A stretch of DNA of 64,000 nt, from positions 5,634-69,633 of IMG/VR virus record IMGVR_UViG_3300035670_000167; one strand, given 5' to 3'. A program made the position numbers and the translations under genes. Source of the stretch: a virus. Below the pieces are notes generated by a model. It worked only from the letters and a program-made list of their open reading frames with translations, made no database searches and was not told the DNA's origin. Every line of letters starts with the position of its first letter. Position 1 is the first letter of the stretch. Positions 1 through 64,000 of the stretch are shown piece by piece.

Positions 1-375
1 GATGATGCATTACTAAACATGATACTCATGTTAGTAACCTTGGATACATCCCAACTTCCAATATCTTGATTAAAAGATGATGCATTAGTGAACATAGACT
101 GCATAGTAGTAACCTCGGATACATCCCAACTTCCAATATCTTGATTGAATGATGTTGCAAGATAAAACATATTAGACATATTAGTAACAAGTGACACATT
201 CCAAGTTGATATGTCTTGATTAAATGATGTTGCACCAAAAAACATACTCTGCATATTAGTAACAGTAGATACATCCCAAGTTGATATATCTTGATTAAAC
301 GCAGAAGCTTGGAAAAACATAGTATTAGTAGTTAGAACTCCAGTGAGATTCCAATTTCCTATCGGACCATTAAAA
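1..375 (-). repeat. 75-nt coding tandem repeat (DUF285 25-aa unit)
   Basis: Recurrent TCTTGATT(A/G)AA...TAGTAAC...ACATCCCAA units every 75 nt. Confidence 0.85.
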
Positions 376-980
376 TTAGTACATCCTCTAAAAGTACTAG
401 CTAATGATGTTGATGATATTGTTGGAACACTTGTTGCACTAGATACTAAATTCGAACAGCCATAAAAAGCAGAATTTGTATTAATATCCCAAACACTCCA
501 ATTAAATATTTCTAATAATTTAACAGCATCCCCAGCACCATTAAATCTCCATCCGTTTATTATTCCTGAGGTTATTGTGATATAATATTGTCCAGGTGTT
601 GCATATGTATGGAGAGTTTCTGCTTGGTTATAAGAAGTAATAGTATTTGTTGTTCCATCACCCCAATCAATTGTAAAATTAATTACACCATTATTTGTTA
701 AAGGTAATTGGAATTGGTTATCATTTGTAGTGGTTCCTTCCACTACATTTTCAGTATCAATTAAAAAATCACCTAAAAGGGAAGGTGTTGGTAGAGAAGT
801 AAGTTGAGATCCTTTATTTTGGAATTGTTGGAGATGCAACTGTTGTTGCATTGATATAAAATTATCAAATTGCAGTTGTTCATGAAGATATTTTTGAGTT
901 ACTTCATTAATAGGTTTTCCAACATTATCTCCTCTTAATATAAAAGACTGCCAAGGTCCGGGATCGTTTACAAAAAACAT
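1..980 (-). CDS. DUF285/BspA-like surface protein with PKD-like domain (3' end runs off window; not in ORF track)
   Basis: Manual translation from ATG at 980 gives MFFVNDPGPWQSF..., then FTIDWGDG...HTYATPG (PKD-like), then 25-aa repeats FNQDIxxWDVSxVTNMxxMFxxAxS, open to the window edge. Late motif at 1008-1016. Confidence 0.85.
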   Translation of the reverse strand, partial: MFFVNDPGPWQSFILRGDNVGKPINEVTQKYLHEQLQFDNFISMQQQLHLQQFQNKGSQLTSLPTPSLLGDFLIDTENVVEGTTTNDNQFQLPLTNNGVINFTIDWGDGTTNTITSYNQAETLHTYATPGQYYITITSGIINGWRFNGAGDAVKLLEIFNWSVWDINTNSAFYGCSNLVSSATSVPTISSTSLASTFRGCTNFNGPIGNWNLTGVLTTNTMFFQASAFNQDISTWDVSTVTNMQSMFFGATSFNQDISTWNVSLVTNMSNMFYLATSFNQDIGSWDVSEVTTMQSMFTNASSFNQDIGSWDVSKVTNMSIMFSNAS

Positions 981-1016
981 TAGTTATACTTTTTAAATAG
1001 AGTTTATTATAAATAT

Positions 1017-2363
1017 TTAAAAATATGTTATAGTATTATCGTCGTCATTTTTATTTTTTAAATTACTTAACTCAACACTTAATCTTTTTATTTCATTTAT
1101 TTTATTATTTAATACTGAAAGTTCTTCGTTATTAAGATTATAATATTTTTTTACATCATCTATTACAGTTTCTACAGAATTATTTAATTTATTTAATGTT
1201 TCAGCTGTTTTAGGATCTAAATTAGCTATTTTAGCTTCATTCTCATCAATAAACCCATCATTATTTATATCAGATTGATCAAATACTTGTTGAATTTCTT
1301 CTTCTTCAATTACCCCATCACCATCTAAATCTAAATTTATAGGTTCGGTATCTGGTTCTTCATAAAAGAATTTTCCTGTTTTAGGATCTACCATTACTGG
1401 AACACCTTCTTGTTTGGGTTTTTCATCTACAACAGGAGATGGGTTACCATATTTATCCCATTCTATATTATCTTGAAAATCCATTAATGAAGCTTCTTCC
1501 CATTCCTTTATTTCATCTTCTAAATCATCATATGCTTCTACTACTTTTCTCATTCCATCTACATTTTCTTCTAATAAGATTTCTTTTTTAGGTTTAATTT
1601 GAGCAAAAGCAAAGTTAGCAGCAATTACTAAAGATATAGCTAGTGGGTCAAATACAAAAATAATAACAAGTAAGAACCAGTTAATAATTTTATCCATTGG
1701 TTGACCAGTTAAACCTGAAAGGTATTTTAAGGGGCCTAATTCACTTTCTGTTGTAGATGATGTTTTAACTTCTAAAATTTTAGTTTCTAAAGCAAATATA
1801 GAATCATTTACATTATCTAATTTAATAGTTAATTTTTCATCTGATTGATTAGCTTGTTCAATTTGGGAAATACTAGCTTTATTAGATCTAACTACTAAAT
1901 TTCCTCTTCTATCAGTATATTGAGTTGTTGAACCTTTAGATAGTGAACCTTTTAATTCAGCTAAGGATTGTTTTTCTTTTAAAATACCATCTCTAGTATT
2001 TTCATATAATCCTTTTTTAGTTTCTAATGATAAAATTTCTTGATCAATAACACTAGCTTTATTAGCAGTAGTTTGATAAGCTGATGATAAAAATCCATAA
2101 ATACCAGCCGATGTTATTAATACTAATACACAAGCTGCTACTGTAAGATAAGTTCTAAGGATTTTATTTAATTTGTTCCAATATTGATATAATAAAGAAG
2201 CAATTACTAATTTAGCAACTTCTAAAGAAGAAGCCATAATTAAAACAGCTAAACTAGCCCCAGCAAATAACATGCTGAGACCAGTTACTGAATAGAATGC
2301 TGCTGATACACTTACCGATAGTGCTGATAGAGCTATAATTAGAGGTAGTAGATATTTTTTCAT
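1017..2363 (-). CDS. Multi-pass membrane protein with coiled coil and C-terminal EF-hand pair
   Basis: Three N-terminal hydrophobic helices, coiled coil, a further TM segment (WFLLVIIFVFDPLAI), then loops DLDGDGVIEEEE and DINNDGFIDENE. Confidence 0.75.
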   Translation of the reverse strand: MKKYLLPLIIALSALSVSVSAAFYSVTGLSMLFAGASLAVLIMASSLEVAKLVIASLLYQYWNKLNKILRTYLTVAACVLVLITSAGIYGFLSSAYQTTANKASVIDQEILSLETKKGLYENTRDGILKEKQSLAELKGSLSKGSTTQYTDRRGNLVVRSNKASISQIEQANQSDEKLTIKLDNVNDSIFALETKILEVKTSSTTESELGPLKYLSGLTGQPMDKIINWFLLVIIFVFDPLAISLVIAANFAFAQIKPKKEILLEENVDGMRKVVEAYDDLEDEIKEWEEASLMDFQDNIEWDKYGNPSPVVDEKPKQEGVPVMVDPKTGKFFYEEPDTEPINLDLDGDGVIEEEEIQQVFDQSDINNDGFIDENEAKIANLDPKTAETLNKLNNSVETVIDDVKKYYNLNNEELSVLNNKINEIKRLSVELSNLKNKNDDDNTITYF

Positions 2364-2377
2364 GAGTTATAAATATT

Positions 2378-4087
2378 TTAACCGTCGCAACTTAAACAGT
2401 CAGCTGTACGTGAACCTAAATCACCTTTAATTACTGAATCTGTTCGTAGATAATATAATGTTTTAATTCCTAGTTTCCAACTTTCCATATGTACTTGATT
2501 AATCCATCTTGGAGAATCTGTTGGATCAAATGCTAAGTTTAAGGATTGAGTTTGATCAATATAACGTTGACGAACTGCGGCTTGTTGAACTAGTGCTAAT
2601 TGATTTACTTCAGGAAATGTTAAGAATACTTCTTTTTCATCTTCTGTTAAAATATCACTAGGTAAATTTTGAACTGAACCATTATCTGCTAAGATTTGAT
2701 CCCATACTCTATTATTATTTTTACCTTTTGATTCAAGTAATTTTTCTAATTCAGGATTTTTAACAATAAATGTTCCTTTAGCACCATTAAATACATAAAC
2801 ATTTGCTGGTTGGGGTTCAATACCTGCAGAACAAGCATTAATACGAGAATTTGATACTGTAGGAGCAATAGCTAATAGGTGAGTATTTCTCATACCTGTA
2901 TTTTTACACCAAAGTGGTTCTCCATATTCTACAGCTAATTTACGTGATGCGGCTTCTGCTTTAACTTTAATATCACTAAAGATTGTATGAGTCCAAGCTG
3001 TTGAGGCAATTGAGTTAAATGGCAAGTTTTTTTGTTGTAAAAATGTATGCCAACCCATTACACCTAATCCAAGTGCACGACCTTTTTTAGCATGTCTATG
3101 TGAACGAATCATAGAATCTTTACCATTTGTTTTAACAATAAATTCTTCCATTACTCCGTCTAAGAAATAAACTGCTGTTTCAACTACATCTGTATCTTTC
3201 CACTCATCATACTTAGCTAAATTAAGTGAACTTAAACAACAAATAAATGAATGTTCCTCATCAGTATGTAATGTAATTTCAGTACAAATATTAGTCATAC
3301 TAACATCAAGGTTATTCATTCTATATGCTAAAGGATTATCTTTATTAACATTATCCTTAAACATAATATATGGTTCTCCTGTCTCTACACGCGATTTAAG
3401 AATTTCTAACCACAGCGACATAGCTTCACTATCACGGTCATTTAAACGCTTCATAAACGCATCATCAACAACTACACACTGGTGTAGATTAAGGCATTGT
3501 CTGTTAGGATCACCTTTAGGTCTACGAATTTGTAAAAATTCTTTAATATCAATATGATTAATATCTAGATTTACAGATGCGGCTCCCCTACGTACTGAAC
3601 CTTGATTGGTTGCAATAATAGTTGAATCGTAAATTTTAGCCCAAGGAACTACTCCTTCAGATTTTCCGTTTCCGGTAATGTTTGATCCTCTACCTCTAAT
3701 TCTTGAGAGGGAAATTCCAACTCCACCTCCGTAAGAGGTAAGTCGCATAAGTTCAGCGTTCGTAAGGCCAATACCTCTGATTGAATCTGGAGTATCGATG
3801 CCAAAGCAGCTGATCGGCAATCCGCGGTCTGTCCCTGTGTTTGAGAGTACAGGGCTAGCCAATCCAATCCAGCCATTCCAAATGTATTTAAAAAATTTAT
3901 TTTCTAAGTCAGGACGATTTAAACGCATCGCCACAGCGTGTGCTACTCTTCTGTAGGCTTTTTTAGGTGTTTCACCTGGTAAGAGATAACCTTTAGAAAT
4001 AGTACTAAGAGCTACTTCATCAAAATATTCAGGGAAATCCTTACCACGTTCCCACTGTGTATAATTTACTGCTAAATTGTTATCCAT
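2378..4087 (-). CDS. nrdA: Ribonucleotide reductase class I alpha subunit (short, no ATP cone)
   Basis: PISCF, TNICTEI (NxCxE), AIAPT, KTLYYLR and C-terminal CLSCDG motifs. Confidence 0.97.
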   Translation of the reverse strand: MDNNLAVNYTQWERGKDFPEYFDEVALSTISKGYLLPGETPKKAYRRVAHAVAMRLNRPDLENKFFKYIWNGWIGLASPVLSNTGTDRGLPISCFGIDTPDSIRGIGLTNAELMRLTSYGGGVGISLSRIRGRGSNITGNGKSEGVVPWAKIYDSTIIATNQGSVRRGAASVNLDINHIDIKEFLQIRRPKGDPNRQCLNLHQCVVVDDAFMKRLNDRDSEAMSLWLEILKSRVETGEPYIMFKDNVNKDNPLAYRMNNLDVSMTNICTEITLHTDEEHSFICCLSSLNLAKYDEWKDTDVVETAVYFLDGVMEEFIVKTNGKDSMIRSHRHAKKGRALGLGVMGWHTFLQQKNLPFNSIASTAWTHTIFSDIKVKAEAASRKLAVEYGEPLWCKNTGMRNTHLLAIAPTVSNSRINACSAGIEPQPANVYVFNGAKGTFIVKNPELEKLLESKGKNNNRVWDQILADNGSVQNLPSDILTEDEKEVFLTFPEVNQLALVQQAAVRQRYIDQTQSLNLAFDPTDSPRWINQVHMESWKLGIKTLYYLRTDSVIKGDLGSRTADCLSCDG

Positions 4088-4093
4088 TTTTTA

Positions 4094-5071
4094 TTAAAAT
4101 ATTGATTCATCCCAAGTCAAATGACCTTTAGAATAGTTAGTTACACGATTTGCAAAGAAGTCTGTGTGTTGTTTTCCAGCTGAGAGGTGATCAAACCATT
4201 TCATTCTTTCAACTGCTGTCATATCTACATTTGAAATAATTGGTTTATATCCTAAATCACCTAATTTAGTATTTACTCTATTTTTGATAAAATGTTCTAA
4301 ATCATATTTTGAGCAACCTTCCAAATCACCAAGTTCATAAACTTTATTAATAAAATCAAGTTCAAGTTTAAGAGAAAGTAATGCCGCTTCATTAATTGCT
4401 GCTTCTAATTCCTTAGTTTTAAGTTTAGGATTTTCTTGTACTAATGTTCTGAATAACCAGCATCCAGCTTCTGAATGGAGAGATTCATCACGAATAGACC
4501 ACTCAACAATTTGACCAACACCCTTAAGTTTATTACGCATTTTAAAACTTAATAATACTGCAAATGAAGAGAACAAATTAACACCTTCTGTAAATGCTGA
4601 AAAAATTGCTAATGATTTAGCTACTTCGTGCCAATCTGTTTCACCTTGAAAACTATCTCTTGCATCCATCAAATTCTGAATTTTAGCCATTGTAGCTTCA
4701 TCTTCTAGGAATTCATCAAAATTATCAAGACCTAAAGTTTCGTTTAGTAATGAATAAGCTTCAGCATGAATTGTTTCAAAAGCACCAAATGTAGTAGCCA
4801 TCATTATAATTTCAGGTTTACGGAACCATTTAGTTACTAATCCTGACCAATAGTCATTTACTACTGTTTCTGTTTGAGCAAATCCTTTTAAAATAGACCC
4901 AATAATATTTTTCTCGGTTTTATTTAAATTTGAATTCCAGTCTGTTAAATCTGACATCATAGGTACTTCTGTGTGTAACCAATGTGCTTGTTGTTGTTTG
5001 AGCCAATAATCTGCTGCTTCTTGGTATTCAAACGGTTTATATATTAACCGAGGTTTTGTAATATTTGTCAT
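4094..5071 (-). CDS. nrdB: Ribonucleotide reductase class I beta subunit
   Basis: ETIHAEAY, EGVNLFSSF, RDESLH, DFFANRVTNY motifs. Adjacent to nrdA. Confidence 0.97.
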   Translation of the reverse strand: MTNITKPRLIYKPFEYQEAADYWLKQQQAHWLHTEVPMMSDLTDWNSNLNKTEKNIIGSILKGFAQTETVVNDYWSGLVTKWFRKPEIIMMATTFGAFETIHAEAYSLLNETLGLDNFDEFLEDEATMAKIQNLMDARDSFQGETDWHEVAKSLAIFSAFTEGVNLFSSFAVLLSFKMRNKLKGVGQIVEWSIRDESLHSEAGCWLFRTLVQENPKLKTKELEAAINEAALLSLKLELDFINKVYELGDLEGCSKYDLEHFIKNRVNTKLGDLGYKPIISNVDMTAVERMKWFDHLSAGKQHTDFFANRVTNYSKGHLTWDESIF

Positions 5072-5079
5072 AGTTTTAA

Positions 5080-6453
5080 TTAAACGTTACTTAATTCAAA
5101 AAATTTGTTGCGTAATTCCTTTTTATCCATATAATCTACGGTATTAAAAGTTGGAGTAGTTGAATTGGATGTTGATTCTTCCTCATCATCCTCTACACGT
5201 TCAGAAACCTCAAAATGACCTGTGGAAGTATCAGCTTTTACATTAAAACTCATTCCATCCATACCATATCTATTTTTCATAATGTGAAATCTTCCTGTTC
5301 CATTAACTTTATCTTGACGTTTTCTTGATAAAGATATTGCAACATCAGTAACCATCATTTTATCATATGATCCTGCTGCTTTATCTCCTTCAATAATATC
5401 GTCTTTTGCACCTGCACGGTTTACTTGAGAAACAGACCAAATAGGTAATTGTAATTCTCTAGCAAGGGCTTTAGTGCTAATATAAATATCATCTATTTCA
5501 TCTTTACGCTCACGATTATTTTTCTTTGAACGAAGGAGATCTACATAGTCAATAATTACTAAATCAGGTTTAAAATCTTGATCAATACATTTTTTAATAT
5601 GTGATTCTATTGTTGTAATTGATGCCTTTCCTGGTGAATATTCTTTAATAATTAATTGTCCTTGTAATTCTGCAATTACTTCTTCTACATTAGTTCTATA
5701 TTTCTTTTCTGTAATTCTATTTACTGGGATATTTGTAAAGAAAGAGTCATAACGGCGTCCAACATAATCTTCTCCTAATTCAAGAGTGTAATGCAAAACA
5801 TTATAACCCATTTTAACAGCATAACCACCTAATGCAACAAGAGTCCATGATTTACCACCACCTGGGTTTCCAAAAATTAAACCAAAATCGCCATTTCCTA
5901 ATCCACCTTGTAATAGAGTATTAAAAGCATCCCAAGGACAAGGTACTACAGTTCTATGATCTTCTCTATAACGAGATTCAACTTCTTTGTTATACTCATG
6001 ACCTACATTTTTGTCTTGTCCCGATTTTAATGCGTTATCAATTAATGAACGAATAGTATCATAATCTCCGGCATTAAGGAAATTAACGCTGCTTAACAAC
6101 GCTGTTTTTAATTGTTGGTTTTTACAAAAATTTGAAAATTCTTCTTCAATATATTTTAAATCTTCATCGGATGCTTTATAAGCTTCACGAAGTTGTTCTT
6201 TAACTGCTACTTGAAGTACTTCATTATCAATTTTTTTCAATTCTACTTTCAACACATCCATTGAAGGACAAGTATGGTATTTTTGATAATATTTTAGGAT
6301 TTCTTTAATAACCCATTTGTGTGCTTGATTGTCAAAATATTCTTCACTAAGAACATCATGGATATTCAATAAGAATTCCTTATGTGTTAATAATGATGAT
6401 AATACTTTAATCTGGAATCCAATCCCATATTGGGATAAATTGCTTAGTGTCAT
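5080..6453 (-). CDS. Replicative DNA helicase, DnaB/T4 gp41-like
   Basis: Walker A GNPGGGKS, YTLEL, IIDYVD, SQVNR, KNRYG. Confidence 0.93.
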   Translation of the reverse strand: MTLSNLSQYGIGFQIKVLSSLLTHKEFLLNIHDVLSEEYFDNQAHKWVIKEILKYYQKYHTCPSMDVLKVELKKIDNEVLQVAVKEQLREAYKASDEDLKYIEEEFSNFCKNQQLKTALLSSVNFLNAGDYDTIRSLIDNALKSGQDKNVGHEYNKEVESRYREDHRTVVPCPWDAFNTLLQGGLGNGDFGLIFGNPGGGKSWTLVALGGYAVKMGYNVLHYTLELGEDYVGRRYDSFFTNIPVNRITEKKYRTNVEEVIAELQGQLIIKEYSPGKASITTIESHIKKCIDQDFKPDLVIIDYVDLLRSKKNNRERKDEIDDIYISTKALARELQLPIWSVSQVNRAGAKDDIIEGDKAAGSYDKMMVTDVAISLSRKRQDKVNGTGRFHIMKNRYGMDGMSFNVKADTSTGHFEVSERVEDDEEESTSNSTTPTFNTVDYMDKKELRNKFFELSNV

Positions 6454-6458
6454 ATAAC

Positions 6459-7499
6459 TTATTTATTAAAACTGTTTAATACTTTAAATGTGTCGTTAAC
6501 CCAAAACTCAACGTTTTTGATTAAATGGCCCAAACCATCATCGTGGTAAAATCGTAAAAAGGCCTCAGTATTCAAAACTAAAGTATCATCTTCGGCAAAT
6601 GCCTCTAAAAACTCTTTATCATTATCATCTAATAAAGGTTTCTTTAAATTCATGATTTTATAATTTTGCTCTAGTCTATCACGCTCAAAAGCGATACGAG
6701 CATATACCACGTGTTCTTTATGTTTTTGTTCAGAAATTTCGAATAATTCATCTAGTGTTAATACTCGTTCAGCCAACTCAGGAAATTTCTTCATTAAACC
6801 TTTTGCTCCCAACCCTTTTACTCCTGGGATTTTATCAGAATTATCTCCTAATAACATTTTATACAAAATAAAATTATCGGCTAATACACCGAATTTTTCT
6901 TCAACGGTGGATTTGGTGTAATATTCCCGTTCTATCGGTCTATACACTATAACATCGTCATTAATTAATTGTATAAAGTCTTTATCAGACGATACTATAA
7001 AACATTTAGAATTATATTTTTTAGGTAAAATATCACTATAATAAGCAATAATATCATCTGCCTCTGCTTTATCAATTGCAACTGTTTTAACAGGTAGACA
7101 TTTTAGATAATGAGCGATACGTACAATCTGAGTGATTTTAGCATCATCTTCATCTTCTAAATCTTCAAATACTTCCCAATTTGTAATTCGAGCCAGGTTA
7201 CGACCTGACTTGTACTCTGGGAGTAGGTTCTTCCTATTTGTGGAAGAACCCATTCCGTCGAATACTACAAATACTGATGTTGGTTGGATTTGATTAATTA
7301 AGGATCCTAATGAACGCATAAAACCACCTAAACCTCCTACATGTACACCCTGAGAGTTTACAATGTTCATCATGGCAAAATTTCTAAAAAATAAATTTAA
7401 ACCATCAATAAGGAGTACTCTATCGTATCTATTTGAGGAGGGTGTTTCCTGCTCCTCTACTAGATTGTCAAGGAGTTTAAGTAATTCGTTTCTTTTCAT
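6459..7499 (-). CDS. 5'-3' exonuclease / RNase H (FEN, PolI N-terminal-like)
   Basis: LIDGLN, VVFDG, YKSGR, EADDII, SSDKDFIQL, GDNSDKIPGVKGLG. Start moved to ATG 7499, just after the recA stop. Confidence 0.93.
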   Translation of the reverse strand: MKRNELLKLLDNLVEEQETPSSNRYDRVLLIDGLNLFFRNFAMMNIVNSQGVHVGGLGGFMRSLGSLINQIQPTSVFVVFDGMGSSTNRKNLLPEYKSGRNLARITNWEVFEDLEDEDDAKITQIVRIAHYLKCLPVKTVAIDKAEADDIIAYYSDILPKKYNSKCFIVSSDKDFIQLINDDVIVYRPIEREYYTKSTVEEKFGVLADNFILYKMLLGDNSDKIPGVKGLGAKGLMKKFPELAERVLTLDELFEISEQKHKEHVVYARIAFERDRLEQNYKIMNLKKPLLDDNDKEFLEAFAEDDTLVLNTEAFLRFYHDDGLGHLIKNVEFWVNDTFKVLNSFNK

Positions 7500-7500
7500 A

Positions 7501-8583
7501 TTAATCCGGTTCTTGTGTGAAGATATTTTCAGGTTCAAAATTGTCTTGTTCCTCAAAAATGTCGAAATCCATACCTCCAAGTACTTTCATCCATTCAGAT
7601 GCATGTGCATCTTTGTATGCTTTAAGTTCCTTATCAGTATCGTTAATGAATCCGTGTGGAGTCATAATAATTTTTCCTCTTGATTGTACACCATTAATGT
7701 GGTTTTTATCAATTTGGATGTTTGTACGTTTAGCAAATTCAACTTGCTTACCATCTTTAATCGCTTTGATTTTAGATGTACCTGCATTTGAAATGTTACC
7801 AAATGTTACTACGAATGTAGCATCAAACCACATTGCAAATCCACCTTTGTTCATCAACTTTGGTTGACCCATTGGTACCTCTGCTTTTGCAGTCCATACT
7901 TTATTAACACATACTAATGTATTAGTGTATGGTGATGATTCTTTACGTGATAACGTCATTTTCTGGTTAACATTGTTACCAAATTGGGTTGACATTGCTC
8001 CAGCATTCCATTCATTATTATTTTTATTTGATTTTACAGACATTTCACAAGGAATTGATCCAATTGAATCCCATAGGAACAATAGATCATAAGGTAAATT
8101 ACCTTTTTTCTGTTCATCTAATAAATCTAAAACAAATGCTGCTACGTCTTCAATAGTATGTAATGTTTCACGGTCAACATAGATAAAGTTACCTTCGTAA
8201 TTTAATACTTCACCTGTTTCTTCGTCTACAATTTCATCTACATGAAGACCCATTTGAACAGCATGTTCCCAATTCCATTTCATCTCAGTTACAATAAACA
8301 CAGGTAAAACTCTCATTTTCTGAGCTGAAACCGCTGCTTCAATCATAGCGGTTGTTTTACCTGTATCACTGTGTCCGCGAAGAAGTACAATGTGGCCCAT
8401 TGGAATACCTGGTACTGAGGTTACATCCTGGAATGCAGGGCTCAGTGGGATCCATTTTTGCTCTTTAAACTTTACGTTTGAATTAAGCATTTTCTTTTCC
8501 TTAAACTTAGTTAAATCAAATTTAGATTTAAGTTCAGAGGAGAGAGCAGCCGTTAGCGATTCGCTTTTTTTACCTCTTGCCAT
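7501..8583 (-). CDS. uvsX: RecA/UvsX-like recombinase
   Basis: GIPMGHI, Walker A GHSDTGKTT, WDSIGS, KGGFAM, KNH motifs. Confidence 0.88.
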   Translation of the reverse strand: MARGKKSESLTAALSSELKSKFDLTKFKEKKMLNSNVKFKEQKWIPLSPAFQDVTSVPGIPMGHIVLLRGHSDTGKTTAMIEAAVSAQKMRVLPVFIVTEMKWNWEHAVQMGLHVDEIVDEETGEVLNYEGNFIYVDRETLHTIEDVAAFVLDLLDEQKKGNLPYDLLFLWDSIGSIPCEMSVKSNKNNNEWNAGAMSTQFGNNVNQKMTLSRKESSPYTNTLVCVNKVWTAKAEVPMGQPKLMNKGGFAMWFDATFVVTFGNISNAGTSKIKAIKDGKQVEFAKRTNIQIDKNHINGVQSRGKIIMTPHGFINDTDKELKAYKDAHASEWMKVLGGMDFDIFEEQDNFEPENIFTQEPD

Positions 8584-8594
8584 GTGTGTTTAGA

Positions 8595-9422
8595 TTAAAA
8601 TGGTAAATCGTCGTCTTCTTCAAATAAAGCATCAAATTTATCTGCTTTACTTGCTTGTTCTTTTACCGGGGTTTTGATTGAATAAGCTTTAGAAGGTTTT
8701 TCAACAACAACTTCTTCTTTTTCATCATCAATAATAGCACCTTCTTCATACTCATCTTCAGGAGTCAACCATTCTTGAAGTGCTTGCTTCATTTCATCAT
8801 ATGAGTATTTTTTAAATACTTCCATAGGGTTAGGTTGATTGTCCAACAATGCTTCGATAGTTGCTTTGTCTTCAGCCAATAAAGTTTCTTTAACTTTAGG
8901 CATAATAGTTGTTTTGTTGTAGTTTGTACCTGTTACTTCAGGACCTACAGTAGTCAATGTAATATCACGACCATTCATTACGTCTGTGAAATCACCTACA
9001 TCCTCGTTATCTGCAAGATTCAAGAAATCCATATACAATTCCTTACCAAATTGCCACAACTTAACACCTTCAGATTCTTCGCCACGTACAAGTACAGGAA
9101 CAAAAATACGCATTTTAGGATCAAGTTTTTTAGCTAAACGCCAGTTTTCCTTGTCGCTAGTAGTACGCAATTGTTTTGCAAATTCTACGATTGGATCTTT
9201 TTCACCAAAGTTAATTGGAGACACCATAGTGTTTTTTCCAATACCATAATGGAAATACATTTCGGTGAATGGGTTTTTCTTGTTGTACTTGGAAGGTACT
9301 ACACGGACTATTTGTTTACCTACTGAGGGTTTCCAAAAGACAGATTTTTTTTCTCCGCCGCCTTTACCGGATTGTTTTGACTGCATTGCAGACAGTCGGT
9401 TTCTCATTTCATTTAAATCCAT
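8595..9422 (-). CDS. Single-stranded DNA-binding protein, gp32-like
   Basis: FWKP, VRVVP, HY, GVKLWQFGK, GDFTD..GRDI motifs and acidic tail DDDLPF. Lies in the replication block. Confidence 0.85.
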   Translation of the reverse strand: MDLNEMRNRLSAMQSKQSGKGGGEKKSVFWKPSVGKQIVRVVPSKYNKKNPFTEMYFHYGIGKNTMVSPINFGEKDPIVEFAKQLRTTSDKENWRLAKKLDPKMRIFVPVLVRGEESEGVKLWQFGKELYMDFLNLADNEDVGDFTDVMNGRDITLTTVGPEVTGTNYNKTTIMPKVKETLLAEDKATIEALLDNQPNPMEVFKKYSYDEMKQALQEWLTPEDEYEEGAIIDDEKEEVVVEKPSKAYSIKTPVKEQASKADKFDALFEEDDDLPF

Positions 9423-9447
9423 AACTAATCAATTAATGTTTGTAACA

Positions 9448-9478
9448 TAAATATAATAACCATTTTACCGATTACCAA
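9448..9478 (-). promoter_or_regulatory. Bipartite early/middle promoter TTGG-N19-TATATTTA upstream of SSB
   Basis: Minus strand TTTGG-19 nt-TATATTTA. The same spacing occurs at three other sites. Confidence 0.7.
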
Positions 9479-9479
9479 A

Positions 9480-9938
9480 TTAAAGTTCAATAATCTTGTA
9501 AACTTTTGTATTAAGTTGTTTAAGGTCCCCATTCTGGGTTAGGAGAATACAATTTTGATAGTGTTGCCAGTTAACTTTATAGTTAGTATCAACTACTCCA
9601 CCATTTAATTTTTTAATTAAATCGTTTAGGGCATTAATTGTATATAGGGTATTTGTTTCTTTCTTGCGATGTACTAGAATCGTATTTAAAGGAATGTTAC
9701 TTACATTAGCTTGTTCAACATTATATGTAATAACATATTCACCTGTGCTTTTGACAAATAAAACAAACATTTTATTGTACATAATTGAATATGCTTTCGA
9801 TATACTCGTAACCATATCTTCAAGCACATCCTCATCCACGAACGTACAAAATAACTTGTTGTTCAAATCTTTAGTATTTAGTTGGGTTTTCTCCCAATAA
9901 ATATTATAATGTGTGTCAAAAGTCATAACTGCGTCCAT
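9480..9938 (-). CDS. Conserved phage hypothetical protein (true start possibly TTG at 9866)
   Basis: ORF fills the gap between polymerase and SSB. NNKLFCTF...HRKKETNTLYTINALN motif. Confidence 0.7.
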   Translation of the reverse strand: MDAVMTFDTHYNIYWEKTQLNTKDLNNKLFCTFVDEDVLEDMVTSISKAYSIMYNKMFVLFVKSTGEYVITYNVEQANVSNIPLNTILVHRKKETNTLYTINALNDLIKKLNGGVVDTNYKVNWQHYQNCILLTQNGDLKQLNTKVYKIIEL

Positions 9939-11196
9939 TTTTAACCTTTATTTTAAGTTTTCTTTTATCAAATATATTTTTTATATCTTCCATCAAATTT
10001 TCATCCGCAGCATAATCAAATAAAAAACTATCGTACGTATATAATACTATTTTAGTTTTCTTGCCTTTCAACAATTTATGGATATCCATCAAGATACAAA
10101 CATTGGTTGCTGTTTCCAAGTTTTGTAAAACATAATTAAACAACTTTTGTGGATTCATGTTATCCAGCTCACTCTTTTTAAAGCAATAACTTGAACCCGG
10201 TACGATAACTTGACCGGAGTTATTAAACTCATCCCAAGTTATTGTTATAAATTTCTTTATTTGTTGAAAAAATTCAAGGTGCTCATATTCCTTAAATACG
10301 CCTCCGTATAGTTGTTTAAACGTAAGTTCTTTAGCTTCTTTATAACTCGTTCCATACATGTCGGCAAAGACTTGGTGAACATCCTGTCCATCAAAATCAA
10401 AGGAAACCAAATTGGCAGCAAGGTTAGGATGATATGCACTAATATCGAGCTCAATAAATTCATCGTTTTGTGGTATGAAGCTCTTTCTAGCGCCCGACTC
10501 TTTATTTAATGCTGCAAAGTTAACGCCATTAAAAGAGTTACTTGGTCGTTTTGTTGTTGTAAAAAGGTTATAATGTGTAAAAACCTTATTGCTACCAACT
10601 GAATAGAGTGGATTAGTTGGTTTGAAGTGTTGATTAAAAACTGTTTCATCTATTTTTATCCCGTTATTTTCGATTCCAAAGAATGCGAGTGTTGTTTTGT
10701 TGTTATAAAAATCATAATACTCCGGTAAATCTTGAGTAAAATGTTGTTTTACTTTATTATAAATATTTTCACAATACTCATAATGTTTAACTACCGGCAC
10801 AATCTTGTTGATTTCTTTATTGTCCGGATACTTGTTATAAAAATATGTGTGAGTTGGTGTTGGGTCTTGTATATACGGAGGAGTAAGTATGTTTACGTCG
10901 CGCAAGCCCTTAATTTGAAAATAATATAGTGCATTTTTTTTATCACGCACCCACAACCATTCTATATTGTGTAATAACGCATCTATATGCGTTTTACTAA
11001 CGGATAATGTCTCGCTGTGGGCGACACATAACATATACCCTTTTTGTTCTATAGACGGTCTAAAATATATTAAAGACACATCATTAAGTGTAGGATGTAT
11101 GTTATTATGATAAGGAATTATTTCAATGAATGCCTCCTTATATTGTTTATTTATCAAATATTCAATTTGATTTTGAGTCTCTATTAACCAGAACAT
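9916..11196 (-). CDS. Compact family-A DNA polymerase-like protein
   Basis: TTTKRPSN, RKSFIP, motif A ELDISAYHP, motif B AKELTFKQLYG, NYVLQ, motif C YTYDSFLF. Only 426 aa. Confidence 0.8.
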   Translation of the reverse strand: MFWLIETQNQIEYLINKQYKEAFIEIIPYHNNIHPTLNDVSLIYFRPSIEQKGYMLCVAHSETLSVSKTHIDALLHNIEWLWVRDKKNALYYFQIKGLRDVNILTPPYIQDPTPTHTYFYNKYPDNKEINKIVPVVKHYEYCENIYNKVKQHFTQDLPEYYDFYNNKTTLAFFGIENNGIKIDETVFNQHFKPTNPLYSVGSNKVFTHYNLFTTTKRPSNSFNGVNFAALNKESGARKSFIPQNDEFIELDISAYHPNLAANLVSFDFDGQDVHQVFADMYGTSYKEAKELTFKQLYGGVFKEYEHLEFFQQIKKFITITWDEFNNSGQVIVPGSSYCFKKSELDNMNPQKLFNYVLQNLETATNVCILMDIHKLLKGKKTKIVLYTYDSFLFDYAADENLMEDIKNIFDKRKLKIKVKNGRSYDF

Positions 11197-11215
11197 TTAT
11201 TATAACCATTTTGTA

Positions 11216-11246
11216 ATAATATAAAACCTATTTATAAAATATCCAA
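11216..11246 (-). promoter_or_regulatory. Bipartite promoter TTGG-N19-TATATTAT upstream of polymerase
   Basis: CCAA at 11243-11246 and ATAATATA at 11216-11223 on plus strand, spacer 19 nt. Confidence 0.65.
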
Positions 11247-11248
11247 GT

Positions 11249-11857
11249 TTAGCTTTGATAAAATTTAATATAATTTTCTCTTAAAAATAAAGACAAGCCA
11301 TTAAAACCATTTTTTTCTTCTAATTTAACTATTCTTCTATTAGTGTTAAGTACTTTTTCTATATTTCCACTAATTTGCCAAGGTAAAGCTACTGTTTTAT
11401 ATAATTGCCATAAATACTCATCATTGTGGGAAGACATATTGTCAAAAGTCTTTTTATTTATTTCAATAAATTTTGAAGCATTAACTTGTTTAGCAAAATA
11501 TCTTGTAAAGTATCCTATCTCATATTCTTGACTAGTAGGTTCTGGGTAAAAAGGGATGGGTACTTGTTTATTTGTAGGAATTTCGTCTAGGTTTTGAATG
11601 TAAGTATTAACAGATCCTGTACTTACAAACGATGTTTGGATTTCAGTAAATAGTCCTTGGGTTGGGATAGGTACTAAGTCTAATGGGTCTATTAATTCAT
11701 CAGGATATTGTCTTGCTTGTGGAGTAGCTCCTAAATATCTTTGTCCTGTGGATAATTTATAATAAGGGCCTACATATGGAGATAAATCCGATGCCTTAAC
11801 CAACTCTCCATTAGAGAATAAATCTGTTTGGATTTTTGTTTTAGGATAGTAAGGCAT
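11249..11857 (-). CDS. Hypothetical protein at end of baseplate operon
   Basis: 202-aa ORF tightly following the 1025-aa baseplate gene. Confidence 0.7.
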   Translation of the reverse strand: MPYYPKTKIQTDLFSNGELVKASDLSPYVGPYYKLSTGQRYLGATPQARQYPDELIDPLDLVPIPTQGLFTEIQTSFVSTGSVNTYIQNLDEIPTNKQVPIPFYPEPTSQEYEIGYFTRYFAKQVNASKFIEINKKTFDNMSSHNDEYLWQLYKTVALPWQISGNIEKVLNTNRRIVKLEEKNGFNGLSLFLRENYIKFYQS

Positions 11858-11862
11858 TTAAT

Positions 11863-14800
11863 TTATTGTTGGTTTTGAATTGAATATTTTCTATTAGAAC
11901 TTACTGTAAGACTTTCAATTTTAGTTTCCCATTTATTATCTTTAATAGAATGAGAAATACCTTTAATTAAAAAATCAATAACTCCAGTTTTATTACTAGC
12001 TGTGTTGGGTCTATAACTATAAGGAAGAATTTGTTCTGTAATTGAAAAACGCTCATAATTTCTCATACCTGAAAGTCCATCCATAGAAAGGGATAAATTA
12101 AAAGGAATAAAAAATGGTGAGGGCATATTACCTTCCAAAGCATCGTTACCTGTTAGATATAAAGCAATATCTCTATTTGCTGATCTAATAGAATCAATAG
12201 TATCTTTAGAATAAAATTTATCTTTATATAAAGAATTTATAACTTTTTGAACTGCTTGTAAATTTTGTTGAAATATTATTTTAGGATCTGCTTTACCTGT
12301 TTGTGCTCCTTCAATACTATCTTTATCTAATTTTAGAGTAATTAATCTATCTGTAAGACCTTTATTTAGTTTAGATAATCCAGTAGCATTTTCACCAACT
12401 ATGTTTCCAGAAGCTTGAGCTGAAATTGTAGCCATTGCTGCCATATTAGGGGGTAATTGGACTTGAAAATCTACATTTTTTATAAAACTACCGTAAGGTG
12501 TATTTTCTGTACCTATTCCATATACTTGGAATACCGCCATTTCATTTCTTTTTTGTTCAGCTGCGTTTATTAATTCTTCAACTCTTTCTATACTGCTTCC
12601 TTCAATAATTTTTAATTTATTTGCTTCAGCATCAAAAACGGGTTCTAATTTATTAACATTTCCAAGGGCATCATTTATATCATTAAATAATGATGTTAAA
12701 AAATTAAGTAAACTAGTTTTTCCATTGGCGTCTGTATTTTTATCAACACAACCTGCGGCATGATCTAGATTAACATATAAATTCATTAATTTAGCAGCAT
12801 ATTGATTGTTTGGATCATTTACAAAATAAGGTGAAACTGCTTGTAAATCACTAAGAACATCCCATTTAATTTCTGTAGGAGTTGATTTTCCATCTTTATC
12901 TACAACTGAAAAGGTATTGTTGTATTTACTTGGTATCACACATATTTTTGGGTCTGCTGAAAATTGTGCTGGGAATCTTAAACAAAAATTATTTTCAACC
13001 TCTGTATCTATTTCAAATATAGGATTTGAAGATGGAGGAGGTGTTTGTGATCCTGTAGGGGTTTGAATAACAGTAGTGTCTGATTGGGGTTGGTCGTTAG
13101 TTTTAAATGTTATAGCGTTTGGATCATATTTTTTAGTAGAATCATAAACTAAAAGGTTATTTTGAATCCATTCTAATAAATAACCTAATCGTACATAATA
13201 AAAATTTAAACTTAATTTTGAAGTTCCTGTAGATGAAGGATTTGAAGAATCTGCGGTAAATGTAAGTTTATAAAGATTACCTTTATTTCCTCCTGCTATT
13301 GCTTCTTGTCTCCAATTATATAATTGAAGATTTAAAATAGTTTTATTTTTTGTTTCTACGGAAGTTATAGGAGATAAAGAACGAATTTCTTCATCTCGTT
13401 TTAATTTTTGAGAAGCAGCATCTAAACCTTTTCTTTTAGCTTCATTTTCTTTTTTCTTTTTTTCTGCTTCTTTTTGAGCATCTTCTTCTGCTTTTCCTAG
13501 ATTTTGTTTATCAATAGAATTAATAATTGAAATAATCTCGTTAGCTTGCTTTATAAGATATTTTTTATCAGCTTCATATATTTCATCCCATCGAACTTCA
13601 GGTTCTTCACGTATCCATGTAGATTTCCAACTGTAAACATCTGATTTGAATTGGGTGATGGTATCTTTGGCGGAGGTGTTTGAGTTTTTGTCTGCGGAAA
13701 CTTGAATGTTTAAAGTTTTAGTAGTTCTTTTTATATTTCTACTAGCTTCTATAGCTTCAGCATCATTTAAACCAATATCTCTTTGTCTTGGGAAAAGATT
13801 TGCTCTATTTTTTATATTTCTTATATAACCAGCTATTTTATCATTAGCATTTTTTACTTTTTCTTGGGTTGTTGCTCCAACGGCTTGAGCAGTTCCATCT
13901 ATTTCTTGGTCAGCAGCATCTATAGCTTTATATTGGCTATCTATATTTGCTTGTTTTTTAGCAGCTAATTGAGAAGGGGTAAGTTCTGTTTTATTAGTAA
14001 CAATTCCTGCTTTGTTAATTTTAAGAGATTCAATTATATCTCCTAAACCTACTAAATTTAAATCAATATCGTATGAACCATCATCATTAAATTTCCAAGT
14101 AAAATTAGTGACTTTACCTAACATTGCATCATAATTATAACTATCTTCCTCTCGTTGTTTGTGAATAGCTTCTATTATATTTTGTTGGGTTGAACCTTCT
14201 TTAAAAAATAATTCAAAGGGTTTAGTTACAAATTCATTTCTTGTTTTTAAAGGATTATTATTATTTGTATTTGCTGCTAGTTTATTATCTAACCAAATAT
14301 TATGACCCCATTCTAAAAGCATTGTGTAACCAATTCTAAAATATAAAGCATCAAATATTTGAAGTTGTTCTACTGAAAATACTTTAATTTTTACTGAAGC
14401 TTTAGCAAGTGCTCCTCTATTATAAAAACTTACATCAGCCGATTCAATCATAGGCATAGGAACAAAACCTTTAGAGGAAATACCTCCCCATCCATAAGCA
14501 GCAATTGTACTTACATAATCATAAGCTCCACTCCCACCATTATCTACAATACCAAATTTAAATTTAGGATTTAATTTATCATCTACACCAACTGTACCTC
14601 CAAATAAAACACAAGCTTTAGCAAGTTCCATTCCTGTAAGATTTTCATTGATACCTCTTTCTTTTAATTGGTTTTTTCCTTGAGATAATAAATCACTAGT
14701 GGCTCTTTCTTGTGCTGCTGTATCATTTACTGTACTTCCTGAGACTTGGACATCAATAGGTGAAGAACTAGTTCCTACGTTAATAGAAGATGCTAATCGT

Positions 14801-14940
14801 AAAAATGCATTAACATTATTTCCATAAACTATATGAGAATCATTTTTATATCGTGCTCCTAAATAGTTTTGTCTATATATTATTTGATCAGTAACGCCTT
14901 TATCAAAAACCTCACCTGTAATGTTTCCATTTTTTGGCAT
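11863..14940 (-). CDS. Putative baseplate hub / tail-associated protein
   Basis: Position after the gpX-like gene. MLLEWG, GKVTNFTW and C-terminal GISHSIKDNKWETKIES resemble hub proteins. Central coiled-coil insert. Confidence 0.6.
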   Translation of the reverse strand: MPKNGNITGEVFDKGVTDQIIYRQNYLGARYKNDSHIVYGNNVNAFLRLASSINVGTSSSPIDVQVSGSTVNDTAAQERATSDLLSQGKNQLKERGINENLTGMELAKACVLFGGTVGVDDKLNPKFKFGIVDNGGSGAYDYVSTIAAYGWGGISSKGFVPMPMIESADVSFYNRGALAKASVKIKVFSVEQLQIFDALYFRIGYTMLLEWGHNIWLDNKLAANTNNNNPLKTRNEFVTKPFELFFKEGSTQQNIIEAIHKQREEDSYNYDAMLGKVTNFTWKFNDDGSYDIDLNLVGLGDIIESLKINKAGIVTNKTELTPSQLAAKKQANIDSQYKAIDAADQEIDGTAQAVGATTQEKVKNANDKIAGYIRNIKNRANLFPRQRDIGLNDAEAIEASRNIKRTTKTLNIQVSADKNSNTSAKDTITQFKSDVYSWKSTWIREEPEVRWDEIYEADKKYLIKQANEIISIINSIDKQNLGKAEEDAQKEAEKKKKENEAKRKGLDAASQKLKRDEEIRSLSPITSVETKNKTILNLQLYNWRQEAIAGGNKGNLYKLTFTADSSNPSSTGTSKLSLNFYYVRLGYLLEWIQNNLLVYDSTKKYDPNAITFKTNDQPQSDTTVIQTPTGSQTPPPSSNPIFEIDTEVENNFCLRFPAQFSADPKICVIPSKYNNTFSVVDKDGKSTPTEIKWDVLSDLQAVSPYFVNDPNNQYAAKLMNLYVNLDHAAGCVDKNTDANGKTSLLNFLTSLFNDINDALGNVNKLEPVFDAEANKLKIIEGSSIERVEELINAAEQKRNEMAVFQVYGIGTENTPYGSFIKNVDFQVQLPPNMAAMATISAQASGNIVGENATGLSKLNKGLTDRLITLKLDKDSIEGAQTGKADPKIIFQQNLQAVQKVINSLYKDKFYSKDTIDSIRSANRDIALYLTGNDALEGNMPSPFFIPFNLSLSMDGLSGMRNYERFSITEQILPYSYRPNTASNKTGVIDFLIKGISHSIKDNKWETKIESLTVSSNRKYSIQNQQ

Positions 14941-14941
14941 A

Positions 14942-15262
14942 TTATATTCTATTTAATGTATTAAAAAGAGTTTTAGCAAGTGATACATTATACGGAATTC
15001 TTATTTCAAGTCCAACAGGAATAAAAAGAGAATTTTGAGGAATTATATCTGGGTTACCTGAAGCTATAATCCACCATAAATTTACATCGCCATAAAATTG
15101 TTGGGCTAATAAATCTAATCTATCTCCTAAAGTTGTATAAGCATAAGTATCATTAATGTCATTAGGTAATTCTGGGTATCTTATACTTTTTTGAATTGGA
15201 ATAGTTTTATTTCCACCTAATTCTATAAAGGGAACTAATAAATTATTATCATATCTACTCAT
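14942..15262 (-). CDS. Baseplate LysM/gpX (gp53-like) protein
   Basis: GDRLDLLAQQFYGDVNLWWIIASGN...GLEIRIP signature. Confidence 0.85.
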   Translation of the reverse strand: MSRYDNNLLVPFIELGGNKTIPIQKSIRYPELPNDINDTYAYTTLGDRLDLLAQQFYGDVNLWWIIASGNPDIIPQNSLFIPVGLEIRIPYNVSLAKTLFNTLNRI

Positions 15263-15267
15263 TACTA

Positions 15268-16560
15268 TTAAATATTAGTTGATGAAGGAGATGTAGTATT
15301 TTTATATCCTCCAGAATTATTATTTGGATCTCCTGTTTTACCAAATGATATAAACGGAGCATTTACTTGAGTACCATCTATTTCTATAGGTGCATCTGAG
15401 GATGGTAAAATAAATTTATCACTAACAGTTTGAGGAATAAAATTATGAATTGGTGTAAATTTAATACTTTTAATTTCAATTAATTTAGGCATAATATAAC
15501 CATTTGGTTCTGGGGTACCAAATTCAGTTCTAGCTATATCCCAACCTGCTTCATCGGGAAAATCAAAATTAATACCTCTAATTATGCCTGGAAGATCTGT
15601 AATATAATCCCCAATAGTAATTTTAACTAAATTACCACGCATAAAACCACCTTGTGTATAATCAGGTGCCATCAATGATGCTAGATAATTTAATTTACTA
15701 TATACGGCAGATTGTTCATCTTTTGACATTACAGGAACTTGTAAACTAAATCCTAAATCTCTACTAAAACCTCCATATGAATAAAATTTTTCTCCTCTAC
15801 CCATATATTTTATTTCATTCCAATCAGCTCCATAATTATCTGAAAGTCCAGTTAAATAGGCTCTAAAATGAATATAAGTATTATTTCCTGAACCATCATT
15901 ATTGATCTTTTGAATATAAAAAGGGACAGTATCAGTTAAATAAGCATCCTCAGGACCTGTTGAACTTTGATATAAAGGACTTACAGTAATTGAATCTGTA
16001 CGTTTAGCACTTCGTGCGGCTGCCCCCGCTGCTCTGCGTTCTGCGTTATTTTTAAAAGTTGCAGGTTCACCATAAGTACTTTCACGAGTAAAAGTTGGAT
16101 TTAATCCAAAACTAAAAGTATTTCTAACATTTACACCTGTAGGTGCTAATGCAGTATTAGCAACATATGATCCTGGGTTGATAAATTGGTAACGTCTTAC
16201 ATCACTTCCATATTGTCGAATATTTTGTGTAAGAAGTAAAGCTTGTTGTTTAGCAAGAAATTGTAAACCTTGTTCAGTAATTAAAAATTTACTAATTCGT
16301 TCAGTATCCTGAAAGGTAGATCTAGATAATACACCTTGTCCTCTATAAAGACCATCAATAAGTGTTTGAGGTGTTTGTTGACTATCTAAAGAAGGTAATG
16401 GTGTTGTAATTAATGGCTTAGATTTTGATCCATTACCTGCAACTCCTGCATCTCCCGGGGTTCCTGCTTCCCAGGAAACTTCCCTAGGGTTATAGGTATA
16501 ACCTTTGCCTCTGTAAAATTTAAAGGATCCTGGTTCTGTAAGGAGTGTTACTAAGCCCAT
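15268..16560 (-). CDS. Baseplate/tail-tube initiator-like protein
   Basis: FRAYLTGLSDNY..W...Y.GR.E.FY.Y..F.R tube-fold-like motif, located between tape measure and gpX-like gene. Confidence 0.6.
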   Translation of the reverse strand: MGLVTLLTEPGSFKFYRGKGYTYNPREVSWEAGTPGDAGVAGNGSKSKPLITTPLPSLDSQQTPQTLIDGLYRGQGVLSRSTFQDTERISKFLITEQGLQFLAKQQALLLTQNIRQYGSDVRRYQFINPGSYVANTALAPTGVNVRNTFSFGLNPTFTRESTYGEPATFKNNAERRAAGAAARSAKRTDSITVSPLYQSSTGPEDAYLTDTVPFYIQKINNDGSGNNTYIHFRAYLTGLSDNYGADWNEIKYMGRGEKFYSYGGFSRDLGFSLQVPVMSKDEQSAVYSKLNYLASLMAPDYTQGGFMRGNLVKITIGDYITDLPGIIRGINFDFPDEAGWDIARTEFGTPEPNGYIMPKLIEIKSIKFTPIHNFIPQTVSDKFILPSSDAPIEIDGTQVNAPFISFGKTGDPNNNSGGYKNTTSPSSTNI

Positions 16561-16566
16561 TAACTA

Positions 16567-16731
16567 TTATCTCGGTTGATTTGCAGTGTATTTTGTTGGT
16601 TCTGATGCTAGATCTAATTGGGATGCTGCTTTATATTGTTTTTCCAATTTTGATTTTTGTTGGTCTTCGATTTTTGGAGTTTGTCCAAATAAACTCAACG
16701 TGCTTTTTTTTAATAAGTCTAAGATTGCCAT
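16567..16731 (-). CDS. Small 54-aa protein (not in ORF track)
   Basis: Manual translation MAILDLLKKSTLSLFGQTPKIEDQQKSKLEKQYKAASQLDLASEPTKYTANQPR*. Late motif at 16744-16752 upstream, and the ORF fills the gap. Confidence 0.7.
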   Translation of the reverse strand: MAILDLLKKSTLSLFGQTPKIEDQQKSKLEKQYKAASQLDLASEPTKYTANQPR

Positions 16732-16765
16732 AGTTTTTTTGTTTATAAATATTAAAAATTAAAAA

Positions 16766-19558
16766 TTATTGTTGTTTATAGTTAGATAAAGCTAATGTAG
16801 TTCCTACTTTATTTCCGTCAATCATTACTACACCTTCTTTTCCTAAAATTTGTTGTAATAAAGATGATACTCTTTGGAGTTCTGCTACTACAGCATTATT
16901 ATCTCCACCACCACCACCTTTTTTATTTTTATTAAATAAATCAGTTCCAGCAATTACGTCATCTCTATCATTTAATTGGATAGCACCTTCTGGACCTAGT
17001 AATGTTCTTTTTCCATATCCTCCTTCTGAATAAACGTCATTACCTTTAGCTTTTTGTTCTTGAGAATTAAAATATAGTGCAGCAGCAGCTCCAGCAGCTA
17101 AGGCTATACCAGCAGCAACACCTAAGGTGGCAGCAGACATACCTGTTACTTGAGCAACTGCTTTTAAAGCTTGTGCTGCAGCTTCTCTAATTCCTAATAA
17201 TATTCTTCTACCTAAAGATGCTTCTTCTTTTGAGTTTAATCCAGCAATAACTATTTTTACTGCTTGAATACCTTTTTGTATACCTTCATATATAGCTGTA
17301 GCTTTATTAATGGCTAACTGAGTGAATTGGATAGCTTTCATAGTTAAATAAAAACCTCCTACGGCAGTTGCTATTATTCCAATAGTTTTTTCCATTGTTG
17401 TAAATTCTTGATTACCTTCAAATAATTTACTTATTAAACTACCTATTGAACCTACTATTTCTACTATTATATCTTTAACACTAACAATAACGGGGTAAAT
17501 TTTATCCCATAATGAAGAAATTACAGGCATTAAATCCATTGCTAAGTTTTTTAACATTTCAAATATTGGAGTAACAAATTCTTTAACACCTTCAAAAGCA
17601 CTTTTAATACCTTCGGTCATTATTTTAACATTACCTGTATTTGTAAGCCATTCTTTTACTCCTTCAAAAATAGGCCAAACAATTTTCCATAATTCTGTAA
17701 ATAAAGTATTAATTATAGGCATAAGGGCTATTGCTATTTCATTCATAGCAGATTCAAATTGTTGATACATTGCTCCTAAAGGACCCATTGATGCTTTTCT
17801 AGCATCTTCTTCGTTTTTTATAGCTTCAGCAAGTGATGCCATAGAAGTCATAGCAGCTACTCCTTGTTTTTGAAGATCTAAAGTATCTTGATTTGAAGCT
17901 TCATTTTTCTTTTGATTAGATAACATATCAGCTAAGGAATCACCATTCATACCTAATGCTTTACCTAAAGCATCTTGTTGAAGACGATTCATTTTACTAA
18001 ATTCAGCAGCTGTAACTCCTTGTTCAGCTAAAGCTGCCATTAAATCTTCATTTTTACCATTTAAAGCTGCTTCTCTTGCTTTTTCAAGATTTAATTCTTT
18101 ACCTGTTAATAATTCTGCTTCCATTTCAGCAGCAATTGAGTCTTCAATATTTAATAAAGCATTTGCTATACTTTCAACTTGTTCCATTTCAAGACCTAAT
18201 TTTTTAGCTTGAACAACAGCTGATGTAATAGCTTTTCCGGATCCTTGGAAACTTAAAGCAACACGGCTAGAGACTTTAGATACACCTTCCATTACCGATT
18301 TCATACTTACATTTACTTTTAAACTTTTAAGAGATTCTTGAGCTTGTGTAGCAATTTCTTCAGCCACATGGCCTGCTTCTTCACCTGTAAGTTTTGAAAT
18401 ATTGTATATTTTGCCTAAAACATCTCCACTTACACCTCCATGAACATTTAGTTTCATAAAGGTTTTCATTGTTTCGGCACCTAGCTTTTCAGTTCCTTGG
18501 ATTTGACCATAAATAGCACCTGCAGCAGCGGTTGCTTGATCATGAGTCATACCCATAGCACCACCTATTCCTCTTGCTTCTCCGGCTACTTTAGCACCCA
18601 TTGATGCTGAAAGTCCTAATTCTCTAGTTAAATTAGCTGTTTCCTGGCTAATTTCTGCCATAAAATCACGGGCTTCTCTACCCATTTCCTTAAACTTACC
18701 GAATAAAGAAGTAGCCATTCCTATTAAAGCTAAAGGACCTAAAGCAGATTTTAAAGCTGTACCAAAGGCAGCAATACCTACTCTCATTTTACCAAAAACA
18801 CCTAATGCTTTTTTACCACCATCCGTTAATTCATAAGTTAAATCTTTTGCTTTTTGGGCAGCAGCATCTAATCCTAATTTTTTACCTAAATCACCAAAAC
18901 CTAATTTTTCTAAAAGTTTATTAGCTCCCATTAATGATGAAGTAAATAAACTTTGAGATTTAACTAAATTTTCTTGATAAGTTTGTTGAGTTTTTAAAAA
19001 TTCGTTATTTCCTTCTAATGCTTTTGAAGTTTCTTGTAATAACATGTATTGTTTTTCTTCAGCTGAAAGATTTTCTAGTTGGGTAGATAGACCTTTTTGA
19101 CGGGAATATAATTGTTTTGCTAAAGTATCTGCTTGTTCTTTAGCTCCTTTAACACCTAATTCTTCTTGTTTTCTTAAATCTTCTAAGATTTTTTTAGAAT
19201 TAGCTAAACCTTTTTCTTGGTTTTTAATAAATTCTATTCTTTTTTTCCCAGTATTACCTATTTCTTTTTCAAGATTAAGTTGAGTCCTTGCTACTTCATT
19301 TTGTAATTTTTTATTTTTGGCAATATCTTTTTCTACATCTTTAAGAGTATTATATTCGGATGATAAAGATTGGGTTAAATTAACTGCTTTTTTAGTTAAA
19401 TCAGCTGATAATTTGTCTTGGGTAAATTTATCTTTTGCGTTTTTAACTAAAAAAGACATCTTATCATTTAGAGTAGATACAAGATTTATTTGTTCCGATA
19501 ATGCTTTATTAGCATCCTCTATATTTTGTCTTTGTATTTGATCTTTATTAGCCATCAA
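16766..19558 (-). CDS. Tail tape measure protein
   Basis: 930 aa, helical Ala/Gly/Lys-rich with hydrophobic segments. Canonical position after the tail chaperones. Confidence 0.85.
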   Translation of the reverse strand: MMANKDQIQRQNIEDANKALSEQINLVSTLNDKMSFLVKNAKDKFTQDKLSADLTKKAVNLTQSLSSEYNTLKDVEKDIAKNKKLQNEVARTQLNLEKEIGNTGKKRIEFIKNQEKGLANSKKILEDLRKQEELGVKGAKEQADTLAKQLYSRQKGLSTQLENLSAEEKQYMLLQETSKALEGNNEFLKTQQTYQENLVKSQSLFTSSLMGANKLLEKLGFGDLGKKLGLDAAAQKAKDLTYELTDGGKKALGVFGKMRVGIAAFGTALKSALGPLALIGMATSLFGKFKEMGREARDFMAEISQETANLTRELGLSASMGAKVAGEARGIGGAMGMTHDQATAAAGAIYGQIQGTEKLGAETMKTFMKLNVHGGVSGDVLGKIYNISKLTGEEAGHVAEEIATQAQESLKSLKVNVSMKSVMEGVSKVSSRVALSFQGSGKAITSAVVQAKKLGLEMEQVESIANALLNIEDSIAAEMEAELLTGKELNLEKAREAALNGKNEDLMAALAEQGVTAAEFSKMNRLQQDALGKALGMNGDSLADMLSNQKKNEASNQDTLDLQKQGVAAMTSMASLAEAIKNEEDARKASMGPLGAMYQQFESAMNEIAIALMPIINTLFTELWKIVWPIFEGVKEWLTNTGNVKIMTEGIKSAFEGVKEFVTPIFEMLKNLAMDLMPVISSLWDKIYPVIVSVKDIIVEIVGSIGSLISKLFEGNQEFTTMEKTIGIIATAVGGFYLTMKAIQFTQLAINKATAIYEGIQKGIQAVKIVIAGLNSKEEASLGRRILLGIREAAAQALKAVAQVTGMSAATLGVAAGIALAAGAAAALYFNSQEQKAKGNDVYSEGGYGKRTLLGPEGAIQLNDRDDVIAGTDLFNKNKKGGGGGDNNAVVAELQRVSSLLQQILGKEGVVMIDGNKVGTTLALSNYKQQ

Positions 19559-19582
19559 TATTTAATATATGTAATAAATATT

Positions 19583-19610
19583 AAAGGGTATCAAATTTTT
19601 GATACCCCTT
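19583..19610 (-). terminator. Hairpin, possible intrinsic terminator
   Basis: GGGTATCAAA/TTTGATACCC inverted repeat with only a short U tract. Confidence 0.5.
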
Positions 19611-19615
19611 ATATT

Positions 19616-19874
19616 TTATTTTAATTTACCTTTATCAGGATTAACCCAATCTAAAGTTGTTTTTCCATTTTTACCGGAAGCTTTATTGTAAGCTTCTTGT
19701 TGAGATTTATTTTCTTGATCTATTGAATCTTGAATAAATCTAAAAGTAATATTTCTTAACCAAATAGGCATGTTATATATAGTATTATAATCATAACCTC
19801 CACGACCATAAAATACTATTTCATGTATTTGTTTAAAAAGTCGATATCTATACTCTTGCGTCAGGCCAAAAAAA
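19616..19874 (-). CDS. Tail assembly chaperone second ORF (gp51-like), probably reached by frameshift
   Basis: FFGLTQEYR...IHEIVFYGRGGYDYNTIYNMPIWLR. Overlaps the upstream gene at a T7 run. Confidence 0.65.
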
Positions 19875-20594
19875 CTGTACCTGTACAGGTACCGCGACCT
19901 CCTCTTCGCCATTCGGAGTTTCATAAATAAAACTCATTTTAACATCTGGTTGGTATGTTTTAATATGGGTTCTAAATGCCGATGAATCTTTAGCTAACAT
20001 GTAATTATCTACAAATTCACGAATTACTTTTTTATCGGTTTCACCATCTACAGAAAGGATTTGGTGTTTTAAACGAGTTGAAATATCAGCAGATGAATTT
20101 TTATTAATACGTTTCATACCTTTAATATCAGCTTCAATTGCTTTTTCATCTCCAGCTGTAAGATATTTAAATGTAATTTTGTTTTTGGAAAAAGGTAATT
20201 CATATTCAAATTCATTTACTCCTTTTTCAACTTTTTCTTCATCTAATTCTATAGAAGGTAATTCTGAAAGATCTATTGTGATTTCTTCTCCATTATAATT
20301 AAAAGGATAATCTTTACCATAACCTAAAATACGAGCTGCTACCATGATTGCATTTTTATCACCAATTAAAAGATCATCCCAATTAAATTTAGTTATTACA
20401 AGAGATTGTAATAATTTATCAATTACTATGCCTTGTTTGATATAATTAAGATTAGTTAAGATATCTTCTTCTTTCGCGGTCATATATTTAATTTCAATAG
20501 TTCCGCTTGATAAGGGATGACCTTCAGGATACAATAAACCTTTTGAAGGTAATTCTACAGTTTCTGTAGGGAATTTAAATTTTTGTTCTTGCAT
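19848..20594 (-). CDS. Baseplate hub assembly / tail assembly chaperone (T4 gp26-like)
   Basis: ELPSKG, YMTAKEEDIL, ARILGYG, C-terminal FFWP. Lies between tube and tape measure. Confidence 0.8.
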   Translation of the reverse strand: MQEQKFKFPTETVELPSKGLLYPEGHPLSSGTIEIKYMTAKEEDILTNLNYIKQGIVIDKLLQSLVITKFNWDDLLIGDKNAIMVAARILGYGKDYPFNYNGEEITIDLSELPSIELDEEKVEKGVNEFEYELPFSKNKITFKYLTAGDEKAIEADIKGMKRINKNSSADISTRLKHQILSVDGETDKKVIREFVDNYMLAKDSSAFRTHIKTYQPDVKMSFIYETPNGEEEVAVPVQVQFFWPDARV

Positions 20595-20635
20595 AAATAT
20601 TTTTTTATAACTTTGTTATCGTATATAAATATATG

Positions 20636-20670
20636 AAAAAAAAAGAAGCTCGCAAAAATTTGCGAGCTCT
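20636..20670 (-). terminator. Intrinsic terminator after tail tube gene
   Basis: AGCTCGCAAA/TTTGCGAGCT stem followed by a long U run on the minus strand. Confidence 0.85.
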
Positions 20671-20690
20671 TTTAATTTTCTTTTTATCTA

Positions 20691-21179
20691 TTAGAAGTTC
20701 AATACACAATAATCAGGTTGAACTACCATTGTAAGGTTTACTGCAGTATCTGCTGTATCCCAGTTGTATTCACCAAAGTTAGCACTTGTGATAAAACATC
20801 CTTTTAAAATCCATTCTGATACGATATCGCCTACAGGTCCTAATACGTTAAATGTTAAATCTTTTTTATACATATCTGAATATCCATCACGACCTGTTAC
20901 GGATTCGTGATGTAAACGTACCCATTCCATTACTGCTTGTGCACCTGAAGGAGTGATAGGATCAAATAGTGTAAATGTAATAGGATCCCATTTTGTTATA
21001 CCTTTTACGTAACGTTGAACGTTAATGTGGTTTAATTGAACAGTACCTGAGTTGAGAGTAATTGCACTAACACCTTTGATTTCATATGATGGAATACCAT
21101 CAATATACATGATAAATCTATTCGCCTGTTTTGGTTCAAACGCGGTGAAAAATATTTCGTTGGAATCTAATATTGCCAT
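20691..21179 (-). CDS. Tail tube protein (gp19-like)
   Basis: FEPKQANRF, W..IT.TL.DPI.PSGAQAVMEW, YKKD, GPVGD..EW.L.G.F motifs. Follows the sheath gene. Confidence 0.92.
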   Translation of the reverse strand: MAILDSNEIFFTAFEPKQANRFIMYIDGIPSYEIKGVSAITLNSGTVQLNHINVQRYVKGITKWDPITFTLFDPITPSGAQAVMEWVRLHHESVTGRDGYSDMYKKDLTFNVLGPVGDIVSEWILKGCFITSANFGEYNWDTADTAVNLTMVVQPDYCVLNF

Positions 21180-21225
21180 TTGTTTATTTATTTAATTCTA
21201 TTATAAATATTCAATATTTAAAAAA

Positions 21226-22968
21226 TTACGCTGGGAAAGTAGCTCCTGTTGGTAAAATGTTAAAATCTAAGTAAATGAATTCTGCAGTTTTAGTAGGTTG
21301 AAGATAAATTTGACCAACCATTTGGTTTCTATCAATTACATCTGCAGGATTATTTGAATCATCCATAATTACTTTAAAAGCAAACAAACCTTGACGTTGT
21401 TGTACTGTTTCTAAGTAAGGATTTACAGCTGCTAAAAATGCATTTCTAGTAGCAATAGTATTTTGTTCGAATACTAAATTTTGAGCTACTTCTGAAATAA
21501 AATTCTTAAGAGCAATTAATAATCTACGAACATTTACACGATCAAGAGCTGATGCTTTTGTTTGTAATGTTTTCTGACCGTATACTACAACTCCGTTTGC
21601 TGGGAATGTTGCAATTGGATTAACTTTATTAGAATATAAAGTATCGCGTTGTGTTTGAGTTAATTTAAGTTCTGCTTTAACTACTTGAGATAATCCACCT
21701 CTGTTAATACCAGCAGGAGCAAACCAAGGTTCAGATACTGTATCATTAAAAGCATAAACACCTGGAATCATAGTTGATGCTGGAACCCATACTAATTGAC
21801 CTAAATCTGGGTCAATTGTTTGAACCCATGGCCAATATGAGGCTGCATATGAAGTATTTCTTTGATTTGCTTGAACAGATACTGTGTTTACACTTGAGCT
21901 ATAAGGTACTAAATCCATTACAAAAATATTATCACCTCTGTTTTGAGTATTATTAATAACATTGGTGATAACAGAATTATAATTAGCATCAGAATTATAT
22001 AAACCAGGAATTGCTAATACATTAAATTGGTAAGCATCTTGGTTAGACATTAAAGCTACTGAGGATGTATAATTGTTTGCTACTAATCCTTGAGTATTTG
22101 TACCATTAATATTTTGATAAAAATTAGCACTTCCAGTAATAGTACCTACAGCAGATCCAAATGATCCACTTGGGTTAGATGCAGGAATAAAAGGAGTATA
22201 TGCTGCTTTTGGATTACCATTATTATCGAAATAATTAGGTGTTAAAAAGTAAGGATTAATACTAGATACATAAACATATCGTGAATTATTTCTGTATGTA
22301 CCATAAGAAACCATTTGATTGTTAGTAGTATCTAATTCTTCATAAGTATCACCAATTACTCTAGAAAGGAAGTTTGGAGCTGTAGGGTCTAAAGATAAAC
22401 CAGTCCAAGTTTCTAATACAATTGGATTAGCTGTATTATCATCTCCTCTTCTAATGTATAAATCAAACGTACCAGAAGATGTATTTGGATTTGCAATTTG
22501 GAATCTGATGTTATTTATTGAACCACTTGCTAAAGATCCACTAGCATCAAATGTACTTGTACTATTCATTATAGTACCTTCAGAAAATGTGGTTAAAGTA
22601 AATGCACTACCACTAGCAACTGCACCGGCAGTACTACCTGAAATGAAAGATGAAGTTGCTGGGGAATATGATCCACTAGCAACTCTAGTTACAAGTAAAG
22701 TTTCGCCACCATTAACGAAGAAATTATATGCTGCAATAGAAGTAAAGAAACTATATGTGTTTCCACTACCGGTTCCGTTAGAAACTATTAAAGTAGATCC
22801 AAATTTGTTTGTAAAATCACTATATGATGTAACAATTTGGGGCCATTCTACAGGACCTAATACTGTAGGGCCTATAATTGCGGCGCTGTTTCTAATAGGT
22901 CCTTGTGAAACGAATGAGTTATCATTTTCTCTTGCAAGTACACCTGGTGATATTAATGCTTCTGCCAT
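21226..22968 (-). CDS. Tail sheath protein (gp18-like)
   Basis: SPGV..RE.D N-terminus, YWPW, PWFAPAG..RG, GQKTLQ, DRVNVRRL, PTKTAEFI. Confidence 0.96.
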   Translation of the reverse strand: MAEALISPGVLARENDNSFVSQGPIRNSAAIIGPTVLGPVEWPQIVTSYSDFTNKFGSTLIVSNGTGSGNTYSFFTSIAAYNFFVNGGETLLVTRVASGSYSPATSSFISGSTAGAVASGSAFTLTTFSEGTIMNSTSTFDASGSLASGSINNIRFQIANPNTSSGTFDLYIRRGDDNTANPIVLETWTGLSLDPTAPNFLSRVIGDTYEELDTTNNQMVSYGTYRNNSRYVYVSSINPYFLTPNYFDNNGNPKAAYTPFIPASNPSGSFGSAVGTITGSANFYQNINGTNTQGLVANNYTSSVALMSNQDAYQFNVLAIPGLYNSDANYNSVITNVINNTQNRGDNIFVMDLVPYSSSVNTVSVQANQRNTSYAASYWPWVQTIDPDLGQLVWVPASTMIPGVYAFNDTVSEPWFAPAGINRGGLSQVVKAELKLTQTQRDTLYSNKVNPIATFPANGVVVYGQKTLQTKASALDRVNVRRLLIALKNFISEVAQNLVFEQNTIATRNAFLAAVNPYLETVQQRQGLFAFKVIMDDSNNPADVIDRNQMVGQIYLQPTKTAEFIYLDFNILPTGATFPA

Positions 22969-23017
22969 TTTATGAGTTATTTTGTTTTGTTATAAATATG
23001 TTAAAGTTTTTAAAAAA

Positions 23018-23263
23018 TTACTTGTTTGTAACTTTACCTGTTTTTAAGTTTAAAACTCCTTCACCATATTTTTCTTGTATTTCTTTGCCAAATTTAACAA
23101 AACTTTCTTCTAAAATATATAACTCTTGAATTACTTTATTTTTTTCTTGATTTAATAATTGTAATTCATACTCTAAAGTACCAAGTTGATGTTTTATTTT
23201 TTCTCGTTGATTATTTAGATTATTTATTAATAATAACTCTTCAGGTGTTAAAAACTTATCCAT
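23018..23263 (-). CDS. Small coiled-coil phage protein
   Basis: Heptad-rich sequence ending EKYGEGVLNLKTG. Late-like motif upstream. Confidence 0.7.
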   Translation of the reverse strand: MDKFLTPEELLLINNLNNQREKIKHQLGTLEYELQLLNQEKNKVIQELYILEESFVKFGKEIQEKYGEGVLNLKTGKVTNK

Positions 23264-23283
23264 AATAAATATTTAATTTAATT

Positions 23284-24480
23284 TTAAAAATTTAAAATTT
23301 TATTTAAAGAATCAAACACTTTTTCAGGTTTAATTGATTTAGTACATTCAAAATGTCTTGATGTATTTTTATGGCTAGGACACCATTCCCAATCCCCAGG
23401 ATTTAACCATTCTTTATTAAAACATCCTGTACAAATATTGGTATCATAATTAAATATACGTTCACAATCTGTAAATTCACTATAAGGTAAACTAAATCCA
23501 GAGATTAAAATTACAGGAGTGTTAAGAGACCAAGCTAACCATGATAATCCACTTCCAACACCTATAAAAGCATCAGCATGATTTATATCTACCATTCTAT
23601 CTTCAATAGTATAATTTCCTGTTTTATCAATTACATTTTTTAATGTTCCCCCTAATTTAGAATCATGCCATTTATCTCCTAAACGTTCTTGAGTAATCAT
23701 TACTACTTTATAACCTTTTTCATTTAAATAATCAATAACAGATTGCCACCCACCAGGATAGTTCCAATATTTAGCATGTGCCGAAGCATGAGGAGCTATG
23801 ACAACATATTTACCTTCGATTTGTTTTGCTTTATTTGGAATATTAATTTTAGGTTTTATTTCAGTATAAGATAAACCTAATACTGAGGTTGATGTTTCCC
23901 CTAAAGGATGTTGTTTAAAATCTATTGGTATTTTTGTTTTAACAACTTCTTTATTATCATAAAACCATCCAATATTATACATTGCATATAATTTTGGGAC
24001 TTCAGTACCGGGGGTAACAAATTCTAGTTCAGGATATTCTTTTTCAAACCACTCATTGTGAAAAGTAGAACAAATTACATGACATTTATGTTTTTTTCTA
24101 AATTCATCAATATATGGAAACCATGCTAATGTATCACCAATAGCTGAGGATTCTAAATGGATATAGATTCTTTTATCTTTAGCATCGAATTTATGTTCAA
24201 ATACTAATTCATTGTTCTCTAGATCATAAACTTCTATTTTCCAATCAATAAAATATTCAATACCTGGTTTGGTCCACATATTATTAGAAATTTCTGATTC
24301 GTATATCAGATGATTTTTTTGTTGGTCAAAGAATTTTACTAAGTATTTTTTTGAATCAGAACCTAATATTTCTAAAAATGCTCCATTTAAAAAATGAACA
24401 TTAAAAGTATTACTAGTTTTTTTATAAGGTAAATTAAGTTGAGAGATGTTATTATACTCCTTGATTAAAACTTCTTTCAT
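23284..24480 (-). CDS. TibC/AAH-family protein O-heptosyltransferase (autotransporter heptosyltransferase-like)
   Basis: AIGDTLAWFPY, FIGVGSGLSWLAW, ISGFS.P..EF and the four-Cys iron-finger CTGC...WCPSH...HFECTKSI. Confidence 0.88.
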   Translation of the reverse strand: MKEVLIKEYNNISQLNLPYKKTSNTFNVHFLNGAFLEILGSDSKKYLVKFFDQQKNHLIYESEISNNMWTKPGIEYFIDWKIEVYDLENNELVFEHKFDAKDKRIYIHLESSAIGDTLAWFPYIDEFRKKHKCHVICSTFHNEWFEKEYPELEFVTPGTEVPKLYAMYNIGWFYDNKEVVKTKIPIDFKQHPLGETSTSVLGLSYTEIKPKINIPNKAKQIEGKYVVIAPHASAHAKYWNYPGGWQSVIDYLNEKGYKVVMITQERLGDKWHDSKLGGTLKNVIDKTGNYTIEDRMVDINHADAFIGVGSGLSWLAWSLNTPVILISGFSLPYSEFTDCERIFNYDTNICTGCFNKEWLNPGDWEWCPSHKNTSRHFECTKSIKPEKVFDSLNKILNF

Positions 24481-25411
24481 ATATTTTTATTAATTCTTTT
24501 GAACGATTAAACCATGATAATTCTTGAGATGTATTAAAAACTTTTTCTCTATATGATTCCCAATTAGACATAATATCTTTTAAACCTTTATCCATTTCAA
24601 ATACATCTCTAGGAGCTCTCCAAGCACCATGAAAATCTGTATTTAGTTCCCAATCAGCAATAATTGGTAAACCAGCTGCAGCTGCTTCAACCATTGTTAA
24701 ATTAGGATGGCCTGCTTCTAACATTGTTGGGTGAATAAAGATATCATGTTGATGATAAAGATTTAATAATTCATTATTATGAGTATCGAATACTAAATTT
24801 AATTTAGGATAATTTAACATCCATAAATGTGAATTAAAAAAACTTTTATTAGCAGAAGGACCAGCTATAGTAATTTCTAAATTATTTAACATAGCTAACC
24901 CTAAACCGTATGTAAAACCTTTTCTATCATAGGATTGATTTCCTGCTAATCCATTATTAGCTATCATTAATAGTTTTGGTTTTATTGGTTTTGGTTTATC
25001 AACAGGATAAAAATCATCAGTATTTACACCATGAGAAAAATATATACATTTAGGGTGATCAAAATAATCAACTAAAAAACGGGCAGGCATTAAAGCTATA
25101 ATAGAACCTTCAATTGCTTTTAGATTTTCTTTATAAACATGAGATTCTTTACCATAATGATAAGCATGGTGATCATGAATTTGATATATATAAGGAATAC
25201 CTTTTTTAGCTAATTGAATAGCTAAATTTGCTACATGACAGTGTACAATATCATATTCTCCTGGGTGGATATGTCCTGACATTTTAATATCAACTTGATG
25301 ATCTAATTTGGTAAGATTTTGAGTAAATTCCCAAACAATTTTTTCAATAGCTCCCCACGATGGAGGGGGAATAGGAATACCACAACCAGGATCTATTTGG
25401 CAAATTTTCAT
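24452..25411 (-). CDS. GT-B glycosyltransferase (GT4-like)
   Basis: IPPPSWGAIEK, DIVHCH, HGVNTDDF, RKG, DIFIHPTMLEAGHPNLTMVEAAAAGLPII. Confidence 0.9.
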   Translation of the reverse strand: MKICQIDPGCGIPIPPPSWGAIEKIVWEFTQNLTKLDHQVDIKMSGHIHPGEYDIVHCHVANLAIQLAKKGIPYIYQIHDHHAYHYGKESHVYKENLKAIEGSIIALMPARFLVDYFDHPKCIYFSHGVNTDDFYPVDKPKPIKPKLLMIANNGLAGNQSYDRKGFTYGLGLAMLNNLEITIAGPSANKSFFNSHLWMLNYPKLNLVFDTHNNELLNLYHQHDIFIHPTMLEAGHPNLTMVEAAAAGLPIIADWELNTDFHGAWRAPRDVFEMDKGLKDIMSNWESYREKVFNTSQELSWFNRSKELIKIYERSFNQGV

Positions 25412-28068
25412 TATTCTGTAAATATTAAGGGATTATCTGTTTTACCATCTTTATTGGATTGTTCTACTATACTAAATCCTGGGAGATGTTTGGTGTAAAT
25501 TTTTTCTGCTGTACCTACTCTTAATCTAGCTACATTACATATCCATAAATCAATAGCATCCCAGGGTAATGTTTCTAGCATTACCTTGATTTTTCTAATT
25601 TTAACATTATTAATTAAATACGATTGAGCTGGGATAAAAGGAGTTACATCTGTATAAATGTCTTCTATTTTAGGGCCATTTAAATTTCTATCCTGCCATG
25701 GATTACCAAATCCTATAATATCCATATCAGTTTGATATGATAATTTATTAAATCTAATCAAAGATTCATATAATTCTTGATAATCACTGTCTATTACAAC
25801 ATCACCTTCTACAATTAATACAAAATCATATTTAGTATTATCTTCAGCACATAAAGCATTTTTATGAGCTAAATAGCACCCATAATGTCCAGGAGCTAAT
25901 TTATAGTAGCCTGGTTTATCTTGAACATCTTGTGGGCGAGAACATGTTTCTTTTGGAGGGAGTTCTTTCCAGATTTCATTAATACGTTGTTCGTATACTA
26001 TATCTGTTTTTTCACAAAAATCCTTAATGTTTTCTATTGATTTAATTTCTTTAGAATTAGAATCAGGTTCAGTAACTAAATGCATTAATTTTATTTTAGG
26101 AATATAATGTTTTACTTCTAATTTTCCATTAAATTCTAAATTAGTTACTTGAATTGTAATAACTTTTAAAGTTTTATGATAATTACCTATGGTAAATTCT
26201 ACTTCCATTCCTTCTTCATATCGAAAAACTTTGTAATAATCTGTTTTACCCTCTACATTTAATTCATCAAAAAATATTTCATTTTTATCTTTATCGCGTA
26301 TTACAACTCGAATAAATCTTGATTCTTTACTATTAGAAATTCTAATATAAGGAGCAAATGAGTTTGGAATATTAGTTGGTAATACTGTGTAATATTCTAC
26401 TTGGGAAAAATCAGAATGATCAAATGTTTCTAAACTTTTTTGATCAAAAATTTCAATATCTTCAAAATATATATAATCAGTACTTCGTTTAAAAATATGA
26501 TACCACATATTTTCTAAACCATTACTTTCACTTCCTAATTGAAAACGAAGTTGTTCATAATCTTCAGCATTATAAATTTGATGAATATGATCAAAAAAGA
26601 AATCAGAATGAATTGCACAAAAATAAGTATGTAAAGCATCACCTTCGGAAGCTTTATATTTACCAAAATATGCTTTTTTATTATCTAATATTTTAGAAAT
26701 TTCATCTATATGATGAGATGATTGAATTGTATAATCAAAATTAAGAAAAAATAATTTTTTATATCCTAAACTTTTTGCTAAAGAAGCACCATTTACATAA
26801 TTTGAATAAACACTAGGACCATGATATATATCATTATTATTTCCTCTTAAATTAATATAAACTTTATGATCAGGATGATCTGCCCAATAATTACTATAAT
26901 AGGTATGTTTTGTAAGAATATTATTGTTATCTACAACAACATAATCTGCTTTTGCTTCAATAGAAAATGGAACAGGAATATGTGATGTAACTAAAACTTT
27001 ATTTCCTCTAGCTTGAATTGAATCTATAGTTTTTAATGTGGTTTCAATTACAGCATCACTTATTGGAAAAGTAGATAAGATAAATATTTCTTCATCTGAA
27101 TTTGATTCTTTAATACCTAATTTTTTAGCAATTTTGTCATAATTAGTTTTAAAATCATCAAATTTTAAATAATCAATAGTAGGGAATTTATTAAAATAAT
27201 CTAAATAAACAGGAAGGTTATATATTAATGTAGGAATTTGATATGAAATTGCTTCACGAATAACTAAAGGCATTGTTTCTTTATCGTTTTCATGACCTCT
27301 GGAGGTAAATAAAAATAAATCCATTGCCTGGTAGAACTTATCTACATCTGTGCGTTCATTCCACCATGTTAAATTTGAGGGTTGATCTTTGGCTAATGGT
27401 TCCCAATACCATTTAAAATTATCTGCTCTATTTCCTAAACTATGAAATTCTACATCAGGAAATTGTCTAGCATATTCAAAAAATTCTGCTTGATTTTTAC
27501 GAGAAGTATATAATCCTACATGTAAAACATGTTTTTTAGCGGGATCTAATTGTAGATTACGCAGTGCCTCTTCACGGTCAGGGCGTTCAATATATTCAAT
27601 AGGATATTCAACTAATACGCTTGGAACATTAATATCTTGATACTGATTAATTTGCCATTGAGATACAAACATAAATTTATCTGGGAAGAATTTTTTATTG
27701 TTTGTATCAAAAGATGAATCATGAGATGTTTCTACAATTTTATAATTTCTTTCCGTATTATAAATTTGTTTAGCAATATTTTCATCCATAAAAAACTCAG
27801 GAATTTCTTCTAAATGAATAATATCCGGTTTAACATGATGAATAATATCAATTAATTCTTGTTTATCTTCTTTAAGAGTAAAAAATTTATCAGAATCAAC
27901 TAAATTAACTATTTTATTTTTAGTTATTACTAAAACGCCTCCAGTACAATCTACCCATTCTACAAGATAAATCTCGTAAGTATTTCTAAGTAATTCTATC
28001 TTCTTGGTTAAATATTGTGGGAGTCCGCCTGTTGATAAATGTGGGGCAATAAATAACAATTTTTGCAT
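25411..28068 (-). CDS. Multi-domain glycosyltransferase (GT4-like + GT-A-like middle + GT25-like C-terminus)
   Basis: N-terminal HLSTGGLPQY, RKNQ, DLFLFTS..ETMPLVIREA. Middle LVTSH, FLNFD. C-terminal GHYGCYLAH, LIVEGD, QSYLI, AIDLW. Confidence 0.85.
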   Translation of the reverse strand: MQKLLFIAPHLSTGGLPQYLTKKIELLRNTYEIYLVEWVDCTGGVLVITKNKIVNLVDSDKFFTLKEDKQELIDIIHHVKPDIIHLEEIPEFFMDENIAKQIYNTERNYKIVETSHDSSFDTNNKKFFPDKFMFVSQWQINQYQDINVPSVLVEYPIEYIERPDREEALRNLQLDPAKKHVLHVGLYTSRKNQAEFFEYARQFPDVEFHSLGNRADNFKWYWEPLAKDQPSNLTWWNERTDVDKFYQAMDLFLFTSRGHENDKETMPLVIREAISYQIPTLIYNLPVYLDYFNKFPTIDYLKFDDFKTNYDKIAKKLGIKESNSDEEIFILSTFPISDAVIETTLKTIDSIQARGNKVLVTSHIPVPFSIEAKADYVVVDNNNILTKHTYYSNYWADHPDHKVYINLRGNNNDIYHGPSVYSNYVNGASLAKSLGYKKLFFLNFDYTIQSSHHIDEISKILDNKKAYFGKYKASEGDALHTYFCAIHSDFFFDHIHQIYNAEDYEQLRFQLGSESNGLENMWYHIFKRSTDYIYFEDIEIFDQKSLETFDHSDFSQVEYYTVLPTNIPNSFAPYIRISNSKESRFIRVVIRDKDKNEIFFDELNVEGKTDYYKVFRYEEGMEVEFTIGNYHKTLKVITIQVTNLEFNGKLEVKHYIPKIKLMHLVTEPDSNSKEIKSIENIKDFCEKTDIVYEQRINEIWKELPPKETCSRPQDVQDKPGYYKLAPGHYGCYLAHKNALCAEDNTKYDFVLIVEGDVVIDSDYQELYESLIRFNKLSYQTDMDIIGFGNPWQDRNLNGPKIEDIYTDVTPFIPAQSYLINNVKIRKIKVMLETLPWDAIDLWICNVARLRVGTAEKIYTKHLPGFSIVEQSNKDGKTDNPLIFTE

Positions 28069-28084
28069 AACAGTCTATTTCCCA

Positions 28085-28115
28085 TAAATATACGTAAAAT
28101 TATTTAAAGTACCAA
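28085..28115 (-). promoter_or_regulatory. Bipartite promoter TTGG-N19-TATATTTA upstream of glycosyltransferase operon
   Basis: CCAA 28112-28115 and TAAATATA 28085-28092 on plus strand, spacer 19 nt. Confidence 0.7.
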
Positions 28116-28121
28116 GTTGTA

Positions 28122-31100
28122 TTATCCGTTAGTAAAATAAGTTGTATCAGGTCTGAAGTTTATTGTATAGTAGGCTCCATTTTGTCTGATTACGTTTCCT
28201 ACTCCTCTTATAATAGAACCTGCTGCTGTTGGTACGGTTGCACTAACATTACCCGCAGTTGTTCCTACATAAAGTGGATCACCAATTGTTGCTACACCAT
28301 CTATTAAGTTAGTAGTATATATACCATCAATTAATACTGAGATTTCGTTTCCAACTCCAGCAACTGTTCTTAATACTACCCCTAATATAAATTCAGTTGT
28401 AGAAAGTGCATCAGCATCTGTTCTAAACCATTGACCTGAGGCAGCCTGGTAATGTACTAATTGACCAACTGTTAATGCTTCTCCGGAGGTTTGGCTATGA
28501 AGTATTGTTCCTTGAACATAAACTGCAGCTTGATTTGGATCTAATATAGATGTATGTCCTGGATAAAGTTTAGCGGTAATTGTAGTACCTGAAAGAGCTG
28601 TATCACCTGCCCATAAATAATTTTCAGCATCAGACCATAAGACATTTTCTCCAGAAAATGATACACTACCATTTACATCTAATGTTTGTGTTGGGCCTGT
28701 AGTATTAACACCTAATCTAGTATTTGTAATATCAGCATATAAGAATGATACACTTTGTACTGTTGTTGTACTTGTAGTTCTTACTAAATAATCTGGTTGA
28801 TTGGTAAATACACCACCACTAATACCTGAGGTACCGTTGATTGATTGACCACTTGTTCCCGCTACACCACTTGTACCATTAGTTCCGTTTGCTCCTGATG
28901 TTCCATTAGAACCTGATGAACCTGAAGAACCTGAAAGCGCACTTACACCTGAATTACCTTTGTTTCCTGAAACACCATTTGTACCTGAAGAACCAGTTGT
29001 ACCTGAAGTTCCTGATGCTCCTGAGTTACCGTTGTTTCCTGAGTTTCCTGAACTACCATTTGAACCACTTGTACCTGAGTTACCTGAGTTACCTGAAACT
29101 CCGTTGTTTCCTGAGTTACCGTTTGAACCATTAGTTCCGCTTGAACCTGAGCTACGGCTTAATCCTGAAGTACCTGCGTTTCCTGAGTTACCAGAGTTAC
29201 CTGAAGTACCATTAGAACCTGATGAACCTGAAGTTCCTGATGAACCTGAAGTCCGACTTAAGCCAGAATTACCTGCGTTTCCTGAGTTACCTGAAGAACC
29301 TGTTGTTCCGGATGAACCTGAAGTTCCTGATGAACCTGAACTACGGCTTAATCCTGAAGTACCTGCGTTTCCTGAGTTACCAGAGTTACCTGAAGTACCA
29401 TTAGAACCTGATGAACCTGAAGTTCCTGATGAACCTGAAGTCCGACTTAAACCAGAATTACCTGCATTTCCTGAGTTACCTGAAGAACCTGTTGTTCCGC
29501 TTGAACCTGAGGTTCCTGATGAACCTGAGCTGCGGCTTAAACCAGAGTTACCTGCGTTACCTGAGTTACCGTTTGAACCTGTTGTTCCGCTTGAACCTGA
29601 TGTTCCTGATGAACCTGAAGTCCGACTTAAACCAGAGTTACCTGCGTTACCTGAGTTACCTGAAGAACCTGTTGTTCCGCTTGAACCTGAGGTTGCACTT
29701 AAACCAGAAGTACCTGAGTTACCTGAGTTGCCAGAGTTACCGTTTGAACCTGTTGTTCCGCTTGAACCTGAGCTGCGGCTTAATCCTGAAGTACCTGCGT
29801 TTCCTGAGTTACCGTTTGAACCATTAGTTCCGCTTGAACCCGATGTTCCTGAAGTCTGACTTAAGCCAGAATTACCTGCGTTTCCTGAGTTACCATTGGA
29901 ACCATTGGTTCCACTTGAACCTGAAGTTGCACTTAGACCAGAAGTACCTGCGTTACCTGAGTTACCTGCGTTACCTGAAGTACCATTAGATCCTGTAGTT
30001 CCGCTTGAACCTGAGCTGCGGCTTAATCCTGAAGTACCTGCATTTCCTGAAGTACCATTATTTCCGGAGGTACCATTTGAACCATTAGTTCCGCTTGAAC
30101 CTGAAGTCCGACTTAATCCTGAAGTACCCGCGTTTCCTGAGTTACCATTGGAACCATTGGTTCCACTTGAACCTGAGGTTGCACTTAAACCAGAGTTACC
30201 TGCGTTACCTGAGTTACCGTTTGAACCTGTTGTTCCGGATGAACCTGAGCTGCGGCTTAATCCTGAAGTACCTGCGTTTCCTGAAGTACCATTATTTCCG
30301 GAGGTACCATTTGAACCATTAGTTCCGCTTGAACCTGAAGTCCGACTTAATCCTGAAGTACCCGCGTTTCCTGAGTTACCTGAGGTACCGTTTGAACCTG
30401 TAGTTCCGCTTGTACCTGATAATCCTGAGTTGCCATTGTTTCCATTATTTCCAGAAGTACCATTTGAACCTGTAGTTCCGTTTGTACCTGAATTACCTGA
30501 ATTACCTGAGGTTCCGTTATTTCCAGAAGTACCATTTGAACCTGTAGTTCCTGATGAACCTGAGGTACGACTTAAACCGCTTGTTCCTGTGTTACCTGAG
30601 GTACCTGCAGTACCAGCTGAACCTGATGTACCTGAGTTAGCACTAGCACCACTTGTTCCAGCATTACCTGAGGTACCTGATGTACCAGCTGAACCTGATG
30701 TACCAGAAGTTGCACTAGCACCACTTGTTCCGGCATTTCCTGAATTACCTGAAGTACCGTTTGTACCAGTTGAACCTGAAGAACCTGAAGTTCTGCTTAA
30801 TCCTGAATTACTAGTATCACCAGATGAGCCATTAGTACCAGATGAACCACTTGTACCTGAGGTTTGACTTGGACCACTAGTACCAGCAACACCTGATGTA
30901 CCTACTGAACCTGTTGTACCTGATGAACCACTTGTGTTTGATAATCCGCTTGTTCCAGCATTACCTGAGTTTCCTGAAGTACCGTTTGAACCAGTTGTAC
31001 CTGAAGTTCCTGAGTTAGCACTAACACCACTCGTACCTGCATTACCTGTAGTACCTGCTGTACCTGTTGATCCTGAAGAACCAGAGGTAGCACTTAATCC

Positions 31101-34100
31101 ACTTGTTCCGGCATTGCCCGAATTACCATTAGTACCTGTTGAACCTGAAGAACCAGATGTTCTACTTAAACCAGAAGTACCATCATTACCTGAGGTACCA
31201 ACTGTACCTGAAGAACCGGATGAGCCTGAACTACGGCTTAATCCGCTTGTTCCAGCATTACCACTTGTTCCATTTGAACCAGTAGTTCCTGAAGAACCAC
31301 TTGTATTTGATGAACCACTAGTTCCAGCAGCTCCTGTAGTACCTGCTGTACCCGTTGAACCGGAAGTTCCTGAGTTAGCACTAACACCACTTGTACCGGC
31401 ATTTCCACTTGTTCCATTTGAACCTGTTGTACCTGATGATCCTGATGTATTACTTAATCCACTAGTACCTGCTACTCCTGCTGAACCGTTAGTACCAGTT
31501 GAACCTGAAGAACCAGAAGTATTTGAAGCACCTGAAGTACCTGCATTTCCTGAAGTACCGTTTGTACCTGTAGATCCTGAAGAGCCACTTGTACCAGATG
31601 AACCTGAAGTTCTACTTGAACCAGAAGTACCATCGTTTCCTGAAGTACCGTTTGTACCAGCTGAACCGCTTGAACCTGAAGTTCTACTTAATCCTGAAGT
31701 ACCGTCGTTACCTGAGGTACCTATTGAACCCGAAGATCCTGATGAACCTGAACTACGACTTAATCCACTTGTTCCAACGTTACCTGAGGTACCGTTTGTA
31801 CCAGTTGAACCACTTGTTCCTGAAGTAGCGCTAGCACCTGATGCACCTGCAGCACCTGAAGAACCTGAAGTACCAGTTGAACCTGAAGAACCACTTGTTC
31901 CTGAAGTAGCACTTGCTCCTGAAGCGCCTGCAGCTCCTGAAGAACCTGAAGTTCCTGTTGAACCTGAAGAACCGCTTGTATTTGATAATCCACTAGTTCC
32001 AGCTACACCTGAAGTACCATTTGTACCAGTAGATCCTGATGAACCTGAAGTATTACTTGCACCTGATGTTCCAGCATTACCACTAACTCCTACTGAACCT
32101 GATGTACCTGTAGAACCACTTGTTCCACTTGTTGCGCTAGCACCACTATTTCCAGCATTACCTGATGAACCATTTGAACCTGAACTTCCTGAAGTGCCTG
32201 ATAATTGACTTAATCCGTTTGTTCCAGCAGCACCTGTTGAACCATTTGAACCTGAACTTCCTGATGAACCAGAAACATTACTAATACCTGAAGTACCAGC
32301 CGCTCCTGATGAACCATTTGAACCGCTTGTACCTGCAGATCCTGATGTATTTGAATTACCTGAAGTACCTGCATCCCCTGTTGAACCATTAGTTCCTGAG
32401 GTACCACTTGAACCTGAGCTTCTACTTAATCCACTTGTTCCTAAATCTCCATCTCCGGAAGTACCGTTTGTACCTGATGTACCTGAAGATCCTGAACTGC
32501 GACTTAAACCTGAAGTTCCTATATTACCTGAGGTACCAACTGAACCTGAAGATCCACTTGTTCCTGAAATTTTACTTTGACCTGAATCTCCAGCTTCACC
32601 TGTTGAACCGTTTGTACCTGAAGAACCACTTGTGCCTGATGTATTACTTAATCCTGAAGTACCAGCATTACCTGTTGAACCATTAGTACCGCTTGTTCCG
32701 CTTGAACCTGAACTGCGACTTAAACCTGAAGTTCCTAAATCTCCATCTCCGGAAGTACCATTTGTACCACTTGTTCCACTAGAACCTGAAGTTCTACTTA
32801 AACCACTTGTACCTATATTTCCTGAAGTACCAACTGAACCTGAAGACCCAGATGTACCACTTGTATTACTTAATCCTGATTCACCAGCAACACCTGAAGA
32901 ACCTGTAGTTCCTGTTGAACCTGAAGAACCAGATGAACCTGAAGTTCTGCTTAAACCTGAGTTACCGTCAACTCCTGTTGAACCGTTTGTTCCAGAAGAA
33001 CCACTTGAACCAGAAGTTGTACTTAATCCACTTGTTCCAGCATTACCTGAGGTACCAACTGAACCACTTGTTCCTGAAGAACCTGAAGTAGCACTTTCAC
33101 CTGAAGTTCCAGCGTCTCCTGTTGTACCGTTTGTACCAGAAGTACCTGAAGAACCACTTGTATTAGATAATCCACTTGTTCCAGCTTCACCTGAAGAACC
33201 GTTTGAACCAGATGTGCCTGAGGAACCACTTGTGTTTGAAACACCTGAAGTTCCGGCATCTCCTGTAGAACCTACAGTTCCTGAAGAACCGCTTGTACCT
33301 GAAGTAGCACTTTCACCTGAAGTTCCAGCGTCTCCTGTTGTACCGTTTGTACCAGTTGAACCACTCGTACCTGAAGTAGCACTTTCACCTGAAGTTCCAG
33401 AGTCTCCTGTTGTACCGTTTGTACCAGAAGTACCTGAAGAACCAGACGTTTCACTATTTCCTGAAGTACCAGCATTACCACTTGTACCATTAGATCCAGT
33501 AGTTCCTGAGGAGCCACTTATGTTTGATAATCCGCTTGTTCCAGCATCTCCTGAAGAACCATTTGTACCTGTTGAACCAGAAGTACCAGATGTGTTACTT
33601 AAACCACTTGTTCCAGCATTACCACTAGAACCATTAGATCCTGAAGTGCCTGAGGAACCAGACGTTTCACTATTTCCTGAAGTACCCGAAGTGCCTGTTG
33701 AACCTGATTCTCCACTTGTTCCTGAAGTACCAGATGAACCTGATTCTCCACTTGTTCCTGAAGTACCTGAGGTTCCATTTTCACCAGAAGTACCTGATGT
33801 GCCTGTTGAACCACTAGTACTACTTACACCTGAAGTGCCTGTTGAACCATTATCACCACTTGTTCCACTTGTACCTGTTGTTCCGGATTCACCTGAAATA
33901 CCTGAAGTACCTGAGGTACCATCTTCACCACTTGTTCCTGAAGAACCAGTTGTTCCTGATTCACCTGAAATACCTGAAGTACCGAAAGTACCATTTTGAC
34001 CTGAAGTACCTGCTGAACCAGTTGAACCAGAATTTCCTGAGATACCTGAAGTACCTGTTGAGCCATTCTCACCTGAGGTACCTGAAGTACCTGTTGAACC

Positions 34101-36320
34101 ATTATCACCACTAGTACCATTTGTACCTGTTGAACCACTAGTACCACTTAAACCTGAAATACCAGATGTACCTTCTTCTCCTGAAGAACCATTTGAACCT
34201 GATGTACCTGAAGTACCAGAGATAGCACTTTCACCTGAAGTTCCAGCTTCACCTGAAGTACCAAATGTACCTGATGTTCCGCTTGAACCAGATGTTTCAC
34301 TATTTCCTGAAGTTCCAGCTTCACCTGAAGTACCAGATGAACCTGAAGTACCGGATAAACCTGAAGTTCCAGCTTCACCTGAAGTGCCTGAGTCGCCACT
34401 TGTTCCTGAAGAACCTGATGTGCTTGATCCACCAGAAGTACCAGCAGTACCAGTTGAACCACTTTGTCCTGAAATACCTGAAGTACCATTTGAACCACTT
34501 TCACCTGAAATACCTGATGAACCTGTAGAACCAGACTCACCTGAAATTCCTGAGGTACCTGTAGTGCCATCTTCACCAGAGGTACCACTTGTTCCTGTGG
34601 AACCAGAATTACCTGAAATTCCTGAAGTACCTATAGTACCGTTAGCTCCTGAACTACCTGAGGTGCCAGTTGAACCACTTACACCTGAGATACCTGAAGA
34701 ACCGATAGTACCGTCTTCACCAGATGTACCAGAAGTTCCTGTTGAACCGGATTCACTACTTATTCCTGAGGTACCTGTAGTACCATTTTCACCTGAAGTT
34801 CCATTACTTCCTGTAGTGCCACTAGTACCTGCTAAACCTGAAGTTCCTAAGGTGCCATTTTCACCTGAGGTTCCATTAGAACCAGTTGTACCAGATGTAC
34901 CACTTACACCTGATGTACCATTTATTCCATTTTCACCTGATATACCATTTGAACCATTTGTACCTGAAGTTCCTGATTCGCCTGAAATTCCTGAAGAACC
35001 GTTTTCTCCACTTATTCCATTAGAACCAGTTGTACCAGATGTACCACTTATACCTGATGTACCGTCTTCACCTGAAGTACCAGATGTACCATTTTCGCCT
35101 GAGGTGCCAGCTAAACCTGAACTACCTGAAGTACCGTCTTCACCTGAAGTTCCGGATGTTCCTGAAGTTCCTGAAGTTCCACTTGTTCCTGAACCTGGAA
35201 GATCACCAGGTCCTGTTCTACCTGAACTACCTATTGTACCACTTGTGCCACTTGTTCCTGAAGTACCAGATTCACCTGAGGTACTATTTAAACCTGAAGT
35301 ACCTGAAGTTCCGTCTTCACCACTAGTACCTGAAGTACCAGATTCACCACTAGTACCAGATAATCCTGAAGTACCGGATGTGCCATCTTCACCACTTGTT
35401 CCTGAAGTACCAGATTCACCTGAGGTACCATCTAAACCAGACGTACCGGATGTACCATTTTCACCAGAAGTACCATTTGTTCCTGTTTGACCTGAAGTTC
35501 CTGAAGAACCAGTTGAACCTGAAGTACCATTTATTCCTGAAGTACCTGAAGTACCTGTTAATCCACTTGTTCCGGCTAAACCTGAAGTACCTGAAGTACC
35601 GTCTTCGCCTGAGGTGCCATTTGTACCTATTTCACCACTAGTACCAGATAACCCTGAAGTACCAGATGTGCCATCTTCACCACTTGTTCCCGATGTACCA
35701 TTTTCTCCTGAAGTACCGGATGTACCATTTTCTCCTGAAGTACCGGATGTACCCTTTTCTCCTGAAGTACCGGATGTACCATTTTCGCCTGAAGTGCCAG
35801 CATCACCTGAAGTGCCAGAAGTACCATCTATTCCTGAAGTACCGGATGTACCAGTTTGACCTGAAGAACCAGTTAAACCTGAAGTACCAGAAGTACCACT
35901 TGCACCACTTGTTCCTGACTGTCCTGTGGTTCCTGAAGAACCAGCAAAACCACTTGTACCTGAAGTTGTATTTACATATCCTACAACACCTGTGGTTGGG
36001 TTATAAGTTACAACATAATTTATATCTTGAACAGGAAGTGTTTGAAGTATAATTGGTTGAGATGATCCTGAAATTACTAAAGAACCAGTAATAACAGCTG
36101 AACCTGAAAAAGGAAATCCTACTCCTGAACCAGAAACATATACTGTAACACCTGTAGTATCAAAAGTAGTTAGTTCAACTGAACCTGAAAAATTTAGGAA
36201 AGGTACACTAGCACTAACTAATGTACCATTTTGATAAATGTCAATTGTACCACTACCATCGGTAGAATTTACTTGGTACACACCAACGGGAACTTGATCT
36301 AAAAATCTTACTTGAGCCAT
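28122..36320 (-). CDS. Giant Gly-X-Ser/Thr collagen-like virion fibre protein (2732 aa)
   Basis: About 115-aa N-domain, about 2380 aa of G-x-S/T/N triplets, fibre-type [18 protein letters not shown], and a C-terminal decoration/fibre-like domain (GQLV, GDPLYVG..AG). Late motif at 36339-36347. Confidence 0.88.
28820..35970 (-). repeat. About 7.1-kb 9-nt-periodic coding repeat with nested larger duplications
   Basis: Continuous (CCTGAAGTA)-like units. Near-identical blocks at 29152/29341 (189 nt apart), 30007/30241 (234 nt) and 32440/32734 (294 nt). Confidence 0.95.
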
Positions 36321-36338
36321 TCTTCAGGGTTTGTCTTA

Positions 36339-36347
36339 TATAAATAT
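36339..36347 (-). promoter_or_regulatory. Late promoter motif ATATTTATA (representative copy of about 17 exact copies)
   Basis: Plus-strand TATAAATAT also at 1008, 2368, 16744, 20624, 21202, 22991, 37840, 39080, 39508, 40038, 48040, 50054, 51996, 54693, 58035, 60981, each just upstream of a minus-strand start. Confidence 0.8.
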
Positions 36348-36357
36348 TGGAAAAAAA

Positions 36358-37311
36358 TTATAGTGCATTAATCCTTTTTTTTGTTTGTAAAGAATTTGTT
36401 GGATCTGTGACTGTAATAGTTCCATCGCTGTTAACAGGGCTATTATATAAGGCATCCAAAGAAGATGCTTCAACTGAAAATATAATTTTTGTTGTTTCTG
36501 TATATTTTTTAATAGAATTAATATCTTTTTGTAAAATTTCGGGAACAATATATCCATTTAATCTAATATTAAAAGTACTTCTAACTATTCTTTCATCATC
36601 TTGGCTTAATTCAGTTTGAAAACCAAAGGAATCAATCATAGCTCTAAATTTATATCTTTGTGGGTCACCCCAATAGGCATCAGAAGCATATTCAATTGCT
36701 TCGACTATTTTGTTGAGTTGTTCTACATAATATGTAAATACAGCACATGTATATGATATTGTAATGTAATCCGGAATAACAGTTGCATAATATTGTTTTT
36801 CTGGGATTCTATTAGTTAAAACTTTAAAATTATCATATGAATTTCTAGCATCATATTTTTTTGTAGAAACACTATAATTATGAGGGTTATTAGCGTCTAA
36901 TTTATTACCTACAGATCTAACTTTTTCTAAAGACTCACGTTTAAACATAATTAAAGGAGCCATAATTTTAGATTTTTGATCTCTGTAGTATCCATCTTTT
37001 TGAAATGATTTCCATTTTTCAGGAGAACCATAAATTATAGGAACCGGTAAACGAGCACCATTTTGTATAACGGAAGGTTGAATAACATTTTCAAAATAAT
37101 AAAATACAGCTTCATCAATATCTTTAATACCAATACTAAAAGGTTTTGTATTATCATTACGAAATGATGTCTGTAATGCACGGTTAACACCAGGAACATT
37201 AGAGTCGGCGTAGTTTGGATTTCCCGCTGGTATATACGTTGATACATGCTGTTCAACGCTAATTTCACGTTGAGTCTTAGGTGTTGGTTTATTTAATCTT
37301 CCATTACTCAT
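36358..37311 (-). CDS. Tail terminator / sheath stabilizer (gp15-like)
   Basis: VPIIYGSPEKW, P.Y..ISY, QLNKIVE motifs. Follows the gp13/gp14-like genes. Confidence 0.75.
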   Translation of the reverse strand: MSNGRLNKPTPKTQREISVEQHVSTYIPAGNPNYADSNVPGVNRALQTSFRNDNTKPFSIGIKDIDEAVFYYFENVIQPSVIQNGARLPVPIIYGSPEKWKSFQKDGYYRDQKSKIMAPLIMFKRESLEKVRSVGNKLDANNPHNYSVSTKKYDARNSYDNFKVLTNRIPEKQYYATVIPDYITISYTCAVFTYYVEQLNKIVEAIEYASDAYWGDPQRYKFRAMIDSFGFQTELSQDDERIVRSTFNIRLNGYIVPEILQKDINSIKKYTETTKIIFSVEASSLDALYNSPVNSDGTITVTDPTNSLQTKKRINAL

Positions 37312-37832
37312 TATAATCTCGATAATTCTATATTAATTTTATCAGATGGAGTATAATGTGCTTTACAAATTACAGATACACTATATCCAAATTGACCTAA
37401 ATCTTCTTCATAGGGGTTATTTCCTTCTCCATCTAAATAAGGATATTCAGGATCTTTACCTACAAAGAATTGAGCTGTACTAACATTATCTATTTCCCAA
37501 TATCCATTTTGATACATAATAATATCTCCAGCTTCAGGGTATACATTAGCATCAACTAAATCATCTTTTAAAAATTTATAAGTTACTTGCCATTTAAAAT
37601 CTACCCCAAAATCATCTACTGGGTTTTCAAATTGACTTGTTTCTATTAAAGCAAATAATATTACTGGGTCTGCAAAATTTCTACCTTCAACTGATTCACC
37701 ATACATATTTACTTTAGTTGTAGTAACATTATATTTATAAAACACACATTGTTGAGAAATAATATCTTGCATCAATTCGCGATTTACGAATCGAAACATA
37801 GAAATATCTCTCATTTGTCCGTATAATGCCAT
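37311..37832 (-). CDS. Neck/head-closure protein (gp14-like)
   Basis: NMYGES, FGVD, P..GDII.Y...YWEI motifs. Confidence 0.75.
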   Translation of the reverse strand: MALYGQMRDISMFRFVNRELMQDIISQQCVFYKYNVTTTKVNMYGESVEGRNFADPVILFALIETSQFENPVDDFGVDFKWQVTYKFLKDDLVDANVYPEAGDIIMYQNGYWEIDNVSTAQFFVGKDPEYPYLDGEGNNPYEEDLGQFGYSVSVICKAHYTPSDKINIELSRL

Positions 37833-37833
37833 G

Positions 37834-39066
37834 TTATCCTATAAATATTGTCATTGGTACTTGGTTAATCTCAGCAACTCTTGCTACCGATTCTGCTGCT
37901 CTTCTTTCAAGTAATGCTTGACGTGAAGTTTGATCAAAATATTCTCTTAATCTTGTTATTAATGCTGTTTTTTCTGCTTCAGCTGATGTAACTAAAGAAT
38001 CTCCGTTTAATGTTACTTCAGCTCCTGGGATTGGAACAGAAGCATATTTATTTCTTACTAAACCTAACATTTCTTTAGCTTTTGCTAAAGTATATTCAAA
38101 AATCCAACTTCTACCTATTGAATTAATTTTAGAATAATTTGGATTTAAATATGGAGCTGTAGCTGTATCTGTAATTTTATTAGTACCATCAGCAAAGGCT
38201 ACATCTATTCTATCTTGTATTTTAATAAAATCAAATATTAAATAATGTCCATACCCTAAATCTCCGCCTCCGTCAAAATCATCTCCTGTTAAACCAGTTC
38301 CGGGGATTGGGAATACTGAAATAATATTATTAATGATATTAAAAGTATAATTTGATAAAGTTACTGTATTTTGCATTTCAATGGCTTGCAAGTTTTGAAT
38401 TGTAAAACTTGTAGGCATCATTAAATAATTTGCATATCCATAACCTAAACCATAAACACCTGCAGGGGGAACTCCTCCTAATCCACCTTGTCCGGCTAAT
38501 AAAGTTGGTGAATATAATTGATTAATTGCTGGTGGTGGTTGGTAAAATACATTTTTAATTTCAATTCCACCGGAGATTCCTAAATCTAAAGCCCATGTGG
38601 ATAAATCATAATCTTGTACTCCAGGAATAAGTTCTAATTGACCTTTAAACCAAGTTACATTACCACCTGCTCCGGCTTCTTCTCCATATTGTTGAGATAA
38701 TCTAACAATAGTAGAAAATGTAGGTGTAAATATAGAATTATTTACATCTATTAATGTAGATGCTCCTTCTAAAGATAAATAATTATCTCTTAATTGAAAA
38801 GCATATAATTCATTTCCGTATACTGTTACTGCTTCTTCAAAAGCAGCAAAAAAGTTAATTTGTTGCAATTCAACATTTTCAATAGGATAACCTAAATGTA
38901 AGGCACAAAAGTTAGATACTTTATTTGCATCTGTTTGGAATTGGGGATCGTTATCATAAAATCCAAACGGTGTTGGAGGAGGCCATTGTCCACTAACATA
39001 ATAGTCATTATATACTTGAGCAAATGAAGCTGAACCGGGCCAAATAGGGATTACAGTAGATGCCAT
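37834..39066 (-). CDS. Neck/adaptor protein (gp13-like)
   Basis: LGYPIENVEL, GVQDYDL, WIFEYTLAKAKEMLG..R.KY..PIPG..VTLNG. Confidence 0.85.
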   Translation of the reverse strand: MASTVIPIWPGSASFAQVYNDYYVSGQWPPPTPFGFYDNDPQFQTDANKVSNFCALHLGYPIENVELQQINFFAAFEEAVTVYGNELYAFQLRDNYLSLEGASTLIDVNNSIFTPTFSTIVRLSQQYGEEAGAGGNVTWFKGQLELIPGVQDYDLSTWALDLGISGGIEIKNVFYQPPPAINQLYSPTLLAGQGGLGGVPPAGVYGLGYGYANYLMMPTSFTIQNLQAIEMQNTVTLSNYTFNIINNIISVFPIPGTGLTGDDFDGGGDLGYGHYLIFDFIKIQDRIDVAFADGTNKITDTATAPYLNPNYSKINSIGRSWIFEYTLAKAKEMLGLVRNKYASVPIPGAEVTLNGDSLVTSAEAEKTALITRLREYFDQTSRQALLERRAAESVARVAEINQVPMTIFIG

Positions 39067-39089
39067 AAATTTATTTTGTTATAAATATG

Positions 39090-39119
39090 AAAAAAAAGGG
39101 TTCCATTTTAGGAACCCTT
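39090..39119 (-). terminator. Intrinsic terminator
   Basis: AAGGGTTCC/GGAACCCTT stem followed by a U run. Confidence 0.8.
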
Positions 39120-39141
39120 ATATATTTATTTTTAATTTTAA

Positions 39142-39495
39142 TTAAAATAAAGCAACCCATGCACCTCCTGAAGAGAAGAAAGGAATACCACTTGATGAAA
39201 CAGCAAATGAAGCTGGATATGTAGTAGCTGATGGGAGGGTACTTTGAGTAGTTAAAGTAATTAAAGAAGATCCTGTTAATACTATTGAACCTGTTATAAT
39301 AAAATCACCTATCAATACACTTGAACCTGTAATTGTTGAAGAACCAGATACAACATTACTTCCTATAGTAGTATTTGAGCCACTAATTATTTGTGAACCA
39401 GTTACTGAGTGAGAACCTGTAAAATGTTGGAAGTTAGCATCTAACTCTTGAATAGTTAATGCTGATCCTTTTGTTTGTCTATACGTTAATGCCAT
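39142..39495 (-). CDS. Small fibre/decoration-like structural protein
   Basis: N-terminal LTYRQTKGSALTIQELDANF (fibre-attachment-like) and 6-residue (T/S)GS repeats. Confidence 0.65.
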   Translation of the reverse strand: MALTYRQTKGSALTIQELDANFQHFTGSHSVTGSQIISGSNTTIGSNVVSGSSTITGSSVLIGDFIITGSIVLTGSSLITLTTQSTLPSATTYPASFAVSSSGIPFFSSGGAWVALF

Positions 39496-39515
39496 GGTTT
39501 ATTTTATTATAAATA

Positions 39516-40022
39516 TTATGAAGATGCTACAATGTATTCTAATTGAATAGAACCTGTATATGTAGTATCTGTATCTCCTGCTTTTGCTTTGATTTCACTA
39601 ATATAAACAAAATCTGAATAATATTGTTCATCTACATATCCTTCTACAACATAATCTCCCACCTGTGAGGCATTAAAATCATCATTACTTAACATAAGAG
39701 ATTTACCCGGATCTACTTTAAACACAACAGACTCATCATTTGTTTTAATAATGTATACACTAGCAAATTTATTACTTGTTGTTAAATTTGTAATTCTAAT
39801 ATATTTAACATCTGAGTTTACAAAGGATCCTGGAGTTTGTTCTGGTTCTGAGTTTGTAAAAGCTATAATACCTACTCCAGATCCACTAAAATCATATGGA
39901 ATTGTATCTATCCTACGAACAAATTGGTTAACAGAAGGTATAACAACAGTATTAACAGCCGTCTCAATATTATTATTGGGAAGTAAGATTTGTTCCTGTA
40001 TAGTGACAGTTAAATTTGACAT
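39516..40022 (-). CDS. Putative structural protein
   Basis: VKYIRITNL motif and own late motif at 40038. Confidence 0.65.
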   Translation of the reverse strand: MSNLTVTIQEQILLPNNNIETAVNTVVIPSVNQFVRRIDTIPYDFSGSGVGIIAFTNSEPEQTPGSFVNSDVKYIRITNLTTSNKFASVYIIKTNDESVVFKVDPGKSLMLSNDDFNASQVGDYVVEGYVDEQYYSDFVYISEIKAKAGDTDTTYTGSIQLEYIVASS

Positions 40023-40066
40023 GATTTATGTGTTTGCTATAAATATTACAAAAATATTTTTCTTCC

Positions 40067-40801
40067 TTATTTTTTAGCTCTTCCGCTTGTTCCTGCGGAA
40101 CCAGTTGTAATTCCTATTTCTGCAGCTTCTTCGTACATTTGTAACAGGTCATCTACGATAGGATCTCTATGATTTTGTTTAAGAGTAATACCTACCATAT
40201 TTTTTATTTTACGAGATGCTGTATATAGAAATCTAAAGCCTGAATCACGTTTGGCTTTTAAATCGACTTGATAATCATCACCACAAACAATCATTTTAGA
40301 ACGTAAACCAATGCGAGTAGCAATCATTTCCATTTGTTCATGAGTAACATTTTGTGCCTCATCTACAATAATACAAGAATCTAAGAATGTTCTACCTCGC
40401 ATAAACGCTAAAGGTACAATTTCTATTTTACCGTCATTAATAAGAGCTTCTACTTTTTCTTTATCATAAAGAGAATACATATTTTGATAAATTGGTTGTA
40501 CCCAAGGGTCCATTTTTTCTCTTAAGTCACCTGGTAAGAAACCAATTTCTTCTCTTGATACTGTTGGGCGAGTAATTATAATTTTCTCAAAATGTCTTCT
40601 TAATAGACCATCTAATGCAATTTGACAAGCAAGTAATGTTTTACCTGAACCTGCTCTACCTGCTAAAATAGTAAGTGTATTATTTAGTATTTCTTCCTTA
40701 GCAGCTTTTTGCTCTTCGTTTAACGGGATTTTAAATTTAATTGGATTTTTGATAATTCTTTTTTCTCTAAATACCTCATCGGTATGATGGTTTGATGCCA
40801 T
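40067..40801 (-). CDS. phoH: PhoH-family ATPase
   Basis: GRAGSGKT, IGFLPGDL.EK, PLAFMRGRTF, DEAQN, GD..Q.DL. Confidence 0.96.
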   Translation of the reverse strand: MASNHHTDEVFREKRIIKNPIKFKIPLNEEQKAAKEEILNNTLTILAGRAGSGKTLLACQIALDGLLRRHFEKIIITRPTVSREEIGFLPGDLREKMDPWVQPIYQNMYSLYDKEKVEALINDGKIEIVPLAFMRGRTFLDSCIIVDEAQNVTHEQMEMIATRIGLRSKMIVCGDDYQVDLKAKRDSGFRFLYTASRKIKNMVGITLKQNHRDPIVDDLLQMYEEAAEIGITTGSAGTSGRAKK

Positions 40802-41516
40802 TGTCTTTTAAATTAAGTTTTACTAACTTATCGAGACCTGCATTAACGTGCATAGCATCATCTAATACAAGCTCGAAATCAAATCTTTCATCCAGAGGTA
40901 GAACTAAGTCTACTTGGGAACCCCATCGGATTAAGCTAAATCTTTCATTTTGAGCTACTAAATCCATTTGGTGTTTAAAGGGTGCAATCACGTTTACATC
41001 CTCATCGGCTATTTGTATTAGATAGTATGTGTAATCTAGAGAAGGAACATACACTTGGTTAAACATTCGTTCGTTATACTTCAAATAATCCATATTGTTA
41101 GGATTGATTACCTTATTTAAGATATCCTTCTCAACCGCTAACATTGGTTTATTTGTAGATTCAATGGGTTCTAAGTGTCTATATTTAAGTATTCCACCAT
41201 AGGGTATGCGGTTTATGTGAACGTCATAAAATGACATAAATATACCGATAACCAATGAGGGTTTATTATAATCACTATCACCCATTACATCCTTTAAGGT
41301 ATAATTCATACCTTTAATTTCCACAACTGATTCATCAGGTTGGACTACTTTTTGATATAGAATTGTTCCATCCGCTGGGCTATAAAAATGCTCATAATCA
41401 ATATAGTTTGGGCGGAGTGGGTCTCTAAAAAAGAAAGTATTTGATAATTCTCCTACAGGAAGTTTTTGTAATTCTTTAACTTCACCGTTTAGCCAATCTT
41501 CTAGTATTTGAGCCAT
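40776..41516 (-). CDS. Phosphatidylserine decarboxylase-family pyruvoyl proenzyme (no membrane anchor)
   Basis: FFRDP.R, SPADG, IFMS..DVHINR.P, NER, QIA, ERF.LIRWGSQVDL (G|S autocleavage site). Confidence 0.88.
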   Translation of the reverse strand: MAQILEDWLNGEVKELQKLPVGELSNTFFFRDPLRPNYIDYEHFYSPADGTILYQKVVQPDESVVEIKGMNYTLKDVMGDSDYNKPSLVIGIFMSFYDVHINRIPYGGILKYRHLEPIESTNKPMLAVEKDILNKVINPNNMDYLKYNERMFNQVYVPSLDYTYYLIQIADEDVNVIAPFKHQMDLVAQNERFSLIRWGSQVDLVLPLDERFDFELVLDDAMHVNAGLDKLVKLNLKDNGIKPSYR

Positions 41517-42430
41517 TACAGTAAAGTTTTGTTATGATCAACTCTATTCAAATGCATCATCATACAAGATAACATAGCACCTGATTTCATATATTCTGAT
41601 AAGTTGAATATAACAGGTTCCATACCTGCATCAGAACAAATTTTTTCTAATGATGCAATTTTATGTTTTTCACCTTCATAATATTCATGAGATTTTTTCA
41701 TTTCAGAAATATTAGAAGCGCATAAAACCATATTACCCATACGTACTGAATTGGTCATTCCTCCTAAAGCGTCTTCGACATCTACATCTATAATTTCAGT
41801 ATATTTTTCTAATAGTTTAATTTCATTTTCGTCATATAGTTCAGTACAAATTAATGTTTGATCACCATTTAGTGGAAAAATTGAACAATCTAAATGATAC
41901 AAATATTCATCAGTCATAGCAACTTTAATAATATTCATATCAAAATTTTTCTCCATCCACTCGTATGTTTTAATATTTGAACGAATACCATAACCACCTA
42001 TATAAACATTGTCATACAAATATTTAATATCAGCTTCACCTTCCCATTTATAAGGAGAAATATGAGTTTTGTAACCTATTTGGTTAAAAAATTTTTCACC
42101 AACTAATTCTTCACCTTTTCTAGGATCAGAGGTAAAATTAGATAATAAAATGTGATTTTCATTTTTAATGTGAGGTAATTGTAAACCTAAATTAGCTACA
42201 TAAACTTGATCTTGAAAATTACCTTCTGCGGGGAGCAAATAAGTTAAAGTTTGACCAGATACAAAATTGTATAGGTCCATAAATTGTTTATAAGCTTTAG
42301 GTCTGTTAATAGCTAAATCCTCATCTGTAAGTTCTTGCATCCAAATATTATTGGGATCGGATGTAGATAAGGTAAAGGGAAAGTTCATTACAAAACTTTG
42401 GATAGGCAACTGACTTGGGGTTTCTTTCAT
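41516..42430 (-). CDS. Amidinotransferase-fold enzyme, ArgZ/AgrE arginine-dihydrolase-like
   Basis: N.WM, DQVYVAN, RKGEE, EGEAD, GYGIRS, YHLD, LSEYMKSGAMLSC (catalytic Cys). Start set at ATG 42430. Confidence 0.88.
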   Translation of the reverse strand: MKETPSQLPIQSFVMNFPFTLSTSDPNNIWMQELTDEDLAINRPKAYKQFMDLYNFVSGQTLTYLLPAEGNFQDQVYVANLGLQLPHIKNENHILLSNFTSDPRKGEELVGEKFFNQIGYKTHISPYKWEGEADIKYLYDNVYIGGYGIRSNIKTYEWMEKNFDMNIIKVAMTDEYLYHLDCSIFPLNGDQTLICTELYDENEIKLLEKYTEIIDVDVEDALGGMTNSVRMGNMVLCASNISEMKKSHEYYEGEKHKIASLEKICSDAGMEPVIFNLSEYMKSGAMLSCMMMHLNRVDHNKTLL

Positions 42431-42490
42431 TTTTAAAACATTAGTTAAACTTATTATTCTACTATACATATTAGGTAGATACCTATAAGT

Positions 42491-42517
42491 AAAAAAGGCC
42501 TAGAAAACTCTAGGCCT
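42491..42517 (-). terminator. Intrinsic terminator
   Basis: AGGCCTAGA/TCTAGGCCT stem plus U run. Confidence 0.8.
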
Positions 42518-42539
42518 CTCTTTAAAGTATTTTTGAATT

Positions 42540-43178
42540 TTAATAAGTCTTATTTAATGTAAAAATATCACTATAAATATTATTACCATCATTAGTACTA
42601 CCCCATTGAGCAGTTATATCAAGTGTATTAGAGATAGTAGTATTAAATGTTGTATTATTTACAGTATTAAAAGCAAAGCCTTCAATAGTTCCATTACTGG
42701 TTTTTGTATAGTGAAATGCTCCTAATGAAACAATAGATGCTACTCCAGCTGCTCCAATTTGTCTGATGGTGAAATCTATATTTAAAGAAAATATATCATC
42801 TGTAATGTTTGTAATAGCTTGAGTGCCACTATCTAAAAGGATTAGGCTTCCTGCTTTTACTTTAATTCGTATAGTCTGATTATTAGCGGCATTTAAAATT
42901 CCTCCCATTATTGCTCTAAAACTATCTCCAACTTGAAATCCGTTTGCAGGAACACTTAAGGTACCTACTCCACTATCTATTAAAGATAGTTCAGAAGTAG
43001 TACCTGTTATAGGAGTACTATCTGCTGTTTGAGAAAATAAACCATAGTTGTTTCCTGGGATATAATTAATTGAGGTAAGTGTAGTATGTTTTGTTATACC
43101 ATCCTGAACAATGGCAAATAGTTCAGCTCCTGTTAAGGCATTAGCTGTAGGTAATTGGGAAATAGGTAAATTAGGCAT
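42540..43178 (-). CDS. Putative head fibre/decoration protein
   Basis: N-terminal PISQLP.A..LTG.E...IVQ.G.T motif typical of phage fibre proteins. Thr/Ser-rich beta domain. Confidence 0.6.
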   Translation of the reverse strand: MPNLPISQLPTANALTGAELFAIVQDGITKHTTLTSINYIPGNNYGLFSQTADSTPITGTTSELSLIDSGVGTLSVPANGFQVGDSFRAIMGGILNAANNQTIRIKVKAGSLILLDSGTQAITNITDDIFSLNIDFTIRQIGAAGVASIVSLGAFHYTKTSNGTIEGFAFNTVNNTTFNTTISNTLDITAQWGSTNDGNNIYSDIFTLNKTY

Positions 43179-43182
43179 AATG

Positions 43183-43458
43183 TTATACTGTTACATAAAT
43201 AAAAGATCCATCTTCTTGTAAGATAGAATAATAATCTAAGTATTCATCGCTATTAATGTAAGATTCTTCTTGAGCTAAAAAACCAACAATATTAGAATGA
43301 GGTGCTTTATTTTGAGTACTTATCCAATTTTGTCTTGCTTCACTTAATTGAAACAAATATTGGTTATAATAATTAACTTGTTCTTGAAGAGGTAATTGAT
43401 AAATATGCGACAATTGAGTAAATTGAGGCCAAGTTATTTCTTCAAAAATATTAAACAT
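43183..43458 (-). CDS. Small virion-associated protein
   Basis: Ends in ILQEDGSFIYV. N-terminus shares a motif with the DUF285 protein. Variant late motif ATATGTATA upstream. Confidence 0.65.
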   Translation of the reverse strand: MFNIFEEITWPQFTQLSHIYQLPLQEQVNYYNQYLFQLSEARQNWISTQNKAPHSNIVGFLAQEESYINSDEYLDYYSILQEDGSFIYVTV

Positions 43459-43481
43459 AAAGATTATTTATTATACATATG

Positions 43482-43508
43482 AAAAAAAGCCCCGCTTTCG
43501 CGGGGCTT
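43482..43508 (-). terminator. Intrinsic terminator after major capsid gene
   Basis: AAGCCCCGC-GAAA-GCGGGGCTT followed by a U run. Confidence 0.92.
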
Positions 43509-43540
43509 CCTTTCGAAAATTAATCCTAAGTTACTTCAGA

Positions 43541-45313
43541 TTAGATGGTGTTTAAACCATTGATGTAAATCTTACCGTAGAATTCAGGACGTAACATCTT
43601 CTTAGCGTAACGAGTCAAGAGACCTTTACGTGGAGTAAATGTATCTGGATCGTACACTAGAGGAGTCATAATTAATGGAATGTATGGAGCGAATACAGCA
43701 CCTGTTTCCAAGAACTGAGAACCTCTATAACCCATAAGGATTAAGTTTTCAGTCATGTAAGGGTTTTTGTAAACTTTGTAACGACCATTAACTGAACCAA
43801 CTTTCTGTACACCGAAAGCGTATTCCATTTGATCAGCTTCACCGTTATTAGTAGAAGCAAATCCTGGGATTGACTCAAGGATAGTAGCGATTGTTGGAGA
43901 AGTTACTAAGAAGTTAGCACCTCCACGTAAAGTCAACTGGTGGATTTTGTTAGATACTTTTTGGATTTTAGTACCTAATGTTTGGAACCACTGACCTTGT
44001 GTGTTGTAGAACGCTTGTGTTGTTGCAGCAGCAGCAAATGTATCAGATGCTGGGTTGTAAACTGTGTTGTTTACAGCTGACCAATATTCAGTAGCAGCAG
44101 CAGCATCTTCAATCAACATATCTAAGATTTCAAGGTCAATTTCCATTGAAATGTACTCAGACATGATGTTTGTTAATTCAGCTTCAGCATCGATGTTTTG
44201 GTAAGCAGCTAAATCTTGTGCAAATTCAGGTGTCCATACTGCCTTCAATTTCTTGGTTTTAGCAGTGATGGCTTGAGATTGCATTCTTACGTTAATCTCA
44301 GGGATAACGATGTCAGTAGCTGACGCAGCGTTAGGAACTGCAAAAGCACCTTCAGCTTCGAAATCACCACGACCTGATTGGTTACCACCGATAGCAGATG
44401 TTTGGTTGTTACCTGAAGTTACGTTAATACCATCTTGGTTACCTGATTTTTCGTAGAATACAGTTACTGCTGAACCTGAGTTAGGGATACTAGCAAAGTT
44501 AGATGAACCAGTAAAGAAGAAAGCAATTGTACCAGCTGTGTAGTTGTAATTTGTAAAAGCAGGTAATAAAGTAGTTGCATTAAACAATGAACCTGTAGTT
44601 AATACAAAACCACGTGTTGCGTCTTGATCAAATGAAGGAATTGTTGAAGAACTAATCGTAAATTTGTAAATTTGACCAGCAGCTACAGAAGCTGAATAAG
44701 TAGAATCGAAATTTAATTCAGCCCAAGAAGCAGATACGATTGAACCTGTACCTGTTGTTGCATTTGGTGCAACACCTGTTAAAGATGAAGTTAAATTTGC
44801 AGATGCTGTAAATTGGTTAGTTGCGTAAGTGAAACGACCCTCAGGACCACCATATAAACCACCTTCAGCAGCTGGAGTAGAGAATGGGAATTGAGAAGCT
44901 GTGTTTCTGTTACCATATAAAGATGAACCAGCAGTGAAAGGTGTCTTATTATTACCATATTGGAAATCTAAGAAGAACACAAGACCTGAAGGCATGTTCA
45001 TTGGTTGAACTGAAACGAATTCTTTAGCTACGATAGTACCGAATACTTTACGTACTAAAGGAAGAGCAATACCAGCCCAGTTCTCACCTTGTCCACCTGA
45101 AGTGAATGATGAGTTTGAAGAGATAGTATTGGTTTCAGTTACTAATTGTTTAGCTTGGTTTTCTAACAAGATAGACATGTTATTTTTATCAAGCTCGGTA
45201 AGACCTTCAAGAAGACCGGTTTTGGTCCACTTTCCAGCCAATCTTGCAGCGTCGCTTTGAAGTGACTTCCATGAGCCAGCTGCGCTTTCGAGTAATTGTT
45301 GTACTTGTGACAT
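43541..45313 (-). CDS. Major capsid protein (T4 gp23-like)
   Basis: LLENQ, LPLVR, VQPM..PSGLVF, AKTKKLKAVWTPEFAQDL, EIDLEI, APYIPL, F.PRKGLLTRY. Confidence 0.97.
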   Translation of the reverse strand: MSQVQQLLESAAGSWKSLQSDAARLAGKWTKTGLLEGLTELDKNNMSILLENQAKQLVTETNTISSNSSFTSGGQGENWAGIALPLVRKVFGTIVAKEFVSVQPMNMPSGLVFFLDFQYGNNKTPFTAGSSLYGNRNTASQFPFSTPAAEGGLYGGPEGRFTYATNQFTASANLTSSLTGVAPNATTGTGSIVSASWAELNFDSTYSASVAAGQIYKFTISSSTIPSFDQDATRGFVLTTGSLFNATTLLPAFTNYNYTAGTIAFFFTGSSNFASIPNSGSAVTVFYEKSGNQDGINVTSGNNQTSAIGGNQSGRGDFEAEGAFAVPNAASATDIVIPEINVRMQSQAITAKTKKLKAVWTPEFAQDLAAYQNIDAEAELTNIMSEYISMEIDLEILDMLIEDAAAATEYWSAVNNTVYNPASDTFAAAATTQAFYNTQGQWFQTLGTKIQKVSNKIHQLTLRGGANFLVTSPTIATILESIPGFASTNNGEADQMEYAFGVQKVGSVNGRYKVYKNPYMTENLILMGYRGSQFLETGAVFAPYIPLIMTPLVYDPDTFTPRKGLLTRYAKKMLRPEFYGKIYINGLNTI

Positions 45314-45347
45314 TGTTTTTGTTTTGTTTTTTAAATTTGGTTTTAAA

Positions 45348-46595
45348 TTATTTTTTAATACCGGCTAACATTTGCCATCTAGCAAATTGATCGTTAACTT
45401 CTAGAATTGGAGATTTTGTTGGAGCAATACCAGCAGCTTTAGAAGCACCACCAATCATTGATTCAGTTACAGAAGATTTTCTTTCTTTAACTTCAGTTGA
45501 CAATGTTTCGTATACTAATTTAGCTTCTTTTACAGTAGTTGCTTTATCAAAAGCTTCCAATACTTTTGACTTTTGACTTTCAGTTAAATTCTTAGCTTTA
45601 AAGATTTTATTAACGTAAAGAAGTTTTGAATTTAAAAGATTGATTTCGTTAAGTTCTGATTTTAACTCTTCCATTTCTTTTTTCATTTCGTCAACTTCAA
45701 CTTCTGCCATAGCTCCTACTTTTTTACCTTTAACAAGGTCTTTAACACCTCTGATTTTATCTTCAGCATAAGCAGCTATAATAGACATTAAAGGAACACC
45801 AATAGTACCTGCAATAGCAGCTAAAATAGCTTGTGTATCTGAAATGTTCATTGCACCGATGTCATAAATTTCTTTGACTCTCTTTTTGTAGTCTTCAACG
45901 CCTTCTTCTTCAGCAGTGTCTTTTTTGTCACCACGTTTAGCAGCAGGAACGTCTCCTTTATTACCACCGTACTTTTTTCTTTCCATTAACTCAGTTTCTT
46001 CTTCATCTTCGATTTCAACTTCGTCATCTTCTTCTTCACCTTCTACGTTACCCTCTAGCTCGCCAGCGGATACCATATCAGCGATTACTGATTCGATAAA
46101 TGATTTTAGGTCATCTTCAGACATATTTTCAAGATCGATTTCTTCATCTTCTTCTTCAGTCTCTACTTCTTCTTCTTCAGCTACATTGCCGTGAGCAGTA
46201 GGGCCTTTAGGGTCGTTGATCAAGTCATCTTCACCTTCCATCATGTCTTCTTTTTTTCCTTCTTCCATATCATCGAGTTCTCTTAAAAGTTCATCAAGGT
46301 CCATTTCGTCAAGTTCTTTACCTTCTTCCATTTCATCTGCTTCATCCATTGTTTCAGCTTCATCCATTTCTTTGGCTTCGTCCATATCGAAATTTTCCTT
46401 CATTTCCTTTTCGTCTTTTTTAGCTTCTTCGATTTCGGCTTCATCCATATCGTCCATTTCAGAAAGCTTTGCAGCTAACTTTTCTCTTAGATAAGGGGTG
46501 AAAGCTTCTTCCAAAGCAGCTTTTGCATTTGCAATAGCAGTTTCTTTAACAGCTTTTGCATCAGCGATTGCTTCTTTTAGCAGATCTCTGTTCAT
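45348..46595 (-). CDS. Prohead core scaffold protein (gp22-like)
   Basis: Highly acidic coiled coil between protease and MCP, LLKEAIADAK...NLLNSKLLY. Start set at ATG 46595. Confidence 0.85.
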   Translation of the reverse strand: MNRDLLKEAIADAKAVKETAIANAKAALEEAFTPYLREKLAAKLSEMDDMDEAEIEEAKKDEKEMKENFDMDEAKEMDEAETMDEADEMEEGKELDEMDLDELLRELDDMEEGKKEDMMEGEDDLINDPKGPTAHGNVAEEEEVETEEEDEEIDLENMSEDDLKSFIESVIADMVSAGELEGNVEGEEEDDEVEIEDEEETELMERKKYGGNKGDVPAAKRGDKKDTAEEEGVEDYKKRVKEIYDIGAMNISDTQAILAAIAGTIGVPLMSIIAAYAEDKIRGVKDLVKGKKVGAMAEVEVDEMKKEMEELKSELNEINLLNSKLLYVNKIFKAKNLTESQKSKVLEAFDKATTVKEAKLVYETLSTEVKERKSSVTESMIGGASKAAGIAPTKSPILEVNDQFARWQMLAGIKK

Positions 46596-46744
46596 ACTTT
46601 TTGTCCTCAAATTAAATGTTGGAAATACGCTTATTGGTAACGATTGTCGAAGCGTAATAAAATTTATTAGCGTGATGCGATATAAGAAAATCGCATATTA
46701 CGAATATACATATATGGGGATTCTTTAAAGTCGCCTGTTGCATT

Positions 46745-46786
46745 AAAAAAAGACCCGCAAGCAGTTCTTATGGTATGCTTACGGGT
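46745..46786 (-). terminator. Intrinsic terminator after prohead protease
   Basis: ACCCGUAAGCA/UGCUUGCGGGU stem followed by U7. Confidence 0.75.
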
Positions 46787-46814
46787 ACATTTATTGCCTA
46801 AGGTAGCAGGCGTC

Positions 46815-47420
46815 TTAGAGAATGGGGCAAGTCCCATTAGCGCAAAGTATTTCTGTTAATATAGAATTTACTTTTGCAAATTTATTTTCGGGAAGATTTT
46901 CTTTACCTTCTTTTACCAAATGCATATATGAACCTGGGTTTGAAGGGGTGGAAACGAAATCCCAACATAATAATTCGAAATCGTCTTGTACTTCTAGAGT
47001 TTCACCAATTTGTTTTAATGAACCCATTCCACGAGATGATACGCCTACTGTTACGTTATTTTCAATTAATGCTTTTAAAATATTACCAGATACTGTAGGT
47101 AAAATTTCTAATTTACCTATTACTTTATCTCCATCCCACCAAATATCTCTGATGATATGAGATACATTTTTAAGGTTAATAATTGAAGATTCAGGGTGAT
47201 CTAATTCACCTGTTGCTCTATTTTCTTTAACAACATCTTGATATTTAGAAATTTCTCTTTCCCACAATTCTTTTGGATAATATCTTCCATTCCCGTTTTT
47301 AACTTCGGCAGTAGCAAGTATCCCTTCAACTAAAGGATTACCAGAAGGTGCTTTTAAACCTTCAATTAGTTGTATGGGGGCAACTGAAAACGGGATAGTT
47401 TCAATTAATACTTGTTTCAT
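46815..47420 (-). CDS. Prohead core protease (gp21-like)
   Basis: NGNGRYYP, GELDHP, VSH, GVSSRGMGS, DFVSTPS. Confidence 0.95.
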   Translation of the reverse strand: MKQVLIETIPFSVAPIQLIEGLKAPSGNPLVEGILATAEVKNGNGRYYPKELWEREISKYQDVVKENRATGELDHPESSIINLKNVSHIIRDIWWDGDKVIGKLEILPTVSGNILKALIENNVTVGVSSRGMGSLKQIGETLEVQDDFELLCWDFVSTPSNPGSYMHLVKEGKENLPENKFAKVNSILTEILCANGTCPIL

Positions 47421-47426
47421 GATTTG

Positions 47427-48035
47427 TTATTTGTCTAAATCGCCGTAGCCACTTGATTTATATTTTCCTTTTGGTGCTTTAGGTTCGCCACCACCAACAA
47501 AATCTTTAGTGTATCCAATACCTTTAACACCAAATGAAGCATTTGTATGGTAATAATTAATATCTTTAGCCATGTTTTTAGCAACAATAGCTTTTAATTC
47601 ATCAACTGTTTTTTTAGCATTTTTAGGATCAGCCATTTCGGTTAAATAACCTAACAAAAATGATTGACCATAAAGGTTATCAATATTTTTAGGATCATTA
47701 TTATCGAATTGATGATCTAAAGCTGCTTGAACATCTTTATCAATTTTTTCGAATGAGTTTTGGTCACCGTATTCTTTTTTATCTTTAACACCTACTGCTT
47801 CTTCAATTTTTTCATTGAAAATTTTAAACCAGTTAGGTTGGGCTTTAGATTGAGTAACAATACCACCTATAGCTTCACTTAAAAGACTTTTACTTTTTAA
47901 AATATTTACAGCAGCATTAAAATCATTACCATGAGCAATATATTCAGGAAACATATTTCTAGCCATTTTAAGGAAATGGTCTTTATTACCTTTTCCTTCT
48001 TTTATAAGTTGATATTCTTGTTGTAAGGTTTTCAT
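47427..48035 (-). CDS. Putative internal head protein
   Basis: N-terminal MKTLQQEYQLIKE resembles a capsid-targeting/cleavage sequence. Lies in the head module. Confidence 0.6.
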   Translation of the reverse strand: MKTLQQEYQLIKEGKGNKDHFLKMARNMFPEYIAHGNDFNAAVNILKSKSLLSEAIGGIVTQSKAQPNWFKIFNEKIEEAVGVKDKKEYGDQNSFEKIDKDVQAALDHQFDNNDPKNIDNLYGQSFLLGYLTEMADPKNAKKTVDELKAIVAKNMAKDINYYHTNASFGVKGIGYTKDFVGGGEPKAPKGKYKSSGYGDLDK

Positions 48036-48047
48036 CTGTTATAAATA

Positions 48048-48329
48048 TTATGTGTATAAAATTACGGGTGCACTACCTGCAGCTAAACTACAAGAAGTTA
48101 TAAATAAAGGAATAGTAGCTCCTGCAGGAATGGTGAATGATACACCAGTTGCTTCTATAATTGCTTGATTTGCTTGTAATCCGTTCCCGTACTTAAATGC
48201 AGAAATTGTTGATCCGGTTGGTGAAGCTGCCGATCCAGTTCCCAAGGAAATTATTCCAGCAAAAGATCCAGTAACTGAATTTCCTGCTGTTAAAAGTACT
48301 CCACCAAAATTTATTGGTATATTTGCCAT
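48048..48329 (-). CDS. Small Gly/Ala/Ser-rich structural protein
   Basis: 93-aa beta-rich ORF in the head module. Confidence 0.6.
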   Translation of the reverse strand: MANIPINFGGVLLTAGNSVTGSFAGIISLGTGSAASPTGSTISAFKYGNGLQANQAIIEATGVSFTIPAGATIPLFITSCSLAAGSAPVILYT

Positions 48330-48330
48330 A

Positions 48331-49188
48331 TTATTGTTTTTTAAATAAGTCTATTAAATCGTTTAAATAATCATTTGCTAAATCTGTTCCATAAACAACA
48401 GAAAATGAATTTGGATTTTCTCTGTAGTAATCCATTGTATCATGTTTTGCTGCTTGTAATAAAGGAATTAAAGCATTTAATTTTTTTTCTAAAGTATCAA
48501 ATCCTTCTAATCTATCTGTTATAAATTTTCTTTTATCAGGATCTGTAATGTTAATGCCATTAAGAAAATCTTCAACATCTGTTGCTTCCATTACTCGTTT
48601 AACTTCAATACCTTTAGCTTTTTTATTTAATTCTTTTTGATTAACTAATTTGTATTTAAAGTCTTTAACATAAACATTATCTTTAACACCTTCAGGACCT
48701 GCTTTAGGACCAGGACCAAATGTTGCTCCAGGACCTTCATTTACTTTTTTCCATCCAGCTTGCGTATAAGCGCCATATGTTGATTTGCGAGGAGATGGAC
48801 CTGTATGATTTTCACCTTCTCCACCCGAAATAAATCCTGAGTTTGAGGATATGGTATTATCTTCTGCTATCATTTTAATTCTAGCATATTCTTCAGGATA
48901 ATTTTTTCGAACATGAGTACGTAACTCATTAAATATTTTAGTTAATTCTTGCTGGAGTTTTAACATTGTAGAATCTGAACGGAGGGCTTTGTTTCTAACT
49001 AAAGAATCCATAAATTCTTTAGATTTTTTTAAATTTCTAAATACTGAAGTAAAATCGGGAGTGTCTTCAATATCCCAAGTAATTCTACCTGTTTCAGGAT
49101 CAATATCAGTAACTGTAGATTTTGTACCTTTACTGTACTCTACATCACCAATTTTTAATTCCTTTAATTTATATTTAAACTTATCCAT
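48331..49188 (-). CDS. Hypothetical head-module protein
   Basis: Long ORF with several hydrophobic-x-E sites. Start set at ATG 49188. Confidence 0.7.
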   Translation of the reverse strand: MDKFKYKLKELKIGDVEYSKGTKSTVTDIDPETGRITWDIEDTPDFTSVFRNLKKSKEFMDSLVRNKALRSDSTMLKLQQELTKIFNELRTHVRKNYPEEYARIKMIAEDNTISSNSGFISGGEGENHTGPSPRKSTYGAYTQAGWKKVNEGPGATFGPGPKAGPEGVKDNVYVKDFKYKLVNQKELNKKAKGIEVKRVMEATDVEDFLNGINITDPDKRKFITDRLEGFDTLEKKLNALIPLLQAAKHDTMDYYRENPNSFSVVYGTDLANDYLNDLIDLFKKQ

Positions 49189-50038
49189 TTGATTTAACAA
49201 GTTCTTCTAATAATGAAAAATATTGTAACAAATTAATTAATTCATTATCACCAACATTAGATACTTTTCTTAAAGGTGATAACATATTATTAACTTCTGT
49301 TATTTTAATTTGAATAGCTTTATCTTTAATATTAGGAGTAAGTTTAGTTAATTCTTCTTTAATTTGTTGAATTTTATTATTATAAAATTCTTTTAATTTT
49401 GGAGTTGAATCAACTGAATTGATGAATTCTTTTAAAACTTCTTTTTGGTAATTATTCAAGGTAGCATATTTACCATTGAATTTTTCTAACATTACTTTGT
49501 AAGTTAAAATACGTAAATCTTTATCGTATGATTGAAATTCTGTCATTAAATCATCTTCTACTTTTTGTTTATCAACAATACGTGTTGTTAAACTTTCTAA
49601 AATAGCAATTTTATTGTTGATTATTTGATCAGGATTTGATAAATTTTCACTATTATAAATCTCAACTAATGTATATAAAGCAGCATGTATTTTATAATTT
49701 GGTAATTTTGTTTTAAAGAACTCATCTAAATTATAATATTCAGATATTTCTTTAATCAAATTATATTTTTGTCTTTTTAAAGCACCTCTGTTTAAATTTT
49801 TAGAGGATTCAATAACTGAATTAATTACAACTTCTGCTTTGCTTTCTGTAATATTTTTATGCTTGGATAGAGTTTCATACAATTTGTATTCTCTTCCTAA
49901 TTCTGTTTTAACAAAATATTTTTTTAGAATATTGGTTGCTTTTGAATCTTTTCCTGACAAAGTATCTGAAGTAATTTGTCTTACTAAAAGTTCAAACAGA
50001 ATTCCAGTATTCTTGTACTTAGAATGTTTTATATTCAT
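49181..50038 (-). CDS. Conserved protein downstream of portal
   Basis: KHSKYKNTGILFELLVRQ N-terminus, helical. Own late motif. Confidence 0.75.
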   Translation of the reverse strand: MNIKHSKYKNTGILFELLVRQITSDTLSGKDSKATNILKKYFVKTELGREYKLYETLSKHKNITESKAEVVINSVIESSKNLNRGALKRQKYNLIKEISEYYNLDEFFKTKLPNYKIHAALYTLVEIYNSENLSNPDQIINNKIAILESLTTRIVDKQKVEDDLMTEFQSYDKDLRILTYKVMLEKFNGKYATLNNYQKEVLKEFINSVDSTPKLKEFYNNKIQQIKEELTKLTPNIKDKAIQIKITEVNNMLSPLRKVSNVGDNELINLLQYFSLLEELVKSNG

Positions 50039-50072
50039 CCCTATAGGTTTTATTATAAATATATAAAGATTT

Positions 50073-51974
50073 TTATTCTCTTATTTGATTTTCATCTAAT
50101 AATGAAGATTTCGGTTTATCCTCATTAAATGAAATTTTTTTAACTACACTTTCAATTAATGTTTTATTTTTAAGATAAACTTGTTTAGCTTCTAATGCTA
50201 GTGGAGAATCACCTTTATATTCTGGTTTGATTGAGTCTGATTCGTTATCGTCTTTTTTCATTCCTTTATTACCTAATCTATCTTTACCGAAATTATCATC
50301 TTGAGTATTTCTAGTAGTTGATTTTTCTTCAGGACGACCCATTTTTAAATCATCTCCGTATCCTACAGGAACATTATCTGGTTCAGAATATATTCTTCCT
50401 TTACCATAAAGTGAAGCTAAATCGTGTGGTGTACCATATGATTTACCTGTTACTTTAGGATCATTACCTTCTTCTTCTAATTGTTTATATCTAAAGGTAC
50501 GTTTTTGGTCTTCAGCTAATAAATCTCTATATTCATCGTACTCATCTTGGCTAAAGTTAAATATATGATCATAAATCCAATCAGTAGGTAATAACTTAGT
50601 TTCCATAATCTTTTGAGCTAAGTCTACTTTTTGAGTTAATAATGCTATTTTTTCTTGGTCATATATAATTGATGGACCCGTTAAATCTAATTCAAAATTA
50701 GTTAATTCTTCACCAGTGTATCCTTGCGAATATAAATGAACTAACGCGATCTTATATAACTCTGATAGAACAATGCGTTGTATACGGTCAATTGTGCGAG
50801 CAAAACGTATATCTTCAGCGGCTAATGTTGCTTTACCAGTTAAATCTTTTTCATAGCCCATAAATGCTTTAGGCACCTTAAGGGCAGCAAATAATTTATC
50901 ACGTAAATAAGTAACATCTTGAATTCCATCATATTGTAAACCAGGTGTAGTTTCAATTTTAGTTGATGTATCATTTCCACGAATTGGAATATAAAAGTCT
51001 TCCAATAAGTTTTGCATGTTATATTTTAAATTATACTCACCGGTTTGACTATCCATTAATGGAGTACGTTTCATAGTAGAAATAGTTTTCTGCATGAAAT
51101 TTTCTACTTCATTAGGAGGAATTGAACCAACATTAATATAAAATATGCGACGATCAGGACTACGAGAAATTCTATGGATTAACATAGCATCCTCCATTAA
51201 AACGTATTGTTTAAAGATACGACGAGCAGGTTCTAAATATGAACGACCATAAGGAAGATAATTAACATCTGTTAATAATCTAAAATGAGCCATCTCATAA
51301 TTATCAAAATAAATACCGGGTTGGTTATCTTGGTATTGACCTAATACTGGAGTACCATAATAACCTGAACCACCAGCATAAATACCTTCTGGGGAATATC
51401 TAAATCTTACAGCATTTGGATGTTCTTTATCATAATTTTCTTGTCTTTCAATATGGTAAGCAGTGTATGGGATTACATTATAAACTCCATATTTTTCTGC
51501 GATTTCCATTTTAAGGAAAAAGTCACCATATTTACACATTTGGCGAATCCAAGACCATAAATTAAATTCGATGTTTAATACATCATAAAATAAATTATAA
51601 AGGATTTGTTGTACATCTTCGTTATTTGATTTAATACGAAGTACTTCTCCCATATCATTTTTTAATGTACTTTCATCAGCTATAATATCAAGGGCAGAAG
51701 CAACAATAGCATCATAATCCATATTATCATAGTCTGAATAGACCATGGTTCTTAGGTATTGCCAATTTATATTAATCTGGGAACCTAAAAGTGAAGTTGA
51801 TGCTGGGGAGTATAAGCGATTATATCTATCCATTAATGAATTTGTAGCTACATCCCCGGATTGTTGGATAGAATCTACATCCATTACTTTTAATTCATTT
51901 CCACCTACGTTTCTTACGATAACATCTGTTGAAAACAAACGTTGTAATCGGGTGAATAAACTAGTATCTGCCAT
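50073..51974 (-). CDS. Portal protein (gp20-like)
   Basis: MEDAMLIHRISRSPDRRIFYINVG, EDFYIP.RG, KLFAALKVP, EDIRFARTI. Confidence 0.96.
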   Translation of the reverse strand: MADTSLFTRLQRLFSTDVIVRNVGGNELKVMDVDSIQQSGDVATNSLMDRYNRLYSPASTSLLGSQININWQYLRTMVYSDYDNMDYDAIVASALDIIADESTLKNDMGEVLRIKSNNEDVQQILYNLFYDVLNIEFNLWSWIRQMCKYGDFFLKMEIAEKYGVYNVIPYTAYHIERQENYDKEHPNAVRFRYSPEGIYAGGSGYYGTPVLGQYQDNQPGIYFDNYEMAHFRLLTDVNYLPYGRSYLEPARRIFKQYVLMEDAMLIHRISRSPDRRIFYINVGSIPPNEVENFMQKTISTMKRTPLMDSQTGEYNLKYNMQNLLEDFYIPIRGNDTSTKIETTPGLQYDGIQDVTYLRDKLFAALKVPKAFMGYEKDLTGKATLAAEDIRFARTIDRIQRIVLSELYKIALVHLYSQGYTGEELTNFELDLTGPSIIYDQEKIALLTQKVDLAQKIMETKLLPTDWIYDHIFNFSQDEYDEYRDLLAEDQKRTFRYKQLEEEGNDPKVTGKSYGTPHDLASLYGKGRIYSEPDNVPVGYGDDLKMGRPEEKSTTRNTQDDNFGKDRLGNKGMKKDDNESDSIKPEYKGDSPLALEAKQVYLKNKTLIESVVKKISFNEDKPKSSLLDENQIRE

Positions 51975-52003
51975 TGTTTTTTAATTCGTTATATATATAA
52001 ATA

Positions 52004-53575
52004 TTATAACAACCATCTAATATCCTCAAATCCACCATCTGTTTTTATTTGATATGGATTTTTTGGAGCATTTAAGTTGTAAGCACCAACATACGTACTC
52101 TTACTCATATTACCAAGCGTAGCTCGAGTCATATCATGAGATTGTTGCTGGAATTTTAGTGAGGTATCTCTTAGGTACATTCCAATGCCAAAGCTCATTA
52201 CTAAATCATCATTATAACCAGATTGAGCTTCAGGTCTACCATTTTTCCAAATAAATACTTTCATTTCTTCTAACAAACGTTTTGAACGAATTGTTACAGA
52301 ACGATCACCAATATATTCTCTAAATTTATTTACAACTAAAGGTCTTGTTCTTAAGGACATTGTAAATCCAGGTGTCATTTCAGAACCACCTTCAAATACT
52401 CGCAGATAAGATTCAGCTGTTAATTGGTCAGATTTTGGTGAATGATATAAATTTCTATATCCTCTTTCAATTACAGCATCTAATGTTGCCCATCCAATTG
52501 ATGCATTTTCAATTACCAACATTGCATTATTATATTCGGATCCTAATCCAACTAAAAAATATCCAAATTCTTTAGGGGGAAGTTGTCCTTTATATTCAGC
52601 AACTTGTGTGTTAGTTGCAATATCAATTACGTGACACGCAGAAGAGTCTTTACCATCACCTCGGGCTACGTCAGCTACTATTATATATTCACGTGTATAA
52701 TCTGCTGGTTCCCATACCCATAAATTTTGGTCGGCTCCTCTACGTTCAAGTGGTTCTTTTATTGTTGTTTCTTTTATAAAATCAACCCATTCAGGATAAA
52801 ATACCACATCACCTGAGGTACTAAAATCACAGTCACATTCTTGAGATGCTAATCTAGGGTCACCTAAAAGTTCATCTTGGCGTTTTCTCCAAGTTTCATC
52901 TCGTTCAGGATGAACGTACCAAGGTAGCTTGATAGGTAAAAAGTCGTTCTCTGCTGATTCCGCTGATACCCATGTTTTGTGGAACCAATTCCCAGTTCCA
53001 TACGGTGTTGAAAGTACTATTGCTCCACCACCCGTTGCTAGTGTTTGTTGTGCTGATGCCCATATTTCTCCGATTTGTTCAATGAAAGCTGCCTCATCGA
53101 CTATTAGTAAAGATACTGCTTCTGATCGACCAGCATCACTACTTGCTGAGGTAGCTTTGATTTGTGATCCGTTACTTAATCTTAATGTTAATTTATTATG
53201 TTCGTCTGCTGATATTTTAAGCCATGAAGGTAAATTATCAAACATAAACTTAACCTTTGTAACCATGTTTTTAGCAGTTTCTTGCTTAGTTGCAATACAA
53301 AGTACGTTTTTATCTTTATGAAATAACATTAACCATAAAGAATAACCTGCTGCTAGTGTTGATATACCTAACTGGCGAGATTTTAGTACGATTGAATATG
53401 GATTATCTCTAAATAAACGTAGTGTTTTTTCCTGGAAAGGGTATAGGTTAAATAATACTCTACCTCTTTGTGGGTGTTGAATGTGGCAATATTTTTTCAT
53501 AAAATGCGCAGGATCTGCTGCACATTTTAAATACTCTTCACGTATTATTTGCCTTAAATCGGGTTGTTGACTCAT
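52004..53575 (-). CDS. terL: Terminase large subunit (gp17-like)
   Basis: LYPFQ, KSRQLGIST, DEAAFI, STPYG, DVARGDG.D, NDDLVM. Start set at ATG 53575 (ATGA overlap). Confidence 0.96.
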   Translation of the reverse strand: MSQQPDLRQIIREEYLKCAADPAHFMKKYCHIQHPQRGRVLFNLYPFQEKTLRLFRDNPYSIVLKSRQLGISTLAAGYSLWLMLFHKDKNVLCIATKQETAKNMVTKVKFMFDNLPSWLKISADEHNKLTLRLSNGSQIKATSASSDAGRSEAVSLLIVDEAAFIEQIGEIWASAQQTLATGGGAIVLSTPYGTGNWFHKTWVSAESAENDFLPIKLPWYVHPERDETWRKRQDELLGDPRLASQECDCDFSTSGDVVFYPEWVDFIKETTIKEPLERRGADQNLWVWEPADYTREYIIVADVARGDGKDSSACHVIDIATNTQVAEYKGQLPPKEFGYFLVGLGSEYNNAMLVIENASIGWATLDAVIERGYRNLYHSPKSDQLTAESYLRVFEGGSEMTPGFTMSLRTRPLVVNKFREYIGDRSVTIRSKRLLEEMKVFIWKNGRPEAQSGYNDDLVMSFGIGMYLRDTSLKFQQQSHDMTRATLGNMSKSTYVGAYNLNAPKNPYQIKTDGGFEDIRWLL

Positions 53576-53976
53576 AACAATATTAAAATTAAAGCAATAG
53601 CATTCAAACCAGCAACTCCCCAAGCAATTTTGGTTTTAGTTTTCTGTTTTTGAAATTGTTTGTCTTTAATTTTGATTTCAGAATCCTTATTTTGGATAAT
53701 CTGTTTAAAACTTACTTCATTTTTTTGATATAAATGAATTGTACTATCTTGTTTAACAATAACAGAATCTTGGTTTGTAACTATTTGAGTTAATAAAAGA
53801 GTTGAATCTCTAGATATATCTAATTGGGTTAGTAAAAAATCTCTTTCAGTTTTTACTAATAATGCTCTTTTTAATGATTTACAAGGAACACAACAAGTGC
53901 TATCATTGGAAAGCGTTTGTGAATTCGCTAATAACGGCAGCGTTACTAAGAGAATTAATGCGATTAGATTCTTCAT
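53572..53976 (-). CDS. Secreted coiled-coil protein with C-terminal TM (spanin-like candidate)
   Basis: Signal-peptide-like MKNLIALILLVTLPLLANSQ and C-terminal IAWGVAGLNAIALILILL. Confidence 0.6.
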   Translation of the reverse strand: MKNLIALILLVTLPLLANSQTLSNDSTCCVPCKSLKRALLVKTERDFLLTQLDISRDSTLLLTQIVTNQDSVIVKQDSTIHLYQKNEVSFKQIIQNKDSEIKIKDKQFQKQKTKTKIAWGVAGLNAIALILILL

Positions 53977-54253
53977 TGTATTTTTGTTTATTTTTTTTAG
54001 CTTTAATCTTTAAAAGAGCTAATTTCTTTTTATCTTCTTCTACTTTAAGTTTATATTCTTTAATTTCTAAAGATAAAGAGTGGATTATAACTTGATTCGA
54101 ATCAATATTAGCTTTTAAAGAATCATTTTGACGATGAAGACTTTCGATTTTATTTTTATAGTCTATATTTTTAGCATAATTAATATTATTGTATATAATT
54201 ACAACAATTAATATTACAGTGGCATAGCTAAGAATTTGATAAATGTATTTCAT
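53903..54253 (-). CDS. N-terminally membrane-anchored coiled-coil protein (i-spanin-like candidate)
   Basis: Single N-terminal TM then heptads. Overlaps the downstream gene by 74 nt. Confidence 0.6.
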   Translation of the reverse strand: MKYIYQILSYATVILIVVIIYNNINYAKNIDYKNKIESLHRQNDSLKANIDSNQVIIHSLSLEIKEYKLKVEEDKKKLALLKIKAKKNKQKYNEESNRINSLSNAAVISEFTNAFQ

Positions 54254-54675
54254 TATTCTTCACCGTCATCATCCATTGAAGGATTAATCATAGCTTCAAT
54301 TTCTTTTTTAAGCTTAGTTAAATTCTTTAATTGACCAACGTATTTTTGCTTTTCAGCACCTTCAGCTGATTTGTATTTATTTACAATAGATTTCATCTGC
54401 TTAACTACCTCACCATATTTAGACTGTAATTTAGCAATTGAAGCATTAGCTGCGATATCCTTAGCTGTAGGTTCAGTATCAAATTCTTCTTCATTTTCTA
54501 AAGTAACAGTTCCACCTGCTTTTAAAGTATTAACAGGAGTTACTTTATCTTTTGAAGCAGAAAATTTAGGATCTTTCTGGAGGTCATCTACAGCTCCTGG
54601 TCCTACATAAGTAGCTTCGGATAATTCATTTACAATAAGTTCTTTAATATATTCTTTAGCTTCAGATTTTTTCAT
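54253..54675 (-). CDS. Putative internal head protein
   Basis: MKKSEAKEYIKELIVNELSE N-terminus and late motif at 54693. Confidence 0.6.
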   Translation of the reverse strand: MKKSEAKEYIKELIVNELSEATYVGPGAVDDLQKDPKFSASKDKVTPVNTLKAGGTVTLENEEEFDTEPTAKDIAANASIAKLQSKYGEVVKQMKSIVNKYKSAEGAEKQKYVGQLKNLTKLKKEIEAMINPSMDDDGEE

Positions 54676-54700
54676 TTGTAAAAATATTTTGTTATAAATA

Positions 54701-55231
54701 TTACAAAGAAAGGGCAGATTTCACTTGTGCAATACGTTCTTCAGTAGAACCACTAATAATTGTATAATTTTTAAATTTATATTTATATCGTTTAATTATA
54801 TTCTGGATTATAAAATCAATTAATTCACGATATTCTAGATCAGTTTCACGAACACCATTGTCTTCCATATCAACTCCTTCAGGAGAAACATAAAAAATAT
54901 AATCATATTCAGATAATAAACGTGCCGCTAATGTTTGAAAATCATCGGCTTCATGATAATCAATTGATTTAGCTGCTTTAGTAAATGCCATAACATCAAT
55001 AATAGTACGGTCTGTAATAATATTTTCGCACATTAATTCACTAGCTCGCTCAGCCAAAAATACAATTTGACCTTTAATTGTTGAATCTGTGTTTAATGGG
55101 ATACCTAACTCCATTAAATACTTTGAGCGTTCAGTTCTAAATTGATAATCTTTAAATTCAGGTAATTCCTTCAACGCATTTACAAGCGTTGTTTTACCTA
55201 CTGACATTGTTCCGCAAAAACCTATTTTCAT
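54701..55231 (-). CDS. P-loop nucleotide kinase-like protein (AAA_28/NadR-type)
   Basis: GTMSVGKTTL, ITDRT..D, YDYIFY, EDNGVR. Confidence 0.8.
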   Translation of the reverse strand: MKIGFCGTMSVGKTTLVNALKELPEFKDYQFRTERSKYLMELGIPLNTDSTIKGQIVFLAERASELMCENIITDRTIIDVMAFTKAAKSIDYHEADDFQTLAARLLSEYDYIFYVSPEGVDMEDNGVRETDLEYRELIDFIIQNIIKRYKYKFKNYTIISGSTEERIAQVKSALSL

Positions 55232-55611
55232 CCTTGTGAATCTCCTTTTTTAACTCGATAACTATCTTCTTCAAAATGTTTTGTTGATACTTCAAAAATT
55301 GTAGCTTCATCGGTAAGTGCCATTAATTGATGAGGTTGACCACGTTCTAAATCTACAACATCTCCTTCTTTAAGCCACACTACTTTTGTTTCTGCTGTTT
55401 CAGTATTAATCCATCTATATTCAAATTCTCCTTTAGCTACATACCATGATTCTTCTTTAATCAAATGATAATGCATTGAAAATTTTTTACCTTTTTCAAA
55501 TACAAGGAGTTTACCACAATAAGCATCATGATTTACAATCCAAAGTTCATGACCCCATGCTTTTTCATATCTATCTCCCTTGCGGGGAATTGGTTCATAT
55601 TTGTGTCCCAT
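55228..55611 (-). CDS. Cupin, sugar-isomerase-like
   Basis: KAWGHE.W, SMHYH..K.ESWYV..G, PHQL, EVST.H...DSYR. Confidence 0.8.
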   Translation of the reverse strand: MGHKYEPIPRKGDRYEKAWGHELWIVNHDAYCGKLLVFEKGKKFSMHYHLIKEESWYVAKGEFEYRWINTETAETKVVWLKEGDVVDLERGQPHQLMALTDEATIFEVSTKHFEEDSYRVKKGDSQG

Positions 55612-55612
55612 T

Positions 55613-55873
55613 TTAAAATCTATTTGTTTGTCCTTTTAATCCAGGATTTTTATACCAAGGTAATCCTTCTCTTTCCTTGCGAGCTTGTCTCCACTCTTCT
55701 TCTGTTTTTTTAATACCATTAAGATAATATTCACGTTTACGATTATCACCTTCTGGTATTAGTGCCGGACCTTCCCAGTTATGAAGTTTATTATCGAAAA
55801 CATATGCTATTGTACCATCTACTTTAGTAAGTTTCTTTGATGGGGTGTACTTGTGGTTTGATTTTTGTTCCAT
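55613..55873 (-). CDS. Small protein with LH..GPA...EYYLNG (MORN-variant-like) unit
   Basis: KLHNWEGPALIPEG...EYYLNG. Start set at ATG 55873. Confidence 0.7.
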   Translation of the reverse strand: MEQKSNHKYTPSKKLTKVDGTIAYVFDNKLHNWEGPALIPEGDNRKREYYLNGIKKTEEEWRQARKEREGLPWYKNPGLKGQTNRF

Positions 55874-55874
55874 A

Positions 55875-57242
55875 TTAAAATAAATCTCCTGTTCCTTGTT
55901 CGTAAAGATACAAATCATTTTTATGTTCTCCAAGTATAGATTCACAAACATAAATTGCTTGTGCTCCTGATACTGTAATACCTCGTGCTGATAAAGCATC
56001 ACCTACAAAGTGTACATTTGCATAATCAGCTAATGCTAAATTACTATAATCTACTTTAACTTCAGGTGATAGATATTTTACTTCAGGAATATAAATACCC
56101 CAATCGTCTTGTAATGTTGGGAATACTTTTTTCATGTCTTGAATAAAATCCATAACATATTTAAAGTAACCTTCCATAGCAGGTTCAACAACATGAGCTA
56201 ATGTATCTAAACTAATTTGAGTTGCTGTTACACCATTACCTTCAGATGTAGTTGATGGTTGACGAGATGGACTATAATATAAACCAGTACCATTTGCTTG
56301 TACTTTATTTACTACATCACGTGACCATTTAAACGGATCTTCAATACCATTAATTTCCATTAAGATACCGAAATTAGTCATATTATTTCTATATGCTTCG
56401 TCTTTCTTAGCATGTCCATTATATGAATGATCACCATATGTTTCCTCTACAGCAACATAAGCAGCATTATTATTTGTACAGAATGAACGTAATGAAACTC
56501 CTTCATCTTCAAATTTTCTATATAACTTAAAGTCATATGAAATATCGATTAGTTTTTGAAAGTGTTTTTGTGGTGCTTCAAATCGAACTCCAATTTGTAC
56601 TGATTTGGGTTCATCTGGGAGTTCGTATTGGTGGGCTAGCTCTTGAGCAAAATCAATGCCTGATTTACCTACTGCAAATATAAGTTCATCATATATTAAA
56701 GATTTAATTTTTCCTAGTTTAACAGGTAAAGAAGAATAACCTAATGAATTTTTATTAAAATTAACATCAGTTACTTTAGTTTCCCAAATAAACTTTACAC
56801 CTTTTTCAACTAAATAATCATACCAATTTTTAGCAATTTCAGATAGATAATCTGTACCTACGTGCCATACTGGGAATAAGCGTAAACCAAAATAGGGTTT
56901 GATAAATTCAGGTTCTGCTTCAGGATTTGAACATTGTACTTCTTCTGGTTTAGGGTGGAAACGTTTGAAATTGGTAATGACTTGATCCATCAATTCCATT
57001 GCTTTTTCCTCACCACAATATTTTGATAGTTGACCTCCAATTGCTGTGTGATAAGTCAATTTACCATCAGACCAACCTCCAGCACCTAAGAAACCTGTCA
57101 TTACTTCTTCAGGTTTACGTTGGTATGGATCTTTACCCATATCAATTACAGTGATCATTTCACCAGGATAACCGTTATCAACAAGTTTTGTTGCTGCATT
57201 TACACCTGCTACTCCTGCTCCTACAATTACTATTTTTTTCAT
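55875..57242 (-). CDS. FAD-dependent oxidoreductase (COG2509-like)
   Basis: IVGAGVAG Rossmann motif, GAGGWSDGKL, IGVRFE, RSFCTN, NGH, PEVKY, FVGD...RGI. Confidence 0.88.
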   Translation of the reverse strand: MKKIVIVGAGVAGVNAATKLVDNGYPGEMITVIDMGKDPYQRKPEEVMTGFLGAGGWSDGKLTYHTAIGGQLSKYCGEEKAMELMDQVITNFKRFHPKPEEVQCSNPEAEPEFIKPYFGLRLFPVWHVGTDYLSEIAKNWYDYLVEKGVKFIWETKVTDVNFNKNSLGYSSLPVKLGKIKSLIYDELIFAVGKSGIDFAQELAHQYELPDEPKSVQIGVRFEAPQKHFQKLIDISYDFKLYRKFEDEGVSLRSFCTNNNAAYVAVEETYGDHSYNGHAKKDEAYRNNMTNFGILMEINGIEDPFKWSRDVVNKVQANGTGLYYSPSRQPSTTSEGNGVTATQISLDTLAHVVEPAMEGYFKYVMDFIQDMKKVFPTLQDDWGIYIPEVKYLSPEVKVDYSNLALADYANVHFVGDALSARGITVSGAQAIYVCESILGEHKNDLYLYEQGTGDLF

Positions 57243-57264
57243 TTTATAATCAGCGTTTAATATT

Positions 57265-57295
57265 TAAATATACATAAAAAAAGTGGCGTCTCCAA
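57265..57295 (-). promoter_or_regulatory. Bipartite promoter TTGG-N19-TATATTTA upstream of FAD oxidoreductase
   Basis: CCAA 57292-57295 and TAAATATA 57265-57272, spacer 19 nt, overlapping the terminator. Confidence 0.65.
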
Positions 57296-57310
57296 ATTGG
57301 ATGACGCCAC
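57276..57310 (-). terminator. Intrinsic terminator
   Basis: GTGGCGTC/GACGCCAC stem (inner TCCA/TGGA) followed by U7. Confidence 0.85.
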
Positions 57311-57360
57311 AGCTGTCAAGTTTTTAAGAAAAATCGGCGGGCTATGAATCCGCCTATAAA

Positions 57361-57969
57361 TTAAGCAAATAAACCTGAAATGAATTGTTTAATTTCACCT
57401 CCTTTAACAGCACTTAAAGCTGTTTCTAAAGTAGCTAAAGATAAATTTTTGGCTTGGAGTGCTTTAACGGCTGTTGCTCCTGAAGCAACCAAGAAAGTAG
57501 CTACAATTACGTGAAAAATACCATTTGCTATTTTTTTAGCTTTAGTTTCATCTTTAACGAATTTTTTAACAACTGCTGTTAAAGGAACCATATATAAATG
57601 ATGTAATTCATCAGCAATTTTACCTAATTTAGTCATCCATTGTTGATAAGCATCTTGATCGGTTGGTTTTTTACCTAACATTTTATTAACCATATTACCA
57701 GCTGCTTGACCAAATTTAGCAACTAATCCCATAATAGCGGGGAGTGCAATAGCAATACTAGCTACTGTTAATAAACCTTCGTTAGTTGTTTTTGATGCTT
57801 TAGCTAATTCAGTATCCATAGTTTTTAATATAGAAGACATTTCATCTTTTACATCATCTACTACAGCTTGTTCTTTATCATCTAAGTTAATATCAACTTC
57901 TTTTAAATTTTTTTCTAACTGTCCCTCAGCTAAAAATTTTCTTAAATCAAATGCGTCTGCTTGTTTCAC
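57361..57969 (-). CDS. Putative ejected/internal protein with hydrophobic helices
   Basis: GTG start at 57969 (GTGA overlap). FDLRKFLAEG N-terminus and two hydrophobic segments. Confidence 0.65.
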   Translation of the reverse strand: MKQADAFDLRKFLAEGQLEKNLKEVDINLDDKEQAVVDDVKDEMSSILKTMDTELAKASKTTNEGLLTVASIAIALPAIMGLVAKFGQAAGNMVNKMLGKKPTDQDAYQQWMTKLGKIADELHHLYMVPLTAVVKKFVKDETKAKKIANGIFHVIVATFLVASGATAVKALQAKNLSLATLETALSAVKGGEIKQFISGLFA

Positions 57970-58229
57970 GATTTGTGTATTTTTAATTTTAATGTTCCTG
58001 TTCCTTTGATTACACGATGCCACTCATGTTTTGATATAAATATGGGTGAATTTATAGAAGTTGGTAGTTGATTATCAAGTTGCAATTTCCAATCTGTTTC
58101 TCCAATTATTTCAACTGTTCTATTTTCATTATCACGATGCCATAAAAGTTCTATTGGATCTATATTTTCGTTAAATTCACGAATAATATATTTGTCAGTA
58201 ACTTTTATGTCTGTGTATGGTTTACTCAT
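57966..58229 (-). CDS. Small cupin-fold protein
   Basis: WHRD, W.LQLDN.LP, WHRVIKG. Start set at ATG 58229. Confidence 0.75.
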   Translation of the reverse strand: MSKPYTDIKVTDKYIIREFNENIDPIELLWHRDNENRTVEIIGETDWKLQLDNQLPTSINSPIFISKHEWHRVIKGTGTLKLKIHKS

Positions 58230-58881
58230 CGTAATTAAATTTTGTAGCATTTGCTGCTGTCCATCTATCTTGATTTTCACATATCCATGTTTTGGTAGAA
58301 AATCTAAAATATGGAATTTTTAAATTTGTTGAAGAGGTTTGTGATTGATGTTTCCAAATAATTCTATTATTAGGTTGAGCAGCAAATTGACCATTATCTA
58401 ATTTAATAATATTAAATGATTTGTGTTCATTTGGTGTTTCAGCCCATGAAATATCTAATTCATTTGGGTCTGAGGAGCATGAGTCTATAGTAAATAGGTA
58501 ATATCCAGGGGCTCTAGTTTGGTCTTTCATTACTACTTCACATCGAGCGTTTCGTAGTCTTTGTTTTTTAACTACAGTTATATTATATGAAAAACAATCC
58601 CATAATTGAAGCCAATCTAAAGGATATAATTCATCTTCTTTTATATCTGTTTTCCAAACATAAGCATGTAAAGGTAATTTATCGTATAAAGCACCATAAT
58701 CATGTATTAATGATTCAAAATATAGTGCTTGATTAGGAATAGATTTAGTAGATATCCAATGAGCAGATTCAAATTCCCCTTTTCCAAGAGGATTTTCATT
58801 TTCATCTACTTGGAAATCATACAAAAATTCTTTTCTAATAAAAACTTCTATTGGGGGGATATTTGCTATTAAATAGCTCAT
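58222..58881 (-). CDS. Conserved phage hypothetical protein
   Basis: LQLWDCFSY, YLFTID, EHK, GQFAAQPNNR motifs. Confidence 0.75.
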   Translation of the reverse strand: MSYLIANIPPIEVFIRKEFLYDFQVDENENPLGKGEFESAHWISTKSIPNQALYFESLIHDYGALYDKLPLHAYVWKTDIKEDELYPLDWLQLWDCFSYNITVVKKQRLRNARCEVVMKDQTRAPGYYLFTIDSCSSDPNELDISWAETPNEHKSFNIIKLDNGQFAAQPNNRIIWKHQSQTSSTNLKIPYFRFSTKTWICENQDRWTAANATKFNYDE

Positions 58882-59211
58882 TTATTTTTTATTTCGAATT
58901 AATAATTCACCTAAAACCTCTAAACGACCAACCTCTCTTTGAAATTCGATTTGAGTCATATCTAATGAAATTTTTTTATAGGTTTCTTTAAATTCTTTTT
59001 CAGCTTCTTTAAAGTCCATTTTACCTTCATTTGCCTTTTTATAGTAAGGAGCTTTTACTTTAAAGTGATGCCAAGTTAAAAGTGCTAATCCACCTTTTTT
59101 TTCTGCTGTTTCAGCTATTTTAGCAGCACCCTTGCCTCTAATATTAGCAAATTCCTCAAAAGTTTCCTTAAGTTTTTTTGCTTCGTTTATTAAATTAATT
59201 AATTTTATCAT
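58882..59211 (-). CDS. Putative internal head protein
   Basis: MIKLINLINE N-terminus, basic and helical. Confidence 0.6.
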   Translation of the reverse strand: MIKLINLINEAKKLKETFEEFANIRGKGAAKIAETAEKKGGLALLTWHHFKVKAPYYKKANEGKMDFKEAEKEFKETYKKISLDMTQIEFQREVGRLEVLGELLIRNKK

Positions 59212-59236
59212 TAATTATAAAGTTTATATAATTTAT

Positions 59237-59572
59237 TTAATTATTCCAAGGAGGAGTTAAAGATATTATAGTAGGATTTATTTGTTCGTTTATGTTATTT
59301 TGTAATAAATCATAAATTTCTTGAACACCTACAACTCCAAATGTATCTTTTACCCATGTAATTACTTGTTCCTCTGTTAAAGATTCATATAAGGTAAAAC
59401 TATTAGGATTTGGAGATGGAAGAATTAAAGATCCTTGTAATTGAAAAGAATATTCTATTTCTTCTATAATTTCTATTGCTGTACATTTCCAATGTGCTTT
59501 ATACACTACATTAGATAAACCATTTTCATTAGTTTTACATTCTAAACTTGATATTGTCCAATTTATTTCCAT
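59237..59572 (-). CDS. Fibre-associated small protein
   Basis: WTI..LE, VV...HW, F..YESLTEEQV..WV, PPW. Follows a fibre-like gene. Confidence 0.7.
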   Translation of the reverse strand: MEINWTISSLECKTNENGLSNVVYKAHWKCTAIEIIEEIEYSFQLQGSLILPSPNPNSFTLYESLTEEQVITWVKDTFGVVGVQEIYDLLQNNINEQINPTIISLTPPWNN

Positions 59573-59578
59573 AATATA

Positions 59579-60322
59579 TTACATTATACCTCCAACAATA
59601 TTATTAGCTATATTTTCAGCAATTAAAAACATTGTACCATTCGAACCGGCAATAGGTTGAATTTGTGCCGATGCACCACCAGCACTTATAGCTACGTTAA
59701 ATGTAGTATGTCCTGCTGCTGTAGTGCTACCACTAAAAATAATATGACGTTGAGTTGCGTTTGTATTTCTAATCCAAACTCTAACTTGTCTTCCTGAAGA
59801 CAGGTTACTAATAATTAAACTTCGGGTTGTGGTAAAAGAAGCTACCCAATATAAGGATTGAGTTAAAGAAGCATCAACTGTTACATTTCCATCTGTGGTC
59901 CGTGAAAAACCAGCTAGAGAATCTCTATTTAATATACCTGCTCTAAGTTCACCTGTTGAAGGATTAAAAGTTAAATTAGAATCACTATAAAAAGATTCTC
60001 GTGCAGGAGAACCAGGGTTAGCATCAACAAATGTAGGATAAAAAATTGCATTAGTGTTATTTTGAACTACTAAACTTTGAGATGAATATAATCCCCAAGA
60101 AGATGTATTAGCTATTGAAGATGTTACTGTAAGATTATTTGTAGTTGCATTATATGTAAATGTAGAACTATCAACTCTAGGTAACCGACCCCCAGATGTA
60201 CTATCTACAAATACAGGGTAATAAGGTCCTGTACCTGTTGAGGTATTAGTTATATTGATAGTTGATGATGTGTTAGCTAATGATGATGTAATAGCTACTC
60301 CGTTTATTGCTGTAACTCCCAT
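59579..60322 (-). CDS. Short fibre-like structural protein
   Basis: Two YP.FVD...DS..T(Y/F)N..T..L repeats, Thr/Ser-rich. Confidence 0.65.
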   Translation of the reverse strand: MGVTAINGVAITSSLANTSSTINITNTSTGTGPYYPVFVDSTSGGRLPRVDSSTFTYNATTNNLTVTSSIANTSSWGLYSSQSLVVQNNTNAIFYPTFVDANPGSPARESFYSDSNLTFNPSTGELRAGILNRDSLAGFSRTTDGNVTVDASLTQSLYWVASFTTTRSLIISNLSSGRQVRVWIRNTNATQRHIIFSGSTTAAGHTTFNVAISAGGASAQIQPIAGSNGTMFLIAENIANNIVGGIM

Positions 60323-60336
60323 AATTTATATTTTAT

Positions 60337-60969
60337 TTACCAAAAACCTGAAAAGTTTGATTTTAAACCTAATAATTTAGCATATCGTGGTAAACGACAT
60401 GACCAATATGATGCTTTTGTTCTATCATTACGAGTTGAACATTTATGTCTTTTAGCAAAAGCAGTTCTTGCTTTTGAATTATTAATTTTTGCTTTTAACC
60501 CACCTGAACCAAAGCGTACTGTTTTAATTCGTTTGGTTTTAGGATCACGCACATATACTTTATAAGCTTTACCACCTGATGTTGAACGCATTGGTTTTCC
60601 AATGGGTGGGTCTTTCTTTTTGGTTTTAGCTTCATTTAAATTGAATTCCTCATCTTCCATAATAAAATCTAAAGGAACACGAGTACCATCTTCTAAGATA
60701 CCATATTCACCTAAATTAGTTTCAGTTAAAATAGATAAATCATCAGCATTGGTTACTTCAATTATACCACGAGAATATAAAGTACGTGCTTCAGCCCATA
60801 AATTAAAATAATTTGATGAACCTGCACGATATACATGTTCTGTAAGCGGTTTTTTATTGTCTATATGGTATTTTAAACCCTCAGACAATATCTCACGCGG
60901 TGCTAAATTTTCATTTAACATAAGCGCAGGTTTTTTAGTATCACAAGTATTGCATCCGCAGCTACACAT
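60337..60969 (-). CDS. Conserved phage protein with basic C-terminal domain
   Basis: N-terminal CxCxCxxC and C-terminal KVYV.DP..G...F..RH.C...YWSCR. Confidence 0.7.
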   Translation of the reverse strand: MCSCGCNTCDTKKPALMLNENLAPREILSEGLKYHIDNKKPLTEHVYRAGSSNYFNLWAEARTLYSRGIIEVTNADDLSILTETNLGEYGILEDGTRVPLDFIMEDEEFNLNEAKTKKKDPPIGKPMRSTSGGKAYKVYVRDPKTKRIKTVRFGSGGLKAKINNSKARTAFAKRHKCSTRNDRTKASYWSCRLPRYAKLLGLKSNFSGFW

Positions 60970-60988
60970 ATATTTTTTATTATAAATA

Positions 60989-62416
60989 TTAATATGCTTT
61001 AATAAATACAGAACTTATATCGCTCTGGCTTTTAGCATAGTTTATCAAGGAAGATATAAATATGTTTCTTTGTCTTTTAGGAGCAGATGATACTATATCA
61101 ATAAGATTAAGTGCTAAAAATTTTGAATATTTTTTATCATCTCCTGCTTCTTTATAAAAATTATCGAATTCACCTTGAACGTGTTTTTCAAATAAATTTT
61201 TAAATTCAGTTTCAAACTCAGGGGTTGGATTTTTAACTAAATTTCTTACTTCAGAAGGGTCTTTAGTTTGAGGTAATCCTACTTTAGATAATAATTGATT
61301 AACTAATCCTAAAGATACTTTACCGTGTTTTGCCTCAGTTCCAATAATTTCACCTTGAAACCCAGACATATTTTCAAATGTTCTAAATTGAATTTTACCA
61401 CCTGAGTAGTTAATATAGGCATCTTTGGATTTATCACTTGAAGATACACTTTCGTAAGTATATTGTTGTTTAGGAGAATCGTTAACAACATCAATTTTAG
61501 CATCTGATGTTTTCTTTAAAGATACTCCTATCAATTTATTAGAATCAAATAATTTTTTAATTAAAGCATTTAATTCATTAATTTCAGTAGGAAATTCTGT
61601 TGACTTAACTTCAGGATTAACCATCCAAATATCAGCAGGATTCCATTTATTTATATTTCCAGTTTCACCTGATTCTTTTAATGCTAGTTTAGCTGCTGTA
61701 TTTATTCTATCTACAAATTCAGAACCTCTATGAAATTCAAAATTACCAGGATATGAGGAAGCTAATTTATTTGCTATTGAAATAGAAGAAGTCATCCAAT
61801 CTGGGTTAGAATTTAAAAATGATTCTATTTCTTCTATACTATTAGTAGTGTTTGAAGTAGATTTAGCTTTAGAATAATTTTCAGGAGTTAAATCTTCTTT
61901 TGATATATCTTTTCCTAAAACATTATATCTAATAGAATTAACTACTGCTTGTGCAGATTCAGCTAAAGCTGTATTTGCGGCACCACCTCCTGAACCTTTA
62001 CCCCCACCAAATTCTGCTGATTTTTTTAATTTTCCTGAAGATAAAGTGACTGATGTTCCATTTGAATCTCCAGTTACTGTGATTTTTTTAGCTTTATTTA
62101 ATGCTTGAATTAAATCGTCTTGAGATGAAGATTTATTAAAATCAACGCCATCAATATTAACTTTATTTAAAGTAATAGTTCCTCCATCTTCTAATTCAAA
62201 AGAACTATCATTAAACAATTTTTCAATAAATTTAGGAATACGAGGTGCTCTTTTTTGTAATTCAGCAGGTGTTAAACCTTCATTTACTTTTACATCAATA
62301 TTAAATTTTTCTAATAATTGTTCCAATAAAAGAATATCCTGCTCATTATTCATGTCAGGATATCCTTTATCAAATTTATAAGAAAATTTTTTAAAAAATA
62401 TGTCGAAAACGTTCAT
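60989..62416 (-). CDS. PD-(D/E)xK-type endonuclease-like protein
   Basis: AES helix, KWNPADIW, GVSLKK core. N-terminal KGYPD..N..D..LL leader. Confidence 0.6.
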   Translation of the reverse strand: MNVFDIFFKKFSYKFDKGYPDMNNEQDILLLEQLLEKFNIDVKVNEGLTPAELQKRAPRIPKFIEKLFNDSSFELEDGGTITLNKVNIDGVDFNKSSSQDDLIQALNKAKKITVTGDSNGTSVTLSSGKLKKSAEFGGGKGSGGGAANTALAESAQAVVNSIRYNVLGKDISKEDLTPENYSKAKSTSNTTNSIEEIESFLNSNPDWMTSSISIANKLASSYPGNFEFHRGSEFVDRINTAAKLALKESGETGNINKWNPADIWMVNPEVKSTEFPTEINELNALIKKLFDSNKLIGVSLKKTSDAKIDVVNDSPKQQYTYESVSSSDKSKDAYINYSGGKIQFRTFENMSGFQGEIIGTEAKHGKVSLGLVNQLLSKVGLPQTKDPSEVRNLVKNPTPEFETEFKNLFEKHVQGEFDNFYKEAGDDKKYSKFLALNLIDIVSSAPKRQRNIFISSLINYAKSQSDISSVFIKAY

Positions 62417-62418
62417 GT

Positions 62419-62895
62419 TTATGCTGTTGTTTCTTCTTCTTCAGCTGCTGGTTCTTCTGCTGCTGGTTCTTCTGCTGTTCCTTCAGCTGGGGCTTCTCCT
62501 TCTGCAGGAGTTGGAGCTCCATATGCTAACAATCTAGCAATAGATTCGGCAGCCATTTCTTCTTCACCTAAGTTTAATAAATAATATTTTTTACCTTCAA
62601 CTTGAGCAATCCAACTTCTTTCAGTATAAATTAACATAAAATTTTCGTCGTTACCAAGTACAATTCTAAATGTTGTTGGACGAGGAGCAACCCATTCTAT
62701 AGCTTTCATAAAGACCTCATACTGATCAGTTAAAAGATCTGTAATTATGTCTTTTAATTTTGGAAATTTAGTTAAAACAGGGAATTTTTCAGCATCAAGA
62801 GTAACCTCTCCACCTTTATCTAAATCGATGGTTTTAGCTTTATACGTTTTTTGTACAAGCATTTTGATTTTATCTCTTAATTCGCTTTTTTTCAT
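62419..62895 (-). CDS. Hypothetical protein, acidic tail
   Basis: MKKSELRDKIK start, PRPTTFRI motif, EEPAA repeats. Confidence 0.7.
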   Translation of the reverse strand: MKKSELRDKIKMLVQKTYKAKTIDLDKGGEVTLDAEKFPVLTKFPKLKDIITDLLTDQYEVFMKAIEWVAPRPTTFRIVLGNDENFMLIYTERSWIAQVEGKKYYLLNLGEEEMAAESIARLLAYGAPTPAEGEAPAEGTAEEPAAEEPAAEEEETTA

Positions 62896-63977
62896 TATTT
62901 AGACTTTAACTGCTTAACTATTTTTTCTGCTAAATAAGGTTTAATTATTTTTTCAGCTGTTTCAATTTTATCATCATTCATAGCTTTTCTTGCTTGTTTG
63001 ATATTATTTTGATCATCAGCTGCTTTATTTTTTGGATCTTTTAAAGCTTTAGTAATTTTAGCAGCTAATTTATCTACTTTAGTTGTTTCACCTTCCATCA
63101 TTGAAGCTTCAGGTTCATTCATATTAGATTCTTTACCTGTTAAGGTATCTACAGCAGCATCAATAGCTGGTTCTTTTAGTTCAAAGTCAAGATAATGTTT
63201 AGCTGAAACCATATTATTCATAGCAGTAGTTATTTTTGATTGCCACCAACCTGGGAAATCAATTTCTTGGCCTGTTTCTTCTAATTCATCAGTTATAGCA
63301 TATAATTCCATAGCGTATTTTCCAATACGATATAGTTCTGCTTTAATCATATGTGGTTCATTATCTTCGTGACCTAAGTCGATATCTTCTTTCATTTCTC
63401 CTTTTGCTTTTTTGATAGCAGCATCACGCTTTAAAAGATAATCTTTAGAATCGATATCTCCGTCTCCGTCCATATCTTCTTTTTTACCTTCTTTTAAAGC
63501 AAGTTTGTCTGGGGCGTATTGGTTATAAAGATTTTTGGCTTCTTTACCATATCCCATAGCATCTAATTGTTTTACAAGTTTTAAAAGATTATCATTTTGG
63601 GCTTCTCTTTCAGGATTAATATAATCAGCCATGAAATACCACCAATCGTTAGTTTTTAAACCTTTCTCCAATTCATCCATCATCATAGATACTTGGCCTA
63701 GTTCTTGTTCTCCTTCATATCTATCAGCACCAACTTCAATATCCGCTTCTTGCATTAATGCTTTGCGAACCATTTCTTTAAGTTTATTTTTGTTTTCTGA
63801 TTCTGCCATTTTTTTAGCTATGTTTGTTGCACGTCCATACATGACTGCTTCAGCATCTTTGCCGTAGCGTTTAACAAGAGCGGACTTGTTTTTCTTCAAG
63901 TCCTTAATTACTTTTTCTCTTGCTTCTAATTCGGCTTTTGTAAGCTTCTTTTCAGTTATATTACTTTTTGTCTTCAT
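62895..63977 (-). CDS. Mosaic putative internal head protein
   Basis: Multiple modules separated by hydrophobic-x-E sites. Dx(D/N)xDG loop DMDGDGDIDSKD and PGWWQSKIT motif. Confidence 0.65.
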   Translation of the reverse strand: MKTKSNITEKKLTKAELEAREKVIKDLKKNKSALVKRYGKDAEAVMYGRATNIAKKMAESENKNKLKEMVRKALMQEADIEVGADRYEGEQELGQVSMMMDELEKGLKTNDWWYFMADYINPEREAQNDNLLKLVKQLDAMGYGKEAKNLYNQYAPDKLALKEGKKEDMDGDGDIDSKDYLLKRDAAIKKAKGEMKEDIDLGHEDNEPHMIKAELYRIGKYAMELYAITDELEETGQEIDFPGWWQSKITTAMNNMVSAKHYLDFELKEPAIDAAVDTLTGKESNMNEPEASMMEGETTKVDKLAAKITKALKDPKNKAADDQNNIKQARKAMNDDKIETAEKIIKPYLAEKIVKQLKSK

Positions 63978-64000
63978 CGATTGACGCTTTTCTGTATTCG
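63961..64000 (-). CDS. 3' end of upstream gene, possibly Hc1/histone H1-like protein
   Basis: Translates ...EYRKASIDEDKK*, resembling the EFRKAS...KK C-terminus of Bacteroidota Hc1 proteins. Only 12 codons visible. Confidence 0.35.
   Translation of the reverse strand, partial: EYRKASIDEDKK

Follow-up and report, generated by a model that had tools for sequence, protein, structure and literature searches.

A dihydrolase-like and decarboxylase-like gene pair of phages and bacteria, possibly a route from arginine to putrescine

Among the head genes of an uncultured T4-like phage lie two genes that also occur side by side in other phage lineages and in bacteria of many phyla. Gene 1 encodes a pentein-fold enzyme related to ArgZ and AgrE, and gene 2 encodes a soluble pyruvoyl proenzyme of the phosphatidylserine decarboxylase (PSD) family. 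That these genes are a functional pair is strongly supported. Judging from sequence and predicted structure, the two enzymes may work as a conserved module whose substrate is L-arginine and whose product is a small diamine, putrescine being the likeliest; for this proposal we find the scales evenly balanced. That the module yields some amine derived from arginine is rather probable, and the order with ornithine first and putrescine second falls a little short of an even chance.

Organization of the locus

On the minus strand, flanked by the genes for the gp23 capsid protein and for the neck, the pair and a third gene, for a PhoH-like ATPase, run in the same direction; the portal, terminase and prohead protease genes lie farther upstream (Table 1). 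Reading the sequence confirmed the overlaps given in the earlier note, with the stop/start junction of genes 1 and 2 at 41514–41518 and the shared segment of genes 2 and 3 at 40776–40801. The open reading frame of gene 1 extends to 42469 (41516–42469, 317 aa), and the product has 304 aa when counted from the ATG at 42430. We prefer the latter start because the ATG at 42469 falls inside the TATGTATA motif and the usual length among homologues is 304 aa.

Table 1. Features in and around the cassette.
Feature	Position	Strand	Description
Gene 1, pentein-fold (guanidino-group-modifying) enzyme, ArgZ/AgrE-related family	41516–42430	−	304 aa
Predicted catalytic Cys289 of gene 1	41564–41566	−	
Gene 2, soluble PSD-family pyruvoyl proenzyme	40776–41516	−	246 aa; start overlaps gene 1 stop (TAATG)
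Predicted self-cleavage site G199/S200 of gene 2	40917–40922	−	
Gene 3, PhoH-like ATPase	40067–40801	−	244 aa; 26-nt overlap with gene 2
gp23 major capsid protein	43541–45313		PF07068, 1.1e-75
Head-tail-adaptor-like ORF	37834–39066		phrog_211
Terminator-like hairpin	42491–42522	−	14-bp stem, 4-nt loop, then U-run
TATGTATA, variant of the recurrent coding-strand motif TATTTATA	42463–42470	−	Upstream of gene 1
Consensus TATTTATA	40038–40045	−	TATAAATA on the + strand; precedes next gene (39516–40022)

Upstream of the cassette, the segment 42475–42545 (minus strand) folds into the hairpin of Table 1 at −21.6 kcal/mol (z −4.27), and none of 200 shuffled sequences was equally stable. The hairpin is retained in 13 relatives whose stem sequences differ. 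A simple terminator scan of 39400–43600 returned no sites, this hairpin included. We regard it as terminator-like, serving to end the 212-aa gene upstream and to insulate the cassette, which bears out the terminator proposed in the earlier note. The variant late motif proposed there was also recovered. TATAAATA occurs 28 times in the window (the whole 64,000-nt stretch of viral DNA that we analysed) against 15.1 expected, a count reached by none of 100 shuffles; twenty-two of the 28 are on the plus strand, corresponding to TATTTATA on the coding strand, and most occurrences lie 5–30 nt before ORF starts. TATGTATA aligns with ATAT[G/T]TATAG in relatives, about 25–40 nt ahead of the ATG. From this pattern the TATTTATA-type motif appears promoter-like, and the consensus copy listed in Table 1 marks the downstream edge of the cassette.

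Gene 1 belongs to an ArgZ-related family

Gene 1 had no match in Pfam even at E ≤ 10, PAD_porph included. The closest NCBIfam models were all missed at their cut-offs: Arg_dihydro (NF052232; 1.3e-22, 80.4 bits, cut-off 450), the bifunctional ArgZ model (77.6 bits, cut-off 1025) and DDAH (NF045659; 8.4e-21, 74.4 bits, cut-off 300). Because these scores fall below the equivalog cut-offs, we file gene 1 in an ArgZ-related family, not as ArgZ. A profile of 51 family members searched against the PDB matched AgrE (1.5e-44) and ArgZ (6.4e-43), aligning ArgZ residues 28–291 with C264 included; DDAH structures reached only 1.9e-8 to 4e-4 and the amidinotransferase SxtG 3.5e-3 over 62 positions. The AF2 model (pLDDT 96.7) gave the same picture in Foldseek, where ArgZ/AgrE structures fill the top ten places (TM 0.80–0.81 by query, up to 0.90 by target, rmsd 2.2), amidinotransferases (SxtG, AGAT and HsvA among the matches) rank 26–49 with TM 0.66–0.71, and the agmatine deiminase C. 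jejuni AIH appears only at rank 46. The ArgZ-like call of the earlier note is thus upheld by profile and fold. On the same values we rejected gene 1 as a DDAH (by its bit score, the absence of a Pfam match and the weak structural hits) and as an AGAT/SxtG-type amidinotransferase (by the SxtG E-value and the Foldseek ranks).

All of the motifs listed in the earlier note (N.WM, D.V..AN, R.GEE, EG..D, GYG.RS, YHLD and the C-terminal Cys) are present and mostly conserved across the 51 sequences. The catalytic-type residues are H179 (46/51), D181 (47/51) and C289 (46/51); N28 is kept in 49 and D74 in 46. Arg104 (49/51) and Arg150 (48/51) align with arginines of ArgZ. In DDAH-type enzymes the two aligned arginines bind the α-carboxylate of the substrate, a group that agmatine lacks. 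Position 80 is Asn in 42 sequences and Ser in six, and it aligns with the ArgZ position mutated in 6JUZ (N71S), a mutant that traps an intermediate according to the PDB title of that entry.

Database names for this family vary: JGI calls homologues DDAH, some with a precomputed PF19420 match, GenBank calls those of Campylobacter phages ‘amidinotransferase’, and PHROG places gene 1 in phrog_12759, function unknown.

Gene 2 is a soluble member of the PSD family

Gene 2 matches PF02666 over residues 27–226 (3.8e-25, 89.2 bits, cut-off 22) and falls below the cut-offs of all fifteen NCBIfam PSD equivalog models (best 71.5 bits against 183). Residues D49, D98, H100, G199 and S200 are invariant among 33 sequences, and an alignment to E. 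coli PSD sets them against its PADG and D-x-H motifs; in that enzyme D90, D142–H144 and G253–S254 are the self-processing residues (PMC7952604). The family cleavage site is [WYFM]-G-S-Q, an invariant Gln replacing the Thr of the LGST consensus given for PSD (PMC7952604). The protein is acidic (pI 4.85) and has no transmembrane segment, the highest 19-residue Kyte–Doolittle mean being 0.95. Its alignment to E. coli PSD begins at PSD residue 66; deleting the first 45 residues of that enzyme removes its three membrane-binding helices (PMC7952604). The model of gene 2 has two short predicted N-terminal helices. The earlier description of a PSD-family protein with an intact cleavage site and no membrane anchor therefore holds.

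Structural comparison was made with a model of middling quality (pLDDT 71.5). In VIA-align the PSD-family matches were E. coli PSD (Z 7.4), Ao-ADC1 (9JER; Z 6.0) and PsiD (Z 6.0), all outranked by the generic EIIA-Glc fold (Z 9.4). Foldseek returned no match at E ≤ 0.001, and the family profile had no sequence match to Ao-ADC1 or PsiD at E ≤ 1. JGI names the gene 2 protein ‘phosphatidylserine decarboxylase’.

Gene 2 could instead be a true lipid enzyme that turns phosphatidylserine, or another serine lipid like it, into the ethanolamine lipid, with gene 1 modifying a lipid or surface head group, so that the host envelope is remodelled. The PF02666 membership and the JGI name agree with this reading, as do the rank of E. 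coli PSD as best PSD-family structural match, one cassette set among polysaccharide genes (L084) and the likeness of the cassettes’ ABC partner to MsbA-type exporters; in two of five bacterial genomes, moreover, the cassette copy is the sole PF02666 match. However, in three of the five it is a second, lower-scoring copy beside a canonical PSD encoded elsewhere, and soluble amino-acid decarboxylase folds replace the gene in other cassettes. With the widely missed PSD cut-offs, the invariant GSQ in place of LGST, the lack of a transmembrane segment and an N-terminus shorter than that of E. coli PSD, we consider a lipid enzyme very improbable.

Distribution of the pair in phages and bacteria

The pair is retained in 78 of 80 related viral contigs, with a 4-nt stop/start overlap in 69 of these 78. 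The two genes are also adjacent in Bacteroides DAC phages (e.g. DAC19), and both are present in 39–40 records of Campylobacter phages, all of them 124–135 kb, the size of Fletchervirus. Among genome loci from many bacterial phyla we took the best 80 of 194 matches, which are not a random sample; in 69 of these 80 the PSD-like gene adjoins the pentein gene, and each gene is about 45–55% identical to that of the phage. Represented among these loci are Actinomycetes, Verrucomicrobiales, Gemmatimonadota, Acidobacteria, Campylobacterota, Gammaproteobacteria and others. That the two genes occur together in three phage lineages and in these genome loci strongly supports the functional pairing put forward in the earlier note, and the neighbourhood survey suggested there clearly finds the pair elsewhere. 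In the protein collection there are 1239 and 1247 related clusters (90% identity) for genes 1 and 2, respectively, and our literature search turned up no publication on the pair. Short contigs that match parts of all three genes at 95–99% are present in the RNA libraries of four studies, which hints weakly at expression and does not prove transcription.

Gene 3 carries a PhoH domain with its P-loop (PF02562; 4.6e-64, 216.1 bits, cut-off 27; residues 26–224; phrog_170). Of the 80 related viral loci, 73 have PhoH after the pair, whose PhoH neighbour is absent from all of the best 80 of 194 genome loci, from the DAC19 locus and from the locus L164. It had been counted as part of the operon; we find it to be only a syntenic neighbour in this phage family, outside the conserved pair.

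Other phages carry the pair outside head modules. In NCTC12673 it lies between helicase and clamp genes, and in L164 it adjoins dCTP-deaminase-like and IMPDH/GMP-reductase-like genes. These positions, like that between capsid and neck genes here, would be explained if the product served covalent modification of phage DNA or virion proteins, e.g. a putrescinyl-type base hypermodification. The restriction to Fletchervirus-sized records among Campylobacter phages also fits, as Fletchervirus DNA has dG replaced by dI (PMC13091555). Deoxyinosine, however, carries no arginine-derived group, no amine-attaching transferase was found beside the pair in the phage loci, and in 69 bacterial loci (of the best 80 of 194) the pair is tied to exporters and not to DNA or virion genes. 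The contig of this phage covers only part of a genome (43%). We rate such a use as highly unlikely. The earlier note had offered modification of lipid, DNA or virion protein as alternatives, and the exporters beside the bacterial cassette, together with the pair’s place outside head modules in other phages, speak against all three.

Interchangeable decarboxylases and neighbouring genes

In three cyanobacterial loci (L136, L147 and L158) a PLP-dependent decarboxylase of the Orn/Arg/DAP fold takes the place of the PSD-like gene. P0314 joins an AdoMet_dc (SpeD) domain (3.5e-8) and the pentein enzyme in one protein, and P0326, also a pentein fusion, has an N-terminus resembling the SpeD-like domain of P0314 (E 3.5e-9); these fusions are two singleton-type clusters from short contigs. 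The active-site motifs of the pentein enzyme are identical across all three partner types. The decarboxylase thus appears to be interchangeable, and three unrelated folds beside one pentein enzyme would make a neat case of non-orthologous displacement. SpeD homologues include proven ornithine and arginine decarboxylases (PMC10407285).

The genes around the bacterial cassettes include a PotD-like binding protein (2e-49), a GS-fold enzyme (best match type III glutamine synthetase, 3e-75; also gamma-glutamylputrescine synthetase, 4.7e-57) and, in cyanobacterial and some actinomycete cassettes, divergent agmatine-deiminase-like genes, all of which point to polyamines. The PLP replacements, the SpeD-like fusions and the PotD-like and gamma-glutamylputrescine-synthetase-like neighbours lend indirect support to a route from arginine through ornithine to putrescine.

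The steps could also run in the opposite order, a PSD-fold arginine decarboxylase making agmatine and the pentein enzyme then converting it to N-carbamoylputrescine or, as a dihydrolase, to putrescine. The only characterised PSD-fold decarboxylase of a basic amino acid is an arginine decarboxylase (PMC12904898), the structural match at Z 6.0, and arginine alone has known decarboxylases in each of the PSD, SpeD (PMC10407285) and alanine-racemase (PMC12283126) folds. The agmatine-deiminase-like neighbours and the Phe found at the Arg150 position of P0314 also agree with agmatine as the intermediate. The pentein family nevertheless keeps both ArgZ-aligned arginines almost throughout and is much more closely related to the free-arginine enzymes ArgZ/AgrE than to agmatine deiminases (AIH at rank 46, no PAD_porph match). 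We take the agmatine order to be unlikely, and ornithine remains the preferred intermediate.

An exporter is present in 68 of the best 80 of 194 genome loci (MATE in 47 and ABC in 21), which suggests a secreted product and perhaps not a housekeeping polyamine. The phages do not carry the exporter. A further alternative starts from this dedicated exporter, which would fit a secreted secondary metabolite: the pentein enzyme would be an amidinotransferase that transfers arginine’s amidino group to the decarboxylase’s amine, and bacteria would export the guanidino product as a signal, toxin or osmolyte, with some other use in phages. The fold is common to SxtG, AGAT and HsvA, the GenBank name of the Campylobacter phage homologues agrees, and LanM-like, GNAT or carbamoyltransferase genes lie near some actinomycete loci. 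SxtG, however, was the sole profile match of this kind and a marginal one beside that of AgrE/ArgZ, the Asn aligned to ArgZ N71 is widely kept, and the phages have no exporter. Making such a product would also cost a lytic phage arginine on balance, for no evident benefit. This reading is quite improbable.

Against the polyamine reading, the phage shows no further sign of a polyamine pathway: genes for DHS/SpeY, arginase/agmatinase, spermidine synthase and AdoMetDC are all missing from five relatives that are 92–100% complete. It is conceivable, though we doubt it strongly, that the pair is no polyamine route but the core of an undescribed, very widespread system of decarboxylase, pentein enzyme and exporter, found in some ten phyla, that secretes an arginine-derived cationic metabolite, and that phages captured it for a purpose tied to nucleic acids, such as covalent amine modification or support of the Fletchervirus genomes with dI for dG.

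Proposed route and significance

From the predicted activities, arginine to ornithine to putrescine remains the best reading. Its substrates, products, step order, timing and purpose are what we infer from the evidence above; we know of no enzyme activity for a member of either family. In the first step, the ArgZ-like enzyme would hydrolyse L-arginine at its guanidino group, with L-ornithine, CO2 and two NH3 as products. In the second, the PSD-fold protein would cleave itself at Gly199/Ser200 to form a pyruvoyl cofactor and then decarboxylate the free amino acid to putrescine. To our knowledge no PSD-fold ornithine decarboxylase has been described, and the characterised amino-acid case that is closest in logic, Ao-ADC1, has arginine as its substrate, a point in favour of the agmatine order.

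With its own terminator, late-type motif and translational coupling, the phage pair would be made during head building and DNA packaging, where it might supply a polycation and release ammonia independently of the host’s own pathway. In bacteria, where a MATE or ABC exporter goes with the pair, secretion of the amine is probable.

If this is right, an ArgZ-type dihydrolase and a re-purposed PSD fold add one more convergent way of making putrescine from arginine. Marine T4-like phages of a very abundant family would have it, as would gut Bacteroides phages, Campylobacter biocontrol phages and bacteria of many phyla, in which it is tied to an exporter. Viral polyamine metabolism would acquire an entry point that degrades arginine and releases ammonia, hundreds of database names (‘DDAH’, ‘amidinotransferase’, ‘phosphatidylserine decarboxylase’) would need correcting, and polyamine biochemists would have a two-gene system that is directly testable.

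Comparison with known systems

The nearest solved relatives of gene 1 are the N-terminal domains of ArgZ (Synechocystis Sll1336) and AgrE (Anabaena Alr4995; PDB 6JUY–6JV1, 6LRF–6LRH), which share its pentein fold, the Cys/His/Asp residues, both arginines and the Asn that matches ArgZ N71. AgrE hands ornithine to a second enzyme, as gene 1 would too. Identity is only 21–23%, however, and gene 1 is a stand-alone protein of 304 aa that has a decarboxylase partner instead of the C-terminal ornithine-cyclodeaminase-like domain.

For gene 2, E. coli Psd (6L06/7CNW; PF02666) provides the equivalent residues, D90, D142–H144 and G253–S254 corresponding to D49, D98–H100 and G199–S200. Gene 2 lacks its membrane-binding N-terminal helices and any hydrophobic segment, has GSQ where the PSD consensus is LGST, and is acidic. 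Aspergillus oryzae Ao-ADC1 and PsiD (8X4Q) are PF02666-type pyruvoyl enzymes that, like the proposed gene 2 enzyme, act on a free amino acid and not on a lipid. They are fungal proteins of 350–480 aa with a large N-terminal region. We know of no pairing with a pentein enzyme for either. Ao-ADC1 decarboxylates arginine (PMC12904898) and PsiD tryptophan (PDB title).

The same logic, a virus-borne pyruvoyl route to putrescine or agmatine, is found in the SpeD-derived ornithine and arginine decarboxylases of phages and bacteria and in other viral polyamine enzymes (PMC9992855, PMC10407285); the main texts of these two papers mention neither ‘dihydrolase’ nor ‘phosphatidylserine’. The SpeD-derived enzymes have a different protein fold from gene 2, yet a SpeD-like domain is what P0314 carries fused to its pentein enzyme.

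Genomic setting of the three-gene block

The 64-kb window comes from a 69.6-kb viral contig with an estimated completeness of 43% (CheckV). Its G+C content is about 30%, and the minus strand holds nearly all genes. The phage is a T4-like myovirus, with recognisable terminase, portal, prohead protease, gp23 capsid protein, tail sheath and tube, baseplate parts, ribonucleotide reductase, DnaB-like helicase, and UvsX. Between gp23 and an adaptor-like gene, after two small unassigned ORFs, sits a block of three genes: a pentein-fold enzyme (gene 1), a pyruvoyl proenzyme resembling phosphatidylserine decarboxylase (PSD; gene 2), and PhoH (gene 3). Genes 1 and 2 share a TAATG stop/start junction, while genes 2 and 3 overlap by 26 nt. 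The earlier note had described this block, and its ORF coordinates, junction, overlap, and capsid-side position were all confirmed.

Coordinates of the three-gene block, its neighbours, and associated sequence elements
Feature	Position	Strand	Details
gp23 capsid gene	43541-45313		
Hairpin, 14-bp stem plus U-run	42491-42522		3' of upstream gene; -21.6 kcal/mol, z -4.27, 0/200 shuffles equally stable
Gene 1	41516-42430	-	304 aa; upstream ATG at 42469 would make 317 aa
Gene 2	40776-41516	-	246 aa
Gene 3	40067-40801	-	244 aa; ordinary PhoH, PF02562, 4.6e-64
Consensus motif copy	40038-40045		Opens the gene next after the cassette
Adaptor-like gene	37834-39066		
TATAAATA sites, examples	1008, 20624, 21202, 22991, 36339, 39080, 39508, 40038, 50054, 51996	+	

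The hairpin upstream of gene 1 occurs at the equivalent place in thirteen relatives, with differing stem sequences. Its call as a terminator rests on RNA folding and this comparison; a stricter terminator scan of 39400-43600 listed no sites, this one included. In the same relatives a conserved ATAT[G/T]TATAG comes after the hairpin, about 25-40 nt ahead of the gene 1 ATG; this sequence is a variant of the coding-strand motif TATTTATA. The longer gene 1 start was rejected, since its ATG lies inside this conserved motif and most homologues are 304 aa long. The complement of the motif, TATAAATA, is present in twenty-eight copies in the window (15.1 expected), most of them 5-30 nt upstream of ORF starts. 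Twenty-two copies are on the plus strand, where they read as TATTTATA on the coding strand and precede about sixteen minus-strand ORF starts by 5-30 nt. We regard TATTTATA as a candidate phage promoter motif. In T4 the late motif is TATAAATA, whereas the motif of the window phage is written in the opposite sense. The 'terminator plus variant late motif' previously proposed for this boundary was thus right as to the folded hairpin and the variant kept in relatives, and we infer that the cassette motif acts as a late promoter.

In RNA libraries of four studies, short contigs are 85-99% identical to stretches of each of the three genes (e.g. 158 nt with two differences and 267 nt with four in gene 2, and 174 nt with four in gene 1). 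Three of the four runs left parts of the stretch upstream of about 42520 uncovered. Because DNA may be present in RNA libraries, and contigs carry no information on strand or level, these matches are only a weak hint that the three genes are expressed.

Other regions of the window also carry genes of interest. An island of 41-46% G+C in this 30% G+C phage is explained by a single 2732-aa ORF (28122-36320, minus strand) with many collagen-like tail-fibre matches. Two glycosyltransferase-like ORFs (23284-24480 and 24452-25411, minus strand; GT9 heptosyltransferase-like and GT1/GT4-like) lie in the tail module, with the sheath gene on one side and the large fibre genes on the other. Downstream of the terminase gene, three minus-strand ORFs (55228-55611, 55875-57242, 58222-58881) encode a small cupin (phrog 'cysteine dioxygenase'), an FAD/NAD-oxidoreductase-like protein, and a member of the phrog_3704 'ferredoxin' family; these are possible auxiliary metabolic genes.

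Gene 1 resembles cyanobacterial arginine dihydrolases

Gene 1 had no Pfam match even at E<=10 and falls in phrog_12759, a PHROGs family of unknown function. The NCBIfam models for arginine dihydrolase (1.3e-22, 80 bits against a cut-off of 450) and DDAH (8.4e-21, 74 bits against 300) both matched below their cut-offs. A single-sequence search of solved structures found only the cyanobacterial arginine dihydrolases ArgZ and AgrE (1e-14). With a profile of 51 diverse family members, AgrE (1.5e-44) and ArgZ (6.4e-43) were followed by DDAHs (1.9e-8 to 4e-4) and the amidinotransferase SxtG (3.5e-3). Structure comparison gave the same ranking: the AlphaFold model (pLDDT 96.7) had ArgZ or AgrE as its top ten Foldseek matches (TM 0.81 and 0.90, rmsd 2.2, 21-23% identity), with DDAH, AstB, amidinotransferases, and agmatine deiminase well behind. 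An amidinotransferase identity for gene 1 is the less likely reading.

All of the dihydrolase motifs listed in the earlier note are present and mostly conserved. The mostly conserved residues are Cys289, His179, Asp181, Arg104, Arg150, and Asn80. Asn80 aligns with the ArgZ residue changed in the N71S entry, and Arg104 and Arg150 align with arginines of ArgZ, positions that we take to bind the substrate carboxylate in DDAH-type enzymes. Gene 1 is not ArgZ itself but a stand-alone protein from a sister family of the ArgZ/AgrE dihydrolase domain. A DDAH-family search of the window's genome found gene 1 alone; control genomes yielded no usable DDAH sequence.

Some relatives of gene 1 have unusual architectures. 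Four cluster representatives (P0298, P0318, P0369, P0385) are interrupted by LAGLIDADG/intein-type inserts, and another (P0256), from a single 5.5-kb contig, has an inorganic-pyrophosphatase-like (InPase) domain fused to its C-terminus.

Gene 2 is a divergent member of the PSD family

Gene 2 matches PF02666 with 89 bits (cut-off 22) and falls below every curated PSD equivalog cut-off by a wide margin (at best 71.5 against 183). Across thirty-three phage and bacterial members, D49 (in PADG), D98-x-H100, and G199-S200 are invariant, and the serine is always followed by Gln, as opposed to the Thr of the LGST consensus. The family profile aligns these motifs with E. coli PSD, which is described as using D90/D142-H144-S254 (PMC7952604). 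This alignment begins only at E. coli residue 66; membrane binding by the E. coli enzyme is attributed to three N-terminal amphipathic helices inside the first 45 residues (PMC7952604). The gene 2 protein is acidic (pI 4.85) and lacks any hydrophobic stretch, its 19-residue hydropathy peaking at 0.95. Action on a lipid, as in PSD itself, is one of the less likely readings of the pair.

The gene 2 model is of middling quality (pLDDT 71.5). Foldseek found nothing in the PDB at E<=0.001 and matched E. coli PSD only weakly, at 3.7e-3. VIA-align scored E. coli PSD at Z 7.4 and both Ao-ADC1 and PsiD at Z 6.0, with the generic EIIA-Glc fold higher (Z 9.4). Ao-ADC1, from Aspergillus, is a pyruvoyl arginine decarboxylase of the PSD family (PMC12904898), and PsiD is a tryptophan decarboxylase according to its PDB title; action of the PSD fold on free amino acids therefore has precedent.

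Genes 1 and 2 occur together in several phage groups

We surveyed IMG/VR for relatives of gene 1 and examined the loci of the best 80 of 183 hits, in which gene 1 identity was 70-89%. Within these eighty, gp23 lies upstream of gene 1 in seventy-seven and the PSD-like gene comes next after gene 1 in seventy-eight, the other two contigs ending first. The pair overlaps by 4 nt in sixty-nine loci and is followed by PhoH in seventy-three. Median conservation is higher for gene 1 (84%) and gene 2 (82%) than for gp23 (75%). A second viral scan, built on an alignment with a distant first sequence (A4), mostly recovered the window's T4-like family again. Only one locus, L164, was from a clearly different phage, and IMG/VR phage diversity is thus under-sampled here.

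GenBank phages carrying gene 1 number forty-eight records (forty Campylobacter, six Bacteroides, one Ralstonia, and one Xanthomonas), and those carrying gene 2 number forty-five (thirty-nine Campylobacter and six Bacteroides). In Bacteroides phage DAC19 the two genes are adjacent, in the window's order, and unannotated. Campylobacter phage NCTC12673 has both genes about 42 kb apart, with gene 1 annotated as an amidinotransferase and placed between the gp41 helicase and the gp45 clamp. In L164, a 93-kb contig, the stretch 5997-10789 has the pair split by a 176-aa ORF and followed by a 366-aa unknown gene and by dCTP-deaminase-like and IMPDH/GMP-reductase-like genes; a ligase and a helicase are nearby. 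Given these other positions, placement in the head module is a trait of the window's phage family and not of the pair. Every Campylobacter phage record listed as carrying the pair measures 124-135 kb, the size of Fletchervirus, and none listed is of Firehammervirus size. Fletchervirus DNA is described as having dG fully replaced by dI (PMC13091555).

Bacterial cassettes add an exporter and can exchange the decarboxylase

A scan of genomes, one per species, identified 194 loci with a gene 1 relative, and the figures here come from the best eighty. The search was built on an 11-sequence alignment (A2); no part of the 51-sequence alignment (A1) was sufficiently conserved for this purpose. The loci came from Actinomycetes (Saccharothrix, Amycolatopsis, Allokutzneria, Streptomyces), Verrucomicrobiales, Gemmatimonadota, Acidobacteria, Campylobacterota, Gammaproteobacteria, Latescibacterota, cyanobacteria, Ca. 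Glomeribacter, and others. One of the eighty, L083, is a 15.6-kb phage-type contig carrying gp23, gene 1 (80%), and gene 2 (85%). It was binned with a Flavobacteriales MAG, a weak hint that Flavobacteriales may be the host group of the window's phage family.

Bacterial gene 1 relatives share 46-52% identity with the phage protein. A PSD-like gene (38-55% identity to the phage's) directly adjoins them in sixty-nine of the eighty loci, and in sixty-seven it lies upstream on the same strand. The remaining eleven have no full PSD-like copy; one of them retains a fragment, and in another the contig breaks off just upstream. Taken with the viral loci and DAC19, the pair does recur elsewhere, the point on which the earlier note had wanted gene neighbourhoods surveyed. 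PhoH, which that note had counted in the operon, was found in none of the eighty genome loci, nor in DAC19 or L164, and we rejected it as a pathway member.

In three of five bacterial genomes, a canonical PF02666 gene (145-213 bits) is present elsewhere besides the cassette copy (84-99 bits), which in these three is not the housekeeping PSD; in the other two the cassette copy is the sole match. In one Pseudomonas sp. locus an internal TAA interrupts the PSD-like gene (L112:4872-5678), and the pentein and MATE genes look intact.

A MATE transporter adjoins the pair in forty-seven of the eighty loci and an MsbA-like ABC exporter in twenty-one, never both together. The exporter type of the bacterial cassette is suited to cations. 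Other neighbours include a PotD-like binding protein in Verrucomicrobia (2e-49) and a CNNM/CorC-type protein in Glomeribacter. In Sulfitobacter there is an enzyme of the glutamine-synthetase fold, which matches type III glutamine synthetase best (3e-75) and gamma-glutamylputrescine synthetase as well (4.7e-57).

Three cyanobacterial loci (L136, L147, L158) have no PSD-like gene. Here a PLP-dependent decarboxylase of the Orn/Arg/DAP fold adjoins the pentein gene, and a transporter and a divergent agmatine-deiminase-like gene are also present. Among 150 listed gene 1 representatives, P0314 has an N-terminal AdoMet_dc (SpeD) domain fused to the pentein (3.5e-8, 34 bits against a cut-off of 25), and the N-terminus of P0326 resembles that domain (E 3.5e-9). 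Both are from short contigs, P0314 from one 4.3-kb Logan contig; DNA for the P0314 fusion had no match in viral contigs and none confirmed in metagenome contigs. In phages, bacteria, and archaea, certain SpeD homologues have been proven to act as pyruvoyl decarboxylases of ornithine or arginine (PMC9992855, PMC10407285). The pentein active-site motifs are alike with every partner type, P0314 alone lacking Arg150. What stays constant is a pentein most like arginine dihydrolase. The decarboxylase varies among three unrelated folds, and decarboxylases of basic amino acids are known from each of the three.

A putative route from arginine to putrescine

The simplest account of the pair, as read from sequence comparison, is that gene 1 would convert arginine to ornithine and gene 2 would then convert ornithine to putrescine. 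This is a route suggested in the earlier note, whose reading is partly supported: the evidence favours the pairing of a dihydrolase-like enzyme with a decarboxylase but not the inclusion of PhoH. The main rival is the reverse order, in which arginine would be decarboxylated to agmatine and the guanidino group removed afterwards. Among characterised PSD-fold enzymes, the only one that acts on a basic amino acid is indeed an arginine decarboxylase, but the pentein retains both arginines that align with those of ArgZ. Use of the pair for covalent modification is less likely than either order.

If putrescine is the product, plausible uses for the phage would be a late-made diamine for DNA condensation or the release of ammonia from arginine. 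Searches of five relatives of 92-100% completeness for DHS/SpeY, arginase/agmatinase, spermidine synthase, and AdoMetDC found none of these in any genome. With no other recognisable polyamine gene in these relatives, the phage would either use the product directly or leave its further conversion to enzymes of the host.

A search of the open-access literature found no paper describing the pair, and the terms 'dihydrolase' and 'phosphatidylserine' are both absent from the main texts of PMC9992855, PMC10407285, PMC13625781, and PMC12283126. Polyamine-type amine synthesis encoded by viruses and bacteria, as putatively carried out by this pair, is of a known kind; the combination of enzymes is new.
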